A program made the position numbers and the translations under genes. The notes beneath the pieces were generated by a model, which was not told the DNA's origin, did not search any database, and was given only the letters and a program-made list of their open reading frames with translations. Source: Gammaproteobacteria bacterium (GTDB taxonomy: Bacteria; Pseudomonadota; Gammaproteobacteria; SURF-13). Taken from it: a stretch of 64,000 nucleotides of DNA. The stretch lies in the NCBI GenBank assembly GCA_016195665.1, contig JACPZD010000024.1, positions 99,130 through 163,129 of the forward strand, given 5' to 3'. Positions 1 through 64,000 of this stretch are shown one piece after another (positions within the stretch are counted from its first letter, which is position 1; each line of letters begins with the position of its first letter).

Positions 1-384
1 ACCGAAGGCGACAGCTCGTCGAATTTCGGCGCCTTCGCATGAATGGGACGGCGTTCGCCGGATTTGATCGGGCCGACGTCGTCTATCGGACGGCCGAGCA
101 CATCCATGATGCGGCCCAACGTGCCGTGACCGACCGGCACCGAAATCGGTGCGCCGGTATTTTTTACCTTCATGCCGCGGCGCAGGCCGTCGCTCGAACC
201 CATCGCAATGGTGCGCACCACGCCGTCGCCCAGTTGCTGCTGCACCTCGAAGGTAAGGCCCGGCTCGGCGCTGCTGTTGACCTGCTCATCGAGCAATAAG
301 GCGTCATACACCCTGGGCATCCCCTCGCGCGGGAACTGCACGTCCACCACCGCGCCGATGCACTGAACTATCGTTCCTGGATTC
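1..384 (-). CDS. atpD: F1F0 ATP synthase beta subunit, N-terminal 128 aa only; gene continues past the window start
   Basis: Reverse translation from 384 gives [32 protein letters not shown]..., the canonical beta-subunit N-terminus. It sits downstream of atpG in conserved operon order. Confidence 0.85.
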
Positions 385-517
385 ATGTTCACATTCCTCT
401 ACAAAAATTAAAATGCGTTTACTGAAAATTCGTTTTGCCTGCCGCCCCCTCCCCGGCCCTCTCCCCAAAGGGGCGAGGGGGAGTGGGTTGCCTGCTCCCA
501 GAGGGAGCAGGGTCTGT

Positions 518-1384
518 TTACACGGCTGCGGCGCCGCCCACGATTTCCGACAGCTCCTTGGTGATCGCCGCCTGGCGGGTCTTGTTGTAAACCAGTTTCA
601 ATTCGTCAATCACGTTGCCGGCGTTGTCGGATGCGGACTTCATCGCCACCATGCGCGCGCTTTGCTCGGAGGCCAAGTTTTCCGCCACCGCCTGATACAC
701 CAACGCCTCGATATAGCGCACCATGACGGCGTCTATCGCGGTTTTCGCGTCCGGCTCGTACAGGTAATCCCACACGCCCTCGGCGCCGCCGCTCAGCTTT
801 TCGCCGGACAGCGGCAGCAGTTGCTCCATCACCGGCTCCTGCTTCATGGTGTTGATGAAACGGGTATAAAAAATATACAGCGCGTCAATATCGCCGCTGG
901 AATAATCATCCAGCATCACCTTTACCGCGCCGATCAGTTTTTCCAGATGCGGCGTGTCGCCGAGGCCGGTGACTTGCGACGTGATGCGCGCGCCCAGGCG
1001 GTTCATGAAACCCAGCCCCTTGTTGCCGATGGGGCAGACCCGCGTGCCGGTCTTGGCGCCTTCCCATTCCTTCAGCTTGCCCAGCGCCAGGCGCAGCACG
1101 TTGGTGTTAAGGCCGCCGCACAAACCCTTGTCGGAGGTGACCACAATCACGCCCACGTTCTTGACCTCAGCACGCTTGACCAGGAACGGATGGCGGTACT
1201 CCACGCTGGCGCGGCTCATGTGCGCGGCGACGTTGCGTATCTTTTCGCCATAGGGACGCGACGCGCGCATGCGCTCCTGCGCCTTGCGCATCTTGGATGC
1301 CGCCACCATTTCCATCGCCTTGGTGATCTTGCGCGTGTTCTGCACGCTCTTGATCTTGGCGCGTATTTCCTTGCCGCTGGCCAT
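518..1384 (-). CDS. atpG: F1F0 ATP synthase gamma subunit
   Basis: 288-aa ORF starting [36 protein letters not shown], typical gamma subunit; positioned between atpA and atpD. Confidence 0.95.
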
Positions 1385-1386
1385 GT

Positions 1387-2928
1387 CTAGTACACCGCGG
1401 TTTTCTTGAACTCTTCGATGGCGAGCGCCAGGGCCTTCTCCGCCTCGGCGTCGAGATCCTTGGTGGTGGTGATCTTGTCTACGATCGCGGCGTGTTTGCT
1501 CTTCATGTAGGCATGCAGCGCGGACTCAAAGGCCAGCGCCTTCTTCACTTCCACGTCGTCAAAATAGCCCTTGTTCACCGCGAACAGCGTGACCGCCATT
1601 TGCGCCACGCTCATCGGCGCGTACTGCGGCTGCTTCATCAGTTCGGTCACCATGCGGCCGCGCTCCAACTGCTTGCGCGTGGCCTCGTCCAGGTCCGAGG
1701 CGAACTGCGCGAAGGCGGCCAGTTCGCGGTACTGCGCCAGCGCCAGACGCACACCGCCGCCCAGTTTCTTGATGACCTTGGTCTGCGCCGCGCCGCCTAC
1801 GCGCGACACCGAGATACCGGCGTTGATCGCGGGCCGGATGCCGGCGTTGAACAAATCGGTTTCCAGGAAGATCTGGCCGTCGGTGATCGAGATTACGTTG
1901 GTCGGCACGAACGCGGACACGTCGCCCGCCTGGGTCTCGATGATGGGCAGCGCGGTGAGCGAGCCGGTCTTGCCCTTGACCTTGCCGCCGGTCATCTTCT
2001 CCACGTACTCGGCGTTCACGCGCGCGGCGCGCTCCAACAGGCGCGAGTGCAGATAGAACACGTCGCCCGGATACGCCTCGCGGCCCGGCGGACGGCGCAG
2101 CAGCAGCGACACCTGGCGGTAGGCCCAGGCCTGCTTGGTGAGGTCATCGTATACGATCAGCGCATCCTGGCCGCGGTCGCGGAAGTATTCGCCCATGGTG
2201 CAGCCGGAATAGGCGGCGATGTACTGCATCGCGGCGGACTCCGAGGCGGTGGCGGCTACGACAATGGTATACGCCATCGCGCCGTACTCTTCCAGCTTGC
2301 GCACCACGTTGGCGACGGTCGAGGCCTTCTGCCCGATCGCCACGTAGATGCAAATCATGTCCTGGCCTTTCTGGTTGATGATGGTGTCTACCGCCACCGC
2401 CGTCTTGCCGGTTTGGCGGTCGCCGATGATCAGCTCGCGCTGACCGCGGCCGATGGGCACCATCGAGTCTATGGACTTGAGGCCGGTCTGCACCGGCTGA
2501 CTCACCGACTGGCGCGCGATGACGCCGGGCGCGATTTTTTCAATCGGCGCCGTCTCGGTAGCGGCGATCTGCCCCTTGCCGTCTATCGGCTGGCCGAGCG
2601 AGTTCACCACACGGCCGATCAGCGCCTCGCCCACCGGCACTTCCAGAATGCGGCCGGTGCACTTGACCGGGTCGCCCTCGCGGATGTGCTCGTATTCGCC
2701 CAGCACCACCGCGCCGACCGAGTCGCGCTCCAGGTTGAGCGCGAGGCCAAAGGTGTTGCCGGGGAACTCCAGCATCTCGCCCTGCATCGCGTCGGACAGA
2801 CCGTGCACGCGGGTGATGCCGTCGGTGACGGACACCACCGTACCCTCGGTGCGCGCCTGGCTGACGATCTCGAAACTCTCGATGCGCTGTTTTATAAGGT
2901 TGCTGATTTCTGAAGGGTTGAGTTGCAT
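1387..2928 (-). CDS. atpA: F1F0 ATP synthase alpha subunit
   Basis: 513-aa [20 protein letters not shown]...; P-loop GDRQTGKT; end-to-end alpha-subunit similarity. Confidence 0.97.
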
Positions 2929-2969
2929 GATGCCTTCCTTTAATGAAATTTCAATGGGTGCATGCGGGT

Positions 2970-3506
2970 TTACTGGGCCAGCGCGTTCGCAAGCTTCGCC
3001 AGTTGGCCGCGCGCCGTGCCGTCTATGACGCTGTCGCCGGCGCGGATGAGTACACCGCCCAGCAGCGAGTTATCTATATGCGCAGTGATGCTCACGGTGC
3101 GCCCGTAGCGTGCTTGCAGGGTGGCGGCGATCTTGGCCTGCTGTTGTTCGCTGAGCGGATAGGCCGAGATCACCTGCGCTTCCAGGGCGCCCTCCGCGAC
3201 GGCGCGTTCGGCCTCGAACAAGGCGGCGATTTCGGGCAGCAGGCCGAGGCGGCGATTGGCGATCAGGACTTGTATGAAATTGCGCCCCGTGGGATCGAGG
3301 GGTCCGCCCACCAGTTCCAGGAACAGTTTGGCCAATTGTTCCTTGCCCCAGCGGGGATCGCCGAGCAGGTTCTGTATCTGCGGATCGGCCGCCACAGCCG
3401 CAGCCAGGGCCAGCAGCTCCGACCACGCCTTGAGGTTGCCCTGCGCCTTGGCCAATTCAAACACGGCCTGGGCATAGGGGCGGGCAATGGTGGTTTTTTC
3501 GGCCAT
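2970..3506 (-). CDS. atpH: F1F0 ATP synthase delta subunit
   Basis: 178 aa, [19 protein letters not shown]...; expected size and operon position. Confidence 0.9.
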
Positions 3507-3520
3507 GAGTATTCGGAAGC

Positions 3521-3991
3521 CTAGATGCGTGCGGTAAGCTGGTTGAGCAGGTCGCCGTGCGTCTTGGGATCAATCTCGCGGGCCAGAATCTTTTCCGCGC
3601 CGGCGATGGCGATGGAGACCACCTGGCCACGCAGCGCCTCTTTGGCGCGATTAAGCTCCTGGGTGATCTCGGCGCGCGCGCCGACGATGATGCGCTCACC
3701 CTCCGCACGACCCTGTCCCTTGGACTCTTCGACGATCTCGGAGGCGCGTTTTTCGGCCTGGGAAATGATCTCAGCGGCCTGGTTCTTGGCGGCGAGGAGC
3801 AGATCCTTGGCGCGCTTTTCCGCGAGCTCCTGCTCGTGCTTGCCCTTTTCGGCGGCGGCCAGGCCATCGGCGATGCGCTTCTGGCGCGCCTCCATCATGG
3901 CGGTGAGCGGCCCCCACAGAAATTTATTGACGAACCAGATGAGCAGCGCGAACGCCACCATCTGGGCAAACAGGGTTACTGTGATATTCAT
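3521..3991 (-). CDS. atpF: F1F0 ATP synthase B subunit
   Basis: 156 aa with an N-terminal transmembrane helix followed by a long charged coiled-coil (AEKRAKDLLLAAKNQAAEII...). Confidence 0.9.
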   Translation of the reverse strand: MNITVTLFAQMVAFALLIWFVNKFLWGPLTAMMEARQKRIADGLAAAEKGKHEQELAEKRAKDLLLAAKNQAAEIISQAEKRASEIVEESKGQGRAEGERIIVGARAEITQELNRAKEALRGQVVSIAIAGAEKILAREIDPKTHGDLLNQLTARI

Positions 3992-4027
3992 CTGGTCAGC
4001 CTCGCTACAATCAGCCAGCGGTAAGTA

Positions 4028-4324
<297 letters not shown>

Positions 4325-4357
4325 TTACTCTCCTAAAATAGCAAATTGAAAAATCTT

Positions 4358-5666
<1,309 letters not shown>

Positions 5667-5670
<4 letters not shown>

Positions 5671-5876
5671 TGTTTCGACTCCGGCCTGCTCAGCAGCTTA
5701 TAAGCCTTCAGAAGACCGCCCACAAACCCCAGGCAGCCAAGGATGAACATGAAGAGGGGGAGGGTATCCAACCATACATCGAGGCCATATCCCAATATCA
5801 GACCGGCCAGCACCATGGAGGAGAGTATGCTGCCAACTCCAATCAGCGCCAACCCGGTTCCCCTGGCCTTGTTCAC
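5667..5876 (-). CDS. AtpZ/ATPase_gene1-like small membrane protein; start uncertain (GTG at 5876, or ATG at 5972/5990 overlapping the permease gene)
   Basis: The C-terminal 65 aa (...GTGLALIGVGSILSSMVLAGLILGYGLDVWLDTLPLFMFILGCLGFVGGLLKAYKLL) match the PF09527-type putative F0F1-ATPase subunit pattern (two TM helices, GY.LD motif). The 4-nt overlap with atpI suggests co-transcription. Confidence 0.4.
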
Positions 5877-5931
5877 AGCGCGCGCATTATAAAGGTTGGG
5901 AGGGCACGGCGTCAACGAAATACGGAGAATT

Positions 5932-6708
5932 TCAGGCCAGCAGACGGCGGCGCAGCAGTATACAGGCCACATACAGCCCCGCCGCGCCATACAGTATCAG
6001 GACGCCCAGATGGAGGAGAGGATGGGTGAGGGCCTGTCCGGTCATGAGCGGGCGCACCAACTCCACGGCGTGGGTGAGGGGCAATACCTGCGCCCCCCAT
6101 CGCACGGCCTTGGGCATGGCCTCCAAGGGGAAAAAGGTGCCGCTTAACAGAAACATCGGGGTAATGACGAGCGTGAAGTAATACACGAAAAAGTCATAAC
6201 TCTTGGCGAACGCGGTGACGCACAGCGCGAGCGCGGCAAACGACGTACCCGCCAGCAGCACCAGCGGCAGCACCCATAGCGCGCGCAGATCGTGCACCAG
6301 CCCCAGCCCCGCCGCCACCGCGACGATGGGCGCGACCGACAGCAGGCTCTTGGCGCCGGCCCAAACTATCTCGCCCAACGCGATGTCATCCACGATGAGC
6401 GGTGTGGCAAGCATGCCGCCCCAGGTTTGCTGGTGAGCCATGCGCGTGTAGGCGGAGAACAGGGCTTCAAAGGTCGCGGTGTTCATGGCGCTCGCGCACA
6501 CCAAACCTGAGGCGAGAAACACGCTGTAGGGCATGCCCTGCATCTCGCCGACAAACGCGCCGAGCCCGAAGCCGAGCGCGAACAGGTAGAGCAGCGGCTC
6601 GATGAAGTTACCGAGCATGGCGGGGCCGAGCAGCTTGCGCCACACCAGAAAATTGCGCCGCCAGACATGCAGGAAGCGCAGACTCATGGCGGGTAAGGGG
6701 TGGCTCAT
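5932..6708 (-). CDS. ABC-2 type transporter permease (NodJ/YadH-like)
   Basis: 259 aa from the internal Met MSHPLPAMSLRFLHVWRRNF... The N-terminal 132 aa of the listed 390-aa ORF is a low-complexity Arg/Pro artefact that overlaps the upstream ATPase gene. Six-TM ABC-2 permease features. Confidence 0.8.
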   Translation of the reverse strand: MSHPLPAMSLRFLHVWRRNFLVWRKLLGPAMLGNFIEPLLYLFALGFGLGAFVGEMQGMPYSVFLASGLVCASAMNTATFEALFSAYTRMAHQQTWGGMLATPLIVDDIALGEIVWAGAKSLLSVAPIVAVAAGLGLVHDLRALWVLPLVLLAGTSFAALALCVTAFAKSYDFFVYYFTLVITPMFLLSGTFFPLEAMPKAVRWGAQVLPLTHAVELVRPLMTGQALTHPLLHLGVLILYGAAGLYVACILLRRRLLA

Positions 6709-6710
6709 GC

Positions 6711-7634
6711 TCAATCCCGTAGATCGCGTCCGGTGAGTTTGAGAAACACGTCTTCCAGATTGCCGGGGCGGTGCAGATAGCGCAGTTGAGGGCATGCCCT
6801 CAAGTCGGCGAGCAAGGCATGGGCGTCGTGGGTGTAGCAAAACACCGTCTCGCCGATATGCTCGGCGCGCACCATCAGCGCACGCGCGGGGCCGTTGAGC
6901 CAGGATTCGACATCGGGGCCGTGCACTTCCACCACTTGCGGCTCGATGTGGCGCTGAATGAGGCCCGCTGGGCTGTCCTCGGCGAGGATGCGTCCGTGAT
7001 CCATCACCGCGATGCGACTGCACAGGCGCTCGGCCTCTTCCATGTAGTGTGTGGTGAGAATCAGCGTCTTGCCTTGCGCCATGAGGGTGCGCAGGCGCTG
7101 CCACAACATCTGTCGGGCCTGCGGGTCGAGCCCGGTGGTGGGCTCATCGAGAATCAGCAGTTGGGGGTCGTTGATGAGCGCGCGGGCCAGCGTGAGCCGG
7201 CGTTTCATGCCGCCGGATAAGGTGTTGATCCCCGCCTGCGCCTTGCCCTCCAAGGCGGCGAAGGTCAATACTTCATGGATGCGGGCCTCCAGCACCGGAC
7301 CGGAGAGGCCGAAATAACTGGCGTAGACACGCAGGTTTTCGATGACTGTAAAATCCGGGTCGAGGTTGTCCTGCTGCGGCACCACACCGATGCGCGCGCG
7401 CATTTCGCGCGCATGTTCAGGCACGGGATAACCGAGCACCTTGAGCGCGCCGCCGCCGGGGGGCGTTACGCCGAGCAGCATGCGTAGCGTGGTGGTCTTG
7501 CCCGCGCCGTTGGGGCCGAGCAGCCCGAAACATTCGCCGGGCCGCACGCGCAGATCCACGCCGTCCACCACCGGTACGCCGCCGTAAAACTTGCGCAGCC
7601 CCCGCGCCTCGATCACTGCCTGGGTCGCTTCCAT
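6711..7634 (-). CDS. ABC transporter ATP-binding protein (NodI/YadG-like)
   Basis: Walker A GPNGAGKTT, signature LSGGMKRR, Walker B LLILDEPT; stop/start overlaps the downstream permease. Confidence 0.9.
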   Translation of the reverse strand: MEATQAVIEARGLRKFYGGVPVVDGVDLRVRPGECFGLLGPNGAGKTTTLRMLLGVTPPGGGALKVLGYPVPEHAREMRARIGVVPQQDNLDPDFTVIENLRVYASYFGLSGPVLEARIHEVLTFAALEGKAQAGINTLSGGMKRRLTLARALINDPQLLILDEPTTGLDPQARQMLWQRLRTLMAQGKTLILTTHYMEEAERLCSRIAVMDHGRILAEDSPAGLIQRHIEPQVVEVHGPDVESWLNGPARALMVRAEHIGETVFCYTHDAHALLADLRACPQLRYLHRPGNLEDVFLKLTGRDLRD

Positions 7635-7729
7635 GTGGGATTAGATTGGAACCGCCGCAAAATTGCGGGTTTTGCCTTGATGCGCCATTGCGGCTCGTTT
7701 CAAGCCAAACCTCTTGTTTTGCAGCGGTT

Positions 7730-8044
7730 TCAAATTCTCAGGCGCTCAACGATACGCCCGTTAAGGATATGTTCCTCAATAATCTCGTCTATGTCTTCTT
7801 TATCCACGTAGGTATACCAGACCCCCTCGGGGTAGACGACCAGCACCGGCCCCTCTTCGCAGCGGTCCATGCAGCCGGCGGTATTCGCCCGCGCATGGCC
7901 CTCGCCGCGCAGGCCGAGGGCCTTGATGCGGGTCTTGGCATAGTCACGCAGGGCCTGCGCGCCATGATTCTGGCAACAGGCCGCCCCTGCCTCGCGCTGG
8001 TTGGTGCAGAAAAACAGGTGGTGACGGTAATAGGGTTCGCTCAC
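7730..8044 (-). CDS. thioredoxin-like (2Fe-2S) ferredoxin
   Basis: 104 aa with the C-x-x-x-x-C ... C-x-x-x-C pattern (FFCTNQREAGAACC ... AGCMDRCEEGPV) typical of COG3411 ferredoxins. Confidence 0.75.
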   Translation of the reverse strand: MSEPYYRHHLFFCTNQREAGAACCQNHGAQALRDYAKTRIKALGLRGEGHARANTAGCMDRCEEGPVLVVYPEGVWYTYVDKEDIDEIIEEHILNGRIVERLRI

Positions 8045-8126
8045 AGAACCAGTATCAAATAACCGGCGGCGGCTTGCAAGCTGAAAAGGCTTGATAGTTA
8101 TCGGCGGCTATTTGATACTGTGCACT

Positions 8127-8552
8127 ATGTCTATCGAACAGAACAAGGCCATCGTCCGGCGCTACTACGAGGAGCTGTGGAATAAGTGGAATGCCGCCAT
8201 TGCCGACGAGCTGATCGCCGCCGACATCAACTTTCGCGGCTCCTTGGGTTTCGCCGTGCACGGCATTATGAGTTTTAAGGAATATATGGCGATGGTGCGA
8301 GGCGCCTTTCCCGATTTCCACAACGCCATTGAGGAGTTGATCGCCGAGGGCGACCAGGTGGTGGCGCGGATGACCTACAGCGGCAGTCATCGCGGCGAGC
8401 TGTACGGCCTTGCACCCACCGGCAAGCAGGTGAGTTATTCGGGTATAGCGATCTTCCGCATCAAGGGGGGCAAGATCGCGATGGGATGGGTGATGGGTGA
8501 CGCACTCGGCCTGATGAAGCAGCTCGGCGCTATGCATGCGCCGGGACACTGA
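8127..8552 (+). CDS. SnoaL-like ester cyclase / NTF2-fold protein
   Basis: MSIEQNKAIVRRYYEELWNKWN... is the signature N-terminus of SnoaL-like polyketide cyclase-fold proteins. The listed ORF 8091 has a 12-aa upstream extension. Confidence 0.7.
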   Translation: MSIEQNKAIVRRYYEELWNKWNAAIADELIAADINFRGSLGFAVHGIMSFKEYMAMVRGAFPDFHNAIEELIAEGDQVVARMTYSGSHRGELYGLAPTGKQVSYSGIAIFRIKGGKIAMGWVMGDALGLMKQLGAMHAPGH

Positions 8553-8587
8553 TTCCCGTCACGCTGCAATGTCAGCCTGCTAATGAA

Positions 8588-8729
8588 CTCCTTAAGGGAT
8601 CTCTGATTTATTCATACTGAACCGCCAAGACGCCAAGAACGCCAAGATTTTTCCTTACAATCGTCAAGCTCTTTTCTTGGCGGCCTTGGCGCCTTGGCGG
8701 TTGGCGATATATTTTTCAGAGCTTCCTTA
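8588..8729. mobile_element. family-A MITE-like palindromic element (CCGCCAAGACGCCAAGAACGCCAAGA ... TCTTGGCG.CCTTGGCGCCTTGGCGG core, CTTAAGG.A.CTCTGA-type terminal inverted repeats)
   Basis: About 140 bp between the SnoaL-like gene and coq7; near-identical copies at 19808, 39136 and 50598. Confidence 0.8.
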
Positions 8730-8733
8730 ATAC

Positions 8734-9375
8734 ATGAATGCCCGAAAAATCTCACCGCTGGATAGTTTAATCATTGGCCTGGACCAGGCGTTGCGTACCG
8801 TGTGCACGCCGTCTCAGTGCAGCCGACCAGCGCCCGCCGCGCGGCACGATGACGCGGCGCTCAGTGCGTCTCACAGGGATGCGGCTGCGCGGCTCATGCG
8901 CGTCAATCATGCGGGCGAGGTCGCCGCGCAAGCCTTGTATCGCGGTCATGCACTCACCGCGCGCTCCCCAGCCGTTCGCGAGCACATGGAGCGCGCCGCA
9001 CAGGAGGAAACCGATCATCTGGCCTGGTGCGAACAGCGCGCGCAAGAGTTGGGCAGTCACATCAGCCTGCTCAACCCGCTTTGGTATGCAGGCTCATTCG
9101 CCATCGGCGCGCTGGCCGGGCTGGCGGGCGATAAATGGAGCCTGGGTTTTGTCGCGGAGACCGAGCGCCAAGTGGTCAAACATCTGGAGGATCACTTGAC
9201 GCGCCTGCCCGCCGGGGATGAGCAAAGCCGGGCCATCTTAGAACAGATGCGTGAAGATGAAGCGCAACACGCGACGGTGGCTATCGAGGCCGGCGCGGCG
9301 GAGTTGCCGGAAAGGGTGAAGAAGGCAATGGCGCTGACATCCACCGTGATGACCCGCAGCGCTTATTGGCTATAG
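8734..9375 (+). CDS. coq7: demethoxyubiquinone hydroxylase (ferritin-like di-iron, Coq7 family)
   Basis: 213 aa; di-iron ligand motifs ([10 protein letters not shown] ... EETDHLAW ... [10 protein letters not shown]) in Coq7 spacing. Confidence 0.85.
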
Positions 9376-9381
9376 GGCGCC

Positions 9382-10284
9382 TTATAAACGAGGTTTGGCC
9401 CTCGCCGCCGCCTTCGTGGGCTTTTTCTTTTTCTTCAGTTTCACCACCCCGCTCTTTTTCAGCTTACCCATCCTGGGTATGTTGCGCCCATAAAAAATCT
9501 CCGCCATTTCATGTTTCAGGCGCTGTTTGATGAGCTTGCGCTCCTCTTGTTCGAGACCCTCTTTGACCGTGCCGAACAGATAGTTGTTGAGGTCGAACTC
9601 CTTGAGCAGCATCTTGGTGTGGAAGATATTCTCCTGATAAACGTTGACGTCTATCATCTGATAGCGGTCTCGCGTCACCTTGGCGATGAAGTTTTGGATA
9701 GAGTTGATCTTGTGGTCAATAAAGTGCTTTTTACCGGAGACATCGCGGGTATAGCCGCGCACCCGGTAATCCATGATGACGATGTCGGAGTCGAAGCTGT
9801 GCACCAGATAATTCAACGCGCGCAGCGGCGAGATACGTCCGCAGGTGGACACGTCAATGTCGGCGCGAAAGGTGCTGATGCCATTGTCGGGGTGGCTCTC
9901 GGGATAGGTGTGCACGGTCACGTGGCTCTTGTCCAAATGGGCGACCACCGCCTCGGGCAGCGGGCCAGGGGCTTCCTCCATGCTGGGCAGCACGGCCTGC
10001 GGGATGTGCTCCTCAGAGATCAACATGGTCACACTGGCGCCTTGCGGGTCGTAGTCCTGGTGCGCGATGTTGAGGATGTTGGCGCCGATGATGTTGCATA
10101 CCTCGGTGAGGATGCTGGTAAGGCGTTCGGCGTTATATACCTCGTCAATATATTCGATGTACTCGCTGCGCTGCTTGGCGGTCTTGGCGTAGCAAATATC
10201 GTAGATATTGAAACTCAGGGTCTTGGTCAGGTTGTTAAAGCCGTGCAGCTTGAGCTTCTTGAGCGGCTTCACCATCCCGGACAC
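9382..10284 (-). CDS. speD: S-adenosylmethionine decarboxylase proenzyme (class I, E. coli type), with a Lys-rich C-terminal tail
   Basis: N-term [27 protein letters not shown] is near-identical to E. coli SpeD. The extra roughly 30-aa tail [27 protein letters not shown] is unusual. Confidence 0.9.
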
Positions 10285-10322
10285 CTCGCGGTCATTCTAT
10301 AAGTCATGGGAGCAGAGATCCG

Positions 10323-10727
10323 TTATTTTTGAGACAGGCGGGGATGAAAAATGAATTGCAGGGTGTTGCCGTCCGGGTCCTGGCAGTAAAAGCTGCGCGA
10401 AGCGTCGCGGTGGTCGCGCGGCGCGGCCTTGATAATCACCTGATGAGCACGCAGGTAATCGTGCCAAACGTCTACGTCTTCCCGGGTGTTGAGGATGAAT
10501 CCCAGGTGGTCGAGGCGTTGATGGGCCGGCGGGTCAAACGCAGCGGGATTATGGTGTAAGGCCAGGTTGTCCTGGCCGGAGGTGAGATACAGATTGCTGG
10601 CGTCCGGCCGCCAGTCTACCTGCATACCGAGCAGGTCAACATAAAAGCGTTCGCAGGCCGCCAGGTCATGCACCTTGAGGGCGAGGTGGCGGAGGCCGGC
10701 GAGAGGTTGAGGTCGCGCTGCGGTCAC
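10323..10727 (-). CDS. VOC/glyoxalase family protein
   Basis: 134 aa, LRHLALKVHDLAACERFYVDLLGM... typical glyoxalase/bleomycin-resistance fold N-terminus. Confidence 0.7.
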   Translation of the reverse strand: MTAARPQPLAGLRHLALKVHDLAACERFYVDLLGMQVDWRPDASNLYLTSGQDNLALHHNPAAFDPPAHQRLDHLGFILNTREDVDVWHDYLRAHQVIIKAAPRDHRDASRSFYCQDPDGNTLQFIFHPRLSQK

Positions 10728-10733
10728 CGGTCT

Positions 10734-11153
10734 TTAGTCCGCCTGAACGATTTCATAATCATGCGTCAGCTCCGCGGTTTTGTTCAGCATCATGGAGACC
10801 GAGCAATATTTCTCGGCGGACAGCTCCACCGCGCGTTTGACCGATTCTTCCTTAACGTCCTTGCCGCTCACAGTATAGTGCATGTGGATCTTGGTGAAGA
10901 CCTTGGGCACGGTCTCGGCGCGTTCGGCGGTGATGTCCACGACGCAGTCACTGATGACCTCGCGTTTCTTGCGCAAGATATCCACCACGTCGAAGGCGGT
11001 GCAGCCGCCCAAGCCCAGCAGCACCATCTCCATCGGCCGCACGCCGAGGTTCTGTCCACCCGACTCCGGCGGGCCGTCCAGCACCAACGAGTGGCCGCTG
11101 CCGCTTTGTGCGACGAATAAACTGTTTTCCACCCACTTCACGCGCGCTTTCAT
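10734..11153 (-). CDS. OsmC family peroxiredoxin-like protein
   Basis: 139 aa with the conserved paired-Cys context (GLGGCTAFDV ... EKYCSVSMML) of OsmC/Ohr. Confidence 0.8.
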   Translation of the reverse strand: MKARVKWVENSLFVAQSGSGHSLVLDGPPESGGQNLGVRPMEMVLLGLGGCTAFDVVDILRKKREVISDCVVDITAERAETVPKVFTKIHMHYTVSGKDVKEESVKRAVELSAEKYCSVSMMLNKTAELTHDYEIVQAD

Positions 11154-11173
11154 GAAACTATTATGCCGTGTTT

Positions 11174-11986
11174 TCAGAACGGCACAACTGGTTTGAATAA
11201 ATTGGCCAGCGCTGCGCCCGGATCAGGCGCCACCATGAACGCCTCGCCCACCAGAAAGGCATGTACGCCATGCTTGCGCATCAGCGCGACGTCCTTCGGA
11301 GTATGAATTCCGCTCTCGGTGACTACGGTGCGGCTGCCGGGAACTTTATCGAGCAAGTCGAGAGTGGTGGAGAGCGTGGTTTCAAAGGTGCGCAGGTTAC
11401 GGTTGTTGATGCCAATGAGTCTGGTGTTGAGCGCCAGGGCGCGCTCCAGCTCCTCCGAGTTATGTACCTCAACCAGCACGTCCATGCCGAGGTGCAGAGC
11501 GAGACCGGTGAGATCATGTAACTGCGCATCACCCAAGGCGGCGACGATGAGCAGGATACAGTCAGCGCCCAAGGCGCGCGCCTCGTATATCTGGTAAGCA
11601 TCTACCGTGAAGTCCTTGCGCAGCACGGGAAGCTTGGTCGCCGCGCGCGCCTCTTGCAAATAACTGTCGTCACCTTGAAAAAAATCACGGTCGGTGAGCA
11701 CCGAGAGACACGCCGCGCCCGCGCGTTCATACGATTGCGCGATCTCGGCGGGGCGGAAGTCGGCGCGCATCACGCCTTTGCTTGGCGAGGCCTTTTTGAT
11801 CTCGGCAATCACCGCCGCCTCGCCGCGTTGGATTTTTGCCTCGATGGCGGCCACAAAACCGCGCGGCGCGGGAGCCTCTGCGGCGCGCTGGCTCAAGGCG
11901 CGCAACGGCAGCGCGCGGCCGCGCTCGGTCACCTCTTCGGCCTTGCGTCTGAGAATTTTTTGCAGGATGTCGGGCGGTGCGGTCAT
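11174..11986 (-). CDS. trpC: indole-3-glycerol phosphate synthase
   Basis: 270 aa; [25 protein letters not shown] motifs of TrpC. Confidence 0.95.
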
Positions 11987-12000
11987 ATTTTAATAAGGCT

Positions 12001-12075
12001 CCACACAAAGACGCAAAGACGCGAAGATTATTAGAGATATATGTCTTTGCGTTCTCTGCGACTCGGCGTCTATTC
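12001..12075. repeat. degenerate family-A variant (CAAAGACGCAAAGACGCGAAGA ... TCTTTGCGTTCTCTGCG)
   Basis: trpC-trpD spacer; same architecture as family A with CCAAGACGC changed to CAAAGACGC. Confidence 0.55.
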
Positions 12076-12084
12076 GTGCGGTTA

Positions 12085-13104
12085 TCACTTAAAACTCTGG
12101 GTAAAGCTAATCAGTGCTGCGAATTTCTCCCTCGCCGCTCCGCTGGCGATAACCGCCTGCGCCTTACGCACGCCCTGCTCCAGGGTAGGCTCGATGCCCG
12201 CCACGTAAATTGCCGCGCCGGCGTTCAATGCCACGATGTCGGTGGCCGGGCCCGGCGTGTCGTCCAACGCGGCGCATAGTAAGCTCAAGCTTTGCTTGGG
12301 GCTCGCCACCACCAGGCTCGCCACATCGGCGCGCATGATGCCGAACTCCTCCGGCGTAATCACGTAGCGGGTGATCGCCCCGTCTTTGAGCTCGGCGACG
12401 TGCGTGGGCGAGGCGATGCTGATCTCATCCATGCCATCCTCGGCGTTCACCACCATCACATGATGGCTGCCCAGGCGCGCGAGCACTTCGGCCAAGGGCG
12501 CCACCCAATCTTTGCCCCACACGCCCACCACTTGATTGCGCGCGCCGGCGGGATTGGTGAGGGGTCCCAGTAAATTAAAAATGGTGCGCACGCCCATCTC
12601 GCGCCGCGGCGCAATGGCGTGCTTCATCGCGCCGTGATGTCTGGGCGCGAACAAAAAACCCACGCCGATCTTCTCTATGCACGCGGCAACCTGCTCGGGC
12701 GTCAAATCGAGATTCACGCCCGCCGCTTCCAGCACGTCGGCGCTGCCCGATTTGCTGGACACCGAACGGTTGCCGTGCTTGGCGACCTTGGCGCCCGCCG
12801 CAGCGGCGACCAGCGCGCTCGCGGTGGAGATGTTGAAGGTGTGCGCGCCGTCGCCGCCCGTGCCGCAGGTGTCCACCAGGCGCCCCACATGCGCCTCAAC
12901 CTTCGTGCATAGTTCGCGCATCACGCGCGCCGCGGCGGCGATCTCCTCGATGGTCTCACCCTTCATGCGCAGGCCGATCAAGAAACCACCGATCTGTGCG
13001 GGCGTGGCCGCCCCGCTCATGATGGTTTCCATGACGGCGGTCATCTCGTCCCCGGATAAATCATGCCGCTCGACTACGGCGCGGATGGCGGATTGGATGT
13101 CCAT
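12085..13104 (-). CDS. trpD: anthranilate phosphoribosyltransferase
   Basis: 339 aa; [18 protein letters not shown] and [19 protein letters not shown] motifs. Confidence 0.95.
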
Positions 13105-13163
13105 TTAGGCGGGCTCACGCAAAGGCGCTAGGGCGCAATAGCTGTTTATCGAGTATGTTCCCA

Positions 13164-13775
13164 TTATGTAGCTCTTGGCGTCTTTGCGTCTTGGCGTGAA
13201 ATCCTTAGAAAGTTCGCCAATAAATCGTGTCCATATTGGGTCAGTATGGATTCAGGGTGAAACTGAACGCCTTCGACGTTGAGCGTCTTGTGACGCACAC
13301 CCATGATCTCGTCCATCTTGCCTTGCGCGTCTTGCGTCCACGCGGTGACCTCCAGACAGTCCGGCAACGTTTCCTTTTCAATCACCAGCGAGTGATAGCG
13401 TGTCGCCTCGAACGGACTCGGCAAACCCTTGAAGACACCCTTGCCCGTGTGATAGATCAATGAGGTCTTGCCGTGCATCAATTCGCGCGCGTGCATGATC
13501 TTGCCACCGAACGCCTGGCCGATGCTCTGGTGGCCGAGGCACACGCCGAGCAGCGGTATTTTTCCAGCGAATTCCTTTATCGTATCCACCGACACACCCG
13601 CCTCGTCCGGCGTGCACGGCCCAGGCGAGATGACGATGTGCGCGGGCGTGAGTTTTTTGATTTCGGCGAGCGTGATCTGATCGTTGCGAAACACGCGCAC
13701 GTCAGCGCCCAGCTCATCCAGGTACTGCACCAGGTTGTAGGTGAAGGAGTCGTAGTTGTCTATCATCAGGAGCAT
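13164..13775 (-). CDS. trpG: anthranilate synthase component II (glutamine amidotransferase)
   Basis: Internal start [19 protein letters not shown]...; catalytic GVCLGHQ and HPES motifs. The listed ORF carries a 34-aa spurious N-extension. 10-nt overlap with trpE. Confidence 0.9.
13165..13215. repeat. partial family-A half-element (TCTTGGCGTCTTTGCGTCTTGGCG)
   Basis: trpD-trpG spacer; matches one arm of the family-A core. Confidence 0.5.
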
Positions 13776-15325
13776 GGTGTTACCTCCGGCACCGTGACAG
13801 GGGTGACATCGAGGCCTCTGGATGCCGTCACCGCTGCGCTCACCAGGGCGCGCGCCTTGCTCATGGTCTCTTCCCATTCCTGACGCGGCACCGAATCCGC
13901 GACGATGCCCGCGCCCGCCTGCACGTGCAGCATGCCGTCTTTGAGGACGGCGGTGCGGATCGCAATCGCGGTGTCCATGTTGCCGTTCCAGCCGAGATAT
14001 CCCACCGCGCCGGAATATATACCGCGCTTCACCGGTTCCAGTTCGTCAATGATTTCCATGGCACGGATTTTTGGCGCACCGCTCACCGTGCCTGCCGGAA
14101 AAGTAGCACGCAAGGCGTCCAACGCCGTCATGCCCTTTTTTAAGCGCCCCGCGACGTTGGAGACGATGTGCATGACATGTGAATAACGCTCGATGATCAT
14201 TTTCTCCGTAAGCTTCACGCTGCCGGTCTCGGCGACACGCCCCACGTCGTTGCGCCCCAAGTCTATCAACATCAAATGTTCGGCGCGCTCTTTCGGATCG
14301 GCGAGCAGCTCCTGCTCCAGCGCGCGGTCCTCCTCTTCGGTACCACCGCGCCTGCGCGTCCCGGCGATAGGGCGTACGGTAATCACGCCGTCTTCCAGGC
14401 GCGTCAAGATCTCCGGCGAGGAACCGACCACATGAAAATCGCTGAGATCCAGATAAAACATATAAGGCGACGGGTTCAGCGCGCGCAGCGCGCGGTAAAA
14501 ATTCAACGCGCTGCCTGCATACGGCGCAGTGAGGCGCTGCGACAACATCACCTGCATGATGTCGCCTTCCACGATGTAATGCTTGACGCGCGCGACGGCT
14601 TGTTCAAAACCCTGTTGCGTGAAGCCGGACACGAAATCCTCTTCGCGTAGGGTATGCACGGTGTCATGCGGATGCGGTGTAGCATGCTGCAATCGCTCGA
14701 CGAGTTCGTCGAGCCTGGCCTGCGCCTTGTTCCAGGCATCTTCCAACGCGGGATTGACGTGGATCACCAGATACAGTTTGCCGCTCAAATTATCGAACAC
14801 CACCACTTCATCCGATACCATGAGCAGAATGTCCGGCGTGCCGAGCGCGTCGGGTTTGGTGCACTTGGCCAGGCGCGGCTCGATGTAGCGCACCGTACCG
14901 TAACCGAAGTAACCGACCAGCCCCCCGGTGAAGCGCGGCAGTCCCGCCGCGGGCGCTATTTTGTAGCGCGCCTGAAACTGCTCGATCCAGGTCAGCGGAT
15001 CGTCGCTCTGCATGCGCTCAATAATCGCACCGTCTTTTTCCACCGTGATGTCATGACCGGAGACGCGCATGATGGTGCGGCAGGGGAGTCCGATGATGGA
15101 GTAGCGCCCCCACTTTTCACCGCCCTGCACCGATTCGAATAAGTATGAATAAGGCGCGGTCGCTCCCGGCATCCTGCCTCCCGCGACACTAGTATGTCCT
15201 TGTGCGTCGTCGGCGAGTTTGAGGTAGGCACTGAGCGGCGTGTCGAGGTCGGCACAGACCTCGCGTACCAGCGGAATGCGGTTATAACCCTGGCGCGCCA
15301 GGGCGTCGAATAGTTGCGGTGTCAT
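13766..15325 (-). CDS. trpE: anthranilate synthase component I, carrying a 17-aa in-frame insertion near the N-terminus
   Basis: 519 aa; LLESVQGG-type motif ([19 protein letters not shown]) and C-terminal chorismate-binding domain. The sequence [17 protein letters not shown] interrupts the normally contiguous LKLAD-AP-YS region. Confidence 0.95.
15158..15208 (-). repeat. 51-nt in-frame coding-embedded element, copy 1 (in trpE)
   Basis: Sense strand cGACGCACAAGGACATACTAGTGTCGCGGGAGGCAGGATGCCGGGAGCGAC; translated [17 protein letters not shown]; 48/51 identical to the copies in lysA and gpmI. Confidence 0.9.
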
Positions 15326-15367
15326 GGTCGTTGCTTGTCGAGATAACGGTTAAACGGGCGTAGCAAT

Positions 15368-15423
15368 ACAGGGCAGATTCAAGCGTGCGCTTAAACCCGC
15401 CATCGTTTTGCTGATCTGCCCTG
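15368..15423 (-). promoter_or_regulatory. 10-bp inverted repeat (ACAGGGCAGAT ... ATCTGCCCTGT) in the gph-trpE spacer
   Basis: Candidate terminator or operator separating gph from trpE; no T-run follows. Confidence 0.3.
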
Positions 15424-15435
15424 TTTCATCATCTG

Positions 15436-16125
15436 TTAAGCAACGGCCCGGTTTGCGTTGAAGAGAGGCGGTAATTCTACCAAAGAATCTATCACTGCGT
15501 CAGGTTTGGCGGAGCGGATGTCCCGGCCGTGATTATAGCCGTAACTCATGCAGACGATCTTGAATCCGGCGGCGCGCGCGGCCTTTACATCGCTTTCCGA
15601 GTCGCCCACCATCAGCGCCTGCTCCGGCGCCACATCGAAAAACCGCGCGGCGTGCAACAAGGGCTCCGGGTGCGGTTTCTGCTGCGGGAGGGTGTCGCCG
15701 CTGATGACGATGGAAAAATTGTCCCGGATGCCCATTTTTTCCAGCAACGGCTCGGTGAATTGCGCCGGTTTGTTGGTGACGCAGCCGAGTTTATAGCCGG
15801 CCGTCTTGAGCAGCGCCAGCCCTTCCTTCACCCCTGGGTAGAGACGGCTGTCCACACAGGTGTGCCCGGCGTACAAGTCCTTGAAGACGGTCAAGGCGCG
15901 TTCAAACAGTTCGGGGTCCGCCTTGCCGTCCAACTCGTCGGTGAGCGCGCGGTGCACCAGGCGCACTATGCCGTTACCCACCCATAGCCGGACGCGCGCT
16001 TCGCCGCGCGGCGGCATACCCAGCGCCTCCATCGTTTTGTCCACGCACCAGGCGAGATCCGGTACACTGTCCACCAGTGTGCCGTCCAAATCTATCAACA
16101 CCATTTTGGGAGTTTTTAACGTCAT
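15436..16125 (-). CDS. gph: phosphoglycolate phosphatase (HAD superfamily)
   Basis: HAD motif I VLIDLDGTLVDS, GCVTNKP, MVGDSESD; conserved rpe-gph-trpE neighbourhood. Confidence 0.85.
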   Translation of the reverse strand: MTLKTPKMVLIDLDGTLVDSVPDLAWCVDKTMEALGMPPRGEARVRLWVGNGIVRLVHRALTDELDGKADPELFERALTVFKDLYAGHTCVDSRLYPGVKEGLALLKTAGYKLGCVTNKPAQFTEPLLEKMGIRDNFSIVISGDTLPQQKPHPEPLLHAARFFDVAPEQALMVGDSESDVKAARAAGFKIVCMSYGYNHGRDIRSAKPDAVIDSLVELPPLFNANRAVA

Positions 16126-16129
16126 GGGA

Positions 16130-16810
16130 TTAAGACTTGCGGCCCGCTGCTTTTTTCAATTCTTCACGCATCTTGGCAATGGTGGCTTTGTAATCCGGCG
16201 TGCTGAAGATCGCCGAACCCGCGACGAAGGTGTCGGCGCCCGCCTCGGCGATCTCGCGGATGTTGTCGGTCTTCACGCCGCCGTCTATTTCCAGGCGGAT
16301 AGGGTAGCCGGACTCGTCAATCAGCCGGCGCGCCTCGCGCAGCTTGGGCAGGGTTGCAGGGATAAAACTCTGGCCGCCGAAGCCGGGGTTCACCGACATA
16401 AGCAGGATCATGTCTACTTTGTCCATCACGTATTTCAGATGATCGAGCGGTGTGGCGGGGTTGAACACCAGGCCGGATTTGCAGCCGAGGCTGCGCACCA
16501 GTTGCAGCGAGCGGTCTATGTGCTCTGTGGCCTCGGGGTGAAAGGTGATGTACGTGGCGCCGGCCTTGGCGAAGTCCGGGATGATGCGATCCACCGGTTT
16601 CACCATCAGGTGCACGTCTATCGGCGCGGTGACGCCGTGCTTGCGCAGCGCCTCGCATATCAGCGGGCCGATGGTGAGGTTGGGGACATAATGGTTATCC
16701 ATCACGTCGAAGTGCACGATGTCGGCGCCGGCCTTGAGCACGGCGTCAACTTCTTCACCCAGGCGCGCAAAGTCCGCCGAGAGGATGGAGGGGGCGATGA
16801 AGTAAGGCAT
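16130..16810 (-). CDS. rpe: ribulose-phosphate 3-epimerase
   Basis: 226 aa; [38 protein letters not shown] motifs. Confidence 0.95.
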
Positions 16811-16854
16811 GGGTATCCTGCTACCGGTTAGAGTGAGGGCCTCACTCTAACCGA

Positions 16855-19335
16855 TTACGCCAAAATTTTCATCTGGCCTGGATTAACGAGCAATGCGGAT
16901 TCCCACGGTTGAGGGGCGCTGATGGCGTAACCCTGGGCATAGTCCACGCCGATCTTTTTAAGTTCCCGCAGTATGGTCTCGCTCTCCACCCACTCGGCGA
17001 TGGTCTGGATACGCATCACATGGCCGATTTGATTGATGGACTCGACCATGGCGTGGTCTATCGGGTCGTTCATCATGTCCTTGATAAACACCCCGTCTAT
17101 CTTGAGATAATCCACCGGAAGGTTTTTAAGATAGGTGAAGGAGCTTAGTCCGCTGCCGAAGTCGTCCAGCGCGAAGCGGCAACCCATGCCCTTGAGGGTC
17201 GAAATGAAGCGCATCGCGCGCGACAGGTTCGCAATGGCCGCGGTCTCGGTGATCTCGAAACAAAGCTGGGAAGGCGTCACGCCGGCCTGACTCAGCTCAT
17301 CCACCACGAAATTGAGAAAGCGGTCATCGCACAGCGACTGGCCGGAAAGATTGATGGCGCAGGTGGCGAGGTCATTACCGGAACCGCGCCGGCTGAGCCA
17401 TGCGAGCGCGCGGCGGATCACCCAGCGGTCCAGGGTGGGCATCAGGCTGTAGCGCTCCGCTGCGGGTATGAAGGCGGATGGCAGGGTGAGTTCGCCGTCC
17501 GGATCCTTCATGCGTAATAGGAGTTCATAGTGCGCCCCCGGCGCGGCGGCGGGATTCAAGGGCAGCATGGTCTGGTAGTAAAGACAGAAACTGTCTTCCT
17601 CCAGGGCCTTGTGGATGCGGCCTATCCAGCGCATTTCACCGCGTCGCTGCAGCAGAGCGGTATCGTTGGCCCGATAGACCTGCACGCGATTGCGGCCGTG
17701 GTCCTTGGCGACGTAACAGGCCGAATCGGCCGCGGAGAGCACATCGGTGAGGCTGCCGCTGTCGGAGGTGATGGCGACCAGGCCGATGCTCGCGCCGATC
17801 TCGAAGAGACGGTCTCCCCAGGCGAAGCGGAATTTGCCGATCGCATCGCGCAGCGCCTCGGCGATGCTGAAGGCCTTGTCGAGCGGGCAGCCTTCCAGCA
17901 GCACGCCGAATTCATCGCCGCCCAGACGCGCCAGCACGTCGTTTTCGCGCACCAGGCTGTGCAGCGTCCCGGCCAGCTCCTTCAACAATTGGTCGCCGGC
18001 GATATGGCCGCAACTGTCGTTGACGATCTTGAACTGGTCGAGATCTATATAACACATGGCGTGATGCCTGCCGTCATTCGCGGCGCTCTCCAGCGCCTGA
18101 TTGAGATAGGTCTCAAACTCGCGGCGGTTGATGAGTCCGGTGAGGGAATCATGGCGGGCCTGATAGGCAATCTGGTTGGCCAGCACGCGGGCATGAGTCA
18201 CGTCATGAAATACCAGCACCGCGCCGATGATATTGCCGCTGCGGTCGCGAATGGGGGCGGCAGAATCTTCGATGGCGAATTCCACGCCGTCGCGGCGCAC
18301 TAGCACGGTGTATTGACTCAATGCCACACTGCGTTGCTCCCGCAGGCACACCGTGGCCGGGCATTCGACCGGTTGACGAGTGGTTTCATGCATGGCGTTG
18401 AACACCTGCAAGAGTGGCCGCCCCTGGGCCTCCGCGCTGTCCCACCCGGTGATCTCCTCCGCGATAGGGTTGAGATACGTGACAAGACCCTCCGCATCGG
18501 TGGTGATCACCGCGTCGCCGATGGATTGCAGGGTGACCTGGGCGCGCTCCTTTTCGTGAAACAGCGTCTCTTCGGCCTGTCTGCGCTCGGTGATGTCCTG
18601 AATGATGGCGACGAACACCGGCGCGGTTTCGGAGCGCGAGTATTGCAGCTTGGCTTCGATGGGATAGGTGGAGCCGTCCTTGCGCCGGTGTGTCGCCTCG
18701 AAACCGATCTGTTCTCGCTCCCCGCTCAGCAGCGGCGCGCAAAGGCGCGCGAAGCGCTCGGGGGTGAGGTTGGGCTTGATGTCGAGCGGCGTCATAAGCC
18801 GCATTTCCTCGGCGCTGTAACCGATATTGCACACTGTGGTTTGATTGACCTGTAAAAAGCGCAGCGTCTCGGGGTCGAAGATATAGATCTCCACCGGGGA
18901 GTTGTCCATGATTCTGCCCATGCGCGCCAGCATCTCCTCCGCCTGCCTGCGCTTGCGCCGCTCCACCGCCTCGCGCAGCTCGCGTTCGACCACGGCAACC
19001 AGCCGCGCCATGTTGGTTTTCAAGACATAGTCACCGGCGCCCGCCCGCATGGCCTCCACGGCGCGCTCCTCTCCGACGGTGCCGGAGACGATCACAAACG
19101 GCAGGTCGAGACCGCTCTCCTGCAAGATGCGCAACGCATCGGGGGCGGTGAAGCTCGGCATGCTGAAATCGGACAGCAGAATATCCCAGGGCTTGCTGAG
19201 CGCTCTTTTCAGCGCGGCGGCGGTTTCCACCCGTTCATACTCGAGCCGGTAGCCGCCGCGCTCAAGTTCGCGCACGATAAGCGCGGCGTCAGACTCAGTG
19301 TCCTCGGCGATAAGCACCCGTAGCATGGGTTTCAT
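16855..19335 (-). CDS. response regulator with REC-PAS-PAS-GGDEF-EAL architecture (c-di-GMP turnover)
   Basis: 826 aa; N-terminal receiver (LIAEDTESDAALIVREL ... DILLSDFSMP), PAS repeats, RLGGDEFGVLL (GGDEF), QLCFEITETAAIA / DDFGSGLSSFTYL (EAL). Confidence 0.9.
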   Translation of the reverse strand: MKPMLRVLIAEDTESDAALIVRELERGGYRLEYERVETAAALKRALSKPWDILLSDFSMPSFTAPDALRILQESGLDLPFVIVSGTVGEERAVEAMRAGAGDYVLKTNMARLVAVVERELREAVERRKRRQAEEMLARMGRIMDNSPVEIYIFDPETLRFLQVNQTTVCNIGYSAEEMRLMTPLDIKPNLTPERFARLCAPLLSGEREQIGFEATHRRKDGSTYPIEAKLQYSRSETAPVFVAIIQDITERRQAEETLFHEKERAQVTLQSIGDAVITTDAEGLVTYLNPIAEEITGWDSAEAQGRPLLQVFNAMHETTRQPVECPATVCLREQRSVALSQYTVLVRRDGVEFAIEDSAAPIRDRSGNIIGAVLVFHDVTHARVLANQIAYQARHDSLTGLINRREFETYLNQALESAANDGRHHAMCYIDLDQFKIVNDSCGHIAGDQLLKELAGTLHSLVRENDVLARLGGDEFGVLLEGCPLDKAFSIAEALRDAIGKFRFAWGDRLFEIGASIGLVAITSDSGSLTDVLSAADSACYVAKDHGRNRVQVYRANDTALLQRRGEMRWIGRIHKALEEDSFCLYYQTMLPLNPAAAPGAHYELLLRMKDPDGELTLPSAFIPAAERYSLMPTLDRWVIRRALAWLSRRGSGNDLATCAINLSGQSLCDDRFLNFVVDELSQAGVTPSQLCFEITETAAIANLSRAMRFISTLKGMGCRFALDDFGSGLSSFTYLKNLPVDYLKIDGVFIKDMMNDPIDHAMVESINQIGHVMRIQTIAEWVESETILRELKKIGVDYAQGYAISAPQPWESALLVNPGQMKILA

Positions 19336-19338
19336 AGA

Positions 19339-19782
19339 TTAAGACACTCTGGGAGGGGGCTCATTGATAAGCAGCCAGTACAGACCCAGTTGCCGCACTG
19401 CCTCTACGAACTGCACGAAATCCACCGGCTTGCGGATATAGCTGTTGGCGCCGAGACGGTAGCCGTTGATCAGGTCTTGCTCTTCTCTGGAGGAGGTCAG
19501 GATCACCACCGGTAAATAGGAAGTCACGGGGTGACCGCGCAGTTGCCTCAAAACTTCGAGCCCGTCTATCTTGGGCAATTTCAAATCCAGCAAGATAAGT
19601 TGCGGGAGGCCATCTTCGTCGCGTCCCTGATAACTGCCCTGGGCAAACAGATAGTCCAGCGCCTCCGCCCCGTCGCGCGCCACGATGATTTCATTGGCGA
19701 TGTTATTTTTGTTGAAGGCGCGCAGGGTCAGCGCCTCGTCATCGGGGTTGTCCTCAACCAGCAGAATGATTTTCTGTTCCAT
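19339..19782 (-). CDS. stand-alone response regulator receiver (CheY-like)
   Basis: About 147 aa from MEQKIILLVEDNPDDEALTL...LILLDLKLPKIDGLEVL; no output domain. Lies between the CHASE kinase and the REC-GGDEF-EAL protein. Confidence 0.85.
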   Translation of the reverse strand: MEQKIILLVEDNPDDEALTLRAFNKNNIANEIIVARDGAEALDYLFAQGSYQGRDEDGLPQLILLDLKLPKIDGLEVLRQLRGHPVTSYLPVVILTSSREEQDLINGYRLGANSYIRKPVDFVQFVEAVRQLGLYWLLINEPPPRVS

Positions 19783-19807
19783 AAAGGCGCCCATCGCAAA
19801 CGCTTAT

Positions 19808-19945
19808 AGGGAAACTCTGAAAAATATATCGCCAACCGCCAAGGCGCCAAGGTCACCAAGAAAAAAGGCTTGAATTTGTAAAGAAAAGTCTTGGCGTTCT
19901 TGGCGTCTTGGCGGTTCAACATGCATAAATCAGAGCTTCCTGCTG
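19808..19945. mobile_element. family-A MITE-like element
   Basis: GGGAAACTCTGAAAAATATATCGCCAACCGCCAAGGCGCCAAGGTCACCAAGAAAAAAGGCTTGAATTTGTAAAGAAAAGTCTTGGCGTTCTTGGCGTCTTGGCGGTTCAAC...CAGAGCTTCC, almost base-for-base identical to 39136..39270; between the REC gene and the CHASE kinase. Confidence 0.85.
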
Positions 19946-19999
19946 AAAGTAATTGAGACTCAGTCTCACAGCGTTAGCAGGCTGTTGAAAATCTCATTT

Positions 20000-22201
20000 T
20001 CAACAGCCTGTTAGGGTATGGTCGCCGAGGCTGAAATAGAAGGTGGCGCCCCGTCCCACCTCCCCTTCGGCCCACACCCGTCCGCCGTGGCGGGAGATAA
20101 TGCGCTGTACCGTGGCGAGCCCGACACCATGCCCTTCAAATTCGGCCGCGGGATGGAGGCGCTGAAAGGGCGAGAACAGCTTACCGGCATAGGCCATATT
20201 GAATCCCGCCCCGTCATCGCGTACGAAATAGACGGCCCTGCCGTCCTCCACGAGCGCGCCGAATTCGATTCTGGCCTGCGGATGCCTGCGGGTAAACTTC
20301 CAGGCATTGGCGAACAGATTGGTCAACACCACCCGCAGCAGGCGCGCATCTCCGACGGTGCTCAGCGCCGGCGCGATGACGATCTCCGCCGCGCGCTCCG
20401 GATCGGTCTTGCGCAGATCGGCGGTGATCTCTTTGGCGAGGGGGCTCAAGTCCACTCGCTCGCGGCGCAGTTCGCTGCGGGTCACCCGCGCCAGTTCCAA
20501 CAAATCGTCAATCAGCACGGCCATGTGCTGGCTCGCGCCGCGCACGCGCTGCAAATAACCGAGGGCGGCGGCGTCCAGCTGTGCGCCATAGTCCTCGAGC
20601 AGGGCCTGGCTGAAGCCGTTGATGGAACGCAGCGGCGCGCGCAAGTCGTGGGAGACCGAGTAGCTGAAGGCCTCCAGTTCCTGGTTGGCGGCGGCGAGCT
20701 CGGCGGTGCGTTCCTGCACCCGCTGCTCCAACTCCGTGTTCAGCATCTGCACATGACTCTCGGCCCGTTTGCGCTCGGTGATGTCTTGCAGTGTGCCCAC
20801 GATGCGGACCGGTTTGCCGGCGGCGTCGGTGATGACCTCGGCATGGTGGTAGACGAACCGCTCCCGGCGATCGTTTGCGCCCAGGCGATGATCTATGCCG
20901 AAAGACTGTTGCGCGTTAAGCGCGGCATCCAGGTGTTTTTTGACCAGCGCCAAATCCTTCGGGTGTATCACATTCAGCAGGGCCTGATAATCCGGCGCCG
21001 TTGCGCCTCGCGTGAGGCCGCACAAGTCATATAATTCGTCCGACCAGCGCCAGCTGTAGTCGGCGAGATTCACCTCCCAACTGCCCATCCGGCCGATCTG
21101 CTGGGCGCGCGCGAGATTGGCCCGGTTTTCCCGCAATTCGCTGGCGATGCGCTGGTCCTTGATGCGGGCGTTTACCTGGTTACGGGTAATCCAGAACAGC
21201 AGCAGGCTGAGCGCTATCCCCCCGCCTAATACGATCCACGGCAGTTCCAGGTTGAGGTCCTGGTCGAATTGCGGCAGGGTGGAGAAGTGCAGGGTCCAGA
21301 TATGGCCGGCAACCTCCAGCTCAGAGGTGCGGAGGAAACGCGCCCGGTAAGACGGATCCAGGGCATGCGCTACGCCGTCATCATCATAGAGCAGTGTGGC
21401 ACGGTTCAGGGTGCGGCCGTCAAACACCTCAAAATCCACCTGGGGATGATTTTGTTTCAGGTAGATGTCGCGCAATAGCTCATGAGCGCGAAACACTCCG
21501 CTCACATAACCTTGCAAGGCATCACGCCGTTGCTGCACCGTGTCGAGGGCGGCGCCGTTGCGATAGACCGGCACAAACAACAAAAAGCCGGGTTGGTCAT
21601 CCGGCCCCTCGACCAGGCGCGGAATTCTGCTTCCCAAAGAGGGGAGACCGGTATCGCGGGCCCGCGCCAGCGCGTCTAGGTTCATGGGCGCCTTCACATC
21701 GAATGCCAGCGCCAGAGGCGTAAAGGGCTCAATGAGTTCGATGGGAAAATAGTCCCGCGCTTTTTTATGCAACAAGCCGGTGCGGCCACTTTCTAGATCC
21801 CACGCACGATAGTCGCCCAGCCCATCGTGCTTGAGCCGCGCGTGAAACGCCTCCAAGGTCGCCGGCGTCTCACGGGGGGTGTATTGAATCGCAGCGAGCC
21901 CCGGGTAACGCCCGGCAACGTTAATAGTGCCGACATAGTTGCGAAACTCGGCGCGCGTTACCGACTCGCTTGCGGCGAACAGGGCGCGGGCGGCCCGTAA
22001 GACGTCTATGTAGCGATCCATGCGCCGCTCCAGCCAGACGCGCGTGGTCTCCACCGCTGCATCAAAGCGGACTTTGGCCTGGGCTTCCACCATCAGCGTG
22101 TCGCGATACGCCTCCACGCCGGTGACCAGCAGGCCGACCAGCAACACCCCATACGGCAACCACTGACGCAATCCTTTGGTATCGAATTTATTCAGTGGCA
22201 T
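20000..22201 (-). CDS. CHASE-domain sensor histidine kinase (CHASE-TM-PAS-HisKA-HATPase)
   Basis: 733 aa; N-terminal TM + periplasmic CHASE-like region, PAS, H-box [20 protein letters not shown]-terminal ATPase G-boxes. Confidence 0.85.
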
Positions 22202-22303
22202 GGGGTGAGCGGCGGGCTTAGGAACGCGAACGCCCGCACAGGGATGTGCGGGCTGGGGCTTGGGCTAGTATCCGAAGTCGCGCCATGGATGGCTGAAAAG
22301 GGG

Positions 22304-22741
22304 CTAGGGGCCAGGGGTGTTGTGCTGCACCCAGCGCGTACCGTCGTCGAGCATCTCTTGTTTCCAAAACGGCGCGCGGTCTTTCAGTTCCTCGATCAGA
22401 TAGCGGCAAGCGTCGAAGGCCGGCGCGCGATGCGTCGCCCATACCGCCACCAGCACGATGGGATCATTAGGCTGGAGCGCGCCGTAACGATGGATGATGA
22501 GGCTGTCCACGATGTCCCAGCGGCGCGCGGCTTCGCTGCTGATCGTATCCAGGTGCTTTTCCGTCATGCCTGGATAATGTTCCAGTGTCATGCTGCGCAC
22601 GGAGTCACCTTCGTTGAGGTCGCGCATTGTTCCGACAAAAACGGCGCTGGCGCCATACTTGCCGGCGGGTAGTGTCTGGATTTGATACGCGGCCAGTTCG
22701 GCCCAAGGGTCGAAGGCTGTGTCACGCACAAAAATGGCCAT
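22304..22741 (-). CDS. moaE: molybdopterin synthase catalytic subunit
   Basis: 145 aa; MoaE-like across the full length (LVAVWATHRAPAFDACRYLIEELKDRAPFWK). Confidence 0.85.
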   Translation of the reverse strand: MAIFVRDTAFDPWAELAAYQIQTLPAGKYGASAVFVGTMRDLNEGDSVRSMTLEHYPGMTEKHLDTISSEAARRWDIVDSLIIHRYGALQPNDPIVLVAVWATHRAPAFDACRYLIEELKDRAPFWKQEMLDDGTRWVQHNTPGP

Positions 22742-22768
22742 ATATATACCTCATAACTCACAGCCACA

Positions 22769-22850
22769 GGGGCTACGAGTGAGGCGTAAGGGGTGAGGAG
22801 TGAGGAGGAACACCACTTTAACACCTCACGCCTCACTCCTCACGTGCCTT
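22769..22850. repeat. family-D palindromic element
   Basis: GGGGCTACGAGTGAGGCGTAAGGGGTGAGGAGTGAGGAGGAACACCACTTTAACACCTCACGCCTCACTCCTCACGTGCC between moaE and moaD. Confidence 0.8.
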
Positions 22851-22852
22851 TA

Positions 22853-23086
22853 TCACCCACCCGTCACCGGCGGGAAAAACGCCACCTCATCGCCGTCATG
22901 TACCGCCTGCGAAAATGATCCATACTCCTGGTTGACGGCCGCCAGCAGATTGGGGGGTACGGGCTGAGCGCCACTCACGCGCCGCCAGACATCCGCCACG
23001 GTGAGCGCCTCATCGGCCGTGAGCGTTTCCTCCGCACGTCCCATGCGCTCGCGCAGACTGGCGAAATACTTTACTCTAATGGCCAT
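22853..23086 (-). CDS. moaD: molybdopterin synthase sulfur carrier subunit
   Basis: About 77 aa ending in the obligatory C-terminal GG (…FFPPVTGG). Confidence 0.75.
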
Positions 23087-23111
23087 TGTCAAAGTTTACC
23101 ACTTACATGAT

Positions 23112-23585
23112 ATGAGCAAATTGACTCACCTCAACCAAGCCGGCGAGGCGCACATGGTGGACGTGGGCGACAAGCCCGCCACCCGCCGCCGGGCGCGTGC
23201 CGAGGGCCGCATCCGCATGAAACCTGAAACACTGGCCCTCATTCGTGAGGGCGGTCACGGCAAGGGCGATGTACTGGCCGTGGCCCGCATCGGCGCGATC
23301 ATGGCCGCCAAGAAGACAGCGGAACTGATTCCGCTGTGTCATCCGCTGCCGCTTAGCAGGGTCGAGGTCGAGTTTGAGCTTAGGCCCGATGAGCAGGCGG
23401 TGTATTGCCGTGCCACCGTCGAGGCCACCGCTCAGACCGGCATGGAAATGGAGGCGCTCACCGCGGTCCAGATCGGCTTGCTTACTGTTTACGACATGTG
23501 TAAATCGGTGGATCGCGGTATGACCCTGGAGTGCATCCGCCTGCTGGAAAAGTCCGGCGGCCGCTCCGGGGAGTGGCGTGGGTAG
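23112..23585 (+). CDS. moaC: cyclic pyranopterin monophosphate synthase
   Basis: Starts [21 protein letters not shown]...; [21 protein letters not shown] motif. The listed ORF 23001 has a 37-aa spurious extension. Confidence 0.9.
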
Positions 23586-23586
23586 A

Positions 23587-25719
23587 CTAACCGGGGTTAA
23601 TCTCCGCCGTTATTCCCGTGACGGCCAGGATCCCCACACGCCAAGGCGAGTCCTTCAGCCAGGCGGCAAACTCCACCGGCGCCAGGGCCTGGCTGATGTA
23701 ATAGCCCTGCGCCATATCACAGCCCAGATCGTTCAGCATCTCCCAGGCCTCTTGCCGTTCGACGCCCTCGGCGACCACTCGCAGGCCTAGATTGTGGGCG
23801 AGGTCTATGGTGGAGCGCACGATCACCTCATCATTTTTGTCGGTAGACATGTGCATGACGAATGATTTATCAATCTTGATGGTATCAACCGGGAGCTTTT
23901 TGAGATACGACAACGAGGAGTAGCCCGTGCCGAAGTCGTCTATGGCGAGTCGCACGCCCATGGCGTCGAGTCGCGTCAAAATATTAAGGGCGCGCACCGG
24001 GTCGGTCATGATCGCGCTCTCGGTGATCTCCAGCTCCAGCCAACCGGCCGGCACGCTCCAGTTTTCCAGCATCCGGGCGATATTTTCGGCAAGCTGCGGT
24101 TCGGGCAGGTTGCGCGCCGAGAGATTGACGGCCACGCCGAGATCGAGACCGGCCTCACGCCAGCTCGCGCACTGGCGCAGCGCGGTATTGAGACCCCACT
24201 GCGTCAGGGGCTTGATCAACCCGGTGCGCTCCGCGAGAGGGATAAACTTGTCCGGCATGATGAGCCCATGTCGCGGATGACGCCAGCGCGCCAGGGCCTC
24301 GGCACTCACTAGACAGCCGCTCTTGAGATCTATCTTGGGCTGATAGTACAGTGCAAGCTGCTGGTTCTCGATGGCGTGACCGAATTCGCCGGTCAGGGCG
24401 AGCTGCGCCATGCTGTGCTGATCGTGCTCGCTGTCGTAGATGGCATAGCCCGTATTGGCGCGCTTGGCCACGTACATCGCCACATCGGCGCGCCGCACCA
24501 GGGTGGTGCCGTCGGCGCCGTGAGCGGGAAACAGTGCGATGCCGATGCTGCCGCCTATATCCAGGATATGCCCCTGGATGGGGAAGGGCGACTTGAGGGC
24601 GTCCAGTATTTTGCGCGCGGCCAGGACGGCCTTTTCGGCGTCCGCCGACGGCAATAACACGGCGAACTCATCGCCGCCCAGGCGGGCCACGGTATCGGAT
24701 TTGCGCAGGATATCTTGCAGGCGCAGCGCGACCTGTTGCAGCAACAAGTCGCCCATATGATGGCCCAGGGTATCGTTGACCTCTTTGAAACCGTCGAGAT
24801 CCATGATGAGCAGGGCGAGTGAGCGCGCCTGACGCTTGGCGCTCAGGATGGCCTGCTGCAAGCGGTCCTCAATCAGGGCGCGGTTGGGCAGATCGGTCAG
24901 CACATCGTGCAGGGCCTGATGTTCCAGCAGCAGCCTGCCCTCCTGCAGGCGCAGATTGTCGGCCTCGATCTTGCGCGCCATCTGATCGAAGGCCTGGCCG
25001 ATGCGGGCCAGTTCATCGTTGCCGCTGAGCCCGGTCTGGGCGCTGAGATCGCCGGCGGCGAGGCGCTCGGTGGCCGTCACCACCTTCGCCACCCGGCGCG
25101 TCAGCGTAAAATGGAATATCAAGGCGAGCAGGCCGGACAGGACCATAAGTATCAAGGTGGATTTCAAGGCTTCACCCTCGACACTGCGTAGCGCGGCGAG
25201 TTTGCTCGCGCCGAGGTCATTGAGGATGAACAGGACCCCGACGCGGTTGGGGCGCAGGTCGCCCTGCCGGGCGCCGAGCAGGATAGGGTAGTAGCCCATC
25301 AATGAATTGCGGTCGTCGGACAACAGCACCGCGCCGGTGAGCGTCTGCTTGGCCTCGGCGATGAGCCTGGTATTGATAGCCGGGAAGACCTCTTGCATCG
25401 TCCGCCCTACCCAGTCCGTGCGGGTGGCGTACAGGATACGGTCTTGGTCGTCGCTCAGGAAGGCGTAACGCAGATCGGGATCGGAACCCATCGGGGTGAT
25501 CTCCAATTGCACCCCGGCCTGATCTCCTGTTGCCAACAGGTGTTCTAATTCACGCTGTAGACCTGTCATCTCCTGCACCAGCTGCAGGCGCGCCGCATCT
25601 TCGAGCTTGACCATCTCGGCGTTGGTGTCGTGGCTCAGGGTATACATGCCCCAGACCACCGCAAACAGCAGCAGCAAGAGCGGGATGATGAAGCGCAGTG
25701 AAAAGAGCACCGGACTCAT
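23587..25719 (-). CDS. membrane sensor with periplasmic domain-HAMP-GGDEF-EAL
   Basis: 710 aa; two TM segments bracketing a roughly 160-aa periplasmic region, HAMP, RLGGDEFAVLL, LELEITESAIM / DDFGTGYSSLSYL. Confidence 0.9.
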   Translation of the reverse strand: MSPVLFSLRFIIPLLLLLFAVVWGMYTLSHDTNAEMVKLEDAARLQLVQEMTGLQRELEHLLATGDQAGVQLEITPMGSDPDLRYAFLSDDQDRILYATRTDWVGRTMQEVFPAINTRLIAEAKQTLTGAVLLSDDRNSLMGYYPILLGARQGDLRPNRVGVLFILNDLGASKLAALRSVEGEALKSTLILMVLSGLLALIFHFTLTRRVAKVVTATERLAAGDLSAQTGLSGNDELARIGQAFDQMARKIEADNLRLQEGRLLLEHQALHDVLTDLPNRALIEDRLQQAILSAKRQARSLALLIMDLDGFKEVNDTLGHHMGDLLLQQVALRLQDILRKSDTVARLGGDEFAVLLPSADAEKAVLAARKILDALKSPFPIQGHILDIGGSIGIALFPAHGADGTTLVRRADVAMYVAKRANTGYAIYDSEHDQHSMAQLALTGEFGHAIENQQLALYYQPKIDLKSGCLVSAEALARWRHPRHGLIMPDKFIPLAERTGLIKPLTQWGLNTALRQCASWREAGLDLGVAVNLSARNLPEPQLAENIARMLENWSVPAGWLELEITESAIMTDPVRALNILTRLDAMGVRLAIDDFGTGYSSLSYLKKLPVDTIKIDKSFVMHMSTDKNDEVIVRSTIDLAHNLGLRVVAEGVERQEAWEMLNDLGCDMAQGYYISQALAPVEFAAWLKDSPWRVGILAVTGITAEINPG

Positions 25720-26675
25720 GGCGGGCTGTCCGGCAGATAGCGGGCTGTGAACAGGGGCGGCAGCGCGACGGGCTTATCCAAGAGATTTTGTTCGAGCAGA
25801 GTCTGCATCAGTTTTTGGGCGGGCGCCAACAGGTCCGGAGGGGTGCGGCCGAGCAGCTTGCGGTTTTCCTCAATACCGGGAATGCGCAGACCATTAAACA
25901 AGAGGCCGACCTCCGCAGTGTTAACGGCGAGTCGCTTGGTCATGCGTTGGCTGCTGTTGTTGGGGTGTTCTTTCATATACTCCAGGCTGCTGAACCAGTT
26001 CGCTATTAAACGCCGCACCTGCTGGGGGTGTTTATCTATATAGTCCTGCCGCACCACCAGGACGTCTACGATCTCTCCCGGTATTTGACTGCTGTCAAAC
26101 AGTTGCCGGGCGCCTTGCGCCAGCAGACGGGTACGGACCGGCTCCATGGTCACCAAGGCGTCCACCCGGCGATCTTTGAAGGCCTGTTCTTGCCCAGAGA
26201 CCGGCATAGATACGACGGTTATCTCATTGTGGCTGAGCCCTGCGAATTGCAGCGCCCGGGCCAGCACATAGCCCCCCAGCGCGCTGCTCTCGGCGCCGAC
26301 GCGCCGCCCCTTGATAGCCCTTAATTCTTTGATCTCGGGCCTGGCCAGGACGACGTCGGCGCCGTGAGAGATATCCATCACCAGCACCACGCGCGCAGCG
26401 GCGCCGTATTGCAACAGAGACAGCGCCTCATCCAGGGTCAGGGCTGCTGCCTCGATCGCGCCGTTACGAAAGGCGCGTGAGACCTCGGTCGCCGAGGTGT
26501 ACTCCACCAGCCTTACCGGCGTGGCGTCGAAATAACCCAAGTCCCTGGCGAGATAAAGCGGTTCGTAACCGGGCCAGACATTGGTGCCGATACGCAGCGG
26601 CGGCTCAGGCTCGGGGGTACACCCGAGGAGCACAAATAACAAAACCGCCCAACCCCGCCACATCCGTGCCTGCAT
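25716..26675 (-). CDS. periplasmic substrate-binding protein (NMT1/NitT-TauT-like SBP), translationally coupled to the downstream GGDEF-EAL sensor
   Basis: 319 aa with a lipoprotein-like signal (LLFVLLGCTPE); SBP-fold similarity. 4-nt overlap with the 23587..25719 gene. Confidence 0.75.
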   Translation of the reverse strand: MQARMWRGWAVLLFVLLGCTPEPEPPLRIGTNVWPGYEPLYLARDLGYFDATPVRLVEYTSATEVSRAFRNGAIEAAALTLDEALSLLQYGAAARVVLVMDISHGADVVLARPEIKELRAIKGRRVGAESSALGGYVLARALQFAGLSHNEITVVSMPVSGQEQAFKDRRVDALVTMEPVRTRLLAQGARQLFDSSQIPGEIVDVLVVRQDYIDKHPQQVRRLIANWFSSLEYMKEHPNNSSQRMTKRLAVNTAEVGLLFNGLRIPGIEENRKLLGRTPPDLLAPAQKLMQTLLEQNLLDKPVALPPLFTARYLPDSPP

Positions 26676-26891
26676 GAGCCACCCTCGGGTTAGCTATAAA
26701 GTACAGGAGGTGCTGCGTACTAAGAAAAATACGCGCAAACATTGTACCTTTTTGCATATATCGTCAACTATCGGATTTTCTTGAGCGAATCGGCCCTGGC
26801 CCATGGCCAGCCAAGGCGGATACTGATAGATTATAAAGTCTCGCAGCTATCGCAGGTCACATTGCGCAGCTACGTGACGACTGATAAAAAA

Positions 26892-26966
26892 CTCACCGCT
26901 GAGAACGCAGAGGTGTTTGGGGTGTCTTGAAATAACACATCTCCTCTGTGTCCTCAGCGGTAAAGT
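26892..26966. repeat. family-B palindromic element (ACCGC.GAGGACGC.GAGG ... CCTC.GCGTCCTC.GCGGT)
   Basis: CTCACCGCTGAGAACGCAGAGGTGTTTGGGGTGTCTTGAAATAACACATCTCCTCTGTGTCCTCAGCGGTAAAG; upstream of the CDF transporter. Shares the internal GAGGTGTTTGGGG...TGAAATAAC core with the 46330 copy. Confidence 0.8.
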
Positions 26967-26990
26967 CTTTTCACCCGCGGACATCATACT

Positions 26991-27941
26991 ATGCATAGCC
27001 ACGATCATTATGCAGCAATGGAAAAACCGGTGGTTGCGGGAACAGACCATCATGGCCACTCCCATGCGCGCGGCGAGGGGAACCGCCGGTTGCTGGGTTA
27101 TGCGTTCATAGTCACGCTGCTGTTTGCCGCCGTAGAGGGCGTGAGCGGCTGGTGGGCGGGTTCGCTGGCCTTGCTGGGTGACGCCGGCCACATGGTGAGC
27201 GACGCCAGCGCCTTGGCGCTGGCCCTGCTCGCGGCCTGGGTGGCGCGCAGCCCTGTGTCGGCGCGCCATTCTTACGGCTTGGGCCGGGCCGAGGTGGTGG
27301 TGGCTTTGTTTAATGGCTTACTGATGCTGGCCATCGTCGCGGGCATCGTGGTGTCGGCGATTGAGCGTCTGCGCGCCCCTACTCCGGTCATGGCCGGCGC
27401 CGTCATCGTGGTGGCGGCCTTGGGTCTGCTGGTCAATCTGGCGGTGGCTGTTCTGCTCAGCCGCGGCGAGCAGACCCTTAATCTGCGCGCCGCGTTGCTG
27501 CACGTGATGGCGGATCTGCTCGGCTCGGTCGCCGCGCTTGCCTCGGGCGTGGTGATTTATCTCACCGGCTGGGCCGCCATAGACCCTATCCTGTCCCTGT
27601 TCATCTGCGTATTGATTCTCTACTCCAGCATCCACCTGCTGCGCGAGGCGCTGCACGTCATCATGGAAGGCGTGCCGCCGGGTCTGGACTTACCGGAGAT
27701 CGGCTGCGCGCTTGCGACGGTTAAAGGTGTGCGTTCGGTGCATGACCTGCACATCTGGACGCTGTCTTCGGGCATGGTCGCGCTTTCAGCCCACATCATG
27801 GTGAGCGACCTCGCGCACTGGGAGGAAACATTGGCCGGACTGCGCACGCTGCTGCACGACCGTTACGGCATCGAACACGTCACCCTGCAGCCGGAGCCGA
27901 CGACGCATATCTTGAGGCCGTTGAAATACCCGCAAATGTAA
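26991..27941 (+). CDS. cation diffusion facilitator family divalent metal efflux transporter (CzcD-like)
   Basis: 316 aa; His-rich N-terminus, six TM segments, conserved HxxxD motifs (LGDAGHMVSD, LHVMADLLGS), C-terminal cytoplasmic domain. Confidence 0.9.
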   Translation: MHSHDHYAAMEKPVVAGTDHHGHSHARGEGNRRLLGYAFIVTLLFAAVEGVSGWWAGSLALLGDAGHMVSDASALALALLAAWVARSPVSARHSYGLGRAEVVVALFNGLLMLAIVAGIVVSAIERLRAPTPVMAGAVIVVAALGLLVNLAVAVLLSRGEQTLNLRAALLHVMADLLGSVAALASGVVIYLTGWAAIDPILSLFICVLILYSSIHLLREALHVIMEGVPPGLDLPEIGCALATVKGVRSVHDLHIWTLSSGMVALSAHIMVSDLAHWEETLAGLRTLLHDRYGIEHVTLQPEPTTHILRPLKYPQM

Positions 27942-27944
27942 TTT

Positions 27945-28062
27945 ATCGCAGAGGACGCAGAGAGGAACGCAAGCAAAAATACACAAACCGCGGAGGACGC
28001 GGAGAAATAAGGTCAAAAAGATTCAGCTTTCCCCCCGCGTCCTCCGCGGTGACGATTTTAAT
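27945..28062. repeat. family-B element, compound/duplicated copy
   Basis: …CGCAGAGGACGCAGAGAGGAACGC…ACCGCGGAGGACGCGGAGAAATAAGG…CCCGCGTCCTCCGCGGTGACG; between the CDF gene and typA. Confidence 0.75.
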
Positions 28063-28067
28063 GCGGT

Positions 28068-29900
<1,833 letters not shown>

Positions 29901-29983
29901 ACTTAGCAAAACCAAACATTATACACTGCAATAGTTACCGGACGCCACCATGTTGATATATGGACATATTCAAGCCGTAAGCC

Positions 29984-31012
29984 CTACCCCCCGAGCAGCG
30001 CCCCGATTGAATAAGCCGCCACCCCCGCCCCGCCGCCGATCAGCACCATCCGCAAACCGCCCCACAGGGCCTGTCTCCCGGTGAACAGGCTGAGAGTCGC
30101 TCCCACGGCGAACAAACTGACGGCCGCAAGTCCTGCGCTCACGGAAACCGCTGCGCTCAGGTGCAGTAAAAACGGCAGCAAAGGGATTACGGCGCCGATA
30201 CCAAAGGAGAAAAAGGAGTAAAACGCGGCGCCCCAGGCCGAGCCGAGGTCGTCGGGGTTGAGGCCCAGCTCCTCGCGCGCCAGGCTGGCGAGGGCGTGCT
30301 CTGGGTTGCGGATAATGTCTTGCGCGAAGCTGCGCGCCTGCTCCATGTCCGCCCCGCGCGCGTGGTATATGAGCGCAAGCTCCTCGGCCTCTTCGTCCGG
30401 GTACTGTTCCAGTTCCTCGCGCTCCAGGCCGATCTGGTATTCGTACATCTCCCGCTGGGATCGCATGGAAATATATTCGCCTGCGGCCATGGAAAGCGCG
30501 CCGGCGAGGAGTCCGGCCACACCCGACAACAGGATGAGCTTGGGATCGCTGATCGCCCCGGCCACCCCGAGGATGAGACTGGTATTGGAGACCAGCCCGT
30601 CGTTCACGCCGAATACGGCGGCGCGCAGATTGCCGCCGCTCCCCGCTCCCTTGTGGCGATGGCCGAAGTCCTGCACCGAGGTGGGCATGACATGTCCTAC
30701 GGCTCCAGGAGCCCCTGCATACACAGAGAGGCCGCGAATCTTGATAGCGGCCAGCACCGGCCGGATGGCGCGCGGGCCAAGCGTGCGGATCAGACTCGCA
30801 ACCACTCTTGTCCGCAGCGACGGATGAAACTCATGGGGTGGCGCGCCGCCGTGCCGCGTTATCTGCTCCGCCCAGATGCCCGCCTGCGCCCCGGCCGCCT
30901 CGCCTAACCGCTTGAACAGCCTGCCCTTGACGGGGTCAGCCTCCACCTCCGCCAATACCCGGTAGAGATAGGCCGACTGCATTTCCTCAGTCCAATTTTC
31001 GAGTGCTGACAT
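29984..31012 (-). CDS. VIT1/CCC1 family iron/manganese transporter with N-terminal erythrin-like domain
   Basis: 342 aa; soluble N-terminal domain then a five-TM VIT core (GVNDGLVSNTSLILGVAG ... AAGEYISM). Confidence 0.8.
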   Translation of the reverse strand: MSALENWTEEMQSAYLYRVLAEVEADPVKGRLFKRLGEAAGAQAGIWAEQITRHGGAPPHEFHPSLRTRVVASLIRTLGPRAIRPVLAAIKIRGLSVYAGAPGAVGHVMPTSVQDFGHRHKGAGSGGNLRAAVFGVNDGLVSNTSLILGVAGAISDPKLILLSGVAGLLAGALSMAAGEYISMRSQREMYEYQIGLEREELEQYPDEEAEELALIYHARGADMEQARSFAQDIIRNPEHALASLAREELGLNPDDLGSAWGAAFYSFFSFGIGAVIPLLPFLLHLSAAVSVSAGLAAVSLFAVGATLSLFTGRQALWGGLRMVLIGGGAGVAAYSIGALLGG

Positions 31013-31107
31013 GATTGCTCTCTCCCCCTGGCAAATCAGACCGATTGCGCAAGATCTATGGTCGTGGACGTTGGCGCAAACGTAAAGGTGAGGCTATGAT
31101 ACGACTA

Positions 31108-31144
31108 TTAGGGAACCTCTGACTTAATCAGAGGTTCCCTAAAT
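31108..31144. repeat. family-E perfect palindrome GGGAACCTCTGA.TTAATCAGAGGTTCCC
   Basis: TTAGGGAACCTCTGACTTAATCAGAGGTTCCCTAAAT in the VIT-xseB spacer. Confidence 0.8.
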
Positions 31145-31204
31145 ATAAAAAAGCATACACCGCAAAGGCGTAGAGAGATACGATCTTCTGTATTGACTTC
31201 TCCT

Positions 31205-31232
31205 CTGCGTCCTCAGCGGTAAACTGTATTTA
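31205..31232. repeat. family-B half-element (CTCCTCTGCGTCCTCAGCGGTAAA)
   Basis: Only one arm is present, in the VIT-xseB spacer. Confidence 0.5.
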
Positions 31233-31255
31233 TGGAAGAATCCGAGAGCGTCACC

Positions 31256-31516
31256 ATGCCGAAAAAAGCCAGTCTCGATTTTGAACACGCCCTCAAGGAA
31301 CTGGAGGCGCTGGTAACGCGCATGGAGAAAGGCGACATCAGCCTGGAGGATTCGCTGAAACATTTCGAACGCGGTATCGAGCTGACCCGCGCCTGTCAAA
31401 CGGCCCTGAAAGAGGCCGAACAGAAGGTGCAGATCTTGATGGAAAAAGACGGCGCGCTTGAGGCCCAACCCTTCGACAGTGCTCAGGACAGGCCCTTCGA
31501 GAACCAAGAGGAATAG
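31256..31516 (+). CDS. xseB: exodeoxyribonuclease VII small subunit
   Basis: [48 protein letters not shown] parallels E. coli XseB. Confidence 0.85.
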
Positions 31517-31521
31517 CTCTG

Positions 31522-32451
31522 GTGCCTCGGCATGTCCATCCCGTTAACCTGCCGTCCAATGATGCCCTCGACAGCCTGCTGAACAGTTATCAGCACAGGG
31601 TCGAACAGGCCCTGGAGCAACGGCTGCCGGCTGTGCAGCGGCGCCCTGCCGCGCTCCATCAGGCCATGCGCTATGCCGTGCTGGGCGGCGGTAAACACCT
31701 TCGGCCCATCTTGGTCTATGCCTCCGGCGCGTGCCTGGGTGCGGAATTGGAAAGCCTGGACGCGCCCGCCTGCGCGGTCGAGATGATCCACGCCTATTCG
31801 CTGGTGCATGATGATCTCCCCGCCATGGACAACGACGACCTGCGCCGCGGCAAGCCCACCTGCCACAAGGTGTTTGGCGAGGCGACGGCTATCCTCGCGG
31901 GCAACGCGCTGCTCACGCTTGCCTTTCAGATCCTCGCGCAAGCCCCGACCTTGACGGTGAGCGCCGCCACCCGTCTCAAGATGATTGGGATCCTGGCCGA
32001 GGCGTGCGGATCACACGGTCTCGCTGGCGGTCAGGAAATGGATCTCGCGGCGGTGGGTAAGACTCTGTCGCTCGCCGAGCTGGAACACATGCACCACCAC
32101 AAGACCGGCGCCTTGATCCGCGCCAGCGTGCTGTTGGGCGCCTGGTGCGCGGCCGAGTTTGATAGCGCCCTGCTGGAGCGGCTCGACCGCTACGCGCAGG
32201 CCACCGGCCTCGCGTTTCAGATCCGCGACGACATCCTCGACGAAGAGGGCGACACCGCCACCCTCGGCAAGACTCAGGGCGCGGATCGCGCCCGCAACAA
32301 GCCCACCTACCCCGCGATCGTCGGCATGGCCGAGGCCAAGCGCATGGCCGATGAGCAGCGTGACATTGCGCTCGCCTCAATCAAAGATCTTGATCCCCGC
32401 GCCGACTCCTTGCGCTGGATCGCGGATTATATTGTAGAGCGCCGCAGCTAG
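31522..32451 (+). CDS. ispA: farnesyl-diphosphate synthase; GTG start as listed
   Basis: FARM LVHDDLPAMDNDDLRRGKPT and SARM FQIRDDILD motifs; xseB-ispA-dxs synteny. Confidence 0.9.
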   Translation: MPRHVHPVNLPSNDALDSLLNSYQHRVEQALEQRLPAVQRRPAALHQAMRYAVLGGGKHLRPILVYASGACLGAELESLDAPACAVEMIHAYSLVHDDLPAMDNDDLRRGKPTCHKVFGEATAILAGNALLTLAFQILAQAPTLTVSAATRLKMIGILAEACGSHGLAGGQEMDLAAVGKTLSLAELEHMHHHKTGALIRASVLLGAWCAAEFDSALLERLDRYAQATGLAFQIRDDILDEEGDTATLGKTQGADRARNKPTYPAIVGMAEAKRMADEQRDIALASIKDLDPRADSLRWIADYIVERRS

Positions 32452-32538
32452 ATCCTCGTTCCTTCCCCCGCAAGCGCCCGCTTGCAAAACCCGCGGCGAC
32501 CCTCCATCATCAACAATTTATCTCATTGAAACCGCCTC

Positions 32539-34431
32539 ATGACCGATCCGTTACTCCCCCGCATCCATAGCCCGCACGATCTGCGCACATTGAGCGAGGC
32601 GGAGCTGGTCGCGCTTGCCGCCGAGCTGCGCGCGTTTCTGATTGAATCCGTGGGGCGCACGGGCGGCCATCTCGCGGCGGGCCTGGGGACGGTCGAGTTG
32701 GCGATTGCCTTGCACTACGTCTACGACACGCCGCGGGATCTGCTGGTCTGGGATACCGGTCATCAGAGTTATCCGCACAAGATCCTCACCGGCCGGCGTG
32801 AGGCGATGGCGAAGCTCAGGCAAAAAGGCGGGATCGCGGGCTTTCCCAGCCGCGGCGAAAGCCCTTACGACACCTTCGGCGTAGGTCATGCGGGCACCTC
32901 TATCAGCGCGGCGCTGGGCATGACGATGGCTGCCAAGACGCGGGGCGAGGACGAGCACAAAATCGTCGCGGTGATAGGCGACGGCGCGCTCACCGCGGGC
33001 ATGGCCTTCGAGGCCTTGAACCATGCCGGCGATCTCGGCGCCAATCTGCTGGTGATCCTCAACGACAACGACATGTCCATCTCGCAGAACGTGGGCGGCA
33101 TGTCCAACTATCTGGCGCGCGTATTGTCGGGCCGGTTTTACGCCTCGGTGCGCGAGGGCGGCAAGAAGGTGCTCGCGGGCATGCCTCACATCGAAGAGCT
33201 GGCGCGCCGCGCCGAGGAGCACATGAAGGGCATGGTCACGCCGGGCACCCTGTTCGAAGAGCTGGGTTTCAATTACATCGGCCCGATCGACGGCCATGAT
33301 CTGCACAGCCTCATTAAGACCCTGCGCAATCTGCGCTCGCTCAAGGGTCCTCAGTTTCTGCACGTGGCCACCCGGAAGGGCAAGGGCTATTCGCCCGCCG
33401 AGGCGGACCCGTGCGGCTATCATGGCGTCACCGCCTTTGATCCCGAGAGCGGCGAGCCGCTCTCCGGGCCGGGCGGCAAGCCAAGCTATACGCAGGTATT
33501 CGGCGACTGGCTGTGCGACATGGCGGCGTGCGATGAACGCCTCGTCGGCATCACGCCCGCCATGTGCGAGGGTTCCGGGCTGGTGGAATTCGCCAAGCGT
33601 CACCCCCAGCGCTATTTCGATGTGGGCATCGCCGAGCAGCATGCCGTGACCTTTGCCGCCGGTCTCGCCTGCGCGGGCTTAAAACCGGTCGTGGCGATCT
33701 ACTCGACCTTCCTGCAGCGCGCCTACGACCAGCTCATCCACGACGTCGCCTTGCAGAATCTCCCCGTGCTGTTCGCTATAGACCGCGCCGGACTGGTCGG
33801 TCCCGACGGCCCCACCCACGCGGGCAGTTTTGATCTTTCCTATCTGCGCTGCATCCCCAATATGCTCATCATGGCGCCCAGCGACGAAAACGAATGCCGC
33901 CAGATGCTCTATACCGGGTTTTTGCACGACGGCCCCGCGGCGGTGCGTTATCCGCGCGGCGCGGGTCCGGGCGCCGCCGTACAGGCCGCCATGCAGGCGT
34001 TGCCCATCGGCAAGGCGGAGGTGCGCCGGCAGGGTAAGCGGCTGGCGCTGCTGGCCTTTGGCGGCATGTTGAAGCCGGCCCTGGATGCCGCCGAACAACT
34101 GGATGCGACGGTGGTCAATATGCGCTTTGTGAAGCCTTTGGACGAAGCCTTGCTAACCGAGATCGCCGGTCGTTATGAGCTGCTGGTCACTGTTGAAGAA
34201 AACGCGGTGGTGGGCGGTGCGGGCAGCGCGGTGAATGAATGCCTGATAAGTCAAGGACATAGCACGCCCCTCCTGCACCTCGGCCTGCCTGATACCTTTA
34301 TCGAACAGGGCGCCCGCGCGGAATTGCTCGCGGGCTGCGGCTTGGACGCTGAGGGCATCATTCGGGCGATTGATGCCCGTTATGAGACAGAACCACAGGC
34401 TTTCCCGGCGGTCAAAACCATAGTAAAATAG
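32539..34431 (+). CDS. dxs: 1-deoxy-D-xylulose-5-phosphate synthase
   Basis: 630 aa; TPP-binding [15 protein letters not shown], transketolase-like domains. Confidence 0.97.
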
Positions 34432-34440
34432 TCAACAATT

Positions 34441-34896
34441 ATGGCCGCCCTGTACACCCTCAAGATTCTGACCGATTTCGCCAGCGCCCACACCCTGCGT
34501 GACTACCCCGGCGACTGCAGCCGCATGCACGGCCACAACTGGAAGGTGGAGGTCGAGGTCATCGCGCGGCACTTGGATGAGGTGGGCATGGGCTTGGATT
34601 TCAAGGTCATCAAAGAGGCGACCCGCGCACTCGCCCAACGGCTCGACCATCACTATTTGAACGACATCGAGCCGTTTGACAAGGTCAATCCGACCGCGGA
34701 AAACATAGCCGCCTATTTTTATCAGGGTCTGTCGCAGCGTCTCAATAATCCGCGCGTGCGGGTGAGCGCCGTCACGCTGTGGGAGACGGATCGCGCCTGC
34801 GTGCGTTACAGCGACGAGGCGGTCGAAGGGGAACCTCTGATTAAATCAGAGGTTCCCGCGATACAGGGATGTATTGCCATTACTCAATCGCATTAA
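34441..34896 (+). CDS. queD: 6-carboxy-5,6,7,8-tetrahydropterin synthase with a roughly 25-aa C-terminal extension encoded by a palindromic repeat
   Basis: Core CSRMHGHNWKVEVEV... and WETDRACVRY match QueD/PTPS. The tail EGEPLIKSEVPAIQGCIAITQSH is translated from a family-E palindrome (34838..34866) and the hairpin that follows. Confidence 0.85.
   Translation: MAALYTLKILTDFASAHTLRDYPGDCSRMHGHNWKVEVEVIARHLDEVGMGLDFKVIKEATRALAQRLDHHYLNDIEPFDKVNPTAENIAAYFYQGLSQRLNNPRVRVSAVTLWETDRACVRYSDEAVEGEPLIKSEVPAIQGCIAITQSH
34838..34866. repeat. family-E palindrome embedded in the 3' end of queD
   Basis: GAACCTCTGATTAAATCAGAGGTTCCC, translated in frame as ...EGEPLIKSEVPA... in the QueD tail. Confidence 0.8.
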
Positions 34897-34943
34897 GCGA
34901 TTGAGTAATGGAGAAAAACGAAAATCGCATTTTTCGTTTTTCG
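34880..34943 (+). terminator. two consecutive hairpins after queD: TTACTCAATCGC-attaa-GCGATTGAGTAA, then the AT-rich GAAAAACGAAAA-tcgca-TTTTCGTTTTTC with a U-run
   Basis: Perfect 12-bp stems; the second has the A-stem/T-tail layout of a rho-independent terminator. Confidence 0.5.
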
Positions 34944-35028
34944 TCTCTGAAAAATGTCATGGATGACTTTTTCAGAGTTCCCAAGAAGTCAAACCAAGGC
35001 GGGCGCGCGTCCAAGAGGATACAGCCGT

Positions 35029-35862
35029 ATGAAAATCGCAACCAAGCCGGACAATATTCTCCCCATCGCCGACGTGCAGGGAACCGCGGATACGCGCCGC
35101 ATCGCCATCAACAAGGTGGGCATCAAGGACATCCGTCACCCGGTGCGGGTGCGCGACCGCACCGGCGGCGAGCAGCACACCATCGCCAACTTCAACATGT
35201 ACGTGAACCTGCCGCACAATTTCAAGGGCACGCACATGTCGCGCTTTGTGGAGATCCTCAACAAACACGAACGCGAGATCTCGGTGGCCTCCTTCAAGGA
35301 CATGCTGCACGAAATGACCGAGCTACTGAATGCCGAATCCGGCCACATCGAGATGAGCTTCCCTTATTTTGTGAATAAGGCCGCGCCGGTGTCGGGCGTG
35401 CAGAGCCTGATGGACTACGAGGTGACGTTTACCGGCGAGGTGGTGAATAAAAAAACCGGCCTTACCATCAAGGTACAGGTGCCGGTCACCAGTTTATGCC
35501 CCTGCTCCAAGGAAATCTCCCGCTACGGCGCGCACAACCAGCGCTCGCACGTCACCGTGCAGGTGCGCATACAGGGGTTCGTCTGGATCGAAGAGCTGAT
35601 AGACATGGTCGAAAAACAGGCGTCTTGCGAGCTGTACGGCCTGCTCAAACGCCCCGATGAAAAGTACGTCACCGAACGCGCTTACGACAATCCGAAGTTT
35701 GTGGAAGACATGGTGCGCGACATCGCCGCCGTGTTCAATCAAGATGAACGGATTGAAGCCTATGTGGTGGAATCCGAGAATTTCGAATCCATCCACAACC
35801 ACTCGGCCTATGCGATGATCGAGCGGGATAAGATAGTGGAGGCGGCCGCTTTGCCGCATTAG
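35029..35862 (+). CDS. folE2: GTP cyclohydrolase FolE2 (type IB, MptA family)
   Basis: Starts [39 protein letters not shown]...; [22 protein letters not shown] metal site. The listed ORF 34954 has a 25-aa upstream extension. Confidence 0.9.
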
Positions 35863-35933
35863 CTGTCGTAGGTCGGTCAAGCCTGTCCTGGGGAAAGATG
35901 CGATAGCCCAGTCCAGTATAGAATACATAAAAG

Positions 35934-36010
35934 ACCTCACCGCGGAGGACGCGGAGAGTAAATTAAATTATCTTTGATCTTACTGCTCTGCGTCCTCTGC
36001 GGTTATATTA
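35934..36010. repeat. family-B palindromic element
   Basis: CCTCACCGCGGAGGACGCGGAGAGTAAATTAAATTATCTTTGATCTTACTGCTCTGCGTCCTCTGCGGTTATATT; between folE2 and the aspartic protease. Confidence 0.8.
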
Positions 36011-36017
36011 AATTAAT

Positions 36018-36659
36018 CTAATTCTTCTTTCGTAATTCCATTATTTTTTCTTTGTGCTGAATCTCCAGTTTTCCCAGGAACGACATACCCAGCAACACCT
36101 CGGTGGGGCTGTCGCCGGCGATGACCGCAGCGTCAACATCGCGTAACTCGATCTCACCGACCTTGACCTTGGCGAGTTTGATCATAAAAGCCTCCGCCAT
36201 GCCTGAGGCGGTGTTCACCGCCGTGCGCTGGCCGTCGAGACGGTAGCTTAGCCCCAGCCGTTTAGCCTCGTTGGCGTTCATGGCGATGAAGGTCGCGCCG
36301 GTATCCAACAGAAAATTCACCGGCAGGCCGTTGATGCTGCCGACCGTGGTGTACATGCCCGCCGGATTGGGATAAACCTGAACGGCGGTGTGTTTGGACG
36401 CGGCGAGTCGAGTGTTGACCTGGCTGCCCAGCGGATAGCTGCGGCGCTTGCCTTCCACCTCCAGCACCGCGCCGTTGCTGCTGGCGGATATGAGGGTGAC
36501 GCCCTCCGGGCTGGTTTGTCCCGGCGCGAGGCTGCGTTGTTTGCCGTTGATGCTGACCACGGCCTTGTCCTTGAACAGCCCCAGCATCATGATGTCACCC
36601 GCCGTCGCCGGCAGGCTGCTGAGCGCAGCCAGTATTCCCGCTATCTTGATAAATCGCAT
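36018..36659 (-). CDS. retropepsin-like (clan AA, TIGR02281-type) aspartic protease with signal peptide
   Basis: 213 aa; signal MRFIKIAGILAALSSLPATA; catalytic LLDTGATFIAM motif. Confidence 0.75.
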   Translation of the reverse strand: MRFIKIAGILAALSSLPATAGDIMMLGLFKDKAVVSINGKQRSLAPGQTSPEGVTLISASSNGAVLEVEGKRRSYPLGSQVNTRLAASKHTAVQVYPNPAGMYTTVGSINGLPVNFLLDTGATFIAMNANEAKRLGLSYRLDGQRTAVNTASGMAEAFMIKLAKVKVGEIELRDVDAAVIAGDSPTEVLLGMSFLGKLEIQHKEKIMELRKKN

Positions 36660-36679
36660 GTCTCTCCCTACGGCTTGTG

Positions 36680-37024
36680 TCAGCCCCGCGAGCCGGCTTC
36701 CTTCTCCAGCTCCTCGATGGCGTCAAGGATAGATACAAATCGCGTGCCAAAGGGGGTCAGTGTGTATTCGACGTGCGGCGGGATTTCGGGAAACTCACTG
36801 CGCCGGAATATCCCGTAGGTGACCAGCTTACGCAGGCGCTGGTTCAACACCTTGGGCGTGAGCCCCTCCACGCTGCGCTCCATCGCGCCGGGCCGATGAA
36901 CTCCTTGGCGCACCAGTTGCAACACCGTCAAGGACCATTTACAGCCGACGACATCCTCGATGATTCTGCTCACGGGCGGTTGTTTCGCGGCAGGCTGCAA
37001 AATTTTTTTAACGTTTGCGTTCAT
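36680..37024 (-). CDS. HxlR-family winged-helix transcriptional regulator
   Basis: 114 aa; CKWSLTVLQLVRQGVHRPGAMERS... is the HxlR/MarR-like DUF24 signature. Confidence 0.8.
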   Translation of the reverse strand: MNANVKKILQPAAKQPPVSRIIEDVVGCKWSLTVLQLVRQGVHRPGAMERSVEGLTPKVLNQRLRKLVTYGIFRRSEFPEIPPHVEYTLTPFGTRFVSILDAIEELEKEAGSRG

Positions 37025-37135
37025 AAAGATGCACCGAAAAGTACCTATCCCACCAAAGAGTGGTTACTTATCACACGGCTCGAAACGGATTATGTTTGCG
37101 GCCTCAAGTTGGTTTATAACCTATAGGAGGACATC

Positions 37136-37579
37136 GTGATGTATAACGTCAAAAGATTCAAGCCGGTGATGCTGCTGCTGGTGCTGAGCGTGGGCCTGGC
37201 GCCTTATGTCTATGCCGCCGGGAGCGCCAGTCTGTATGACCGGCTGGGCGGCAAGAAGGCCATCAAGGCCGTGGTCGCGGAGTTTACGGGTATTGTGGGC
37301 GGCGACCAGCGCATCAATCACTACTTTGCCAAAACCGACCTCACCCATTTTAAGGCCATGATGGTTGACCAGATCTGTGAAGGCAGCGGCGGCCCCTGCA
37401 AGTACAAGGGGCGTGACATGAAGACCACGCACAAGGGCATGGCCATAACCGACGCGGATTTTAACGCCGTGGTCGAGGATCTGGTCAAGGCATTGGATAA
37501 GTTCAAGGTGGCGAAGAAGGAGCAGGACGATCTGTTGGGTATACTCGGCCCTATGAAAGGAGATATTGTAGGTCAATGA
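37136..37579 (+). CDS. group I truncated haemoglobin with N-terminal Sec signal peptide (predicted periplasmic)
   Basis: SLYDRLGGKKAIKAVVAEFTGIVGGDQRINHYFAKTD... HKGMAITDADFNAVVEDLVKAL matches the trHbN fold. A 27-aa hydrophobic leader ends ...YVYA|AG. Confidence 0.8.
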   Translation: MMYNVKRFKPVMLLLVLSVGLAPYVYAAGSASLYDRLGGKKAIKAVVAEFTGIVGGDQRINHYFAKTDLTHFKAMMVDQICEGSGGPCKYKGRDMKTTHKGMAITDADFNAVVEDLVKALDKFKVAKKEQDDLLGILGPMKGDIVGQ

Positions 37580-37585
37580 CGCAGG

Positions 37586-37655
37586 CGCCGGCCGAATAAA
37601 TTCGGCCCTACCCTATGAAGGGCGACATGTCGTAGGGCCGAATTTATTCGGCCGG
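37586..37655. terminator. 25-bp perfect inverted repeat with 20-nt loop; each arm is itself a hairpin (GGCCGAATAAATTCGGCC), giving a cloverleaf-capable bidirectional terminator-like structure
   Basis: GCCGGCCGAATAAATTCGGCCCTAC-(20 nt)-GTAGGGCCGAATTTATTCGGCCGGC starting 7 nt after the trHb stop codon. Confidence 0.6.
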
Positions 37656-37674
37656 CAATGTTATGGAGTCTTGA

Positions 37675-38385
37675 GTGAAACCGCTGCGTATCTTCCGCCA
37701 TTTTCCCACCGAAGGGCCGGGTTATTTCGCGCATTTTCTGGATCAGCGCAAAATCCCGTATGAGCTGATCCGCATTGATGCGGCTGAGGATGTCCCTCCA
37801 CGCCTGGAGGATACTTCCGGCCTGGTCTTCATGGGCGGGCCGATGAGCGTCAACGATGACCTGCCATGGATCAAGCAAGAGCTCGGTCTCATCCGCCGCG
37901 CCGCTGAAGCCGGACTGCCGCTACTGGGGCATTGCCTGGGCGGGCAGCTCATCAGTAAGGCGCTCGGCGGCGAGGTGACTGTCAATCCCGTCAAAGAGAT
38001 CGGCTGGCACCCTGTGCAACGCGTCGAAAATGAGGCGGCACGAGACTGGCTCGGAGATTTGCCTGAACACTTCGAGGTATTTCATTGGCACGGCGAGACG
38101 TTCACATTGCCCGAGGGCGCCGCGCCTATCCTCACCAGCCGCTACTGCGCTCAGCAGGGTTTCGTGGCGGGCAACATCCTCGCCCTGCAGTGCCATGTCG
38201 AGATGACGGCGGAGATGGTGGGCGAATGGGCGCGCGCGGGCGGAAAGGAATTGTTGGCCGGTACGCCGAGTGTGCAGAGCGAAGCGGAGATGGTGCAAGA
38301 CCTGTCCGCCAGGATAGACGCCTTACATAAAGTCGCTGAGGTGTTTTATACGCACTGGTTGCGCTCTTTAGAGCTACCAGTATAA
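37675..38385 (+). CDS. class I glutamine amidotransferase-like protein (GMP-synthase-type GATase1 domain only)
   Basis: 236 aa; catalytic LGHCLGGQL and HVEMT histidine region. Confidence 0.8.
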   Translation: MKPLRIFRHFPTEGPGYFAHFLDQRKIPYELIRIDAAEDVPPRLEDTSGLVFMGGPMSVNDDLPWIKQELGLIRRAAEAGLPLLGHCLGGQLISKALGGEVTVNPVKEIGWHPVQRVENEAARDWLGDLPEHFEVFHWHGETFTLPEGAAPILTSRYCAQQGFVAGNILALQCHVEMTAEMVGEWARAGGKELLAGTPSVQSEAEMVQDLSARIDALHKVAEVFYTHWLRSLELPV

Positions 38386-38625
38386 GTTTCTGTCACATTT
38401 CGCGTGGGCGAGGGGTGTGAGGCGCGCATAAAAAATTTGTTGAGAATGCTGGACATAGGCAAGAAAAGCGTTAAACTCACCTATAGCGGACGTGACCGAC
38501 CGGGCCTATAAGGGTTTCTTCACGGGCGCTTAGTTTGGAGGCAGGCGTTTTGTATGTGCATCATTGTAAGGTGAGAGATACGGTGAGCAGCCTGTTGAGT
38601 TTAACCATAAATAAGAGGTAGTAAC
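38386..38625 (+). promoter_or_regulatory. cspA promoter plus long 5' leader
   Basis: A 240-bp non-coding region precedes a CspA-family gene. Such genes typically carry long regulatory 5' UTRs; no motif was verified here. Confidence 0.3.
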
Positions 38626-38829
38626 ATGAGTCTGGGTACTGTGAAGTGGTTCAATGATAGCAAAGGTTTTGGATTTATCTCACCGAAGGATGGCAGCGAA
38701 GACGTGTTCGTTCACTACTCGGCCATTACCGCCGAGGGTTTTAAGACTCTGACCGAAGGCCAGACCGTCGAGTTCGAAACAACCAAGGGGCCCAAGGGCC
38801 TGCAGGCGACCAACGTAAGGCCCGCCTGA
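38626..38829 (+). CDS. cspA: cold-shock protein (CspA family), preceded by a roughly 240-nt leader
   Basis: 67 aa; [20 protein letters not shown]...[11 protein letters not shown] motifs. Confidence 0.95.
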
Positions 38830-38993
38830 TAGTCACAGCACAAGCTTCAATGTGAGGCTTGTGCGCAGGGAAGTAATCCTGCTTTAGCAAGTATCAAGTC
38901 CTGCCTTCCGGGCAGGTACCCGATCTGCTCTCGTCCCGAATCCGGTACCCATGTGCAGGCTGGAGCGTTGACGGATCGTGGGTGCGAATAAAA

Positions 38994-39128
38994 ATGAACG
39001 CTCACCTCAAGACATACCTCACGGCCCTGGTCATTGCTGCACTCACTCTGTGCGCTCAGGCCGGTTGTGGACAGAAGGGCGATTTGTATTTGCCTGAGCA
39101 GCACCCGCAGCCCCAGCAAACCCCTTGA
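38994..39128 (+). CDS. lptM: LptM/YifL-like small lipoprotein (44 aa; below the ORF-track cutoff)
   Basis: MNAHLKTYLTALVIAALTLCAQAGCGQKGDLYLPEQHPQPQQTP parallels E. coli LptM (…LTGCGLKGPLYFP…). It sits immediately upstream of lysA, the conserved lptM location. Confidence 0.6.
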   Translation: MNAHLKTYLTALVIAALTLCAQAGCGQKGDLYLPEQHPQPQQTP

Positions 39129-39135
39129 GTCTTCT

Positions 39136-39270
39136 TTAAGGAAACTCTGAAAAATATATCGCCAACCGCCAAGGCGCCAAGGTCACCAAGAAAAAAGGCT
39201 TGAATTTGTAAAGAAAAGTCTTGGCGTTCTTGGCGTCTTGGCGGTTCAACATGATCAGAGCTTCCTTAAG
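39136..39270. mobile_element. family-A MITE-like element with perfect CTTAAGGAA.CTCTGA / TCAGAGCTTCCTTAAG termini
   Basis: Between lptM and lysA; CTTAAG ends read like target-site or TIR boundaries. Confidence 0.85.
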
Positions 39271-39304
39271 ATTCCTGCCCTCGACCGGTGTGGAATAATC
39301 CCAT

Positions 39305-40600
39305 ATGCAACCCTTCACCTATCGCAATAACCGGCTGTTCGCCGAGGACGTGGATCTTGGAGTCCTCGCCGATCTCTACGGCACGCCGTGTTATGTCTAT
39401 TCGCGCGCGGCGATGGAGGAACGCTGGCGCGCCTTCGATCAGGCGTTTGCCGGGTGCAGGCATCTGGTCTGCTACGCCGTCAAGGCCAACTCCAATCTCG
39501 CCGTGCTCAACCTGCTGGCGCGGCTGGGTTCGGGCTTTGATATCGTCTCGGGCGGAGAGCTGGAGCGTGTCCTGGCTGCGGGGGGCGATCCCGGCAAGGT
39601 GATTTTTTCAGGTGTCGGCAAGACCGGCATGGAGATGCAGCGTGCCCTGGAGGTTGGCATTCTGTGTTTCAACGTCGAGTCCGAGGCCGAACTGGAATGT
39701 CTCAATGAGGTCGCGGGACGCCTGGGACGGCGCGCGCCGGTCTCGCTGCGCGTGAATCCCGATATTGACGCGCGCACTCATCCTTATATCTCCACCGGCC
39801 TCGCCGGAAACAAGTTCGGGATAGACATTACCGCCGCCCATGAGGTCTACCGGCGGGCTGCGGCGATGCAGCACATCGAGGTGCTGGGCGTGGACTGCCA
39901 TATCGGTTCGCAGTTGACCGAAGTCGAGCCTTTTGTGGAGGCTCTTGAGCGGGTATTGTCCCTGGTGGACAGGCTAGAGGATGATGGCATCGCACTCCGC
40001 CATCTGGATCTCGGCGGCGGACTGGGCATCCGGTATTCGGACGAGACGCCGCTGGAGCCCGCGCAATACGCCGCGGCATTGCTTCCGCAACTCAGGAACC
40101 GGGATTATCAAATTTTGATTGAGCCCGGACGCGCCATCGCCGGCAACGCCGGGATCTTGTTGACCCGGGTCGAATATATAAAGCATAGCCGGCACAAGAA
40201 CTTCGTGATCGTGGACGCCGCCACGAACGACCTCATACGGCCCGCCCTGTATAATGCCTACCATGCCATCCGGCCGGTGCAGGAGCGTACCGGCGACGTA
40301 CAGGGACATACTAGTGTCGCGGGAGGCAGGACGCCGGGAGCGACCGAGGCGCAGATCTATGATGTGGTCGGCCCGGTGTGCGAAAGCGGCGATTTTTTGG
40401 GCCGGGATCGCAGCTTGAACGTGCAACGCAACGATCTTCTGGCGATCTTTTCGGCGGGCGCCTATGGTATGAGCATGAGCTCCAATTACAACACCCGCCC
40501 GCGCGCGGCGGAGGTGATCGTGGACGGCGCCCGGCACCACCTTGTGCGCGCACGCGAGACGGTGGTGGAACTGTTTGCGGGCGAAAAACTGTTGCCGTAG
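39305..40600 (+). CDS. lysA: diaminopimelate decarboxylase, carrying the 17-aa in-frame insertion
   Basis: 431 aa; PLP site CYAVKANSN, C-terminal VVGPVCESGDFL; insertion [17 protein letters not shown] just before the conserved YDVVGP. Confidence 0.95.
   Translation: MQPFTYRNNRLFAEDVDLGVLADLYGTPCYVYSRAAMEERWRAFDQAFAGCRHLVCYAVKANSNLAVLNLLARLGSGFDIVSGGELERVLAAGGDPGKVIFSGVGKTGMEMQRALEVGILCFNVESEAELECLNEVAGRLGRRAPVSLRVNPDIDARTHPYISTGLAGNKFGIDITAAHEVYRRAAAMQHIEVLGVDCHIGSQLTEVEPFVEALERVLSLVDRLEDDGIALRHLDLGGGLGIRYSDETPLEPAQYAAALLPQLRNRDYQILIEPGRAIAGNAGILLTRVEYIKHSRHKNFVIVDAATNDLIRPALYNAYHAIRPVQERTGDVQGHTSVAGGRTPGATEAQIYDVVGPVCESGDFLGRDRSLNVQRNDLLAIFSAGAYGMSMSSNYNTRPRAAEVIVDGARHHLVRARETVVELFAGEKLLP
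40294..40344 (+). repeat. 51-nt in-frame coding-embedded element, copy 2 (in lysA)
   Basis: cGACGTACAGGGACATACTAGTGTCGCGGGAGGCAGGACGCCGGGAGCGAC; translated [17 protein letters not shown]. Confidence 0.9.
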
Positions 40601-40648
40601 CAAGCTGTGTTGAATTACGGCCTGCCGCGCCCAATATCAGTAAACATA

Positions 40649-40718
40649 TTCACCGCAGAGGACGCGGAGGAATGTGATTAGGATGATGAATTTCACCTCC
40701 GCGTCCTCTGCGGTGATG
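40649..40718. repeat. family-B palindromic element
   Basis: ATTCACCGCAGAGGACGCGGAGGAATGTGATTAGGATGATGAATTTCACCTCCGCGTCCTCTGCGGTGATG; lysA-hslV spacer. Confidence 0.8.
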
Positions 40719-40756
40719 TTTTTTTCATCGTAGTAAGGCTCAATAGAGGCTAATCA

Positions 40757-41290
40757 GTGGAACAATTTCACGGTACAACCATCCTGTCGGTGCGGCGTAA
40801 CGGCAAGGTCGTCATAGGCGGGGACGGTCAGGTGACCGTGGGCAACACGGTCATGAAGGGCAATGCGCGCAAGGTGCGCAGGCTGTATCACGACCAGGTG
40901 ATTGCCGGCTTTGCCGGCGGCACCGCGGACGCCTTCACGCTGTTCGAGCGTTTTGAGGCCAAGCTGGAAAAACACCAGGGCAATCTCACCCGTTCCGCCG
41001 TCGAGCTCGCCAAGGATTGGCGTACCGACCGCATGCTGCGCCGCCTGGAGGCCTTGCTCGCGGTCGCGGACAAAACCGCCTCGCTCATCATCTCCGGCAA
41101 CGGGGATGTCATCGAGCCCGAGCAGAGCCTGATGGCCATCGGCTCGGGCGGCCAATTCGCCCAGGCGGCGGCGCGCGCGCTGCTCGAGAACACCGATTTC
41201 GACGCCCGCACCATTGTGGAGAAGAGCATGGCGATTGCAGCGGACATCTGCATTTACACCAACCGGAATTTGACGATAGAGGAGTTGTAG
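40757..41290 (+). CDS. hslV: ATP-dependent protease subunit HslV
   Basis: 177 aa, N-terminal catalytic [21 protein letters not shown]. Confidence 0.95.
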
Positions 41291-41311
41291 GCCGCTTTGG
41301 TCTATACCGTT

Positions 41312-42652
41312 ATGACGATGCTGACACCTAAGGAAATCGTCCAGGAACTGGACAAACACATCATCGGCCAGGGCGCGGCGAAGCGTGCGGTGGCGATTGC
41401 GCTCCGCAACCGCTGGCGGCGCGGGCAGGTCAGCGAGGACTTGCGCAATGAGATCACGCCCAAGAATATTCTGATGATCGGTCCGACCGGCGTGGGCAAG
41501 ACCGAGGTCGCGCGCCGCCTCGCCAAGCTGGCCAGCGCGCCGTTCATCAAGGTTGAGGCCACCAAATTCACTGAGGTGGGTTACGTGGGGCGTGATGTGG
41601 AATCCATCATCCGCGACCTGCTGGACACCGCCATCAAGATGACGCGCGAGGAAGAAATGAAAAAGGTGCGGCACCGCGCCGAGGAGAGCGCCGAGGAGCG
41701 CATCCTGGATATCCTGCTGCGTCCCGCACGCCAGCCGGCCTTTGTTCCGTCCGATGCGGCGGTGGTTGCGGAAGAGTCGTCTACGCGCCAGACCTTTCGC
41801 AAAAAACTGCGCGAAGGCGAATTCGATGAGCGTGAGATCGAGGTCGAACTCAGCGCCGTTCCCATTGGCGTGGAGATCATGGCGCCGCCCGGCATGGAGG
41901 AGATGACCAGTCAGTTGCAGGGGATGTTTCAAAATCTTGCCGGCAGCCGCACCCGTACCCGCAAGCTGCGCGTCAAGGAGGCTTTTAAATTGCTGACCGA
42001 TGAAGCGGCAGCCAAGCTCATAGATGAAGAGGCCCTCAAGACCCGCGCCATACAAAACGTCGAGCAGAACGGCATCGTATTCATAGACGAGATAGACAAG
42101 ATCACCTCGCGATCGGAACGTATGGGAGCGGATGTCTCGCGCGAAGGCGTGCAGCGCGATCTGTTGCCGCTGGTGGAAGGGAGTACGGTGTCCACCAAGT
42201 ACGGCATGGTCAAGACCGATCATATTCTGTTCATCGCATCGGGCGCGTTTCATCTTTCCAAGCCCTCCGATCTCATCCCCGAATTGCAGGGCCGCCTGCC
42301 GATACGTGTCGAACTGGATGCGCTGGGCGCGCAGGATTTTGTGCGTATTTTGACCGAGCCGGACGCCTCACTTACTGAGCAATACAGCGCGCTGTTGGCG
42401 ACCGAGGGTGTACACTTGAGTTTCACGCCGGACGGCATTTCCCGCCTCGCCGAGATCGCCTGGCAGGTCAACGAGCGCACCGAGAACATCGGCGCACGCC
42501 GGCTGCATACGGTGATGGAGCGTCTGCTGGAGACGATCTCCTTCGGTGCGTCAGAGCAAGCGGGTCAGAGCTTCGAGATCAACGCCGCATACGTGGACGA
42601 ACATCTCCGCGAACTGGCAGAGAATGAGGATTTGAGCAGGTATATACTTTGA
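41312..42652 (+). CDS. hslU: ATP-dependent protease ATPase subunit HslU
   Basis: [20 protein letters not shown]..., Walker [16 protein letters not shown]. Confidence 0.95.
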
Positions 42653-42917
42653 AGGCTGATACAAGAGGAAAGATACAAGATACAAGAGGGATAAAGTTTG
42701 TACTTTTCTCTTGTATCTTTTCTCTTGTATCTGTACCTATGCGCCCCACTGAAATCAAGCTGCACCAAAAATCGCGGATCTGAGCAGGTATATACTTTGA
42801 AGGCTGATACAAGAGGAAAGATACAAGATACAAGAGGGATAAAGTTTTGTACTTTTCTCTTGTATCTTTTCTCTTGTATCTGTATCTATGCGTCCCACTG
42901 AAATTAAACTGCATCAA
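42640..42917 (+). repeat. roughly 138-bp tandem duplication (two units, 42640..42777 and 42778..42917) spanning the hslU 3' end, a GATACAA-heptamer hairpin, and the 5' end of the DUF971 gene
   Basis: Unit sequence TGAGCAGGTATATACTTTGAAGGCTGATACAAGAGGAAAGATACAAGATACAAGAGGGATAAAGTTTGTACTTTTCTCTTGTATCTTTTCTCTTGTATCTGTA.CTATGCG.CCCACTGAAAT.AA.CTGCA.CAAAAATCGCG repeats with about 5 mismatches and 1 indel. The first unit carries a truncated copy [14 protein letters not shown] (42739..42783). Confidence 0.9.
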
Positions 42918-43241
42918 AAATCGCGCATGCTGGAGATCAGCTTCGACGACGGCGCCCGTTTCGATCTGCCCTGCGAGTACCTGCGCGTGTATTCGCCCTC
43001 GGCGGAGGTGCGCGGTCACGGCCCCGGTCAGGAGGTGTTGCAGGTGGGCAAGGAGCAGGTCAACATCAGCGCCATAGACCCGGTCGGCAGCTATGCGGTG
43101 CGCCTGCATTTCGATGACGGCCACAACACGGGGCTTTATTCGTGGGATCTGCTCTATGAGCTCGGTGCACATCGGCAGGAAAAATGGCAGGCCTATCTGG
43201 AACGGCTGCAGCGGGCAGGTCACACGCGCAAAGAAGCATGA
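42888..43241 (+). CDS. DUF971 (gamma-butyrobetaine hydroxylase-like N-terminal domain) protein; first 13 codons are duplicated upstream
   Basis: 117 aa, conserved partner upstream of ubiE. Its start ([13 protein letters not shown]) recurs at 42739..42783 inside the tandem duplication. Confidence 0.7.
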
Positions 43242-43987
43242 GCGAACGAGACACCACCCACTTCGGCTATCAACAAGTCCCCATCGAGGAAAAGGCGGAG
43301 CGGGTCGCCGGTGTGTTCGGATCGGTGGCGGCCAGGTACGACCTGATGAACGATGTCATGTCGTTCGGCATCCATCGCTTGTGGAAACGCTTCACTATTG
43401 ACGTGAGTGGTGTCAGGGCAGGGGAGCGCGTGCTGGATCTCGCCGGTGGTACCGGTGACCTGGCCGCAAAACTCGCGGATCGCGTGGGGATGCAAGGTCA
43501 AGTGATGCTCGCCGACATCAATGCCGCCATGTTGCGGGAAGGGCGTGAGCGGTTGGTGAATCGCGGAGTGGTGGCTAATATTGAATATCTCCAGGCCGAT
43601 GCCGAATGCCTGCCTTTTCCCGATGACTATTTCGACTGTGTCACCATGGCCTTCGGGCTGCGCAATGTGACTCATAAGGAACGCGCCCTGGCTGCGATCT
43701 GCAGGGTGTTGAAGCCGGGCGGCCGTGCGTTGATACTGGAGTTTTCCAAACCCAGCATCCCCGGCCTGCAACCCCTGTATGATCTATACTCGTTCAAGGT
43801 CCTCCCTCTGATGGGCAAACTGATCGCACGCGACGCGGATAGCTACCGCTATCTCGCCGAGTCCATCCGCATGCATCCAAATCAAGAAGCCTTAAAAGCG
43901 ATGATGCAGGGCGCAGGTTTTGAGCGCTGTGATTACTACAATCTGAGTGGCGGCATCGTGGCCTTGCACAAGGGTTATAAGTTCTGA
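43238..43987 (+). CDS. ubiE: ubiquinone/menaquinone biosynthesis C-methyltransferase
   Basis: Start [27 protein letters not shown]...; SAM motif [10 protein letters not shown]; ATGA overlap with the upstream gene. Confidence 0.95.
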
Positions 43988-44016
43988 GTCCCACTGCCCG
44001 AACCTACCCAACACGC

Positions 44017-44664
44017 ATGAACATCCCCCAGCCAGTGCACATACGCGCCTTGGAAGGCGCACTGAACCGCTATCTCAATCTCGACCCAGATACCCCGTCG
44101 CGTTTCGCCGCTCTCTCCGGCAAGGTCATCGCGGTCGAATTGGAAGGCCTGGAGCGGACAATATACCTTGCGCCGGAGCCGGATGGGGTCCGCATCCTTG
44201 CGGATTATGCGGGCGTTCCCGATGCGACATTGCGTGGTGCGCCGTGGGCGCTATTACGCATGGGGAGCCTGCAGAGTGACAGCCGCGAGGCCCGTGCGGC
44301 GTTGGCCTTGGGCGAGATACGGATCAGCGGCGACGTCGAGTTGGGACAGCGCTTCAAGCAGATCCTCGACGCCGTCGAGATAGATTGGGAGGAACATCTC
44401 GCAGGGTTCGTGGGCGACCTGTTGGCCCACAAACTCGGTAACGCGGCGCGCGCCGTGCAGGGCTGGGGCCGGCAAGCCGCCGCCAGGCTCGGCCAGGATT
44501 TCGCCGAGTATCAACAGGAGGAAGCGTACAACCTGCCGCGCCCGGACGACGTGCGGAACTTTATCGGCGCGGTGGATACCTTGCGCGATGATGTCGAACG
44601 CCTGGAGCAACGGGTGGCGCGCCTGCGGCGCCGCCTGGAAGCTGCGACGGATAAAAAAACGTGA
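44017..44664 (+). CDS. ubiJ: ubiquinone biosynthesis accessory factor UbiJ (SCP2 domain)
   Basis: 215 aa; position between ubiE and ubiB; SCP2-like N-terminus and coiled-coil C-terminus. Confidence 0.8.
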
Positions 44665-46319
44665 TACGCCCCGGCCAGTTTTTCCGCCTGTTTTATATCA
44701 ATCGTGTCTTGCTGCGGCATGGGCTGGACGAAATCATCCTCGCCACCCATCTGTTCCGCCCGCTGCGTTTTTTGCTTTATTTTGCCCCGTGGTACTGGGT
44801 GCGCGGCGATCTGCCGCCGCGCGCGGTGCGCATCCGCCGCGCCCTCGAAGACCTCGGACCGGTGTTCGTCAAGTTCGGGCAAATGCTCTCCACCCGCCCC
44901 GATTTATTGCCGGAAGACATCGCCAAGGAACTTGCTCTGCTTCAGGATCAAGTGCCGCCCTTCCCCGGCGATCAGGCGCGAGCCATCATCGAGCAGGCCT
45001 ACGGGAAACCCTTGAGCGAGGTGTTTCAGGAATTTCAGGAGACGCCCTTTGCCTCCGCCTCCATCGCACAAGTTCATCTCGCGCGCCTGTTCGGCGGCCG
45101 CGAGGTGGTTGTCAAGGTGGTGCGTCCGCAGATCGAAAAGGTGATCCGCCGCGATGTGAGCCTGCTTTACGCCCTCGCCGAGTTGGCCGAGCGTTACTGG
45201 TCACAGGGAAAACGTCTGCGGCCGCGCGAAATAGTCGCGGAGTACGAAAAGACCATACTCGATGAACTCGACCTGCTGCGCGAGGCGGGCAACGCCAGCC
45301 AGTTACGCCGCAACTGGCTGGGTTCCACGTTGCTCTATGTACCGGAAATCGAATGGCCATTGGCGCGCCGCGACGTCATGGTCATGGAACGGATTTACGG
45401 CATCCCTATCAGTGATGTCGCCGGGCTGCGCGCGGCAGGCATCAACCTCAAGGAACTGTCCGAACATGGCGTGGAAATATTTTTTACTCAAGTCTTCCGT
45501 CACAGTTTCTTTCACGCCGACATGCACCCCGGCAACATCTTCGTCTCGCCCAAGGGCCAATACGTCGCGGTGGACTTCGGTATCATGGGTACGCTCAGCC
45601 CGGCGGATCAACGCTATCTCGCGGAGAACTTTCTGGCCTTTTTCAACCGGGACTACCGCCGCGTCGCGCAGTTGCACGTAGATGCAGGCTGGGTGCCGTC
45701 TACTACGCGAGTAGATGAGTTTGAATCCGCCATGCGTACCGTGTGTGAACCGATTTTTGAACGCCCGCTGAAGGACATCTCCTTCGGGCAGTTGTTGCTG
45801 CGTCTGTTTCAAACGGCGCGCCGCTTTAATATGGAAGTGCAGCCGCAACTGGTGCTGCTGCAAAAAACCTTGCTCAACATCGAAGGGTTGGGCCGGCGAC
45901 TGTATCCCGAGCTGGACCTGTGGGTTACCTCGAAGCCGATCTTGGAACGCTGGATGAGCGAACAGGTCGGAACACGCGCCTTATTGCGCGCCATCCGCGA
46001 GAATGCCCCGCAGTGGGCGGAAAAGATGCCCGATATTCCTCTACTGGTGCATGAAGTCCTGGAACAGGCGCGTGACGGCAAACTGCAAATCGAATGGAAA
46101 TCGAAGGAACTTAATGAGATCCGCCGTGAGATGCGGCAGGCCATGGCCCGCGGCTATACCGCCACGATAGGCGCGGCCTTTATTATCAGCGCCGCAGTGA
46201 TTAAAGGTTTGGACGGTTATGCCCCGATGATGATCGGCAATGCGCCCGTGCTCACCTGGCTGCTCGGTGGCATCGGCGCCTTGCTCCTGATCCGTTCGTG
46301 GTCGGGCGGACGGGATTAA
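44661..46319 (+). CDS. ubiB: ubiquinone biosynthesis protein kinase-like UbiB
   Basis: 552 aa; ABC1 kinase-like motifs ([27 protein letters not shown]) and C-terminal TM helices. Confidence 0.95.
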
Positions 46320-46329
46320 CTGATTAAAA

Positions 46330-46404
46330 CTTACCGCTGAGGACGCGGAGGTGTTTGGGGGGCATGAAATAACGCACCTCCTCTGCGATCTCTGCGGTTA
46401 TATT
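46330..46404. repeat. family-B palindromic element
   Basis: CTTACCGCTGAGGACGCGGAGGTGTTTGGGGGGCATGAAATAACGCACCTCCTCTGCGATCTCTGCGGTTATATT; between ubiB and the orphan membrane protein. Confidence 0.8.
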
Positions 46405-46433
46405 TTGCAGCGGCGAAGGCCGGATTTCTTTTC

Positions 46434-47375
46434 TCAACCCAGCCTGCGGACTTGCGGACCGCAGTCCTTAACGTGCCGCTCAATTTGCCCCTCCTCTGTC
46501 CGGCCGAAAGCGACCCGCCTGATTTCATTGCCTTCCGCGTTGCGGTAAACCAACTCATCCGTTTCCAGGCTGTACTCAGGATGACGGGGATCATTCCACT
46601 GGTCGAGAAAGTACATATAGAAGGGGGCAAAGAAGCCGCGGGTAGGGTAGTCCCGCTGCAGGGCGAATACGTATTCCGGCTGGTTCTTGACCTCATAGCC
46701 GTCATGGCAATACTGCACCCATACATATTCGCCCGTCACCACCAGCTTCCAGAACGGCGGGTCGTCATAGAACTTGAGGGAGATCTTCTTGCCTGCGGCG
46801 CTCAGCTTCTTCAAATAGGCGATGCTGATCTCGATTTCACTGCGGTAGGTTTCCAGCAGTGATTCCGGGTTGTCCAGGGAGTTGACGCGCTTGATAGCGC
46901 CCTCGCCATTCGGATTCATCAGCATCACCCGGATTTCGTAGCTGTGTTCCAAGGGCTGCTGAAGCATGCAATTTTCCGAGCTGAACGTATCATAGCCGGT
47001 GATGGAAAAAATCGAGACATCCCGCGCGCAAAGAAATTTCTTGCGCAAGGCACGCTCGCCCCGACGGGAAAACCAGCCGGTTTTTTCGCGCGCATACACC
47101 AGCGAGGCGATCTTATTCATCCGCAAGTTGCGCCGTCCGTCCAAGGCAATTATGGAAATATTAAACAGCATGACCAGGACGGCGGCAAAGCCGATCTCTG
47201 TGATGACCAGTAAATGGGAATCGTATTCCACTTTGGGCCACCAATAGTAAAGAATGTATTTGGCAGCCACTGGCAAGTAAAAAGCCATTCCAATGGCCAG
47301 CAGCGTGATGACGATATGCGCCACAATATGCCGGAAGCTGCTGGAGAGACTGCGAAAATGGATGTTGTAATGCAT
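46434..47375 (-). CDS. hypothetical membrane-anchored protein (two N-terminal TM helices plus roughly 230-aa cytoplasmic domain), visibly lower GC than the surroundings
   Basis: 313-aa ORF with no recognisable catalytic motif; by eye roughly 52-54% GC against roughly 63% in neighbours; flanked by family-B palindromic repeat 46330..46404. Confidence 0.6.
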   Translation of the reverse strand: MHYNIHFRSLSSSFRHIVAHIVITLLAIGMAFYLPVAAKYILYYWWPKVEYDSHLLVITEIGFAAVLVMLFNISIIALDGRRNLRMNKIASLVYAREKTGWFSRRGERALRKKFLCARDVSIFSITGYDTFSSENCMLQQPLEHSYEIRVMLMNPNGEGAIKRVNSLDNPESLLETYRSEIEISIAYLKKLSAAGKKISLKFYDDPPFWKLVVTGEYVWVQYCHDGYEVKNQPEYVFALQRDYPTRGFFAPFYMYFLDQWNDPRHPEYSLETDELVYRNAEGNEIRRVAFGRTEEGQIERHVKDCGPQVRRLG

Positions 47376-47586
47376 CGTATGCTCCTTGGAAATGGGATGG
47401 ACACGAGATAAACGGGCGATTGTACTGCCGACGGTTGAAGAACAAGCTGCGTGCGGCCCATGGATGAGCCACCATTTCGGGACTACAGAAGACAGCCGGA
47501 GTAGTTATCCGGCCGTCATGCAAACAGCAAAATAATTATACCACAGATTCAGGCTTTGGGTACGCGGCGATTTCACTTTTAAACTA

Positions 47587-47808
47587 CTACGGTTTTTTTG
47601 CTCCTACCACAACCAGTACGATTCCTCCTGCCAGCGCCAATACGCCTAAAACAGGCGGGAGCGGGATCGTCTTCTCGGTTTCTGCAGTGGCCTCGATGGG
47701 GCCAATGTCAATGACCTTCTCTTGGGTCGTGTAGGTAATTCCCTGGTAGGCGAGTGCAACAACCCCCAGTACGATAAGAATGATACCGATCATGGTCGCC
47801 GATTTCAT
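47587..47808 (-). CDS. small two-TM membrane protein (DUF3185-like)
   Basis: 73 aa, MKSATMIGIILIVLGVVALAYQG ... LALAGGIVLVVVGAKKP. Confidence 0.5.
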   Translation of the reverse strand: MKSATMIGIILIVLGVVALAYQGITYTTQEKVIDIGPIEATAETEKTIPLPPVLGVLALAGGIVLVVVGAKKP

Positions 47809-47849
47809 ACACAGTCTCCTTGATTAATTTTGAAATCAGGTGGATCCGA

Positions 47850-47878
47850 GGAATCTCTGATTTATCAGAGATTCCATA
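47850..47878. repeat. family-E-like palindrome AGGAATCTCTGATTTATCAGAGATTCCAT
   Basis: Between the two small membrane-protein genes; same CTCTGA.TT.A.TCAGAG core as family E and the family-A termini. Confidence 0.7.
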
Positions 47879-47881
47879 AAA

Positions 47882-48037
47882 CTATAAAGGCCTGCGGCCC
47901 TGGATGATTCGAATCAGTACCACAATGATGGCGATCACCAAGAGGATATGGATAAACCCGCCGATGGTGTAGGAGGTGACCAGCCCTAATGCCCATAGAA
48001 TCAACAGAACTACAGCAACAGTCCACAAGATATCCAT
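47882..48037 (-). CDS. lmo0937-family small membrane protein (51 aa; in a different frame from listed ORF 47865..48113)
   Basis: MDILWTVAVVLLILWALGLVTSYTIGGFIHILLVIAIIVVLIRIIQGRRPL shows the characteristic W..GL.....GG.IH.LLV pattern. Confidence 0.5.
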   Translation of the reverse strand: MDILWTVAVVLLILWALGLVTSYTIGGFIHILLVIAIIVVLIRIIQGRRPL

Positions 48038-48217
48038 GTTCAACTCCTTTGTTTAATGGGGTCAATTGCCAGGTTAATGTCAATCTACCCCATTTATTAA
48101 GCGACATTTTCAAAACGAATGCAAATAATTGTGTGCCTTGTCAGGGGGCGGAATAACGGGGCTGATACTTAGAGCATATCCATAAATAGTTCCCCTGTGT
48201 CCCTTGCGGTGAAAAAG

Positions 48218-48288
48218 CTTCACCGCGGAGGACGCGGAGGAGAAACAAATCCTTCTTGATTCCTCTGCGCCCTCTGCGGTAAATTATT
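48218..48288. repeat. family-B palindromic element
   Basis: CTTCACCGCGGAGGACGCGGAGGAGAAACAAATCCTTCTTGATTCCTCTGCGCCCTCTGCGGTAAATTA; upstream of the lmo0937-like gene and sulP. Confidence 0.8.
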
Positions 48289-48393
48289 TATGGATAAGTT
48301 CTTAGATGCTTTGGGATATTTTGGGTTACGACAAATGCCTAGCCGGTCCTACGAATACCGCGAGCTACTCGTCATGAACGGTTTTAATCAGCT

Positions 48394-50031
48394 CTAGTGT
48401 TTCTCCGCAGCATTCAACGCCGCCAGCAAATCGGGATAGACATTCTCTGCGCCCAGCTGATCTAGGATGCCGGCCTGGGTCAGCTTTCTGGTCACGCGTT
48501 CATTGGCCTCGCAGATGATGATGCGTTTGTGCTTATTCTGAAACAGCTCGATCATCTCGTGGAAGGTTTGCATCGCGGTGGCATCGACGAACGGGACGCG
48601 TGCCAGGCGGATGATCAATACCCTGATGTCACCGTTTAACTCCATCATCGTGTTCTCGAAGGTTTCGGCGGCGCCGAAAAAAAACGGCCCGTCGATGGAA
48701 TAGATTTGCACGCCTTTGGGAATGCCGATCACGCAGTAATCCGGCAACAGGGTAGCGATTTCCTCGCTGTTGATGCCTTCGATGCGCACCGACTCCGCCA
48801 TGCGCTTCATGAACAGCAATGCGGCCAGGATCACGCCGACATTGACCGCAATCACCAGATCCACAAATACGGTGAGAAAAAATGTAATCAGCAACACGGC
48901 GACATCGCTGCGCGGGCTGCTCTTCACCAGATGTGCAAAGTGGCGCAGCTCGCTCATGTTATAGGCCACCACAAACAGAATGGCGGCGAGCGCGCACATG
49001 GGGATGTAAGCGGCATATGGCGCGAGTGCCAGCAGGATGAGCAGCAAGACCGCCGAGTGGGTGATGCCGGCGAGCGGGCTTGTGGCGCCGTTGCGGATGT
49101 TGGTGGCGGTGCGGGCGATGGCGCCGGTGGCGGCGAAGCCGCCGAACAGCGGGGTCACCATGTTGGCCAGCCCCAGCCCGGTCAGCTCCTGATTGGAATT
49201 ATGCCGTGTGCCGGTCATGCCGTCGGCCACGACTGCCGAGAGCAATGATTCAATCGCGCCCAGCATCGCAATGGTGAAGGCCGGCCCGATGAGCTCGATG
49301 ATATGCGTAAAGCTGACTTGCGGCAGCTTGAACTCGGGCAGGCCCTGGGCCAGGCCGCCGAACACACTGCCGATGGTCGCTACACCGTCGAATTTAAACA
49401 GCACTTGCAGCAGTGTGACTACCAGCATGGCAACGAGAGGGCCGGGGACGCGCCTGATGAATTTCGGAGTGAGGATCGCGAGCGCGAGCGCCGTAAGCGC
49501 AAGGCCGGCGGTCGCCAGATGCGGGTGCGGCAAGGCTTGCAGCAGGCTCCAGAACTTCTGGTGAAAATGTGTTCCCGCGGATGGCGGATGCAGGCCGAAA
49601 AAATCCTTCCACTGGCCCACCCAGATGATGACCGCGATGCCTGTGGTAAAGCCGACCACGACCGGATTGGGAATGAATTTTATCAGCGCGCCCAGGTTGG
49701 CGAGGCCCATTACGACGAGGATCAGGCCCGCCATCAAGGTGGCGAGTTGCAGGCCGTCGAAGCCGTATTTTGCTGTAATACCGGCGAGGATAACGATGAA
49801 GGCCCCGGTGGGGCCTGAGATTTGCATCCGGCTACCGCCCAGCACCGCAGTGAGCAAGCCCGCGATCACGGCGGTATAGATGCCTTGTTCCGGTTTGGCG
49901 CCGGAGGCGATGGCAAACGCCATGGCGAGGGGGAGCGCCACTACGCCGACGATAACTCCGGCGAGCAGATTGGGGAGGATGTGTCCGCGCCCAAACAGTC
50001 CGGCGCGGCTGGCTTCAAGAAAGGCGATCAA
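48394..50031 (-). CDS. SulP family anion transporter with C-terminal STAS domain
   Basis: 545 aa; SLC26/SulP TM core and C-terminal STAS (...RVLIIRLARVPFVDATAMQTFHEM). Confidence 0.9.
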   Translation of the reverse strand: MIAFLEASRAGLFGRGHILPNLLAGVIVGVVALPLAMAFAIASGAKPEQGIYTAVIAGLLTAVLGGSRMQISGPTGAFIVILAGITAKYGFDGLQLATLMAGLILVVMGLANLGALIKFIPNPVVVGFTTGIAVIIWVGQWKDFFGLHPPSAGTHFHQKFWSLLQALPHPHLATAGLALTALALAILTPKFIRRVPGPLVAMLVVTLLQVLFKFDGVATIGSVFGGLAQGLPEFKLPQVSFTHIIELIGPAFTIAMLGAIESLLSAVVADGMTGTRHNSNQELTGLGLANMVTPLFGGFAATGAIARTATNIRNGATSPLAGITHSAVLLLILLALAPYAAYIPMCALAAILFVVAYNMSELRHFAHLVKSSPRSDVAVLLITFFLTVFVDLVIAVNVGVILAALLFMKRMAESVRIEGINSEEIATLLPDYCVIGIPKGVQIYSIDGPFFFGAAETFENTMMELNGDIRVLIIRLARVPFVDATAMQTFHEMIELFQNKHKRIIICEANERVTRKLTQAGILDQLGAENVYPDLLAALNAAEKH

Positions 50032-50585
50032 CGCAGTGTGCGCTGCAAGGCGGCTTCGACCTGAGTGCGTTTTTCTTTTCCGGACAATACCTCGATCAGT
50101 TCGAGTGCGAAATCCATCGCCGTGCCGGGGCCGCGCGAGGTGATGACCTTGCCGTCCCTGACCACGGGATTATTTTCAATCCTGATGTTGGAGGACGCGA
50201 GTATTTCCAGTGTGCCCGGAAAGCCGGTCGCGCGTTTGCCATTGAGCAGGCCGGCATGCGCGAGTACGGCGGGCGCGGCGCAGATAGCGGCGGTGAATTT
50301 GCCGCTATTCGCCATCTTTTTTAACAGTTCACGGACGCGCGCGTCTTTGTTCAAATTGTCTGCGCCAGGCTGGCCGCCGGGTAGCACCACCATGTCGTAG
50401 TCGTGCTCGAGCGCTTCGTCGAGCGTGGTATCGGGCAACAGGCGCGTACCGCGGCTTCCACGCACCGGCCCGGCATCGAACCCGGCCGTCACGACCGTGA
50501 TGTCGGCGCGGCGCAGCAGGTCTATGATGGTGACGGCCTCAAGCTCTTCGCAACCTTGTGCAAGCGGAACGAGCACCTGTGTCAT
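50028..50585 (-). CDS. DJ-1/PfpI family protein (YajL-like)
   Basis: Start MTQVLVPLAQGCEELEAVT; nucleophile-elbow AICAAP; 4-nt overlap with sulP. Confidence 0.85.
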   Translation of the reverse strand: MTQVLVPLAQGCEELEAVTIIDLLRRADITVVTAGFDAGPVRGSRGTRLLPDTTLDEALEHDYDMVVLPGGQPGADNLNKDARVRELLKKMANSGKFTAAICAAPAVLAHAGLLNGKRATGFPGTLEILASSNIRIENNPVVRDGKVITSRGPGTAMDFALELIEVLSGKEKRTQVEAALQRTLR

Positions 50586-50597
50586 CGCGGGTCCTAT

Positions 50598-50715
50598 AGA
50601 GTTGAACCGCCAAGACGCCAAGAACGCCAAGATTTTTCCTTCAATTCAAGCCTTTTTTCTTGGTGATCTTGGAGCCTTGGCGGTTGATGATATATTTTCA
50701 GAGTTTCCCTAGGTT
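50598..50715. mobile_element. family-A element, inverted orientation, left terminus truncated
   Basis: GTTGAACCGCCAAGACGCCAAGAACGCCAAGATTTTTCC...TTCTTGGTGATCTTGGAGCCTTGGCGGTTGATGATATATTTTCAGAGTTTCCCTAGG; between ctpA and the DJ-1 gene. Confidence 0.8.
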
Positions 50716-50728
50716 TACGGCCGCAAAC

Positions 50729-52129
<1,401 letters not shown>

Positions 52130-52331
52130 TCTACATCCGTGAGGAACGACTAATATTGCATTTTACCGCAAGATGGGCGATTTTCCTTGTGCTTTTTATA
52201 GCAGGCTGTTAAAAAACAGCCTGCTGGGGCGCACGGCGCAAAGCAAAAATCGCACTTTTTGCTTTGCGATTTGGAAAAGGCCATGGCGGGCTTTTTTTCA
52301 ACAACCTGATGGAGTAAGCGATTTTGAACTG

Positions 52332-53477
52332 CTAAGCCGGAGGCGCGCACCACAGTGCAGGGTTGTTCGGCTCGCCGTGCGCCCGGATCTCAAAATACAG
52401 CCCGGCGGGTTCCTCGGCGCCGTTCAAACCCACGGCGGCGATGGTCTCGCCGGCCTCAACCCGGTCGCCGGATTTTTTATGCAACTCGCGGTTGTAGCCA
52501 TACAGGCTCATGTAGCCGTCGCCATGGTCAATAATGACGAGCAAACCAAAGCCGCGCAGTTCGTCGGCAAACACGACCCGGCCCGCCGCGATGGCCCGTA
52601 CCGCCGCGCCTTCCTCGGCCTGGATCAACACCCCGCGCCATTTTAGTTGCCCGCCCAGCCGCGGGCTGTCGTAGTGGGCGATGAGGGGGCCCTGGCTCGG
52701 CCACGGTAGTTTGCCTTTGAGCGCCGCAAACGGCGTAGGGTCGCCGCCGGTCTTGGGTTCATGGGCCGCGGCCGACTGCTGCAAGGTGGGAAGTAAGGCC
52801 TGGAGGCGTCTTTCGTCCTCCAGGAGGCGGGTCAACTCCTCATTTTTGACGCCGATCTCGCTGTTAAGCCCGGCGAGCAGTTGGACGCGCGTTTGCCGGC
52901 CCAGTTCCAGAAGCTGTCTTTCTTCCCGTTGCGCGGTCTGTAATGTCTCGAGGGCGGCCACTTGCTGTCCGATGGACTCAGTCACCGCGGCAAGTTGCTT
53001 GAGATTTACACTGTAGTTTTCTATCCGGCGCATCCGCGCGCGATTCAGATAGTCGTAATAAACCAGTTGACGGCCGAGCCGGGCGGGGTCTTCCTGATTC
53101 AACAGGATCTTCAAGTCATCCTGCCTCCCCAGGATATAGGCCGCACGCAGCTGCCGGCCCAGCGCCGCGCTCTGGGCGTCAAGTTCGTCCTGGAGGCGAC
53201 GCTTTTCAGCTTCCAGTTCGTTGAGCCGCCGGGTATGGGTTTGCAGTTGGGCGTCTTGCTCTTTGAGGCGCGCATCGAGAGCGGCAATGGCCTGCTCGGC
53301 GTCGGCGAGGCGGGTGCGCAGATCGCCCTGTTGTTGCTGCGCGCCCTCCAGGCTGTACCGCAATGTCTCGATCCGGCTGCGAAGATTCTCCAGCTCAGCA
53401 GACTTGCTTTGGTAATTCGCGGCGTCGTTGTCTTGCGTAGCGCCCCAAGCGGGCAGCGCTAGGGCGGATACAAGCAT
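52332..53477 (-). CDS. envC: murein hydrolase activator EnvC (coiled-coil + LytM/M23 domain)
   Basis: Long Q/R/L-rich coiled coil then an M23 domain (IDHGDGYMSLYGYN). Start set at MLVSALALPAWG; upstream residues of the listed ORF are translated repeat. Confidence 0.85.
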   Translation of the reverse strand: MLVSALALPAWGATQDNDAANYQSKSAELENLRSRIETLRYSLEGAQQQQGDLRTRLADAEQAIAALDARLKEQDAQLQTHTRRLNELEAEKRRLQDELDAQSAALGRQLRAAYILGRQDDLKILLNQEDPARLGRQLVYYDYLNRARMRRIENYSVNLKQLAAVTESIGQQVAALETLQTAQREERQLLELGRQTRVQLLAGLNSEIGVKNEELTRLLEDERRLQALLPTLQQSAAAHEPKTGGDPTPFAALKGKLPWPSQGPLIAHYDSPRLGGQLKWRGVLIQAEEGAAVRAIAAGRVVFADELRGFGLLVIIDHGDGYMSLYGYNRELHKKSGDRVEAGETIAAVGLNGAEEPAGLYFEIRAHGEPNNPALWCAPPA

Positions 53478-53525
53478 GAGAACGCTTATCTTGTATCTTG
53501 TATCTTTTCCCTTGTATCTGGTTCT
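53468..53525. repeat. family-C GATACAA/TTGTATC heptamer-array hairpin
   Basis: GATACAAGCATGAGAACGCTTATCTTGTATCTTGTATCTTTTCCCTTGTATCTGG between gpmI and envC. Confidence 0.75.
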
Positions 53526-55122
53526 AATGAACAAACTCCACCAGGCTATCGCCGCTCATCTCGGAGGGGATGTCCAAGTTCATAAGGTGCAGCAGGGTCG
53601 GGGCGACATCGGCCAGGGTCCCGCCTTTGGTCATCTTGGCGGGCCGGCCGACGTAGATCAACGGCACCGGGTTGGTGGTATGCGCGGTGTGCGCCTGACC
53701 GGTGCCCTCGCCGATGAGCTGCTCCGCGTTGCCGTGATCGGCGGTGACGAGCAACTCGCCGCCGACCTTTTTTAGGGCCTCGACGATGCGACCGAGGCAG
53801 GCGTCTATGGTTTCAATCGCCTTAACGGTGGCGTCAAGGTTGCCGGTATGTCCGACCATGTCCGGGTTGGCGAAGTTGCAGATGACGGTATCGTAGGTGC
53901 GGCTCTCGATGGCCTGCACCAACTGGTCGGTGAGTTGCACCGCGCTCATCTGCGGCTGCAAGTCGTAGGTAGCGACGTGCGGCGAGGGGATCAGGATGCG
54001 ATCTTCGCCCACAAACGGCTGCTCCTCTCCGCCGTTAAAAAAGAAGGTCACGTGCGCGTATTTTTCGGTCTCGGCGATGCGCAGTTGACGTAAACCCTGT
54101 TCCGCGACATAGGCCCCGAAGACGTTTTTCAGGCGCTCCGGCGGAAAGGCCACCGGCACGGGGAAGTCCTCGCTGTAATCGGTGAGGGTGACAAAGCCGC
54201 CGAGCTTGGGCATGGCCTCGCGCCTGAAACCGGTGAAGTTCGGCTCGATGAAGGCGCGCGTGATCTGGCGCGCACGGTCGGAGCGGAAATTCATGAAGAT
54301 CACCACATCGCCGTCCTCGATGCGCACCGGTTGTTGAGTCGCTCCCGGCATCCTGCCTCCCGCGACACTAGTACTTCCCTGTACGTCGCCCTGCGGAACG
54401 ATGGCGGTGGCCTTGACGAACTCGTCGGACTCGCCGCGCGCATAGGCCATCTCGAGGGCCTGCATGGCGGTCTCGGCGCGAAACTCCGCCTTTCCCAGCG
54501 TGATGAGGTCGTAGGCCGCTTGAATACGCGGCCAGCGGTGATCGCGGTCCATCGCGTAATAGCGGCCTATGATCGAGGCGAAGCGGCCCTTGCCCAAGGC
54601 ATCGAACTTATCCTGCATGGCCTTGATGGAAGCCGTCGCGCTCTTTGGCGAGGTATCGCGGCCGTCCAAAAAGGCGTGCAGATACACGCGCGCCGCGCTG
54701 CGCCGCGCCGCCAATTCGGCCATGGTGTGGATGTGCTCTTCATGGCTGTGCACGCCGCCGTCGGACAGCAGCCCCAGCATGTGCACCGCCTTGTTATTGG
54801 CGACGGCCTGATCCACGGCCTTGGTCAACGCCTCGTTGGTGAAGAACGAACCGGTCTTGATGGCGCGGCTGATGCGGCTGAATTCCTGATAGACGATGCG
54901 TCCCGCGCCGAGATTGAGGTGCCCCACCTCGGAATTGCCCATCTGATCGGCGGGCAGGCCGACATCCGTCCCCGAGGTGCTGATGAGCGTGTGCGGGTAA
55001 TTTTTCCAAAGGCCGTCCCACACCGGTTTGCGGGCGGCGAGTATGGCGTTGCCTACCGGATTTTCGCTATAGCCCCAGCCATCCAGAACGATGAGCACCA
55101 TGGGGCGATGTGTCAAAGGCAT
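53524..55122 (-). CDS. gpmI: 2,3-bisphosphoglycerate-independent phosphoglycerate mutase, carrying the 17-aa in-frame insertion
   Basis: Start [20 protein letters not shown]; catalytic Ser region [12 protein letters not shown]; insertion [17 protein letters not shown] within ...ATAIVPQG|...|[10 protein letters not shown]. Confidence 0.95.
54338..54388 (-). repeat. 51-nt in-frame coding-embedded element, copy 3 (in gpmI)
   Basis: Sense strand cGACGTACAGGGAAGTACTAGTGTCGCGGGAGGCAGGATGCCGGGAGCGAC; translated [17 protein letters not shown]. Confidence 0.9.
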
Positions 55123-55268
55123 GGATTTAATCCTGCACACGGCCGAGTGTTGGCTGGTTCCGGACAACCGGGGAAACGCAAAGACAATGGCATGAAAGGC
55201 GTTATAACTATAAAATAGGCGTTTATAAGCAAATTATACAATTTTCTTCCCTATTCGGTATACAGCGC

Positions 55269-55700
55269 ATGCAGCAGTTAAGCACATTCGTCATCGCCCA
55301 CTGGGAGCTGTTTTTGGCGCTGGTGATTATCCTCGCCCTGCTGTTAACCAGCGGCCTCAGTCAGAAAATGCTCGGTTTCAAAGAGGTGGAGCCGCAGGAG
55401 GCGGTGCGCCTCATCAATCAACAAGGCGCCACGGTGTTGGATGTGCGTGAAGAGAAAGAGTTCCACGAGGGTCACATCGTGCACGCGATATCCGCTCCGC
55501 TGGAAAATTTGGAGGCGCGCCTGCCTGCGCTGGAAGACTATAAGGACAAGCCCATCATCATCGCCTGTCAAACGGGTGAGCGTTCCGCGCGCGCGGCTGC
55601 GCTGCTGCGCAAACAGGGCTTTACCACGCCCTACAAATTGGCTGGCGGGCTGCGCGCCTGGCGCGAGGCCAAGCTGCCGCTGAGTAAAGGGCGCCTCTAA
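55269..55700 (+). CDS. membrane-anchored rhodanese-domain protein (YibN-like)
   Basis: 143 aa, N-terminal TM helix, active-site CQTGERS; conserved yibN-grxC-secB-gpsA neighbourhood. Confidence 0.8.
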   Translation: MQQLSTFVIAHWELFLALVIILALLLTSGLSQKMLGFKEVEPQEAVRLINQQGATVLDVREEKEFHEGHIVHAISAPLENLEARLPALEDYKDKPIIIACQTGERSARAAALLRKQGFTTPYKLAGGLRAWREAKLPLSKGRL

Positions 55701-55830
55701 AAATGATGGATTTTGCTTCAAGACAAGGCGCAGCGCCGTCGAGCAGCGCAGCATACACGCCAGTATGTGAGCAGCGGAGACAAGCTGCAACGCAGTATTG
55801 GAGCAAAAGACGCGTTTTTAGAGGCGCCCT
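55688..55830. mobile_element. 143-bp spacer bounded by perfect 16-bp inverted repeats AGGGCGCCTCTAAAAA / TTTTTAGAGGCGCCCT (MITE- or attenuator-like)
   Basis: Left arm 55688..55703 includes the rhodanese stop codon (ggg cgc ctc TAA). Right arm 55815..55830 is its exact reverse complement. 111 bp enclosed. Confidence 0.7.
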
Positions 55831-55836
55831 AAGTAG

Positions 55837-56094
55837 ATGATCGTTATCTACAGCACCTCCGCGTGCCCCTATTGCGTGCGCGCGAAGCGTTTTTTGGATG
55901 CCAAGGGCGTGAGTTACACCGATCTGCGCGTGGATCTCGACCCCGCATTACGGCAACAAATGGAACATAAAAGTCAGCGGCGCAGCGTTCCGCAGATCTT
56001 TATCGGCGACCACCACGTGGGCGGTTTTGATGACATGTGGCGTCTCGAACAGAGCGGTAAGCTGGACACCCTGCTCGGCGGAATCTACCCATGA
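55837..56094 (+). CDS. grxC: glutaredoxin 3
   Basis: 85 aa, CPYC active site (IYSTSACPYCVRAK). Confidence 0.9.
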   Translation: MIVIYSTSACPYCVRAKRFLDAKGVSYTDLRVDLDPALRQQMEHKSQRRSVPQIFIGDHHVGGFDDMWRLEQSGKLDTLLGGIYP

Positions 56095-56115
56095 ACCTGC
56101 GGCTGAAGGCCGCAC

Positions 56116-56151
56116 GGACTCCCTTCTCCCGCTTGCGGGAGAAGGGAGTCC
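56116..56151 (+). promoter_or_regulatory. perfect 16-bp-stem hairpin downstream of grxC
   Basis: GGACTCCCTTCTCCCG-cttg-CGGGAGAAGGGAGTCC. Confidence 0.6.
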
Positions 56152-56165
56152 GAAGAGCCGGATGA

Positions 56166-56243
56166 GGGAGAGACCGTCCGGTTCATGGGCACAATCCGCG
56201 ATACTGGGGTGGCGGGCGGTCTCTCCCGCCTAACCGTTTTTTT
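56166..56243 (+). terminator. 11-bp stem (GGGAGAGACCG / CGGTCTCTCCC) with long loop, followed by a T7 run; candidate intrinsic terminator or attenuator between grxC and secB
   Basis: Stem arms at 56166..56176 and 56217..56227, then GCCTAACCGTTTTTTT. Confidence 0.45.
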
Positions 56244-56277
56244 AGAAGTACCTTTAACCGACAACAGGAAATAACAC

Positions 56278-56757
56278 ATGGCGGAAACACAGGAACAGCA
56301 ACAGCCGGGCGCGGGCTCGCCCGGTATTCAATTGAGCATACAGAAGATCTATGTCAAAGATCTTTCCTTCGAGACCCCCAACTCCCCACAGATATTTTTG
56401 GAAAGCTGGGCGCCGGAGATCAACGTTCAGTTGCGCAGTGCCGCGGCGCCGCAGAGTGAGGGCGTCTATGAAGTAATCCTAACCATTGTCGTCACCGCCA
56501 AACAGGGTGACCGCACGGCCTATCTCGCGGAGGTACATCAGGCGGGAATTTTCAACATCGCCGGCGGCAACGAGGCTGACCTCGGACCCGTGCTGGGCAG
56601 TCTCTGCCCCAGCGTGTTGTTTCCATTCGCGCGCGAGGTGGTGGCGGGGCTGGTCGCCAAGGGCGGATTCCCGCAATTTCTGCTCTCGCCGGTGAATTTC
56701 GATGCGCTCTATATGCACACCCGCTCAAAGGCAGGACAAGGCGAGGTGTTGCAATAA
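56278..56757 (+). CDS. secB: protein-export chaperone SecB
   Basis: 159 aa; IQKIYVKDLSFETPNSPQIF... SecB signature. Confidence 0.9.
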   Translation: MAETQEQQQPGAGSPGIQLSIQKIYVKDLSFETPNSPQIFLESWAPEINVQLRSAAAPQSEGVYEVILTIVVTAKQGDRTAYLAEVHQAGIFNIAGGNEADLGPVLGSLCPSVLFPFAREVVAGLVAKGGFPQFLLSPVNFDALYMHTRSKAGQGEVLQ

Positions 56758-57761
56758 CACCTCCGGCTAAACCGATAGTAGTCTTCGGCGCAGGCTCTTG
56801 GGGGACCGCGCTCGCTATCCTGCTCTCCCGTAATGACGCGCCGGTGACATTGTGGGGCCGCGATGTAAAGCACATCGCCGAGTTGGCCGAGGTGCGCTGT
56901 AATAAAAAATTCCTCCCCGGCATCGCTTTCCCTGCCGCACTTAAGGTTACGGCCAACGTCGCACTGGCGATGGAGGGCTGTGAGGATTGCCTGGTGGCGG
57001 TGCCGAGTCACGCCTTCCGCGAAACGTTAACGCGCCTCACTCCTCGTTTGAAACCGCATATGCGCATCGCCTGGGCGACCAAAGGGCTGGAACCGGAATC
57101 GGGAAAGCTGCTGCATGAAGTGGCCGAAGAAATAGTGGGAACACGCCCCACCGCGGTCATCTCCGGTCCTACCTTCGCGCGCGAAGTGGCGGCGGGCTTA
57201 CCCACCGCGGTCACCGTAGCCTCCGCCAGCCCGCAGTTCGCCGCCGATCTTGCCTCACACCTGCATAGTGATACGTTTCGCGCCTACACCTCGGATGATG
57301 TGATCGGCGTTGAAGTGGGTGGGGCAGTCAAAAATGTGCTCGCCCTCGCCGCAGGCATCGCGGACGGTCTGGGCTTCGGCGCCAACACCCGTGCTGCGCT
57401 CATTACGCGGGGCCTCGCCGAGATGATGCGCCTGGGCGTAGCGCTCGGCGGCAAGCGCGAAACCTTCATGGGCCTCGCCGGATTGGGTGATCTCGTGCTC
57501 ACCTGCACCGACGACCAGTCACGCAACCGCCGCCTGGGCCTCACACTCGCACACGGCACGCCGCTGGCTGAAGGCTTGCGCGAGATCGGCCAAATCGTAG
57601 AAGGCGTCCCCACCGCGCGCGAAGTCATGCGCCTGGCGAAAGCGCGCGGAGTCGAAATGCCCATCAGCGAACAGGTGTGTTGCGTGCTGCGCGAAGGCAA
57701 AAACCCACGCGCAGCCGTGCAGTCATTACTCCAGCGAGAACAAAAAGCGGAAACGATGTAG
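56757..57761 (+). CDS. gpsA: NAD(P)H-dependent glycerol-3-phosphate dehydrogenase; 5' end unresolved (no ATG/GTG/TTG upstream of the Rossmann motif)
   Basis: The Rossmann motif PIVVFGAGSWGTALAILL lies upstream of the listed GTG 56844, in the same frame, which is open back to the secB stop. The rest matches GpsA (GGAVKNVLALAAG, NRRLG). Confidence 0.85.
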   Translation, partial: TPPAKPIVVFGAGSWGTALAILLSRNDAPVTLWGRDVKHIAELAEVRCNKKFLPGIAFPAALKVTANVALAMEGCEDCLVAVPSHAFRETLTRLTPRLKPHMRIAWATKGLEPESGKLLHEVAEEIVGTRPTAVISGPTFAREVAAGLPTAVTVASASPQFAADLASHLHSDTFRAYTSDDVIGVEVGGAVKNVLALAAGIADGLGFGANTRAALITRGLAEMMRLGVALGGKRETFMGLAGLGDLVLTCTDDQSRNRRLGLTLAHGTPLAEGLREIGQIVEGVPTAREVMRLAKARGVEMPISEQVCCVLREGKNPRAAVQSLLQREQKAETM

Positions 57762-57865
57762 GTCGGATCAAGCGTAGCGGATCCGACATTTCATTTAATG
57801 ATGCGTCGGCACCGCAAAGTCAGGGTAGGGTGGGCACGTTTTTTATGCCCACGCGTTGACATTGG

Positions 57866-57970
57866 CTAACGCTTGCTCTCCTTCTTAGTCTTCTTCGCTG
57901 CTCTTTTTTCTTTCATGGTCTTGGTCGGTTGTTTCTTGGTTTGTTTCTTACTGTCCATGCTTTTACTCAT
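57866..57970 (-). CDS. possible small basic protein (34 aa) with strong Shine-Dalgarno
   Basis: AGGAGCGAAAACC-ATG then MSKSMDSKKQTKKQPTKTMKEKRAAKKTKKESKR; lies in an AT-rich spacer and is not in the ORF track. Confidence 0.3.
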   Translation of the reverse strand: MSKSMDSKKQTKKQPTKTMKEKRAAKKTKKESKR

Positions 57971-58394
57971 GGTTTTCGCTCCTTATTATCCAAGTTTATG
58001 AAGAGTAGTAGGCCGGCTCAAGGCATGGCCAGAGCCGACAAACGCCCTTTATATTATCAGTGTCGAATCTGCTACGCTTGATTTAAGCGCGTAGACTGGA
58101 TGGAATGAAATGAAACCCAGGATAATTTTCAAAATTCCACTTTGTCACACCCAGGGTACTTACTGGTACGATTGAACTTCGTTACTTAGGAGGGTACGAT
58201 AACCTTATGCAGCAGAGGCTATGCTCACGCAAGAAACGCGGGCCACCTAGCCCAGTTGTTGTAGGCGCCTGTAGGTGACACCATGAACGCAACGAGTAAC
58301 CCACCCAACGACGACATACCGGATGAGATTGACTTCTCAGGAGGCGTGCGGGGAAAATTCTACCGGCCGGGCGCCAAGCTCAACACACTTCTTT

Positions 58395-59426
58395 ATGAGA
58401 ATGAAACCCGAACAGCTCACAGGGCACTTGCAGCGCACGCTGGCGCCGGTCTATCTGGTGTCCGGCGACGAGCCCCTCCAGGTGGATGAGTCGTGCGCGG
58501 CCGTCCGCGCGGCGGCGCACGCCCAAGGTTACACGGAACGTGAAGTGCTGACGGCGGGCAAGGACTTTGACTGGAACACATTGTGGCAGGCCGCGCACAG
58601 CCTGTCGCTGTTCGCCAAACGGCGTCTGATCGAACTGCGGTTGCCTACCGGCAAGCCCGGTGACACGGGTAGCGGCGCACTGGTGGAGTATGCGAGCCGC
58701 CCGCCCGCCGATACGTTGTTGTTGGTCATCACTGCTAAGCTCGACGCACAGACGCAAAAGGGTAAGTGGTTCGGCGCCCTGGAGCAGGCGGGCGTGGTGA
58801 TACAAATCTGGCCGGTCGAGGCAAAGGCCCTGCCCGGCTGGATCGGCAGGCGCCTCGCCGCACGAGGCATGCAGGCGAGTCCCGAGGTGTGCGGCCTGCT
58901 GGCCGAGCGCGCGGAGGGCAACCTGCTCGCCGCCGTGCAGGACATCGAGAAGTTGTACCTGCTCTATGGCGCAGGCAAACTGGACATGGAGCAGGCCGCG
59001 GCCGCGGTGGCCGACAGCGCACGTTTTGATATTTATGATCTGGTGGACGCCGCGGCGAGCGGCGATGTGACGCGCGCCTCGCGAATCGTGAACGGCCTGC
59101 GTGATGAAGGGGTTGAGCCGGTGCTGGTGTTGTGGGCGCTGGCGCGCGAGTTGCGCAGCCTTGCGGGTATGGCGTACGAGAGCGAGCACGGCGCGCGCGT
59201 CGAGCAGATCTACGCCAAGTATAAAATCTGGGAAAAGCGCAAACCCATTGCGCATCGCGCCTTGCAGCGTCACAAGACGCGCGTTTGGCACGAGCTGTTG
59301 CGGCGCGCCGCCCGCGCCGACCGCGTCATCAAGGGCTTTGCCCCGGGCGATGCCTGGGACGAGCTGTCGGCGTTGAGCCTGGCGATGGCTGGCGCACCCA
59401 ACAATTTGCAGGTAGAGTTGCAATAA
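58395..59426 (+). CDS. holA: DNA polymerase III delta subunit
   Basis: [32 protein letters not shown] parallels E. coli HolA; immediately followed by proA and nadD. Start could be 58401. Confidence 0.85.
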
Positions 59427-60682
59427 TGGACATCAAAAAGTACATGCATGACGTTGGGCAGCGTGCGCGGCGCGCGGCGCGCACGCTGAGCAAGGCCGGC
59501 ACAGAGGCAAAAAACACCGCCCTGCTCGCGGCGGCCGAGGCCGTCGAGCGGGATGAGGCCGCACTGCTTGCGGCCAACAAAAAGGACATGGACGCCGCCC
59601 GCCAGGCCGGTCTCGACGCCGCCATGCTGGATCGCCTGGAGTTGAACGAGGTGCGCGTGAAGAGCATGGCCGAAGGACTGCGCCAGATCGCGGCCTTGCC
59701 CGATCCGGTCGGTGAAATCACCGATCTCAAATACCGCCCGGCCGGTTTTCAGGTCGGCAAGATGCGCGTGCCGCTCGGTGTGATCGGCATCATTTACGAG
59801 TCGCGTCCCAATGTCACGGCCGACGCCGCGGGACTGTGCCTCAAGGCGGGCAATGCCGCCATCCTGCGCGGCGGCTCCGAGGCGCTGCATTCCAATCAAG
59901 CCATCGCCGCCTGCATCCACGCGGGGCTCAAACGCGCCGGCTTGCCGGAGGATGCCGTACAGGTCATCGAGACCAGCGACCGTGCCGCAGTCGGCGAGTT
60001 GATCCGCATGAAGCAGTACGTGGACGTGATCGTGCCGCGCGGCGGAAAGGGCCTGATCGAGCGCGTCAGCAAGGAGGCCACGGTGCCGGTGCTGAAACAC
60101 CTGGATGGCGTCTGCCATGTGTACATAGACGACAAGGCCGATGTCGAGAAGGCCGTCAAGGTCGCCTACAACGCCAAGACCCAGCGTTACGGCACCTGCA
60201 ATACCATGGAAACGCTATTGATCGCCAAGGATATCGCCCCGCGCGTGTTGCCACGACTCGCCAAGATGTATCAAGAGGCCGGTGTGGAACTGCGCGGCGA
60301 CGAGGCGACGCGCGCGTTGGCCCCTGACGCAAAGGCCGCGACCGAAGAAGATTGGAACACCGAATATCTCGCGCCGATACTCGCGGTGCGCGTGGTGAAC
60401 AATATTGACGAGGCCATCGAGCATATCGAGCAGCACGGATCGCAACACACCGACGCCATAGTCACCGAGGATTTTTCTCACGCGCAGCGTTTTCTGCGCG
60501 AAGTGGATTCCAGTTCAGTGATGGTGAACGCCTCCACCCGGCTCGCCGACGGTTTCGAATACGGCTTGGGCGCGGAGATCGGTATCAGCACCGATAAACT
60601 GCACGCGCGCGGCCCGGTGGGGCTGGAGGGGCTGACCACGCAAAAATTCATCGTACTTGGCGAAGGGCATGTTAGAAAATAG
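59426..60682 (+). CDS. proA: gamma-glutamyl phosphate reductase
   Basis: Start [21 protein letters not shown]. The ATG shares its A with the holA TAA stop. Catalytic Cys region [10 protein letters not shown]. Confidence 0.95.
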
Positions 60683-60787
60683 GTTCAAGATACAAGATAC
60701 AAGATACAAGTTAACCCCGTATTTTCCGGAGGGGGATGGCAAGGTTGCCTCCATCTTGTATCTTGTATCTTGTATCTTGTATCTGCC
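60683..60787. repeat. family-C heptamer-array hairpin (4x CAAGATA ... 4x TCTTGTA) with an inner GC-rich hairpin
   Basis: GGTTCAAGATACAAGATACAAGATACAAGTTAACCCCGTATTTTCCGGAGGGGGATGGCAAGGTTGCCTCCATCTTGTATCTTGTATCTTGTATCTTGTATCTGCC between proA and nadD. Confidence 0.85.
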
Positions 60788-60793
60788 TCTCAA

Positions 60794-61456
60794 ATGATCG
60801 GCATTTTAGGCGGCAGCTTTGACCCCATCCATTTCGGCCACCTGCGCCTCGCCGTGGAAGTGTACCAGGCCCTGAAACTCAGCGAATTGCGCCTAATCCC
60901 CACCGGTCAACCGCCGCACCGCAGCCCGCCCATTGCAAGCGCCGGACAACGATTGAGCATGGTCAAGGCCGCCATCAAGGGCGTGCCTGGCCTGCGCGTG
61001 GATGACCGCGAGCTGCGGCGCAGCGGCCCTTCCTATACGGTGGACACGCTGCTGTCGCTGCGCGCCGAACTCGGCGCCATGCCGCTCTGTCTCATCGTGG
61101 GCATGGATGCGTTTTTGAAGCTCAACACCTGGCATCGCTGGCAAGAGCTTCCGGGGTTTGCCCACATCGTGGCCGCGCACCGCCCCGGTTGGACGGGCGA
61201 ACCGGCGGATGAGATCAGACAGTTGCTCGCGGAGCGGCGGGTGGATGATCCAAAACGGCTCACAACATCCGGCGCCGGTTGTATTTTTCTCTGCCCCATC
61301 ACCCAACTGGACATCTCCTCATCGCAGATCCGCCGGCTGACTGCGGAGAGCAACAGCGCGAGTTTTCTGTTGCCGGAGTCCGTGCTGAAAATCATCAAGG
61401 CCGAGAACCTGTATTCAACTGTTCACAAGGAGAACCGATGCGACTCGATCGCTTGA
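60794..61456 (+). CDS. nadD: nicotinate-nucleotide adenylyltransferase
   Basis: [20 protein letters not shown] (HxGH motif), SSSQIRR motif. Confidence 0.9.
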
Positions 61457-61923
61457 AGAAATTGGTGATAGACGCCCTGGAGGACCTCAAGGCGCAGGAT
61501 ATCAAAGTACTCGACGTGCGTGGCCTAAGCAATGTCACCGATCTCATGATCGTCGCGAGCGGAACCTCGGATCGCCAGGTCAAGGCCATCGCCTATCACG
61601 TCGTTGAAAAGGCAAAGAAAAAAGGTCTGCCGCCGCTCGGCGTGGAAGGCGAGCAGGCCGGCGAGTGGGCGCTGGTGGATCTCGGCGATGCGGTGGTGCA
61701 TATCATGCTTCCCCAGACGCGCGATTTCTATAATTTGGAAAAACTCTGGGGTGATGCTGCAATAGAGGAAGGCGCTGGTTCCGTGAAAAAAGAAATCCCG
61801 AAAAAGAGCGCGAAATCCGCCGCCAAAAGCGGCGTGACTAAGCCCAAAAAATTCGCGTCTGCAAAAACCACAGGCAAGCGCCGGGCGCCTGCCGTCAAGC
61901 GGGCTCGCAGCACGGGAACCTGA
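61438..61923 (+). CDS. rsfS: ribosome silencing factor RsfS with a Lys/Ala-rich C-terminal extension
   Basis: Core [27 protein letters not shown]...[10 protein letters not shown] is RsfS/YbeB. The roughly 55-aa tail [22 protein letters not shown]... is atypical. Confidence 0.85.
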
Positions 61924-61958
61924 CGCTGCGCATTCATCTCATCGCGGTCGGCGAGCGT

Positions 61959-62393
61959 ATGCCCGATTGGGTGAAATCGGGCTATGACGAATACGTCAAG
62001 CGGCTGCCGCGCGAGAGCCGCCTGCAACTTGTAGAGATCCCCGCAGGCAAGCGCGGCAAGGGCGCCAACCTGGCGCGGGCAATCCAGGATGAAGGCGAAC
62101 GCATGCTCGCCGCTCTACCCAAAGAGGCCCATGTGATCGCCCTCGATATGCGCGGCAAACAGTGGGACACCCCGCAGCTCGCCCAACGGCTTAAAGATTG
62201 GCTGCAAGACGGCCGTGATGTCGCTTTGCTCACCGGCGGCCCGGATGGCTTGGCCGAAAGTTGTCTCAAGCGCGCGGATCATCTGTGGTCGCTTTCAAAG
62301 CTCACCCTGCCCCATCCGCTGGTGCGCATTGTGGTCGCCGAACAGTTGTATCGCGCATGGAGCTTGCTTACGGGTCACCCCTATCATCGCTGA
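61959..62393 (+). CDS. rlmH: 23S rRNA (pseudouridine1915-N3)-methyltransferase; true start probably upstream (around 61920-61926, non-ATG)
   Basis: From ATG 61959 the protein begins [17 protein letters not shown]. The conserved LIAVG N-terminal segment ([12 protein letters not shown]) is encoded in frame just upstream without a canonical start. Confidence 0.85.
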
Positions 62394-62406
62394 ACATGAG
62401 GTGTCC

Positions 62407-62982
62407 ATGACGCCCCACATCTACCTCGCCTCCTCTTCGCCACGCCGGCAAGCATTGTTGGAGCAGATCGGTGTCCGCTATCATGTAGCAGAGATTTCCG
62501 TGGATGAGACCTGGGACGGGCGGGAGCCGCCGGAGGAGTATGTGCAACGGCTTTCCTTGCTTAAGGCGCGCGCGGCACGGCGGATTGTCGCGGACAAGGC
62601 GTTGCCTGTGCTGGCGGCCGATACGGCAGTGGTGCTGGACAGCCGAATCCTGGGCAAGCCCAAGGATCGTCGGGATGCGCTTAGCATGCTGGAGCGTCTC
62701 TCCGGGCGCCGCCATCACGTGTTGACGGCAGTGGCGCTGGTCAATGAACAGGAGGCGGTACGCATCAGTATCAGCACGGTCACCTTCGCGGCCACCACGC
62801 CCGCGCAACGGGCGGCCTATGCCGCCAGCGGCGAGGCGGATGACAAGGCCGGCGCCTATGCTATTCAAGGCCGCGCGGCGGCCTTTATTGAACGGATGGA
62901 AGGCAGTTATTCCGGCGTTGTGGGTCTACCTTTGTTTGAAACGGCGGAACTATTGCGCGATTGTGGTATCGAGGTGCTGTAA
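62407..62982 (+). CDS. maf: Maf-family nucleoside triphosphate pyrophosphatase
   Basis: [23 protein letters not shown]... Maf signature. Confidence 0.85.
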
Positions 62983-64000
62983 ATGGGCATGGAAATATTA
63001 ATTAACATCACCCCGCACGAGACCCGCGTGGCCGTGGTCGAGAACGGTGTATTGCAGGACGTGTTTATCGAGCGCGTCCACAAGCGCGGACTGGTGGGTA
63101 ATATTTACAAAGGCCGGGTGGCCCGCGTGCTGCCCGGGATGCAGGCGGCGTTCGTGGAGATCGGCTTGGATCGCGCCGCATTTCTGCACGCCTCCGACAT
63201 CCTGCTGGCCGCGAAGGGCGGCGAGGAGGGTAAAATCCGCACCCCGCCCGAAGGCATCAGTGAGCTGCTGACCGAAGGCCAGGAGATTCTGGTGCAGGTC
63301 GTCAAGGACCCGCTGGGCACGAAAGGCGCGCGGCTCACCATGCAGATCGCCATCCCCTCGCGCTACGTGGTGTTCGTCCCCTACACTCAGCACATCGGCG
63401 TCTCCCACCGGCTGGAGGATATGGCGGAGCGGCAGCGCCTCAAGGACATCGTGAACGCCTTTGTGCCGCAGGAGGGCGGCGGCGGTTACATCCTGCGCAC
63501 CGCGGCCGAAGGCATCAGCGAGGAGGAACTGCGCGCCGACATGGATTTTCTGCACAAGCTGTGGCAGTCGGTCGAGGAGCGCGCGCGCAGCGAACCGCCG
63601 GAGACGCTGATATATGAGGACCTGCCGCTGGTGCTGCGCACCTTGCGCGACCTGGTGCGCGCCGAGATCGAAAAGCTGCGCATAGATTCACGCGAAACCT
63701 GCCAAAAGGTGATCACCTTCGCCGAAAAGTTCATGCCGGAGATGGTGTCTCGCATCGAACACTATCCCGGCGAGCGGCCGATCTTCGATCTCTACGGCGT
63801 CGAAGATGAAATACAAAAGGCCCTGGAACGCAGGGTGCCGCTCAAATCCGGCGGCTATCTGATTATAGATCAGACCGAGGCGATGACCACTGTTGACGTC
63901 AACACCGGCGCCTTTGTCGGCCATCGCAATCTCGAAGAGACCATTTTCAAAACCAACCTCGAGGCGACCTACGCCATCGCCCGGCAACTGCGGCTGCGCA
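62983..64000 (+). CDS. rng: ribonuclease G, N-terminal roughly 339 aa; continues past the window end
   Basis: MGMEILINITPHETRVAVVENGVLQDVFIERVHKRGLVGNIYKGRV... (S1 domain) in an open frame to position 64000. Absent from the ORF track because there is no in-window stop. Confidence 0.85.
   Translation, partial: MGMEILINITPHETRVAVVENGVLQDVFIERVHKRGLVGNIYKGRVARVLPGMQAAFVEIGLDRAAFLHASDILLAAKGGEEGKIRTPPEGISELLTEGQEILVQVVKDPLGTKGARLTMQIAIPSRYVVFVPYTQHIGVSHRLEDMAERQRLKDIVNAFVPQEGGGGYILRTAAEGISEEELRADMDFLHKLWQSVEERARSEPPETLIYEDLPLVLRTLRDLVRAEIEKLRIDSRETCQKVITFAEKFMPEMVSRIEHYPGERPIFDLYGVEDEIQKALERRVPLKSGGYLIIDQTEAMTTVDVNTGAFVGHRNLEETIFKTNLEATYAIARQLRLR

Follow-up and report, generated by a model that had tools for sequence, protein, structure and literature searches.

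Family A, a group of short repeats dispersed through the window (the whole 64-kb stretch of DNA analysed here), is very probably a non-coding MITE folded as a two-tier hairpin, inserting at YTAR-like sites that are duplicated in the process and mobilised in trans. Its full-length members measure 126-131 bp, consist almost entirely of hairpin and have no coding capacity; they are bounded by TIRs and by 4-bp TSDs, occur as dispersed copies (four in the 64 kb and seven in metagenomes), and are polymorphic among relatives, with empty sites for the copies at 8596 and 50600 and an altered site for the one at 19810. Small size, lack of an ORF, TIRs, TSD, dispersal and filled/empty polymorphism together identify the family as a MITE. 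The kind of element is known; what is new is Family A itself, with TIRs, TSD and empty sites all documented. It is a sign that a transposase has recently been active in this uncultured lineage of Gammaproteobacteria.

A preliminary description of this DNA had listed four full copies, and four related elements of about 110-131 bp do lie within a few bases of where it placed them, although the one at 50598 proved to be truncated. Copy 1 (8596-8726, minus strand) is full length at 131 bp and inverted with respect to copy 2 (19810-19940, plus strand), also full length at 131 bp, which sets the reference orientation and has no TSD. Copy 3 (39140-39265, plus strand) is full length at 126 bp, with a 5-nt deletion relative to copy 2, and copy 4 (50600-50708, minus strand) is truncated by deletion of one TIR together with the 13-nt inner flank and the host sequence next to it; the elements of the 8588 and 50598 loci thus run opposite to those of the 19808 and 39136 loci. 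TTAA flanks copy 1 at 8592-8595 and again at 8727-8730, and copy 3 at 39136-39139 and again at 39266-39269. All four copies share an invariant 30-nt block, TCTTGGCGTTCTTGGCGTCTTGGCGGTTCA, and the window contains 11 occurrences of the motif CCAAGNNGCCAAG where 1.5 would be expected; none of 100 shuffles reaches 11. The elements at 19808 and 39136, described earlier as nearly identical, are indeed 99% identical over 117 ungapped nt (96% counting the 5-nt indel), yet their flanks are unrelated to each other. Contigs assembled from short reads of the same organism stop within copies, at 8701 and 39164 (Logan contig L143, of the same organism, breaks 25 nt inside copy 3), which points to multiple copies per genome; multi-copy repeats of this family in turn explain why short-read assemblies break at these points.

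The TIRs are 11 bp long (GGRAWCTCTGA / TCAGAGWTYCC) and pair as the outer stem of the full copies. In the reference copy both the fold and the alignment of 11 copies place them at 19810-19820 (GGAAACTCTGA, plus strand) and 19930-19940 (TCAGAGCTTCC, plus strand). Inside them lies a symmetric internal loop of 13+13 nt, AAAATATATCGCC and CAACATGCATAAA, which are non-complementary, and then an inner stem of 28 bp. Its left arm (19834-19861 in copy 2, plus strand) opens with AAC and continues with three CGCCAAG-type units separated by 1-2 nt, and its complementary right arm (19889-19916, plus strand) is three CTTGGCG units followed by GTT, invariant in the four window copies; an A/T-rich loop of ~27 nt closes the stem. 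The full copies fold at -56 to -62 kcal/mol (z = -7.4 to -9.1), with no shuffle equally stable, and long hairpins are found in 4/4 window copies (z = -5 to -9 against shuffles), in keeping with the long palindromic core of CCAAG-type repeats first noticed. Both strands fold equally well, and there is no strand asymmetry. Compensatory covariation was seen at 0/30 pairs among the 11 copies, which is explained by the copies being too similar; there is therefore no evolutionary sign of selection on the structure of Family A.

Metagenomes were scanned with a 21-nt pattern that runs from the inner flank through the first unit. This gave eight loci, seven of them further Family-A copies and one a chance coding match; six come from a single metagenome, Ga0184616. 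These seven are 71-89% identical to the window copies, and their flanks are unrelated to the window save for other short repeat families common to both. When all 11 copies are aligned, the left TIR and AAAAATATATC are almost invariant; the left TIR is present in 11/11, and the right TIR is recognisable in about 7/11 and degenerate or missing in 4/11.

Outside the TIRs, the 4-bp flanks form direct repeats: TTAA/TTAA for the copies at 39140 and 8596, TTAG/TTAG for the metagenome copy L126, CTAA/CTAA for L124 and, imperfectly, TTAT/TTAG for L128. The duplication is perfect in four of about seven scorable copies, in three sequences, and matches at 3/4 bases in two more. The repeats TTAG/TTAG and CTAA/CTAA are direct and not inverted, and therefore lie outside the TIR and represent the TSD. 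It follows that the CTTAAGG terminus of the first reading consists of the TSD plus the first bases of the TIR; TTAA, previously counted as part of the termini, is the duplicated target, and the true ends are the 11-bp TIRs. The targets of Family A are accordingly 4-bp YTAR-like sites (TTAA, TTAG, CTAA and CTAG) that are duplicated on insertion.

Syntenic contigs of close relatives were reached through homologues of COQ7, the response regulator and UbiB; DNA identity is 92-97% in those nearest and about 80-90% in those further away. In the spacer between SnoaL and COQ7, four relatives (L131-L134) read ...CTAATGAACTCC TTAG TACATGAATGCCC, a single site with no element, and the window reads ...CTAATGAACTCC TTAA [131 bp] TTAA TACATGAATGCCC; against L131 and L133, copy 1 appears as an insertion with an alignment gap of 129 nt and a 6-nt overlap. 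The 8588 locus is a clean insertion between SnoaL and COQ7. The target is TTAG in the relatives and TTAA in the window, which is most simply a single substitution before insertion, one extra step that the insertion reading has to bear. In the spacer between DJ-1 and the S41 peptidase, relative L142 has the empty site ...CCTTCTAG CGTGCGTTACTCC CTAG TTTACGG (L141 has a single CTGG), and in the window the intact end of copy 4 abuts CTAG-(G)TTTACGG, with CTAG at 50709-50712. The other side of copy 4 has lost the TIR with its inner flank, the TSD that would be expected there and 14 nt of host sequence, so that the 50598 locus is an insertion at CTAG followed by a deletion of ~45-50 bp. Between the histidine kinase and the response regulator, relative L137 has about 125 bp bounded by ...TTACTTTCAGC and TAATAAGTGC..., and copy 2 sits exactly where that segment lies; its intact TIRs without a TSD are explained by loss of those ~125 bp alongside the element, an insertion with adjacent deletion. 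No empty site was found for the 39140 copy, as the flanking decarboxylase had no record and the sole left-side contig breaks inside the element. The TIR pattern was not found anywhere in the fetched syntenic loci of relatives (L131-L142), and we therefore regard Family A as a lineage-specific expansion, in the window's lineage and in the Ga0184616 organism. The recently mobile MITE originally proposed is strongly supported by the copy-specific 4-bp duplications, by close relatives with empty sites and by further copies in the metagenome of another organism.

These loci also bear on two readings that dispense with transposition. Were the elements immobile, conserved cis-regulatory hairpins (terminators or attenuators), alike through common function or ancient duplication, their intergenic positions and very stable fold would be expected, and the hairpins of the trp spacers, fixed and conserved among relatives, would provide a precedent. 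Yet relatives with 96-97% identity in COQ7 have these spacers without the elements, the copies at 19810 and 39140 are 96-99% identical within unrelated flanks, a T-run terminator is lacking in the three full copies scanned, and Rfam offers no match. Insertion polymorphisms and TSDs together refute this reading for Family A, and we leave it next to no weight. Homologous recombination or gene conversion between dispersed intergenic hairpins would suit the replacement of whole spacers between relatives with no obvious junction signatures, as well as the loss of adjacent sequence that accompanies the 19810 and 50600 copies. Such conversion would not, however, be expected to create copy-specific 4-bp duplications or single-copy empty targets, which are the signature of transposition, and it is very unlikely to have spread the family.

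Since Family A encodes nothing, a transposase from elsewhere in the genome would have to act on it in trans. No transposase, recombinase or HUH domain was found in about 40 window ORFs scanned with Pfam, nor any transposase in the gene tables of syntenic relatives, consistent with the non-autonomous status already proposed. A parent IS, sought as TIR pairs 0.6-4 kb apart around a transposase ORF, was not found in the window and 143 fetched loci; the sole TIR pair recovered consists of two mini-palindromes on either side of the xseB-ispA-dxs operon and does not make a transposon. A DDE transposase of IS5 / PIF-Harbinger type is the most likely enzyme, as judged from the 4-bp YTAR duplication, which is that of the IS5 group, and from a TIR starting with GG. 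This assignment is read from the TSD and not from a parent element, and other families that duplicate 4 bp are also possible.

The preliminary description had instead pointed to a RAYT or an IS200/IS605-family enzyme. Family A would then be a REP/REPIN-type palindrome, moved by a HUH enzyme acting on single-stranded hairpin DNA, and there is some reason to consider it: the element is a long hairpin, other genomes have solo as well as paired arms, simple CGCCAAG hairpins elsewhere lack a TSD (39/43), and a GTAG-tagged REP doublet is present in the window itself at 37587-37656. RAYT and IS200/IS605 enzymes make no TSD, however, and the 4-bp direct YTAR duplications and clean empty sites of Family A are not products of HUH transposition. 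Moreover, neither a GTAG nor a CGTC tag marks the arm ends (the arms start with GAAC/CAAC-CGCC, the TIRs with GGAA), and no Y1 transposase was found in the Pfam-scanned window ORFs or in the relatives' gene tables. The TSDs largely refute this route for Family A, and its chances are very slight.

Rfam 15 has no match in the whole window at the gathering threshold; scanned permissively, 19700-20050 gave only miRNA-hairpin matches, which scored far below threshold and are spurious. Against the PLSDB plasmids, BLAST of one copy found only a 33-nt match, to an arm on a Nostoc plasmid, and a full-text literature search for the element, TIR and unit sequences found no relevant paper. Readings of the unit as an attC site, a sigma-54 promoter, a DNA-uptake sequence or a tRNA-like structure were set aside by eye, their defining motifs or spacings being unfit.

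As was first observed, all four copies in the window are intergenic. They adjoin housekeeping genes (COQ7, the response regulator, the decarboxylase and DJ-1), and three of the four lie 7-30 nt from a start codon; copy 1 is the extreme case, ending 7 nt before the COQ7 ATG at 8734, with the end of its right TSD only 3 nt before it. The genome is 60% GC, with a coding GC3 of 0.7-0.85, and YTAR should be rare in coding sequence of such high GC3 and frequent in AT-rich spacers and at stop codons, of which TAA and TAG are both part of the motif; several metagenome copies do sit on a stop codon, for example L129 (...TTT TAA|GG) and L125 (...AAC TGA|GG). The availability of YTAR, together with purifying selection against gene disruption, is enough to explain why copies lie at gene boundaries. 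Insertions 7-30 bp from start codons, with the deletions that accompany them, remodel the regulatory regions of housekeeping genes; the native upstream region of the response regulator, for instance, is deleted at the 19810 copy.

Each of the three full copies scanned contains one sigma-70-like match that reads outward through the adjacent TIR, TTGGCG-16 nt-TATATT, in which TTGGCG comes from a repeat unit and TATATT from the conserved inner flank (the AAAAATATATC end). In copy 1 this site (8686-8713, plus strand) faces COQ7, whose ATG lies 21 nt past the -10 hexamer, and in copy 2 (19823-19850, minus strand) it faces the response-regulator gene; in the 39140 and 50600 copies the corresponding end faces the 3' end of the neighbouring gene (by eye for 50600). 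The match, at 9/12 positions, is to the consensus only and is no evidence of function, so we treat the site as a weak promoter candidate. A T-run terminator following the hairpin was not found in the three full copies scanned, and the sole terminator-like match in the scanned regions belongs to a separate small hairpin at 19954-19968. By analogy with Correia elements, an inserted copy would place a hairpin of about -60 kcal/mol in the transcript, which could block or process read-through, and its predicted outward promoter could re-drive the downstream gene.

Family A is embedded in a window rich in other hairpins. The preliminary description took two of these, in the trp operon, for degenerate copies, a reading that does not hold: the trpC-trpD spacer hairpin (12001-12075, CGCAAAG units) and the trpD-trpG spacer hairpin (13110-13205, a CGCAAAG-like arm against a CTTGGCG/CTTTGCG arm) both lack TIRs and inner flanks, and both are kept, with few substitutions, in every relative examined. 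They are older, fixed members of a wider hairpin class. About 18 hairpins of one plan, differing in their units, are found in the window: CGCRGAG units at 26886, 27935, 31150, 35935, 40648, 46330 and 48190, GTGAGG at 22780, and ATACAAG at 42650, 42800, 53488 and 60680. The units also differ between relatives at the same place. The spacer 27909-28066 has CGCRGAG units in the window, GTGAGGN in L137 and GGGGCTA in L139, and the spacer at 22780 has GTGAGG in the window and L137 and GGGRCTA in L139. There are, in addition, three palindromes of 26-29 nt made of a Family-A-like TIR pair with no core. The first (31111-31139, 29 nt) is GGGAACCTCTGA-CTTAA-TCAGAGGTTCCC, the second (34829-34857) is GGGAACCTCTGA-TTAAA-TCAGAGGTTCCC, and the third (47850-47875) is GGAATCTCTGA-TTTA-TCAGAGATTCC, within 36 nt that form an indel relative to L142. 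Finally, a second MITE family at 48173-48301, with TIR AGCATATCCATAAATA and TSD TTAG/TTAG, also encloses unit hairpins; a copy in L125 is 87% identical.

These observations suggest how Family A may have been assembled. A tandem-unit hairpin could have come to lie within a short TIR-pair palindrome of the kind seen at 31111, 34829 and 47850, and we consider this origin probable since such coreless TIR pairs exist and since the inner flanks of Family A are non-complementary.

The unit hairpin itself extends well beyond this lineage. A cross-phylum scan for three CTTGGCG units, with one genome per species, recovered at least 120 loci, in Planctomycetota, Chloroflexota, Cyanobacteria, Myxococcota (Sorangium), Verrucomicrobiota, Acidobacteriota, Gamma- and Betaproteobacteria, Lentisphaerae, Armatimonadota, Nitrospinota and others. 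Among the matches listed there are 43 paired arms, with an overall length of 55-248 nt (median 112), and 98 solo ones. Of the 43 pairs, 21 have GAA ahead of CCGCC, 20 have TTC after GGCGG, and 39 lack a flanking direct repeat. At three spacer positions, 59 of 108 partners in the matches listed form Watson-Crick pairs, against 47.8 ± 4.6 when partners are shuffled; 59 of 5000 shuffles reach the observed count, a proportion that is not a strict probability as some loci are related. Across phyla, G-T pairs outnumber A-C pairs by 19 to 11 in the matches listed, a difference not decisive on strand. Other arrays in the matches listed are CACAGAG in six loci, CGCAGAG in three and CGCAAAG in three or four. 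Because the search pattern was exact, the hairpins look more alike than they are, but this leaves the conserved ends and the covariation unexplained. Clustering of the ORFs around the listed loci, at least 120 in number, found no gene family linked to the hairpin, only generic kinases, response regulators and UvrA.

One may ask which part of Family A is the primary mobile unit. It is conceivable that the inner tandem-unit hairpin propagates itself without a TSD and that Family A is a secondary composite, in which such a hairpin was captured between TIRs and is carried by a DDE enzyme. Much of the above would fit: the GAA|CCGCC...GGCGG|TTC hairpin occurs without outer TIRs at those loci, at least 120 in many phyla, and in Sorangium sits inside a different outer element; coreless TIR-pair palindromes are present in the window; the 13+13-nt segments between TIRs and inner stem are non-complementary; the second MITE family, with its TSD TTAG, also carries such hairpins; the same spacers in close relatives hold hairpins of different units; and the arms covary at spacer positions across phyla. 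On the other side, the analysis reconstructed no clean junction where a simple hairpin had inserted, no associated enzyme family emerged nearby from ORF clustering at the listed loci, an exact search pattern by itself produces part of the identity seen across phyla, and the hairpins may also have grown in situ by slippage. We hold this reading to be the less likely one, though a serious possibility, and keep the trans-mobilised MITE as our account of Family A.

The related proposal for the hairpins at large is likewise tentative. The unit hairpins, with units of the form C-R-C-N-R-A-G (CGCCAAG, CGCAGAG, CGCGGAG, CACAGAG and CGCAAAG) and ends (G)AAC...GTT(C), might constitute a cross-phylum superfamily of elements in their own right, propagated or regenerated by a hairpin-dependent mechanism that leaves no TSD. 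They would then turn over rapidly at fixed intergenic sites and would have been captured repeatedly by unrelated MITEs, namely Family A, the 48173-48301 family and the outer element in Sorangium. Alternatively, the hairpins may grow in situ by slippage, with correction from arm to arm. Whichever applies, the same octamer-unit hairpin occurs in organisms as different as Sorangium, cyanobacteria, Chloroflexi and Planctomycetes, and in sister genomes hairpins of other units take its place in the same spacer.

Among known systems, Family A most resembles the IS5 family in how it inserts. Short TIRs starting with GG, a 4-bp YTAR duplication and non-coding derivatives mobilised in trans are common to both, although no IS5-type parent bearing Family-A TIRs was found in the window and 143 fetched loci. 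The IS5 TIR is GGAAGGTGCG, and its likeness to that of Family A is confined to GGAA. PIF/Harbinger 'Tourist' MITEs are the eukaryotic counterparts of IS5-family MITEs. The TSD motif of IS5 is YTAR (PMC10359306), whereas PIF/Harbinger elements duplicate 3-bp TWA (PMC2213677).

As a hairpin-forming MITE of 100-200 bp, the Correia element of Neisseria is the closest functional analogue. Correia elements have 26-bp TIRs and a TA duplication and are without a tandem-unit core. They typically lie directly upstream of genes and contribute sigma-70-like outward promoters, and their transcript hairpins are cut by RNase III (PMC10969869); for Family A, both the promoter and the RNase III effects are only predicted. 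REPs and REPINs share with it the hairpin-forming doublets and singlets, the intergenic positions and the high copy number, and differ in that REPs carry GTAG or CGTC tags (PMC3733652) and have no TSD, whereas Family A is untagged and has one. In the BrickBuilt elements of Porphyromonas gingivalis, tandem short repeats lie between small inverted-repeat ends, always in intergenic positions and with promoter elements (PMC4596501). The likeness to Family A thus extends to a MITE body of tandem short repeats, to intergenic placement and to promoter elements, predicted ones in Family A, but BrickBuilt carries a direct 23-nt minisatellite, whereas Family A has 8-9-nt units in two inverted arrays that make one long stem.

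Descriptions of inverted heptamer and octamer arrays exist, but, to our knowledge, no explanation of them. Among the intergenic arrays with 7-nt units are GGGAATC in Xanthomonas, GGGGAYT in Nostoc, the cyanobacterial STRR and TAACTGA in Beggiatoaceae, and the inner hairpin of Family A, with its 3 + 3 CGCCAAG units, is likewise a paired inverted short-tandem-repeat array. In Xanthomonas, 70-75 convergent pairs of GGGAATC arrays are capable of forming stem-loops and vary extensively in length and sequence between close relatives (PMC4692102), and one heptamer is common to phyla as distant as Beggiatoaceae and cyanobacteria, its transfer mechanism being unknown (PMC4679880). The arrays of Family A are set apart by their CGCCAAG units with 1-2 variable spacer bases, a period of 8-9 and the ends GAAC...GTTC, and, in contrast to the heptamer arrays, those of this lineage sit inside a transposon bounded by TIRs and TSD. 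A lineage in which inverted arrays have demonstrably been moved and replaced offers a way to study such arrays.

A second MITE family is represented at 48173-48301, with terminal inverted repeats (TIRs) AGCATATCCATAAATA / TATTTATGGATAAGTTC, a 4-bp target-site duplication (TTAG, at 48169-48172 and 48302-48305) and, internally, one and a half CGCGGAG-unit hairpins, stems of inverted tandem short units. A copy 87% identical to it, flanked by TAAG/TGAG, lies at 7413-7547 of L125, a contig from the metagenome Ga0184616. The element also forms the start of a replaced segment (48175-49894): where two syntenic loci of relatives (L141 3782-11209, L142 5078-12360) hold a hydrogenase-4/complex-I-like gene cluster of 7.3-7.4 kb, the window has 1.7 kb with this MITE and, at 48394-50031, a gene for a SulP/STAS sulfate permease. 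The truncated Family-A copy is found ~700 bp past the far end of this segment, beyond the DJ-1 gene.

The window also contains three palindromes of 26-29 nt (31111-31139, 34829-34857 and 47850-47875) of the form GGRAWCTCTGA-(4-5 nt)-TCAGAGWTYCC, that is, coreless pairs of Family-A TIRs. Two of them, at 31111 and 34829, flank the xseB-ispA-dxs-PTPS gene block, and the one at 47850 falls inside an indel of 36 nt in the comparison with L142; the loci of relatives have none of the three.

Further repeat elements occur in the relatives themselves. The spacer between COQ7 and AdoMetDC in L131 (5033-5191) and L133 (5074-5223) contains a composite element of ~150 bp in which a CGCAGAG-unit hairpin is accompanied by the outer inverted repeats CCTAAAAAAGCC / GGCGTTTTTAGG; the element has ATAA/ATAA flanks and is absent from the same spacer of the window and of a further relative, L135. 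The corresponding window site (9375-9383) has a 12-nt near-palindromic surplus compared with L135 (TAGGGCGCCTTA), possibly a footprint. An insertion of ~170 bp in L137 (9625-9830, versus window 19975-20013), made up of several A/T-loop hairpins and bounded by duplicated CAGGYTGTTGAAAA, sits within or beside a terminator-like hairpin downstream of a CHASE histidine kinase gene. L131 has an insert of the same kind at 12764-12921, and the two appear to belong to a further repeat family that targets TTGAAAA hairpins.

Unit hairpins differ among close relatives even where their surroundings do not. Within one and the same intergenic spacer (window 27909-28066, L137 18731-18888, L139 13557-13642; likewise window 22780-22845 versus L139) the flanks are conserved to the base, yet the tandem units are wholly different (CGCRGAG, GTGAGGN or GGGGCTA), and each genome's own unit type tends to recur at several of its loci. 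Hairpins of ATACAAG heptamers (GATACAAGATACAAG / CTTGTATCTTGTATC) occur at 42628-42928, 53488-53525 and 60674-60790, and in one case a whole hairpin unit is tandemly duplicated over 148 bp (42628-42775 and 42776-42928, 93-99% identical). A scan of genome contigs found the CGCCAAG-unit arm in many phyla, at no fewer than 120 loci, often paired into a hairpin with GAAC...GTTC ends; in Sorangium it lies within a longer element that is itself repeated and has CTAG at its boundaries. Unrelated to Family A is a perfect 25-nt inverted pair at 37587-37656 (GCCGGCCGAATAAATTCGGCCCTAC ... GTAGGGCCGAATTTATTCGGCCGGC), REPIN-like and the only one in the window; with both arms palindromic in themselves and tagged by GTAG, the pair is a REP doublet of the classical type.

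A sequence of ~51 nt (GTCGCTCCCGGCATCCTGCCTCCCGCGACACTAGTA...) lies in frame within three unrelated genes of the window, trpE (15163-15213), an Orn/DAP decarboxylase gene (40290-40346) and iPGM (54338-54390). Copies are 92-94% identical and keep a constant reading frame (ten residues, then T or M, then PGAT). The trpE orthologue of L135 is without the insertion, the metagenome contig L128 carries it (342-396) at 98% identity, and one Logan contig terminates within the trpE copy, at 15185. The ~51-nt sequence looks like a mobile insert of coding regions, similar to the Rickettsia palindromic elements.

Follow-up and report, generated by a model that had tools for sequence, protein, structure and literature searches.

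Sequence comparison indicated that a 51-nt repeat found in three genes of a 64,000-nt stretch of gammaproteobacterial DNA, hereafter the window, is a non-autonomous mobile DNA element, and that it represents a widespread family of very small mobile elements, apparently not described before and mostly intragenic, in environmental Gammaproteobacteria. The explanation that best accounts for the data as a whole, and that we consider probable, is a non-autonomous 51-nt element mobilized in trans as single-stranded DNA.

Copies in the window and in other genomes

The first copy, CGACGCACAAGGACATACTAGTGTCGCGGGAGGCAGGATGCCGGGAGCGAC, lies at 15159..15209 (minus strand) within trpE, encoding anthranilate synthase component I (519 aa; 13766..15325, minus). 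The second, at 40294..40344 (plus), is in lysA, encoding diaminopimelate decarboxylase (431 aa; 39305..40600, plus), which is 414 aa long in relatives that are free of the insert. The third, at 54338..54388 (minus), is in gpmI, encoding cofactor-independent phosphoglycerate mutase (53524..55167, minus), an ORF listed from a TTG at 55167 for which the ATG at 55122 is the likely start. Pfam and PDB searches confirmed the three hosts named in an earlier, sequence-only reading of this DNA; an exact look-up of the window's TrpE returned no record. That reading had placed the trpE copy at 15158-15208, a real copy shifted by 1 nt because it had been codon-aligned, and had put identity among the copies at 48 or more of 51 positions, which is correct for trpE-lysA and lysA-gpmI (48/51 each) and slightly too high for trpE-gpmI (47/51). 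All three copies run from CGAC to GCGAC, and their nucleotide identity does not extend beyond these 51 nt, the flanks being unrelated. The unit had zero matches in 100 dinucleotide shuffles of the sequence.

The predicted translation of each window copy is D[A/V]QG[H/S]TSVAGGR[M/T]PGAT, in one register in the three hosts as had been claimed, so that the copies would be read through as a floppy loop of 17 aa. The accompanying claim of exactly 17 added codons agrees with the gaps relative to solved homologues of TrpE (7bvd) and LysA (3n2b), which are 17 aa exactly; the gap relative to 5vpu (GpmI) is ~18 aa. AlphaFold predicts disorder for the insert in LysA, with residues 331-346 modelled as a loop of coil (pLDDT < 50) between two strands.

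A census recovered 94 copies at ~70 independent sites in ~30 gammaproteobacterial MAGs, with an exact 35-mer common to 75 loci in ~30 MAGs of many genera. Within ORFs that have coding GC3 periodicity were 50 of the 70 independent sites, the other 20 (~29%) being intergenic, and host genes elsewhere include dnaE, nifJ, glnE and cheA. The only real match among plasmids was a copy inside a primase gene in Lonsdalea. Two subfamily patterns had 0 matches in viral contigs, the sole match in a phage collection was 27 nt long and at chance level, and no copies were found in E. coli genomes. When the F1 peptide was used as a profile against a set of 5.8 billion proteins, short proteins alone were returned (spurious ORFs and CcoQ), which provided no census of host proteins. 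The sequence-only reading did not recognize the family, and neither did our searches: Rfam contained no matching family at gathering thresholds for the window or at permissive thresholds for the lysA copy, and exact-string searches of the literature text for the element's DNA and peptides found no match.

Insertion sites, fold and reading frame

Genomes that share 90-97% DNA identity differ in whether the lysA and trpE sites are filled. Precisely the 51 nt of the window copy are missing from lysA in loci L077-L080 and from trpE in L082 and L084; a diverged copy occupies the same lysA site in L081, another is found in trpE of L083, and the gpmI site is filled in L069, where the flanks are 96% identical. 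Because precise 51-nt empty sites occur in near-identical relatives, whose orthologues lack the 17-aa segment, the sequence evidence supports an insertion rather than an ancestral motif. A 69-nt variant is likewise precisely present or absent between genomes in a HAD-phosphatase gene, and a unit site inside a ~200-bp MITE was seen both filled and empty.

The empty lysA sequence ACCGG|CGAGGCG corresponds to ACCGG[unit]CGAGGCG in the filled allele, and the CGA target motif directly 3' of the unit (40345..40347, plus) occurs once in the empty site. Junctions have the form L|CG(A) wherever an empty counterpart was available for comparison, at lysA, trpE, the HAD gene and MITE site 1 (four sites), and a fifth junction, CAAC in L035, was inferred from the MITE consensus. 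The unit consistently abuts a CGA(C/G) motif on its 3' side. Right flanks have the consensus C-G-A (+1 C in 71/86 units, +2 G in 58/86, +3 A in 49/86), which on the complementary strand reads TCG^; left flanks have only a weak C-Y-K-S preference. The earlier reading had also raised flanking target-site duplications; there are none at lysA, trpE, the HAD gene or the MITE, only 2-3 nt of CG(A) microhomology. A 3-nt target duplication fits lysA and the host MITE and fails at trpE, and this model was replaced by one in which 51 nt are placed 5' of CG(A). Copies are also nested within one another's loops, or adjoin existing copies to form head-to-tail 51-nt tandem arrays. Very probably, then, this is a mobile mini-element that obeys these insertion rules, and the suggestion that such an element colonizes coding sequence is borne out by its dispersal over ~70 independent sites and by the precise empty sites.

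The unit can be written CGAC-[GTNC AGGGAY GN'AC]-TAGT-[GTCGC GGGA GGC AGGAY GCC GGGA GCGAC], in which two hairpins of different build follow each other in direct order, their apical loops (AGGGAT and AGGAT) being almost the same. Its GC content is 67%, and its termini, CGACGTAC on the left and GGAGCGAC on the right, form direct CGAC repeats with no terminal inverted repeats. The head tetranucleotide is CGAC in 69/86 units and otherwise TGAC, CAAC or CGCC, and the linker preceding hairpin 2 is TAGT, CAGT, CAAT or AAGT. The length classes seen, 48, 51 and 69 nt, are all divisible by three; every diverged subfamily keeps the length of 51 nt, and where hairpin 1 has changed by -1, hairpin 2 makes up for it with +1. 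GTAG together with a hairpin was seen only in family B, a separate group of 48 nt.

In the lysA copy, hairpin 1 spans 40298..40311 (plus), with a 4-bp stem that pairs unit positions 5-8 with 15-18 around the loop AGGGAC, and hairpin 2 spans 40316..40344 (plus), with an outer stem GTCGC/GCGAC, an internal loop GGGA/GGGA, an inner stem GGC/GCC and the loop AGGAC. The hairpin 1 stem is broken in lysA and degraded in trpE (GCAC..ATAC, two mismatches), and it is intact in gpmI (GTAC-AGGGAA-GTAC). Across the family, compensatory changes are present in all three helices, and metagenomes gave more such variants. Pair 7:16 of hairpin 1 is AU in 26 units, GC in 13 and CG in 9, and pair 6:17 is UA in 37, CG in 8 and GC in 2; the outer stem of hairpin 2 varies as GCCGC/GCGGC, GCCGT/ACGGC and CCCGC/GCGGG, and its inner stem as CGC/GCG, GAC/GTC, TGC/GCA and GCC/GGC. 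In the alignment 94% of cells are paired, with six pairs showing double changes and 42 compensatory cells, a result equalled by 0/500 shuffles. The dyad symmetry described earlier is thus real; the predicted ssDNA folding energies of the two strands are -10.4 and -10.1 kcal/mol (z ~ -3.5), and the fold is common to all subfamilies. GT and AC stem mismatches are balanced (7 vs 10), so that either strand could be the one that folds.

The window copies share one frame and orientation, which had been read as telling. Across ~70 independent sites, however, the family uses four stop-free frames (F1 23, R2 13, R0 11, F2 3), both orientations (24 of 50 independent coding sites, ~48%, have the unit antisense to its host) and non-coding DNA (~20 sites), and given this spectrum the probability of three copies sharing a frame is ~0.10-0.11. 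That four of six frames are open was rejected as an adaptation, since 17 codons at 67% GC are expected by chance to leave ~4.0 open. The idea of a preferred insertion register proved right in spirit: the unit lands 5' of CGA(C/G), and CGAC in these genes is in phase NNC-GAC 79% of the time. The codon phase of CGAC/GTCG predicts the observed spectrum, with 24.1:4.7:16.0:5.3 expected and 23:3:13:11 counted (chi-square p = 0.06). The single frame in the window would thus arise because CGAC is mostly in that phase in GC-rich genes, and the commonest reading, D-V-Q-G-x-T-S-V-A-G-G-R-x-P-G-A-T, would follow from the same phase; with the frames spread as they are, selection for this Gly/Pro/Ser-rich peptide is not needed to explain the window. 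At every genic site the insert keeps the host frame open and introduces no stop. Because unit length is divisible by three and four of six frames lack stops, most genic insertions merely add 17 residues, and they would survive where these form a tolerated surface loop.

Mobilization and rival explanations

An enzyme acting in trans would recognize the folded hairpins on single-stranded DNA, and the likeliest candidate would be a transposase of the HUH/Y1 kind, as in IS200/IS605-RAYT. We infer this type tentatively, and with well short of even confidence, because the arrangement of the element parallels that of IS608: read on the complementary strand, the 51-nt element sits 3' of NTCG and its own end is GTCG, just as IS608 has TTAC on its 5' side and TCAA as its end. 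Excision is proposed to be seamless, which would account for copies being present in some close relatives and absent from others. No transposase gene was found in the window or beside any copy in 91 loci, ORFs around intergenic copies included no partner transposase, and scanning all loci (~0.6 Mb) for HUH/Y1 motifs found no RAYT flanked by the 51-nt repeats, the sole Y1/RAYT-like gene (L046, 5300-5995) being flanked by a GTAG REP of its own that is unrelated to the element. Metagenomes scanned for left modules that lack a following hairpin 2 yielded no autonomous element, only further variants and a left module beside tRNA-Gln. IS200/IS605 elements have an orientation bias relative to replication (lagging-strand template); here, with the sign of local GC skew as reference, the two orientations numbered 33 and 29 loci (p = 0.8), the 8-kb fragments making this a weak proxy.

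Copies at orthologous sites are better conserved than neighboring third codon positions in unbiased pairs (45/51 vs 76%, and 46/51 vs 64%), which is not what a model of purely decaying fossils would predict. In the pairs L029/L055 and L042/L062 the 35-mers are intact although the flanks are only 71-78% identical, and the elements of L042 and L062 differ by one compensatory pair. Somewhat more speculative than the enzyme type is the possibility that these elements are an undescribed lineage of hairpin (single-strand) transposon derivatives specialized for coding genes, with length kept at multiples of three, horizontal spread across gammaproteobacterial orders, and active upkeep through gene conversion, selection or homing/re-insertion, which would let orthologous copies outlast the synonymous divergence of host genes.

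The same persistence, together with the exact 35-mer common to many genera, would suit a nucleic-acid motif kept by the host, such as a site bound by a conserved DNA- or RNA-binding protein or an uptake-type signal, with mobility secondary or extinct; REP/BIME sequences, for example, bind gyrase and IHF. We consider this unlikely, as the trpE and lysA copies of the window have broken hairpin 1 stems, close relatives manage without copies, and the use of both orientations and all open frames, along with nesting, resembles selfish spread. We know of no candidate binding protein for the unit.

A little less likely again is insertion by a tyrosine or serine recombinase with site specificity, of the integron, Xer or IS110/IS607 kind, acting at a short CGA core common to the junction GCGAC^CGAC and the target. 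Such an enzyme would account for the short common core, tandem arrays, precise loss and lack of target duplication, and integron attC sites, which work as folded single strands, provide a precedent for action on a folded strand. However, a double-stranded circle of 51 bp is too stiff to form, the unit has neither attC R/L boxes nor a dif-like sequence, and typical attachment sites are far fewer and less degenerate than the targets seen here; no recombinase gene was found near chromosomal copies, and the annotated xerC ~2 kb from the Lonsdalea plasmid copy has no evident link to it.

The remaining readings are less likely still. Small, repeated, non-coding and polymorphic insertions recall a classical MITE derived from a DDE-transposase IS, but this would have terminal inverted repeats and a target duplication, whereas the ends here are direct (CGAC...CGAC), and the empty sites show no duplication past CG(A), with the 3-nt model failing at trpE; we regard this origin as highly improbable. 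Equally so is an RNA-level element, either a structured mRNA feature (regulation, processing or ribosomal bypass) or one that spreads via reverse transcription: the helices covary, and bypass elements of 50 nt exist (T4 gene 60 and yeast mitochondrial byps), but nearly half of the coding sites are antisense, 20/70 sites are intergenic, Rfam has no match, and an element skipped by bypass or removed by splicing could do without being in frame and stop-free in every host gene. An ancestral or convergent Gly/Pro/Ser loop under protein-level selection would explain the same peptide in three enzymes of the window, but we give it virtually no credence, as near-identical relatives lack the segment, nucleotide identity stops at 51 nt, and the same DNA is read elsewhere in three other frames and is also found in non-coding regions.

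Relation to known elements and significance

The known elements nearest in kind to this family are Rickettsia palindromic elements (RPEs) and intragenic REPs. The earlier comparison with RPEs is apt in that both are palindromic selfish repeats lying in frame in unrelated housekeeping genes (PMC10969869, PMC3733652), with added peptides compatible with the fold and at the protein surface, and with copies in non-coding DNA too. RPEs are ~100-150 bp long, AT-rich and restricted to Rickettsia, some having a CGTC tag (Ogata et al., 2000, as summarized in PMC10969869 and PMC3733652), a description of size and host that sets the present family apart: its unit is 51 nt, GC-rich and built of two direct hairpins with one loop motif, it has a defined target (^CGA) and no duplication, it is found in many free-living Gammaproteobacteria, and it appears to have no sequence similarity to RPEs.

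REP/REPIN sequences mobilized by RAYTs are also short GC-rich hairpins recognized as folded single strands, with high copy number, clusters or tandems, occasional intragenic copies and stem covariation that reflects protein recognition (PMC3733652, PMC3116915, PMC3479197). They differ in being headed by GTAG or CGTC rather than CGAC, and in consisting of one imperfect palindrome of 20-40 nt, often as an inverted pair (REPIN/BIME), rather than two direct hairpins. REPs are mostly extragenic, in contrast to ~70% intragenic sites here, are lineage-specific where this family has the same sequence in many genera, and flank a cognate RAYT, of which none was found in our ~0.6 Mb of loci. With IS200/IS605 elements and their palindrome-associated miniature derivatives (PATEs) the family shares the lack of both target duplications and terminal inverted repeats, the placement of hairpins close to or at each end, and a fixed one-sided motif of 3-4 nt that resembles the element's own terminal tetranucleotide (PMC6006769, PMC3119063), and seamless excision is plausible for the 51-nt unit as well. 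Unlike them, this unit has much shorter distances from ends to hairpins (0-9 nt and 4 nt), neither a parent IS nor a partner tnpA found in the 91 loci or the metagenome scan, and a near-even split relative to GC skew in the weak test on 8-kb fragments. Intragenic MITEs such as ERIC, Coxiella QMITE1 and Anabaena MITEs are small repeats that form in-frame fusions or insertions in host ORFs, but they are 100-300 bp long, have terminal inverted repeats and target duplications, and are in frame occasionally (PMC10969869, PMC5896051). The consensus also differs from integron attC sites in lacking a GTT core (GTTRRRY) or RYYYAAC box.

To our knowledge, selfish DNA in frame in essential genes has had essentially one textbook case, the RPEs of the reduced, intracellular Rickettsia genome, and the present family extends it to free-living, GC-rich environmental Gammaproteobacteria. 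Clean empty and filled alleles, the defined target ^CGA, a fold proven by covariation, and nested and tandem insertions make the movement of such elements testable, and both substrate oligonucleotides and co-occurrence screens for candidate enzymes can be designed from the present data. Gene callers will produce spurious small "hypothetical proteins" over intergenic copies, a consideration for annotation. For protein evolution, the family offers a 17-residue disordered loop gained and lost in enzymes such as DnaE, TrpE, LysA, GpmI, PFOR and GlnE.

Insertions in trpE, lysA and gpmI

Exactly three segments of the window match the 50-mer consensus of the element with two or fewer mismatches, and none of 100 dinucleotide-preserving shuffles of the window gave a match. 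This confirms the observation made in the sequence-only reading. The 51-nt units (CGAC...GCGAC) lie in trpE (15159-15209, minus strand), lysA (40294-40344, plus strand) and gpmI (54338-54388, minus strand), with pairwise identities of 48, 48 and 47 of 51 positions and unrelated flanks. Pfam and PDB searches identified the host ORFs as anthranilate synthase I, diaminopimelate decarboxylase and cofactor-independent phosphoglycerate mutase. Each of these genes is predicted to be translated through the unit, giving D[A/V]QG[H/S]TSVAGGR[M/T]PGAT, and the proposed 17-residue gap was exact against solved homologues of TrpE (7bvd) and LysA (3n2b) and about 18 residues for GpmI (5vpu). In an AlphaFold model of the window LysA (pTM 0.84), residues 331-346 form a coil (pLDDT <50) between strands 322-324 and 350-355, as would fit a surface loop that the protein tolerates.

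The 51-nt unit is an insertion that is polymorphic among relatives. In the protein collection, the nearest homologues of the window LysA have 414 residues, 431 minus 17; their DNA (L077-L080) matches the window at 96-97% identity but lacks exactly 51 nt, with empty junction ACCGG/CGAGGCG and filled junction ACCGG[unit]CGAGGCG; a more distant relative (L081, 87% nucleotide identity) carries a diverged unit at the same site. The trpE site is empty in L082 (90%) and L084 (GCCGA/CGCGCC) and filled in L083 (83%), and a HAD-phosphatase gene holds a 69-nt variant in L084 and none in L082, L083 or the window (empty site CACCGG/CGACATC). The outcome that would have refuted an insertion, presence of the segment in all orthologues, is not seen, and the mobility proposed in the sequence-only reading is borne out. 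At a given site the nearest relatives are empty and relatives further removed are filled, in trpE by the same rare subtype; this patchy distribution may result from seamless excision, from recombination between alleles or from repeated insertion. In L083, a 65-aa PD-(D/E)XK_3 fragment and about 580 nt (12150-12731) separate trpG and trpD, unlike L082, where the two are adjacent (~60 nt).

Copies at orthologous sites were more conserved than the neighbouring third codon positions (L029/L055, L042/L062, L012/L033, and the window against L081 and L083). For the two pairs whose discovery did not depend on the 35-mer used in the family search, element identity was 45/51 and 46/51 and host third-codon identity 76% and 64%. 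Cores were intact in pairs with flanks just 71-78% identical, and the sole difference between the L042 and L062 copies, despite flanks only 72-78% identical, was one compensatory pair. This conservation could be due to gene conversion between the many copies, to selection in situ or to re-insertion.

Two-hairpin structure and its variants

The unit is laid out as CGAC, GTNC-AGGGAY-GN'AC, TAGT, GTCGC-GGGA-GGC-AGGAY-GCC-GGGA-GCGAC. The three helices were paired in 94% of cells across 51 distinct units, and six pairs had changed on both sides (42 cells); none of 500 shuffles matched the observed pairing or covariation, and the signal was lost when partners were slid. Covariation at positions 7 and 16 takes the forms A:T, G:C and C:G. 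In hairpin 2, the outer stem occurs as GTCGC/GCGAC, GCCGC/GCGGC, GCCGT/ACGGC, CCCGC/GCGGG and ACCGC/GCGGT, and the inner stem as GGC/GCC, CGC/GCG, GAC/GTC, TGC/GCA and GCC/GGC. The hairpins have conserved, similar unpaired loops (AGGGAT and AGG(G)AT), which suggests that one protein would bind both. Both DNA strands fold equally well, and with GT and AC mismatches in balance neither strand can be singled out as the acting one.

The length classes seen (48, 51 and 69 nt) are all multiples of three, and in one subfamily hairpin 1 is one base shorter and hairpin 2 one base longer, keeping the total at 51. The 48-nt family B (CGAC TCC AGGGAT GGA GGAGGTAG A RYCGC GTCGGGAACA GCGRY CGA; L026 ~3380-3430, L034 ~1550-1600) has the left module, CGAC-hairpin(AGGGAT), in common with the unit, and in its second half has a REP-type hairpin, headed by GTAG, that shows a compensatory stem change of its own. 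In the 69-nt variant (L066, L067, L074, L010, L028 and L084, 756-824), hairpin 1 is interrupted by an 18-nt module, AGCGATAGCGAAGGGTTC, itself repeated in L074; the L084 copy adds 23 aa to the HAD phosphatase.

An intergenic hairpin in the window (22232-22253, GCCCGCAC-AGGGAT-GTGCGGGC, 8-bp stem) has the loop of hairpin 1 and is followed 3' by GTCGC GCC-ATGGAT-GGC (22276-22292); this could represent either a longer relative that has degenerated or a solo hairpin with the AGGGAT loop. Units in L008, L015 and L088 are flanked by solo hairpins of a similar kind. At the 3' end of ORF 34441..34896, hairpin GGAACCTCTGATTAAATCAGAGGTTCC precedes ATAC-AGGGAT-GTAT (34838-34874).

Insertion sites and reading frames

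The unit has no inverted termini, and the flanking target-site duplications that had been envisaged were not visible at any site with an empty counterpart. The block lies directly 5' of CG(A), with microhomology limited to that motif. Of 86 flank-distinct sites, 71 have C, 58 have G and 49 have A at successive 3' positions; the 5' preference, C-Y-K-S, was weaker, and arises in part from insertions into hairpin-2 loops of oppositely oriented relatives (6/84 sites, at GCATCCTG^CGCC). Family B sits in apical loops, CA^GG(G)AC, of main units. Tandem arrays (junction GCGAC-CGAC, period 51) would be expected if the ^CGAC of an existing copy is a good target. A ~200-bp MITE with terminal inverted repeats GGGCACCTCTAAAAAT.../...ATTTTTAGAGGTGCCC (L002, L032, L035, L043, L052, L054, L058, L061 and L064; e.g., L052 ~2800-3110) carries nested units of two subfamilies in opposite orientations, with filled and empty states at two positions.

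On the complementary strand, the element is positioned 3' of NTCG and its own end is GTCG. IS200/IS605 elements have the same geometry, with the target at the left flank, the cleavage site at the right end and no duplication (PMC6006769). Searches of the window, of the surroundings of copies and for a parent element turned up no mobilising enzyme, and orientation showed no bias relative to local GC skew, a weak proxy on 8-kb fragments.

Shared frame and orientation, once read as a property of the element, proved not to be one, as all four stop-free frames (F1, F2, R2 and R0) are used. In 50 GC3-supported window ORFs, CGAC begins at codon position 3 (NNC-GAC) in 220/280 cases and its complement GTCG at position 1 in 146/202. 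Assuming motif-only insertion and purging of the two stop-containing frames, these phases predict 24.1 independent coding sites in F1, 4.7 in F2, 16.0 in R2 and 5.3 in R0, against 23, 3, 13 and 11 observed (p = 0.057), and the probability of all three window copies falling in F1 is ~0.1. Four open frames of six equals chance expectation at 67% GC. About 20 of 70 independent sites are non-coding, which makes the element somewhat depleted from genes rather than attracted to them.

Family spread and comparison with known elements

An exact 35-mer from the unit occurred in 75 stretches of a species-representative genome collection, nearly all from uncultured Gammaproteobacteria (Acidiferrobacterales, Rhodanobacter, a Cellvibrionaceae MAG and many unclassified); allowing mismatches gave 94 copies at ~70 independent sites. 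Diverged subfamilies from an HMM search of the loci were all 51 nt, and metagenomes held further variants. No copy was found in the viral contigs, phages and E. coli searched. Outside the window, host genes inferred from translated sequence, without a domain scan, include dnaE, a cheA-like kinase (four copies, both orientations), pyruvate:ferredoxin oxidoreductase (three copies), glnE, cusA and an AsmA-like gene; the element's peptide is also in ccoQ, among Pfam-annotated matches. A diverged unit lies antisense in the primase gene of an 11-kb Lonsdalea populi plasmid (L076 3001-3052, NZ_CP072857.1 3584-3635), where it translates as VAPAHPAPATLGHPCPA; homologous primases (~40% identity) are ~16 aa shorter across this stretch.

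Several further repeats were observed. A RAYT-like Y1 transposase gene (L046 5300-5995, minus strand, within 5213-6054) has at its flanks a GTAG-type REP of its own, AAAAGGGGACGCTACCCTTTT, in three tandem copies and one inverted; this REP is unrelated to the 51-nt family, though its genome carries the family. In L090 (3100-3330; also L085 and L087), a left module, CGACGTGCAGGGATGCACTAGT, without normal hairpin 2 lies ~70 nt downstream of tRNA-Gln and adjoins a fragment resembling a reverse-complemented tRNA 3' end (TGGCAGGGGACC..GGATTCGAACC), for which Rfam and ARAGORN made no call. Three intergenic palindromic modules of the window (39142-39257, 35832-36025 and 42646-42880) are missing from the 95-97% identical L077. 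Each has short direct repeats, an AT-rich loop and the repeats in inverse form, with CCAAGG, CGCGGAG and GATACAAGA as repeat types, and the third is tandemly duplicated; they have a common architecture, differ in sequence and are unrelated to the 51-nt element.

A literature search found no description of the 51-nt family. Rickettsia palindromic elements differ in size, composition and host; a MITE identity is rejected by the lack of terminal inverted repeats and target duplication, and a REP identity by a head that is neither GTAG nor CGTC, by a structure other than one single palindrome and by a mostly intragenic location. Ordinary REPs are excluded from genes, whereas this element is far from excluded. 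Its junctions are of the same type as those of IS200/IS605-type hairpin transposons, and it works like Rickettsia palindromic elements and intragenic REPs (PMC10969869, PMC3733652).

Follow-up and report, generated by a model that had tools for sequence, protein, structure and literature searches.

Three genes of the window (the whole stretch of 64,000 nucleotides that was analysed) carry in-frame copies of the same 51-nt element. With a probability of roughly two in three, we regard this element as one of a family of small mobile DNA repeats, non-autonomous and similar to REPs and RPEs, whose copies in genes are translated into a disordered surface loop. The host genes and their copies are located as follows:

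39305 to 40600, plus strand: lysA (diaminopimelate decarboxylase), host gene.
40294 to 40344, plus strand: lysA copy of the 51-nt element (CGACGT...GAGCGAC), sequence CGACGTACAGGGACATACTAGTGTCGCGGGAGGCAGGACGCCGGGAGCGAC.
13766 to 15325, minus strand: trpE (anthranilate synthase component I), host gene.
About 15159 to 15209, minus strand: trpE copy of the 51-nt element, 17 residues in frame.
53524 to 55167, minus strand: gpmI (cofactor-independent phosphoglycerate mutase), host gene, start codon uncertain.
About 54338 to 54388, minus strand: gpmI copy of the 51-nt element, 17 residues in frame.

The three copies exhibit mutual identities of 92–94%, and all of them lie in sense orientation and in the same reading frame. 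Using the family profile, nhmmer detected exactly these three copies in the whole window. A search allowing 3 mismatches returned no match in 100 dinucleotide shuffles, and the chance expectation for the three copies is nil. The boundaries that had been assigned to the lysA copy in a preliminary description coincide exactly with the best-supported element boundaries. Codons of this copy are read from position 40295, and the insert comprises LysA residues 331–347. According to the same description, the lysA copy differs from the other two mainly by an ATG to ACG exchange replacing Met by Thr. This exchange (positions 40331–40333) is real and represents the sole change unique to lysA, but further differences are present, amounting to 3 nt in comparison with the trpE copy (T/C, G/A, C/T) and to 4 nt in comparison with the gpmI copy (CA/AG, C/T, C/T). 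The exchanged base, 40332, is the single hypervariable loop position of the family, at which T was counted 63 times, C 34 times, A 25 times and G 6 times in 128 of the copies listed.

The family consensus reads CGAY-GTRCA-GGGA-TGYAC-NAGT-GTCGC-GGGA-GGC-AGGAN-GCC-GGGA-GCGAC, and conservation drops sharply outside positions −16 to +35. The ends of the element form a 4-nt direct repeat (CGAY...CGAC), while terminal inverted repeats (TIRs) are absent. The consensus yields two unlike hairpins irrespective of the strand and of whether it is folded as DNA or as RNA (z = −2.4 to −5.0, with no more than 3 of 200 shuffles folding equally well), and GGA is present in every hairpin loop. The R:Y pair of hairpin 1 covaries (AU 41, GC 19, CG 3). 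Diverged copies carry compensatory changes, i.e. G:C to A:T at +9:+31 (loci L075 and L103) and G:C to C:G at +15:+25 (L003 and L211); four base pairs are affected in total, with both hairpins preserved. The element measures 3 x 17 nt and is free of stop codons in four frames, and in all six in case of the ACA variant. Length variants of 51, 54, 69, 93 and 99 nt were observed, all of which are multiples of three, and variants that are off by 1 nt occur outside ORFs only. The copies in the window do not surpass shuffles in folding (z = −0.3), in contrast to z = −3.5 to −5 for the consensus. The lysA and trpE copies have lost an intact hairpin 1, and all three copies of the window are older, partly decayed members of the family. 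The hairpins of the lysA copy and a solitary hairpin elsewhere in the window are located as follows:

40298 to 40311, plus strand: hairpin 1 remnant of the lysA copy, GTACA-GGGA-CATAC versus GTRCA-GGGA-TGYAC in the consensus.
40316 to 40344, plus strand: hairpin 2 of the lysA copy, GTCGC-GGGA-GGC-AGGAC-GCC-GGGA-GCGAC, including the variable loop base 40332.
34858 to 34878, plus strand: solitary intergenic hairpin, GCGATACA-GGGA-TGTATTGC, with the ACAGGGATGT loop motif as in hairpin 1.

The C:G pair of hairpin 1 is lost in the lysA copy because of a G to A change at 40308. Judged by its letters, the solitary intergenic hairpin is possibly related to the 51-nt family.

To follow the family beyond the window, a genome collection was scanned with a codon-degenerate pattern, in which every third codon position was left free and 22 of the 51 positions were fixed; genes around the copies were called crudely by ORF length and GC3. 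The scan matched at least 120 loci with at least 131 copies, mostly in MAGs of Gammaproteobacteria, and the copies are near-identical across several gammaproteobacterial orders. Marinimicrobium locisalis and a Rhodanobacter are examples of cultured carriers. Some loci consist of tandem arrays with a 51-nt period. Copies reside in intergenic regions as well as in genes and on both strands, and a single 4.5-kb ORF harbours 7 copies or more, distributed over both strands. Host genes verified by Pfam encode MutL, PolA, a CysN-like protein, Pgl, Mpl, PGM/PMM, GcvT, RecN, RsmB and DnaE, and three frames other than that of the window are used. For arrays in Xanthomonadales, the frame of the longest ORF (a mirror antisense frame) was dismissed, as GC3 analysis gives the sense DVQG frame. 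Likewise, the tRNA-Leu context of loci L056 and L062 was dismissed as origin of the element, since the element there seems to have inserted into a partly duplicated 5' end of the tRNA. The family does not occur everywhere, as no copy was present in 80 unrelated gpmI loci (~330 kb). Viral contigs yielded no match, and plasmids yielded a single one, a diverged copy in a primase gene of Lonsdalea populi. No match to Rfam was obtained at the element for the lysA copy, a canonical tandem array and 18 intergenic loci. Literature searches by exact sequence and keywords retrieved no description of the family, and none of its peptides appears in the list of intragenic REPs in the supplement of PMC3733652.

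Gain and loss of the element can be read from orthologous sites. The closest orthologues of lysA, trpE and pgl have empty sites that are shorter than the filled ones by exactly 51 nt. The empty lysA site, present in orthologues of 97% identity, reads ACCGG-T-GAGGC. In trpE, orthologue L205 has the empty site, CTCGCCGAC joined to GCGCCT, and orthologue L204 is filled and carries the same trpE-specific GCACA variant as the window. The pgl site additionally features a nested 69-nt copy at G^CGAC as well as a 48-nt deletion footprint involving GGCGT microhomology. Target-site duplications are absent, the junctions in lysA, trpE and pgl leaving at most one ambiguous single C. A 4-nt CGAC target duplication was considered and discarded, as the left end is CGAT in 42 of 128 listed copies and the right end CGAC, and the empty lysA site lacks CGAC. 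In the listed copies, the left flank is a base other than A followed by a purine, while on the right C predominates at the first position (84 of 96) and a purine at the second (77 of 96). Both sides thus show a preference, which is CGAC-like on the right and limited to these two bases on the left, where insertion of the IS200/IS605 type would retain a fixed tetra- or pentanucleotide.

At the protein level, the element constitutes a clean insertion in LysA, TrpE and GpmI when compared with the structures PDB 3n2b, 7bvd and 5vpu, respectively. A metagenome scan retrieved no gpmI relatives of more than 69% identity and thus no empty site at the DNA level, so that the insertion in gpmI rests solely on the alignment to PDB 5vpu. 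In the AlphaFold model of LysA, residues 331–346 have pLDDT values below 50 and lack secondary structure, and by this prediction the LysA insert is a disordered surface loop.

If the element is a mobile repeat, it would insert between a purine and C, often at a CGAC-like site. The element itself carries such a site on its bottom strand and at its termini, in agreement with the occurrence of nested and tandem copies. Intragenic copies would be translated as an unstructured 17-residue loop within surface loops of LysA, TrpE and GpmI, and they could persist in genes because of their length of 3 x 17 nt and their stop-free frames. Turnover would involve precise excision and repeated use of preferred insertion sites. 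For the movement itself we tentatively consider, at less than even odds, a folded single-stranded DNA that might be mobilized in trans by a putative HUH/Y1 transposase of the IS200/IS605 or RAYT kind. A transposase apparently framed by the inverted pair L021/L079 was rejected as a candidate, since these loci do not overlap, are widely separated on a 146-kb contig and flank no gene.

Several observations are at odds with a mobile element of this kind. The hairpin geometry is far tighter than that of characterised IS200/IS605 ends, and bases are preferred at both flanks rather than at the left flank alone. Resident copies diverge far less than the flanking third codon positions, the antisense copy in pgl being the extreme case. 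A passive selfish insertion is expected to decay neutrally, and the low divergence would therefore have to stem from recurrent re-insertion, from gene conversion or from selection in place.

The preliminary description had also proposed that the nucleotide sequence rather than the peptide is the unit being copied and conserved, which is borne out by the present data. Indeed, the third codon positions left free in the scan are nearly invariant across genera in the listed copies, the same DNA encodes unrelated peptides when present in opposite orientation or in other frames of Pfam-confirmed genes, sites differ by presence or absence of 51 nt, and the hairpins show covariation. The description had further predicted that synonymous divergence is lower within the element than in the flanking coding sequence. 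As the three host genes are non-homologous, this comparison was carried out between orthologous filled copies instead, and the prediction held in both trpE and lysA. Third-position identity in trpE (window versus L204) was 0.94 in the element versus 0.64 in the flanks, and in lysA (window versus L123) it was 0.88 versus 0.76. Peptide identity, conversely, was 0.71 in the element versus 0.89 in the host protein for trpE, and 0.71 versus 0.87 for lysA. Between orthologues, second codon positions of the element change more than third positions, and the antisense pgl copy is identical at 48 of 51 positions in orthologues sharing only 61% amino acid identity. These data support that the constrained molecule is a nucleic acid, DNA or RNA. 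Selection at the amino acid level for a functional or convergent 17-residue motif, such as a modification or cleavage loop, is already contradicted by this evidence and appears highly improbable. In its favor, the DVQG.TSVAGGR.PGAT frame is the commonest, being used by ~40 of the 57 confidently called genic copies and by all three copies in the window. However, this preference may be explained by a purine^C-purine target at codon boundaries (third C, first G) in GC-rich genes, and a peptide motif is difficult to reconcile with near-invariant third positions, with unrelated peptides from three other frames in verified proteins, with many intergenic copies and with a peptide diverging faster than its host protein (0.71 versus 0.87–0.89 identity). 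Equally improbable is the idea that the message loses the element like a mini-intron, or that ribosomes skip it by translational bypass, yielding proteins without the insert. Structured hairpins inside essential genes would agree with this idea, and ribosomal bypass elements of similar size occur in gene 60 of phage T4 and in mitochondria of yeast. However, removal from the message would free length and stop content from constraint, whereas every genic copy has a length divisible by three and uses a stop-free frame, with 1-nt length variants confined to regions outside ORFs. Moreover, copies function in both orientations, and ribozyme and intron families gave no match.

A nucleic acid constraint could also reside in the RNA. 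The modal sequence of hairpin 1, GUACAGGGAUGU, agrees at 12 of 12 positions with RUACARGGAUGU, the high-affinity 12-nt consensus for CsrA obtained by SELEX (PMC2896534). The element might accordingly be, or have become, a CsrA/RsmA-binding module at the RNA level, which would be compatible with an origin as mobile DNA, but which we regard as rather unlikely. In this case, each unit of a sense transcript would expose two to four loop GGA motifs that could clamp a CsrA dimer, and the copies in the lysA, trpE and gpmI mRNAs could confer Csr control or titrate CsrA. The exact match recurs in 29 of 134 listed copies and CANGGANG is kept in 111 of 134, while only 3 exact matches were detected outside pattern-defined copies in 0.86 Mb, one of them being a diverged copy. 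The N positions of the CsrA motif (−7, −3, +22) are among the variable positions of the family, and the tip of hairpin 2, CAGGA(U/C/A)G, corresponds to the CsrB repeat motif. All four GGA motifs are located on the same strand and in predicted loops, and GGA loops are retained in diverged copies with altered stems and in the extra hairpins of long variants. Genic copies are biased towards the sense orientation (47 sense versus 23 antisense, p = 0.006), to which all three window copies conform. Nonetheless, one third of the genic copies is antisense, the most strongly conserved resident copy (pgl) is among these, and among intergenic copies with co-directional neighboring genes neither orientation is favored (9 same, 12 opposite). 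A GacA box is lacking within 600 nt of any of the listed copies, for which reason a Gac-controlled sRNA master gene was also rejected, and Rfam, including the CsrB and Rsm families, returned no match. Composition-matched shuffles reach at least four GGA motifs in 12% of cases, and in the lysA and trpE copies of the window the closing G of the CsrA motif is mutated along with the break in hairpin 1. A further-reaching version, which we consider distinctly unlikely, is a horizontally spreading module whose top strand would form near-optimal CsrA/RsmA-binding hairpins and which, on landing in coding and untranslated regions, would seed Csr control into new genes or titrate CsrA. Selection on resident copies at the nucleotide level would then account for the low divergence of copies shared by orthologues in comparison with neighboring synonymous sites. 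If true, binding sites for a bacterial global post-transcriptional regulator would for the first time be seen to travel on a transposable carrier, and a genuine resemblance to CsrA sites would link mobile DNA to the rewiring of a global post-transcriptional regulon. The mobile DNA repeat, which remains our preferred reading, leaves the exact match to the CsrA consensus without explanation.

As a family of mobile repeats, the element provides a natural system to study how proteins gain and tolerate surface loops, how the smallest mobile DNAs move and why resident copies are so conserved. In addition, as long as the 17-residue insertions go unrecognised as repeats, errors are to be expected in orthologue alignments, domain boundaries and the annotation of MAGs. 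Among known systems, IS200/IS605 elements and PATEs possess a distinct imperfect hairpin near each end, lack TIRs and target duplications, excise seamlessly and exhibit a flank preference. The present element similarly has different subterminal hairpins and neither TIRs nor target-site duplications. However, the known IS200/IS605 ends are longer and their cleavage sites are 10–20 nt away from the hairpin foot, whereas those of the present element would lie 0–4 nt away and both of its flanks are biased. To our knowledge, 51 nt would make it by far the smallest example of the IS200/IS605 type. With the CsrB/RsmZ sponge RNAs it has in common the repeated loop GGA, the exact RUACARGGAUGU match and a distance of ~25 nt between two loop GGAs, but it does not form a free-standing sRNA gene, is dispersed and mobile, resides in ORFs on both strands and has no Rfam family, and a GacA box, promoter or terminator was not found. 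MITEs such as Correia, ERIC and the Coxiella QMITE carry TIRs, generate target-site duplications and usually measure 100–400 bp (PMC5896051, PMC10969869). Like these, the present element is non-autonomous, multicopy and sometimes in frame in genes, but it comprises 51 nt only and has neither TIRs nor target-site duplications.

GTAG- and CGTC-tagged REPs are small GC-rich stem-loops, some of which are intragenic, and the CGTC class has no known transposase (Di Nocera et al. 2013, PMC3733652). The present family resembles REPs by its intragenic GC-rich stem-loops, which often reside in replication and repair genes (here those of MutL, PolA, DnaE and RecN), and by its tandem or grouped and nested copies. 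It differs in that two different hairpins follow each other in direct order, whereas a REP is one hairpin or an inverted dimer. As regards GTAG-tagged REPs and REPINs, the consensus contains neither GTAG nor CTAC. CGTC-tagged REPs consist of a 5'-CGTC tag, a stem of 8–9 bp starting with A/T pairs, a loop of 4–5 nt and a CCA tail (PMC3733652). In comparison, the tag of the present element is 5'-GACG, i.e. the mirror image of 5'-CGTC, its stem has 5–6 bp and a CCA tail is missing, leaving agreement only in the 4-nt loop and in the T:A and A:T first pairs. The RPEs of the alphaproteobacterial genus Rickettsia are palindromic repeats present in frame in unrelated genes, with RPE-1 measuring ~100–150 bp (Ogata et al. 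2000, summarised in PMC10969869). By description, the present element is alike, being an in-frame palindromic repeat in unrelated housekeeping genes that adds fold-compatible residues and also occurs between genes. It thus belongs with those palindromic repeats that lie in frame in unrelated coding genes and are kept as extra residues. In contrast to RPEs, it has 51 nt and two unlike hairpins, and it is found in several orders of Gammaproteobacteria and in four frames. Selfish palindromic DNA inside coding genes is hence already known from Rickettsia RPEs (PMC10969869) and from intragenic REPs (PMC3733652). Distinctive of the present family are its size of 51 nt, its near-identity across orders, the use of four frames in core enzymes, among them replication and repair proteins, and the fact that copies are gained and lost exactly, nest in one another and grow in tandem.

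The 51-nt two-hairpin element occurs in three genes of the window and is read in one common frame, D[VA]QG[HS]TSVAGGR[MT]PGAT, in all of them:

40294-40344, + strand: lysA copy, CGACGTACAGGGACATACTAGTGTCGCGGGAGGCAGGACGCCGGGAGCGAC, in a 431-codon ORF (39305-40600) clearly encoding diaminopimelate decarboxylase
15158-15209, - strand: trpE copy, in anthranilate synthase component I (ORF 13766-15325)
54337-54388, - strand: gpmI copy, in cofactor-independent phosphoglycerate mutase (ORF 53524-55167)

A family profile detected only these copies in the 64 kb, and a search allowing three mismatches returned no match in 100 dinucleotide shuffles. The span first delimited for lysA coincides exactly with the best-fitting element boundaries. 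The exchange of Met for Thr noted there (ATG to ACG, 40331-40333) was confirmed and is the sole change peculiar to this copy, but two further bases differ from trpE and three from gpmI. The base behind the Thr codon is the single hypervariable loop position of the family (T 63, C 34, A 25, G 6).

Scanning GTDB, one genome per species, with pattern ACNAGNGTNGCNGGNGGNAGNNNNCCNGGNGCNAC, which fixes only codon positions 1 and 2 (22 of 51 positions), yielded at least 120 loci with at least 131 copies. Among the matches listed, almost all carriers are gammaproteobacterial MAGs (Thiohalophilus, Sedimenticola, Ectothiorhodospiraceae, Thiohalomonadales, Acidiferrobacterales, Rhodanobacter and other Lysobacterales, Cellvibrionales); a handful of unexpected taxon labels is probably due to mis-binning. 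Positions left free in the scan are near-invariant among the listed copies, and conservation ends sharply on both sides of a span of 52 positions with consensus C-GAYGTRCAGGGANGYACNAGTGTCGCGGGAGGCAGGANGCCGGGAGCGAC-C. Tandem arrays have a period of 51 nt. As 80 gpmI-homologue loci (~330 kb, obtained for an unrelated purpose) contain no copy, the element is patchy rather than universal. An 11-kb plasmid of Lonsdalea populi carries a diverged copy (85% identity), antisense within its DNA primase gene (locus L211, 3001-3052; NZ_CP072857.1 3584-3635). This copy has compensatory changes in both stems, retains the GGA loops, and takes the family into Enterobacterales and a cultured strain.

The consensus folds into two hairpins, GTRCA-GGGA-TGYAC and GTCGC-GGGA-GGC-AGGAN-GCC-GGGA-GCGAC, as RNA or DNA and from either strand (z-scores -2.4 to -5.0). 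Compensatory changes in the alignment support both predicted hairpins:

Compensatory changes at paired positions (family-alignment numbering; L-numbers are loci of other genomes)
-10:-1 (hairpin 1): A:U 41, G:C 19, C:G 3
-11:0: T:A to C:G (L207) and to G:C (L211)
+9:+31: G:C to A:T (L075, L103)
+15:+25: G:C to C:G (L003, L211)

Longer variants carry added sequence within the hairpin 1 loop, often further GGA-loop hairpins; their lengths (54, 69, 93 and 99 nt) are all multiples of three, and those deviating by 1 nt occur outside ORFs. Lone hairpins with a GGA loop also stand near element copies (L014, L043, L089, L091), similar to a solitary 8-bp hairpin with loop motif ACAGGGATGT at 34858-34878 of the window; the latter lies 3' of a perfect 29-nt palindrome, GGGAACCTCTGATTAAATCAGAGGTTCCC, which occurs twice (34829-34878 region and 31111-31139).

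The element is not a peptide motif. Copies were found between genes as well as within long ORFs, where they occupy either strand and several frames. Frames were assigned by GC3 analysis because the longest ORF is misleading in very GC-rich genomes; longest-ORF frames for the Xanthomonadales arrays were rejected in this way in favour of the sense DVQG frame. Pfam confirmed real host genes with readings other than that of the window:

Alternative-frame peptides (17 residues each) and their hosts
Peptide 1: MutL, PolA, a CysN-like GTPase, Pgl
Peptide 2: Mpl, PGM/PMM (three tandem units), GcvT, RecN
Peptide 3: RsmB, DnaE

In L077 (region ~5470-7460), at least seven copies, some 51 nt and some 69 nt long, share a single 4464-nt ORF that may encode a ChpA/FimV-type signalling protein; both strands and three reading frames are represented. 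By a crude, heuristic gene call, about half of the copies among the matches listed are genic, with 47 in sense and 23 in antisense orientation. Stop codons are absent from four frames of the ACT variant and from all six of the ACA variant, the latter being matched by 4% of shuffles. Compared with solved homologues, the 17 residues form a clean insertion in LysA (3n2b), GpmI (5vpu) and TrpE (7bvd). In the AlphaFold model of the window LysA (mean pLDDT 83), residues 331-346 lie between two strands with pLDDT below 50 and no secondary structure, fitting a predicted tolerated surface loop.

At lysA, the five closest orthologues (89-97% identity) are shorter by exactly 17 residues, the empty site reading ACCGG-T-GAGGC and the filled one ACCGG-[51 nt]-C-GAGGC; in L123, an orthologue of 87% identity, the identical site contains a diverged copy. 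No copy is present in trpE orthologues of 82-88% identity (CTCGCCGAC^GCGCCT), and a more distant one (L204) is filled; the trpE-specific GCACA variant common to this copy and that of the window argues for a single insertion. The pgl site, with an antisense copy, occurs as filled alleles, also in an orthologue of only 61% identity, and as exact empties (top strand TTT^CGACTT). In L209 (~890-930) a 48-nt deletion between GGCGT microhomologies left the first 15 nt of the element, and in L210 (896-1016) a 69-nt long variant is nested in a 51-nt copy in opposite orientation, at G^CGAC. Filled alleles in more distant relatives and empty ones in closer relatives imply that the element was lost precisely, that lineages recombined, or that one site was used repeatedly. 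The boundaries that fit best delimit a 51-nt unit, CGAY...GAGCGAC, whose insertion point is between a purine and C, with neither target duplication nor terminal inverted repeat. On the left the flanking bases are [not A]-purine; on the right they are weakly CGAC-like, with C in 84 of 96 and then a purine in 77 of 96 cases. In two Cellvibrionales (L062 3310-3540, L056 4210-4340) a 23-nt copy of the tRNA-Leu 5' end (...GGTAGAC) immediately precedes the element; L056 has two such units, and that of L062 lies between a strong sigma-70-like promoter on its 5' side and, closely following, an intact tRNA-Leu gene.

The preliminary description had claimed conservation of nucleotides rather than peptide. 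Synonymous divergence was compared between orthologous filled copies, by codon position:

Identity at codon positions 1/2/3, window against orthologue
lysA (L123): flanks 0.91/0.94/0.76, element 0.94/0.77/0.88; peptide 0.71 in the insert, 0.87 in the flanks
trpE (L204): flanks 0.90/0.94/0.64, element 0.94/0.82/0.94; peptide 0.71 in the insert, 0.89 in the flanks

In both pairs the insert is less changed than adjacent third positions (binomial p = 2e-5 for trpE, 0.06 for lysA), and 4 of the 12 substitutions fall at free positions of the family. Since its peptide diverges more than the flanks, the insert does not behave as a constrained peptide would. The most extreme figures come from the antisense pgl copy, with 48/51 identical positions against a flank third-position identity of 0.43 (p ~1e-14). 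Conservation beyond peptide need is thereby borne out for the lysA and trpE pairs and for pgl. The window copies themselves are decayed: those in lysA and trpE lack the closing pair of hairpin 1, and folding is at shuffle level. Both share an unusual CATAC (40307-40311 and 15192-15196), where the family has NGYAC, with G kept in 120 of 128 copies among the matches listed; the orthologous positions read CCTAC in L123 and CGTGC in L204. That this rare variant occurs twice in the genome is a hint of gene conversion among the copies or of a genome-specific subfamily.

The main rival, that the element is a candidate CsrA-binding module, draws on hairpin 1 and on the GGA present in every loop. In its modal form, hairpin 1 (GUACAGGGAUGU) is identical to RUACARGGAUGU, the high-affinity consensus for CsrA (PMC2896534). 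Among the matches listed, full agreement with this consensus is seen in 29 of 134 copies, and CANGGANG is retained in 111 of 134; outside the pattern-defined copies, 0.86 Mb contains just three exact matches, one of them a diverged copy, and the N positions of the CsrA motif are among the family's variable ones. However, genic copies also lie antisense, and as the strongly conserved pgl copy is one of them, a function in sense mRNA alone is unlikely to cause the conservation. Intergenic copies show no orientation bias (9 versus 12), no GacA boxes were found within 600 nt of copies, and searches with the lysA copy, a canonical tandem array and 18 intergenic loci gave no Rfam match. These results argue against a CsrA role as the main explanation, which we regard as improbable.

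The window harbors other repeats. Intergenic repeat family 1 (26885-26976, 27935-28059, 31196-31235, 35929-36018, 40642-40729, 46323-46413, 48212-48290) consists of two tandem 9-mers (CGCRGAGGA-CGCGGAGGA), a short spacer and an inverted copy (CCTCCGCGTCCTCTGCGG). One unit lies just 3' of the lysA stop codon, and other MAGs (L017, L033, L054, L116, L118) have units of this type flanking the 51-nt element. Intergenic repeat family 2 (8593-8730, 19807-19941, 39136-39254, 50601-50698; ~120-135 nt, two copies 99% identical) comprises three tandem 8-9-mers (CGCCAAGA/CGCCAAGG) plus inverted copies; a CGCAAAGGACGCAAAG repeat in L079 resembles it. Heptamer arrays, GATACAA/GATACAAG with inverted partners, lie at 42628-42928 (two tandem 148-nt units), 53486-53525 and 60672-60790. 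The same array 3' of a tRNA gene in L024, just upstream of an element copy, suggests an organism related to that of the window. In style these arrays recall the TAACTGA direct repeats described for Beggiatoaceae (PMC4679880).

Among known systems, the element lacks the defining tag of GTAG REPs, and relative to CGTC REPs it has a mirrored tag, a short stem and no CCA tail. Unlike MITEs, it has neither their inverted repeats nor target duplication. The closest mechanistic likeness is to IS200/IS605-type elements, in view of two unlike subterminal hairpins and seamless gain and loss without TIR or TSD. Movement as a minimal element of this type is possible (probability roughly 0.3); we only infer it, because no transposase was found in the loci examined and the hairpin geometry is more compact than that of the cases studied so far. 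In its behavior the element matches small palindromic repeats residing in genes, such as the Rickettsia RPEs (PMC10969869) and intragenic REPs (PMC3733652), with which it shares a frequent location in replication and repair genes.
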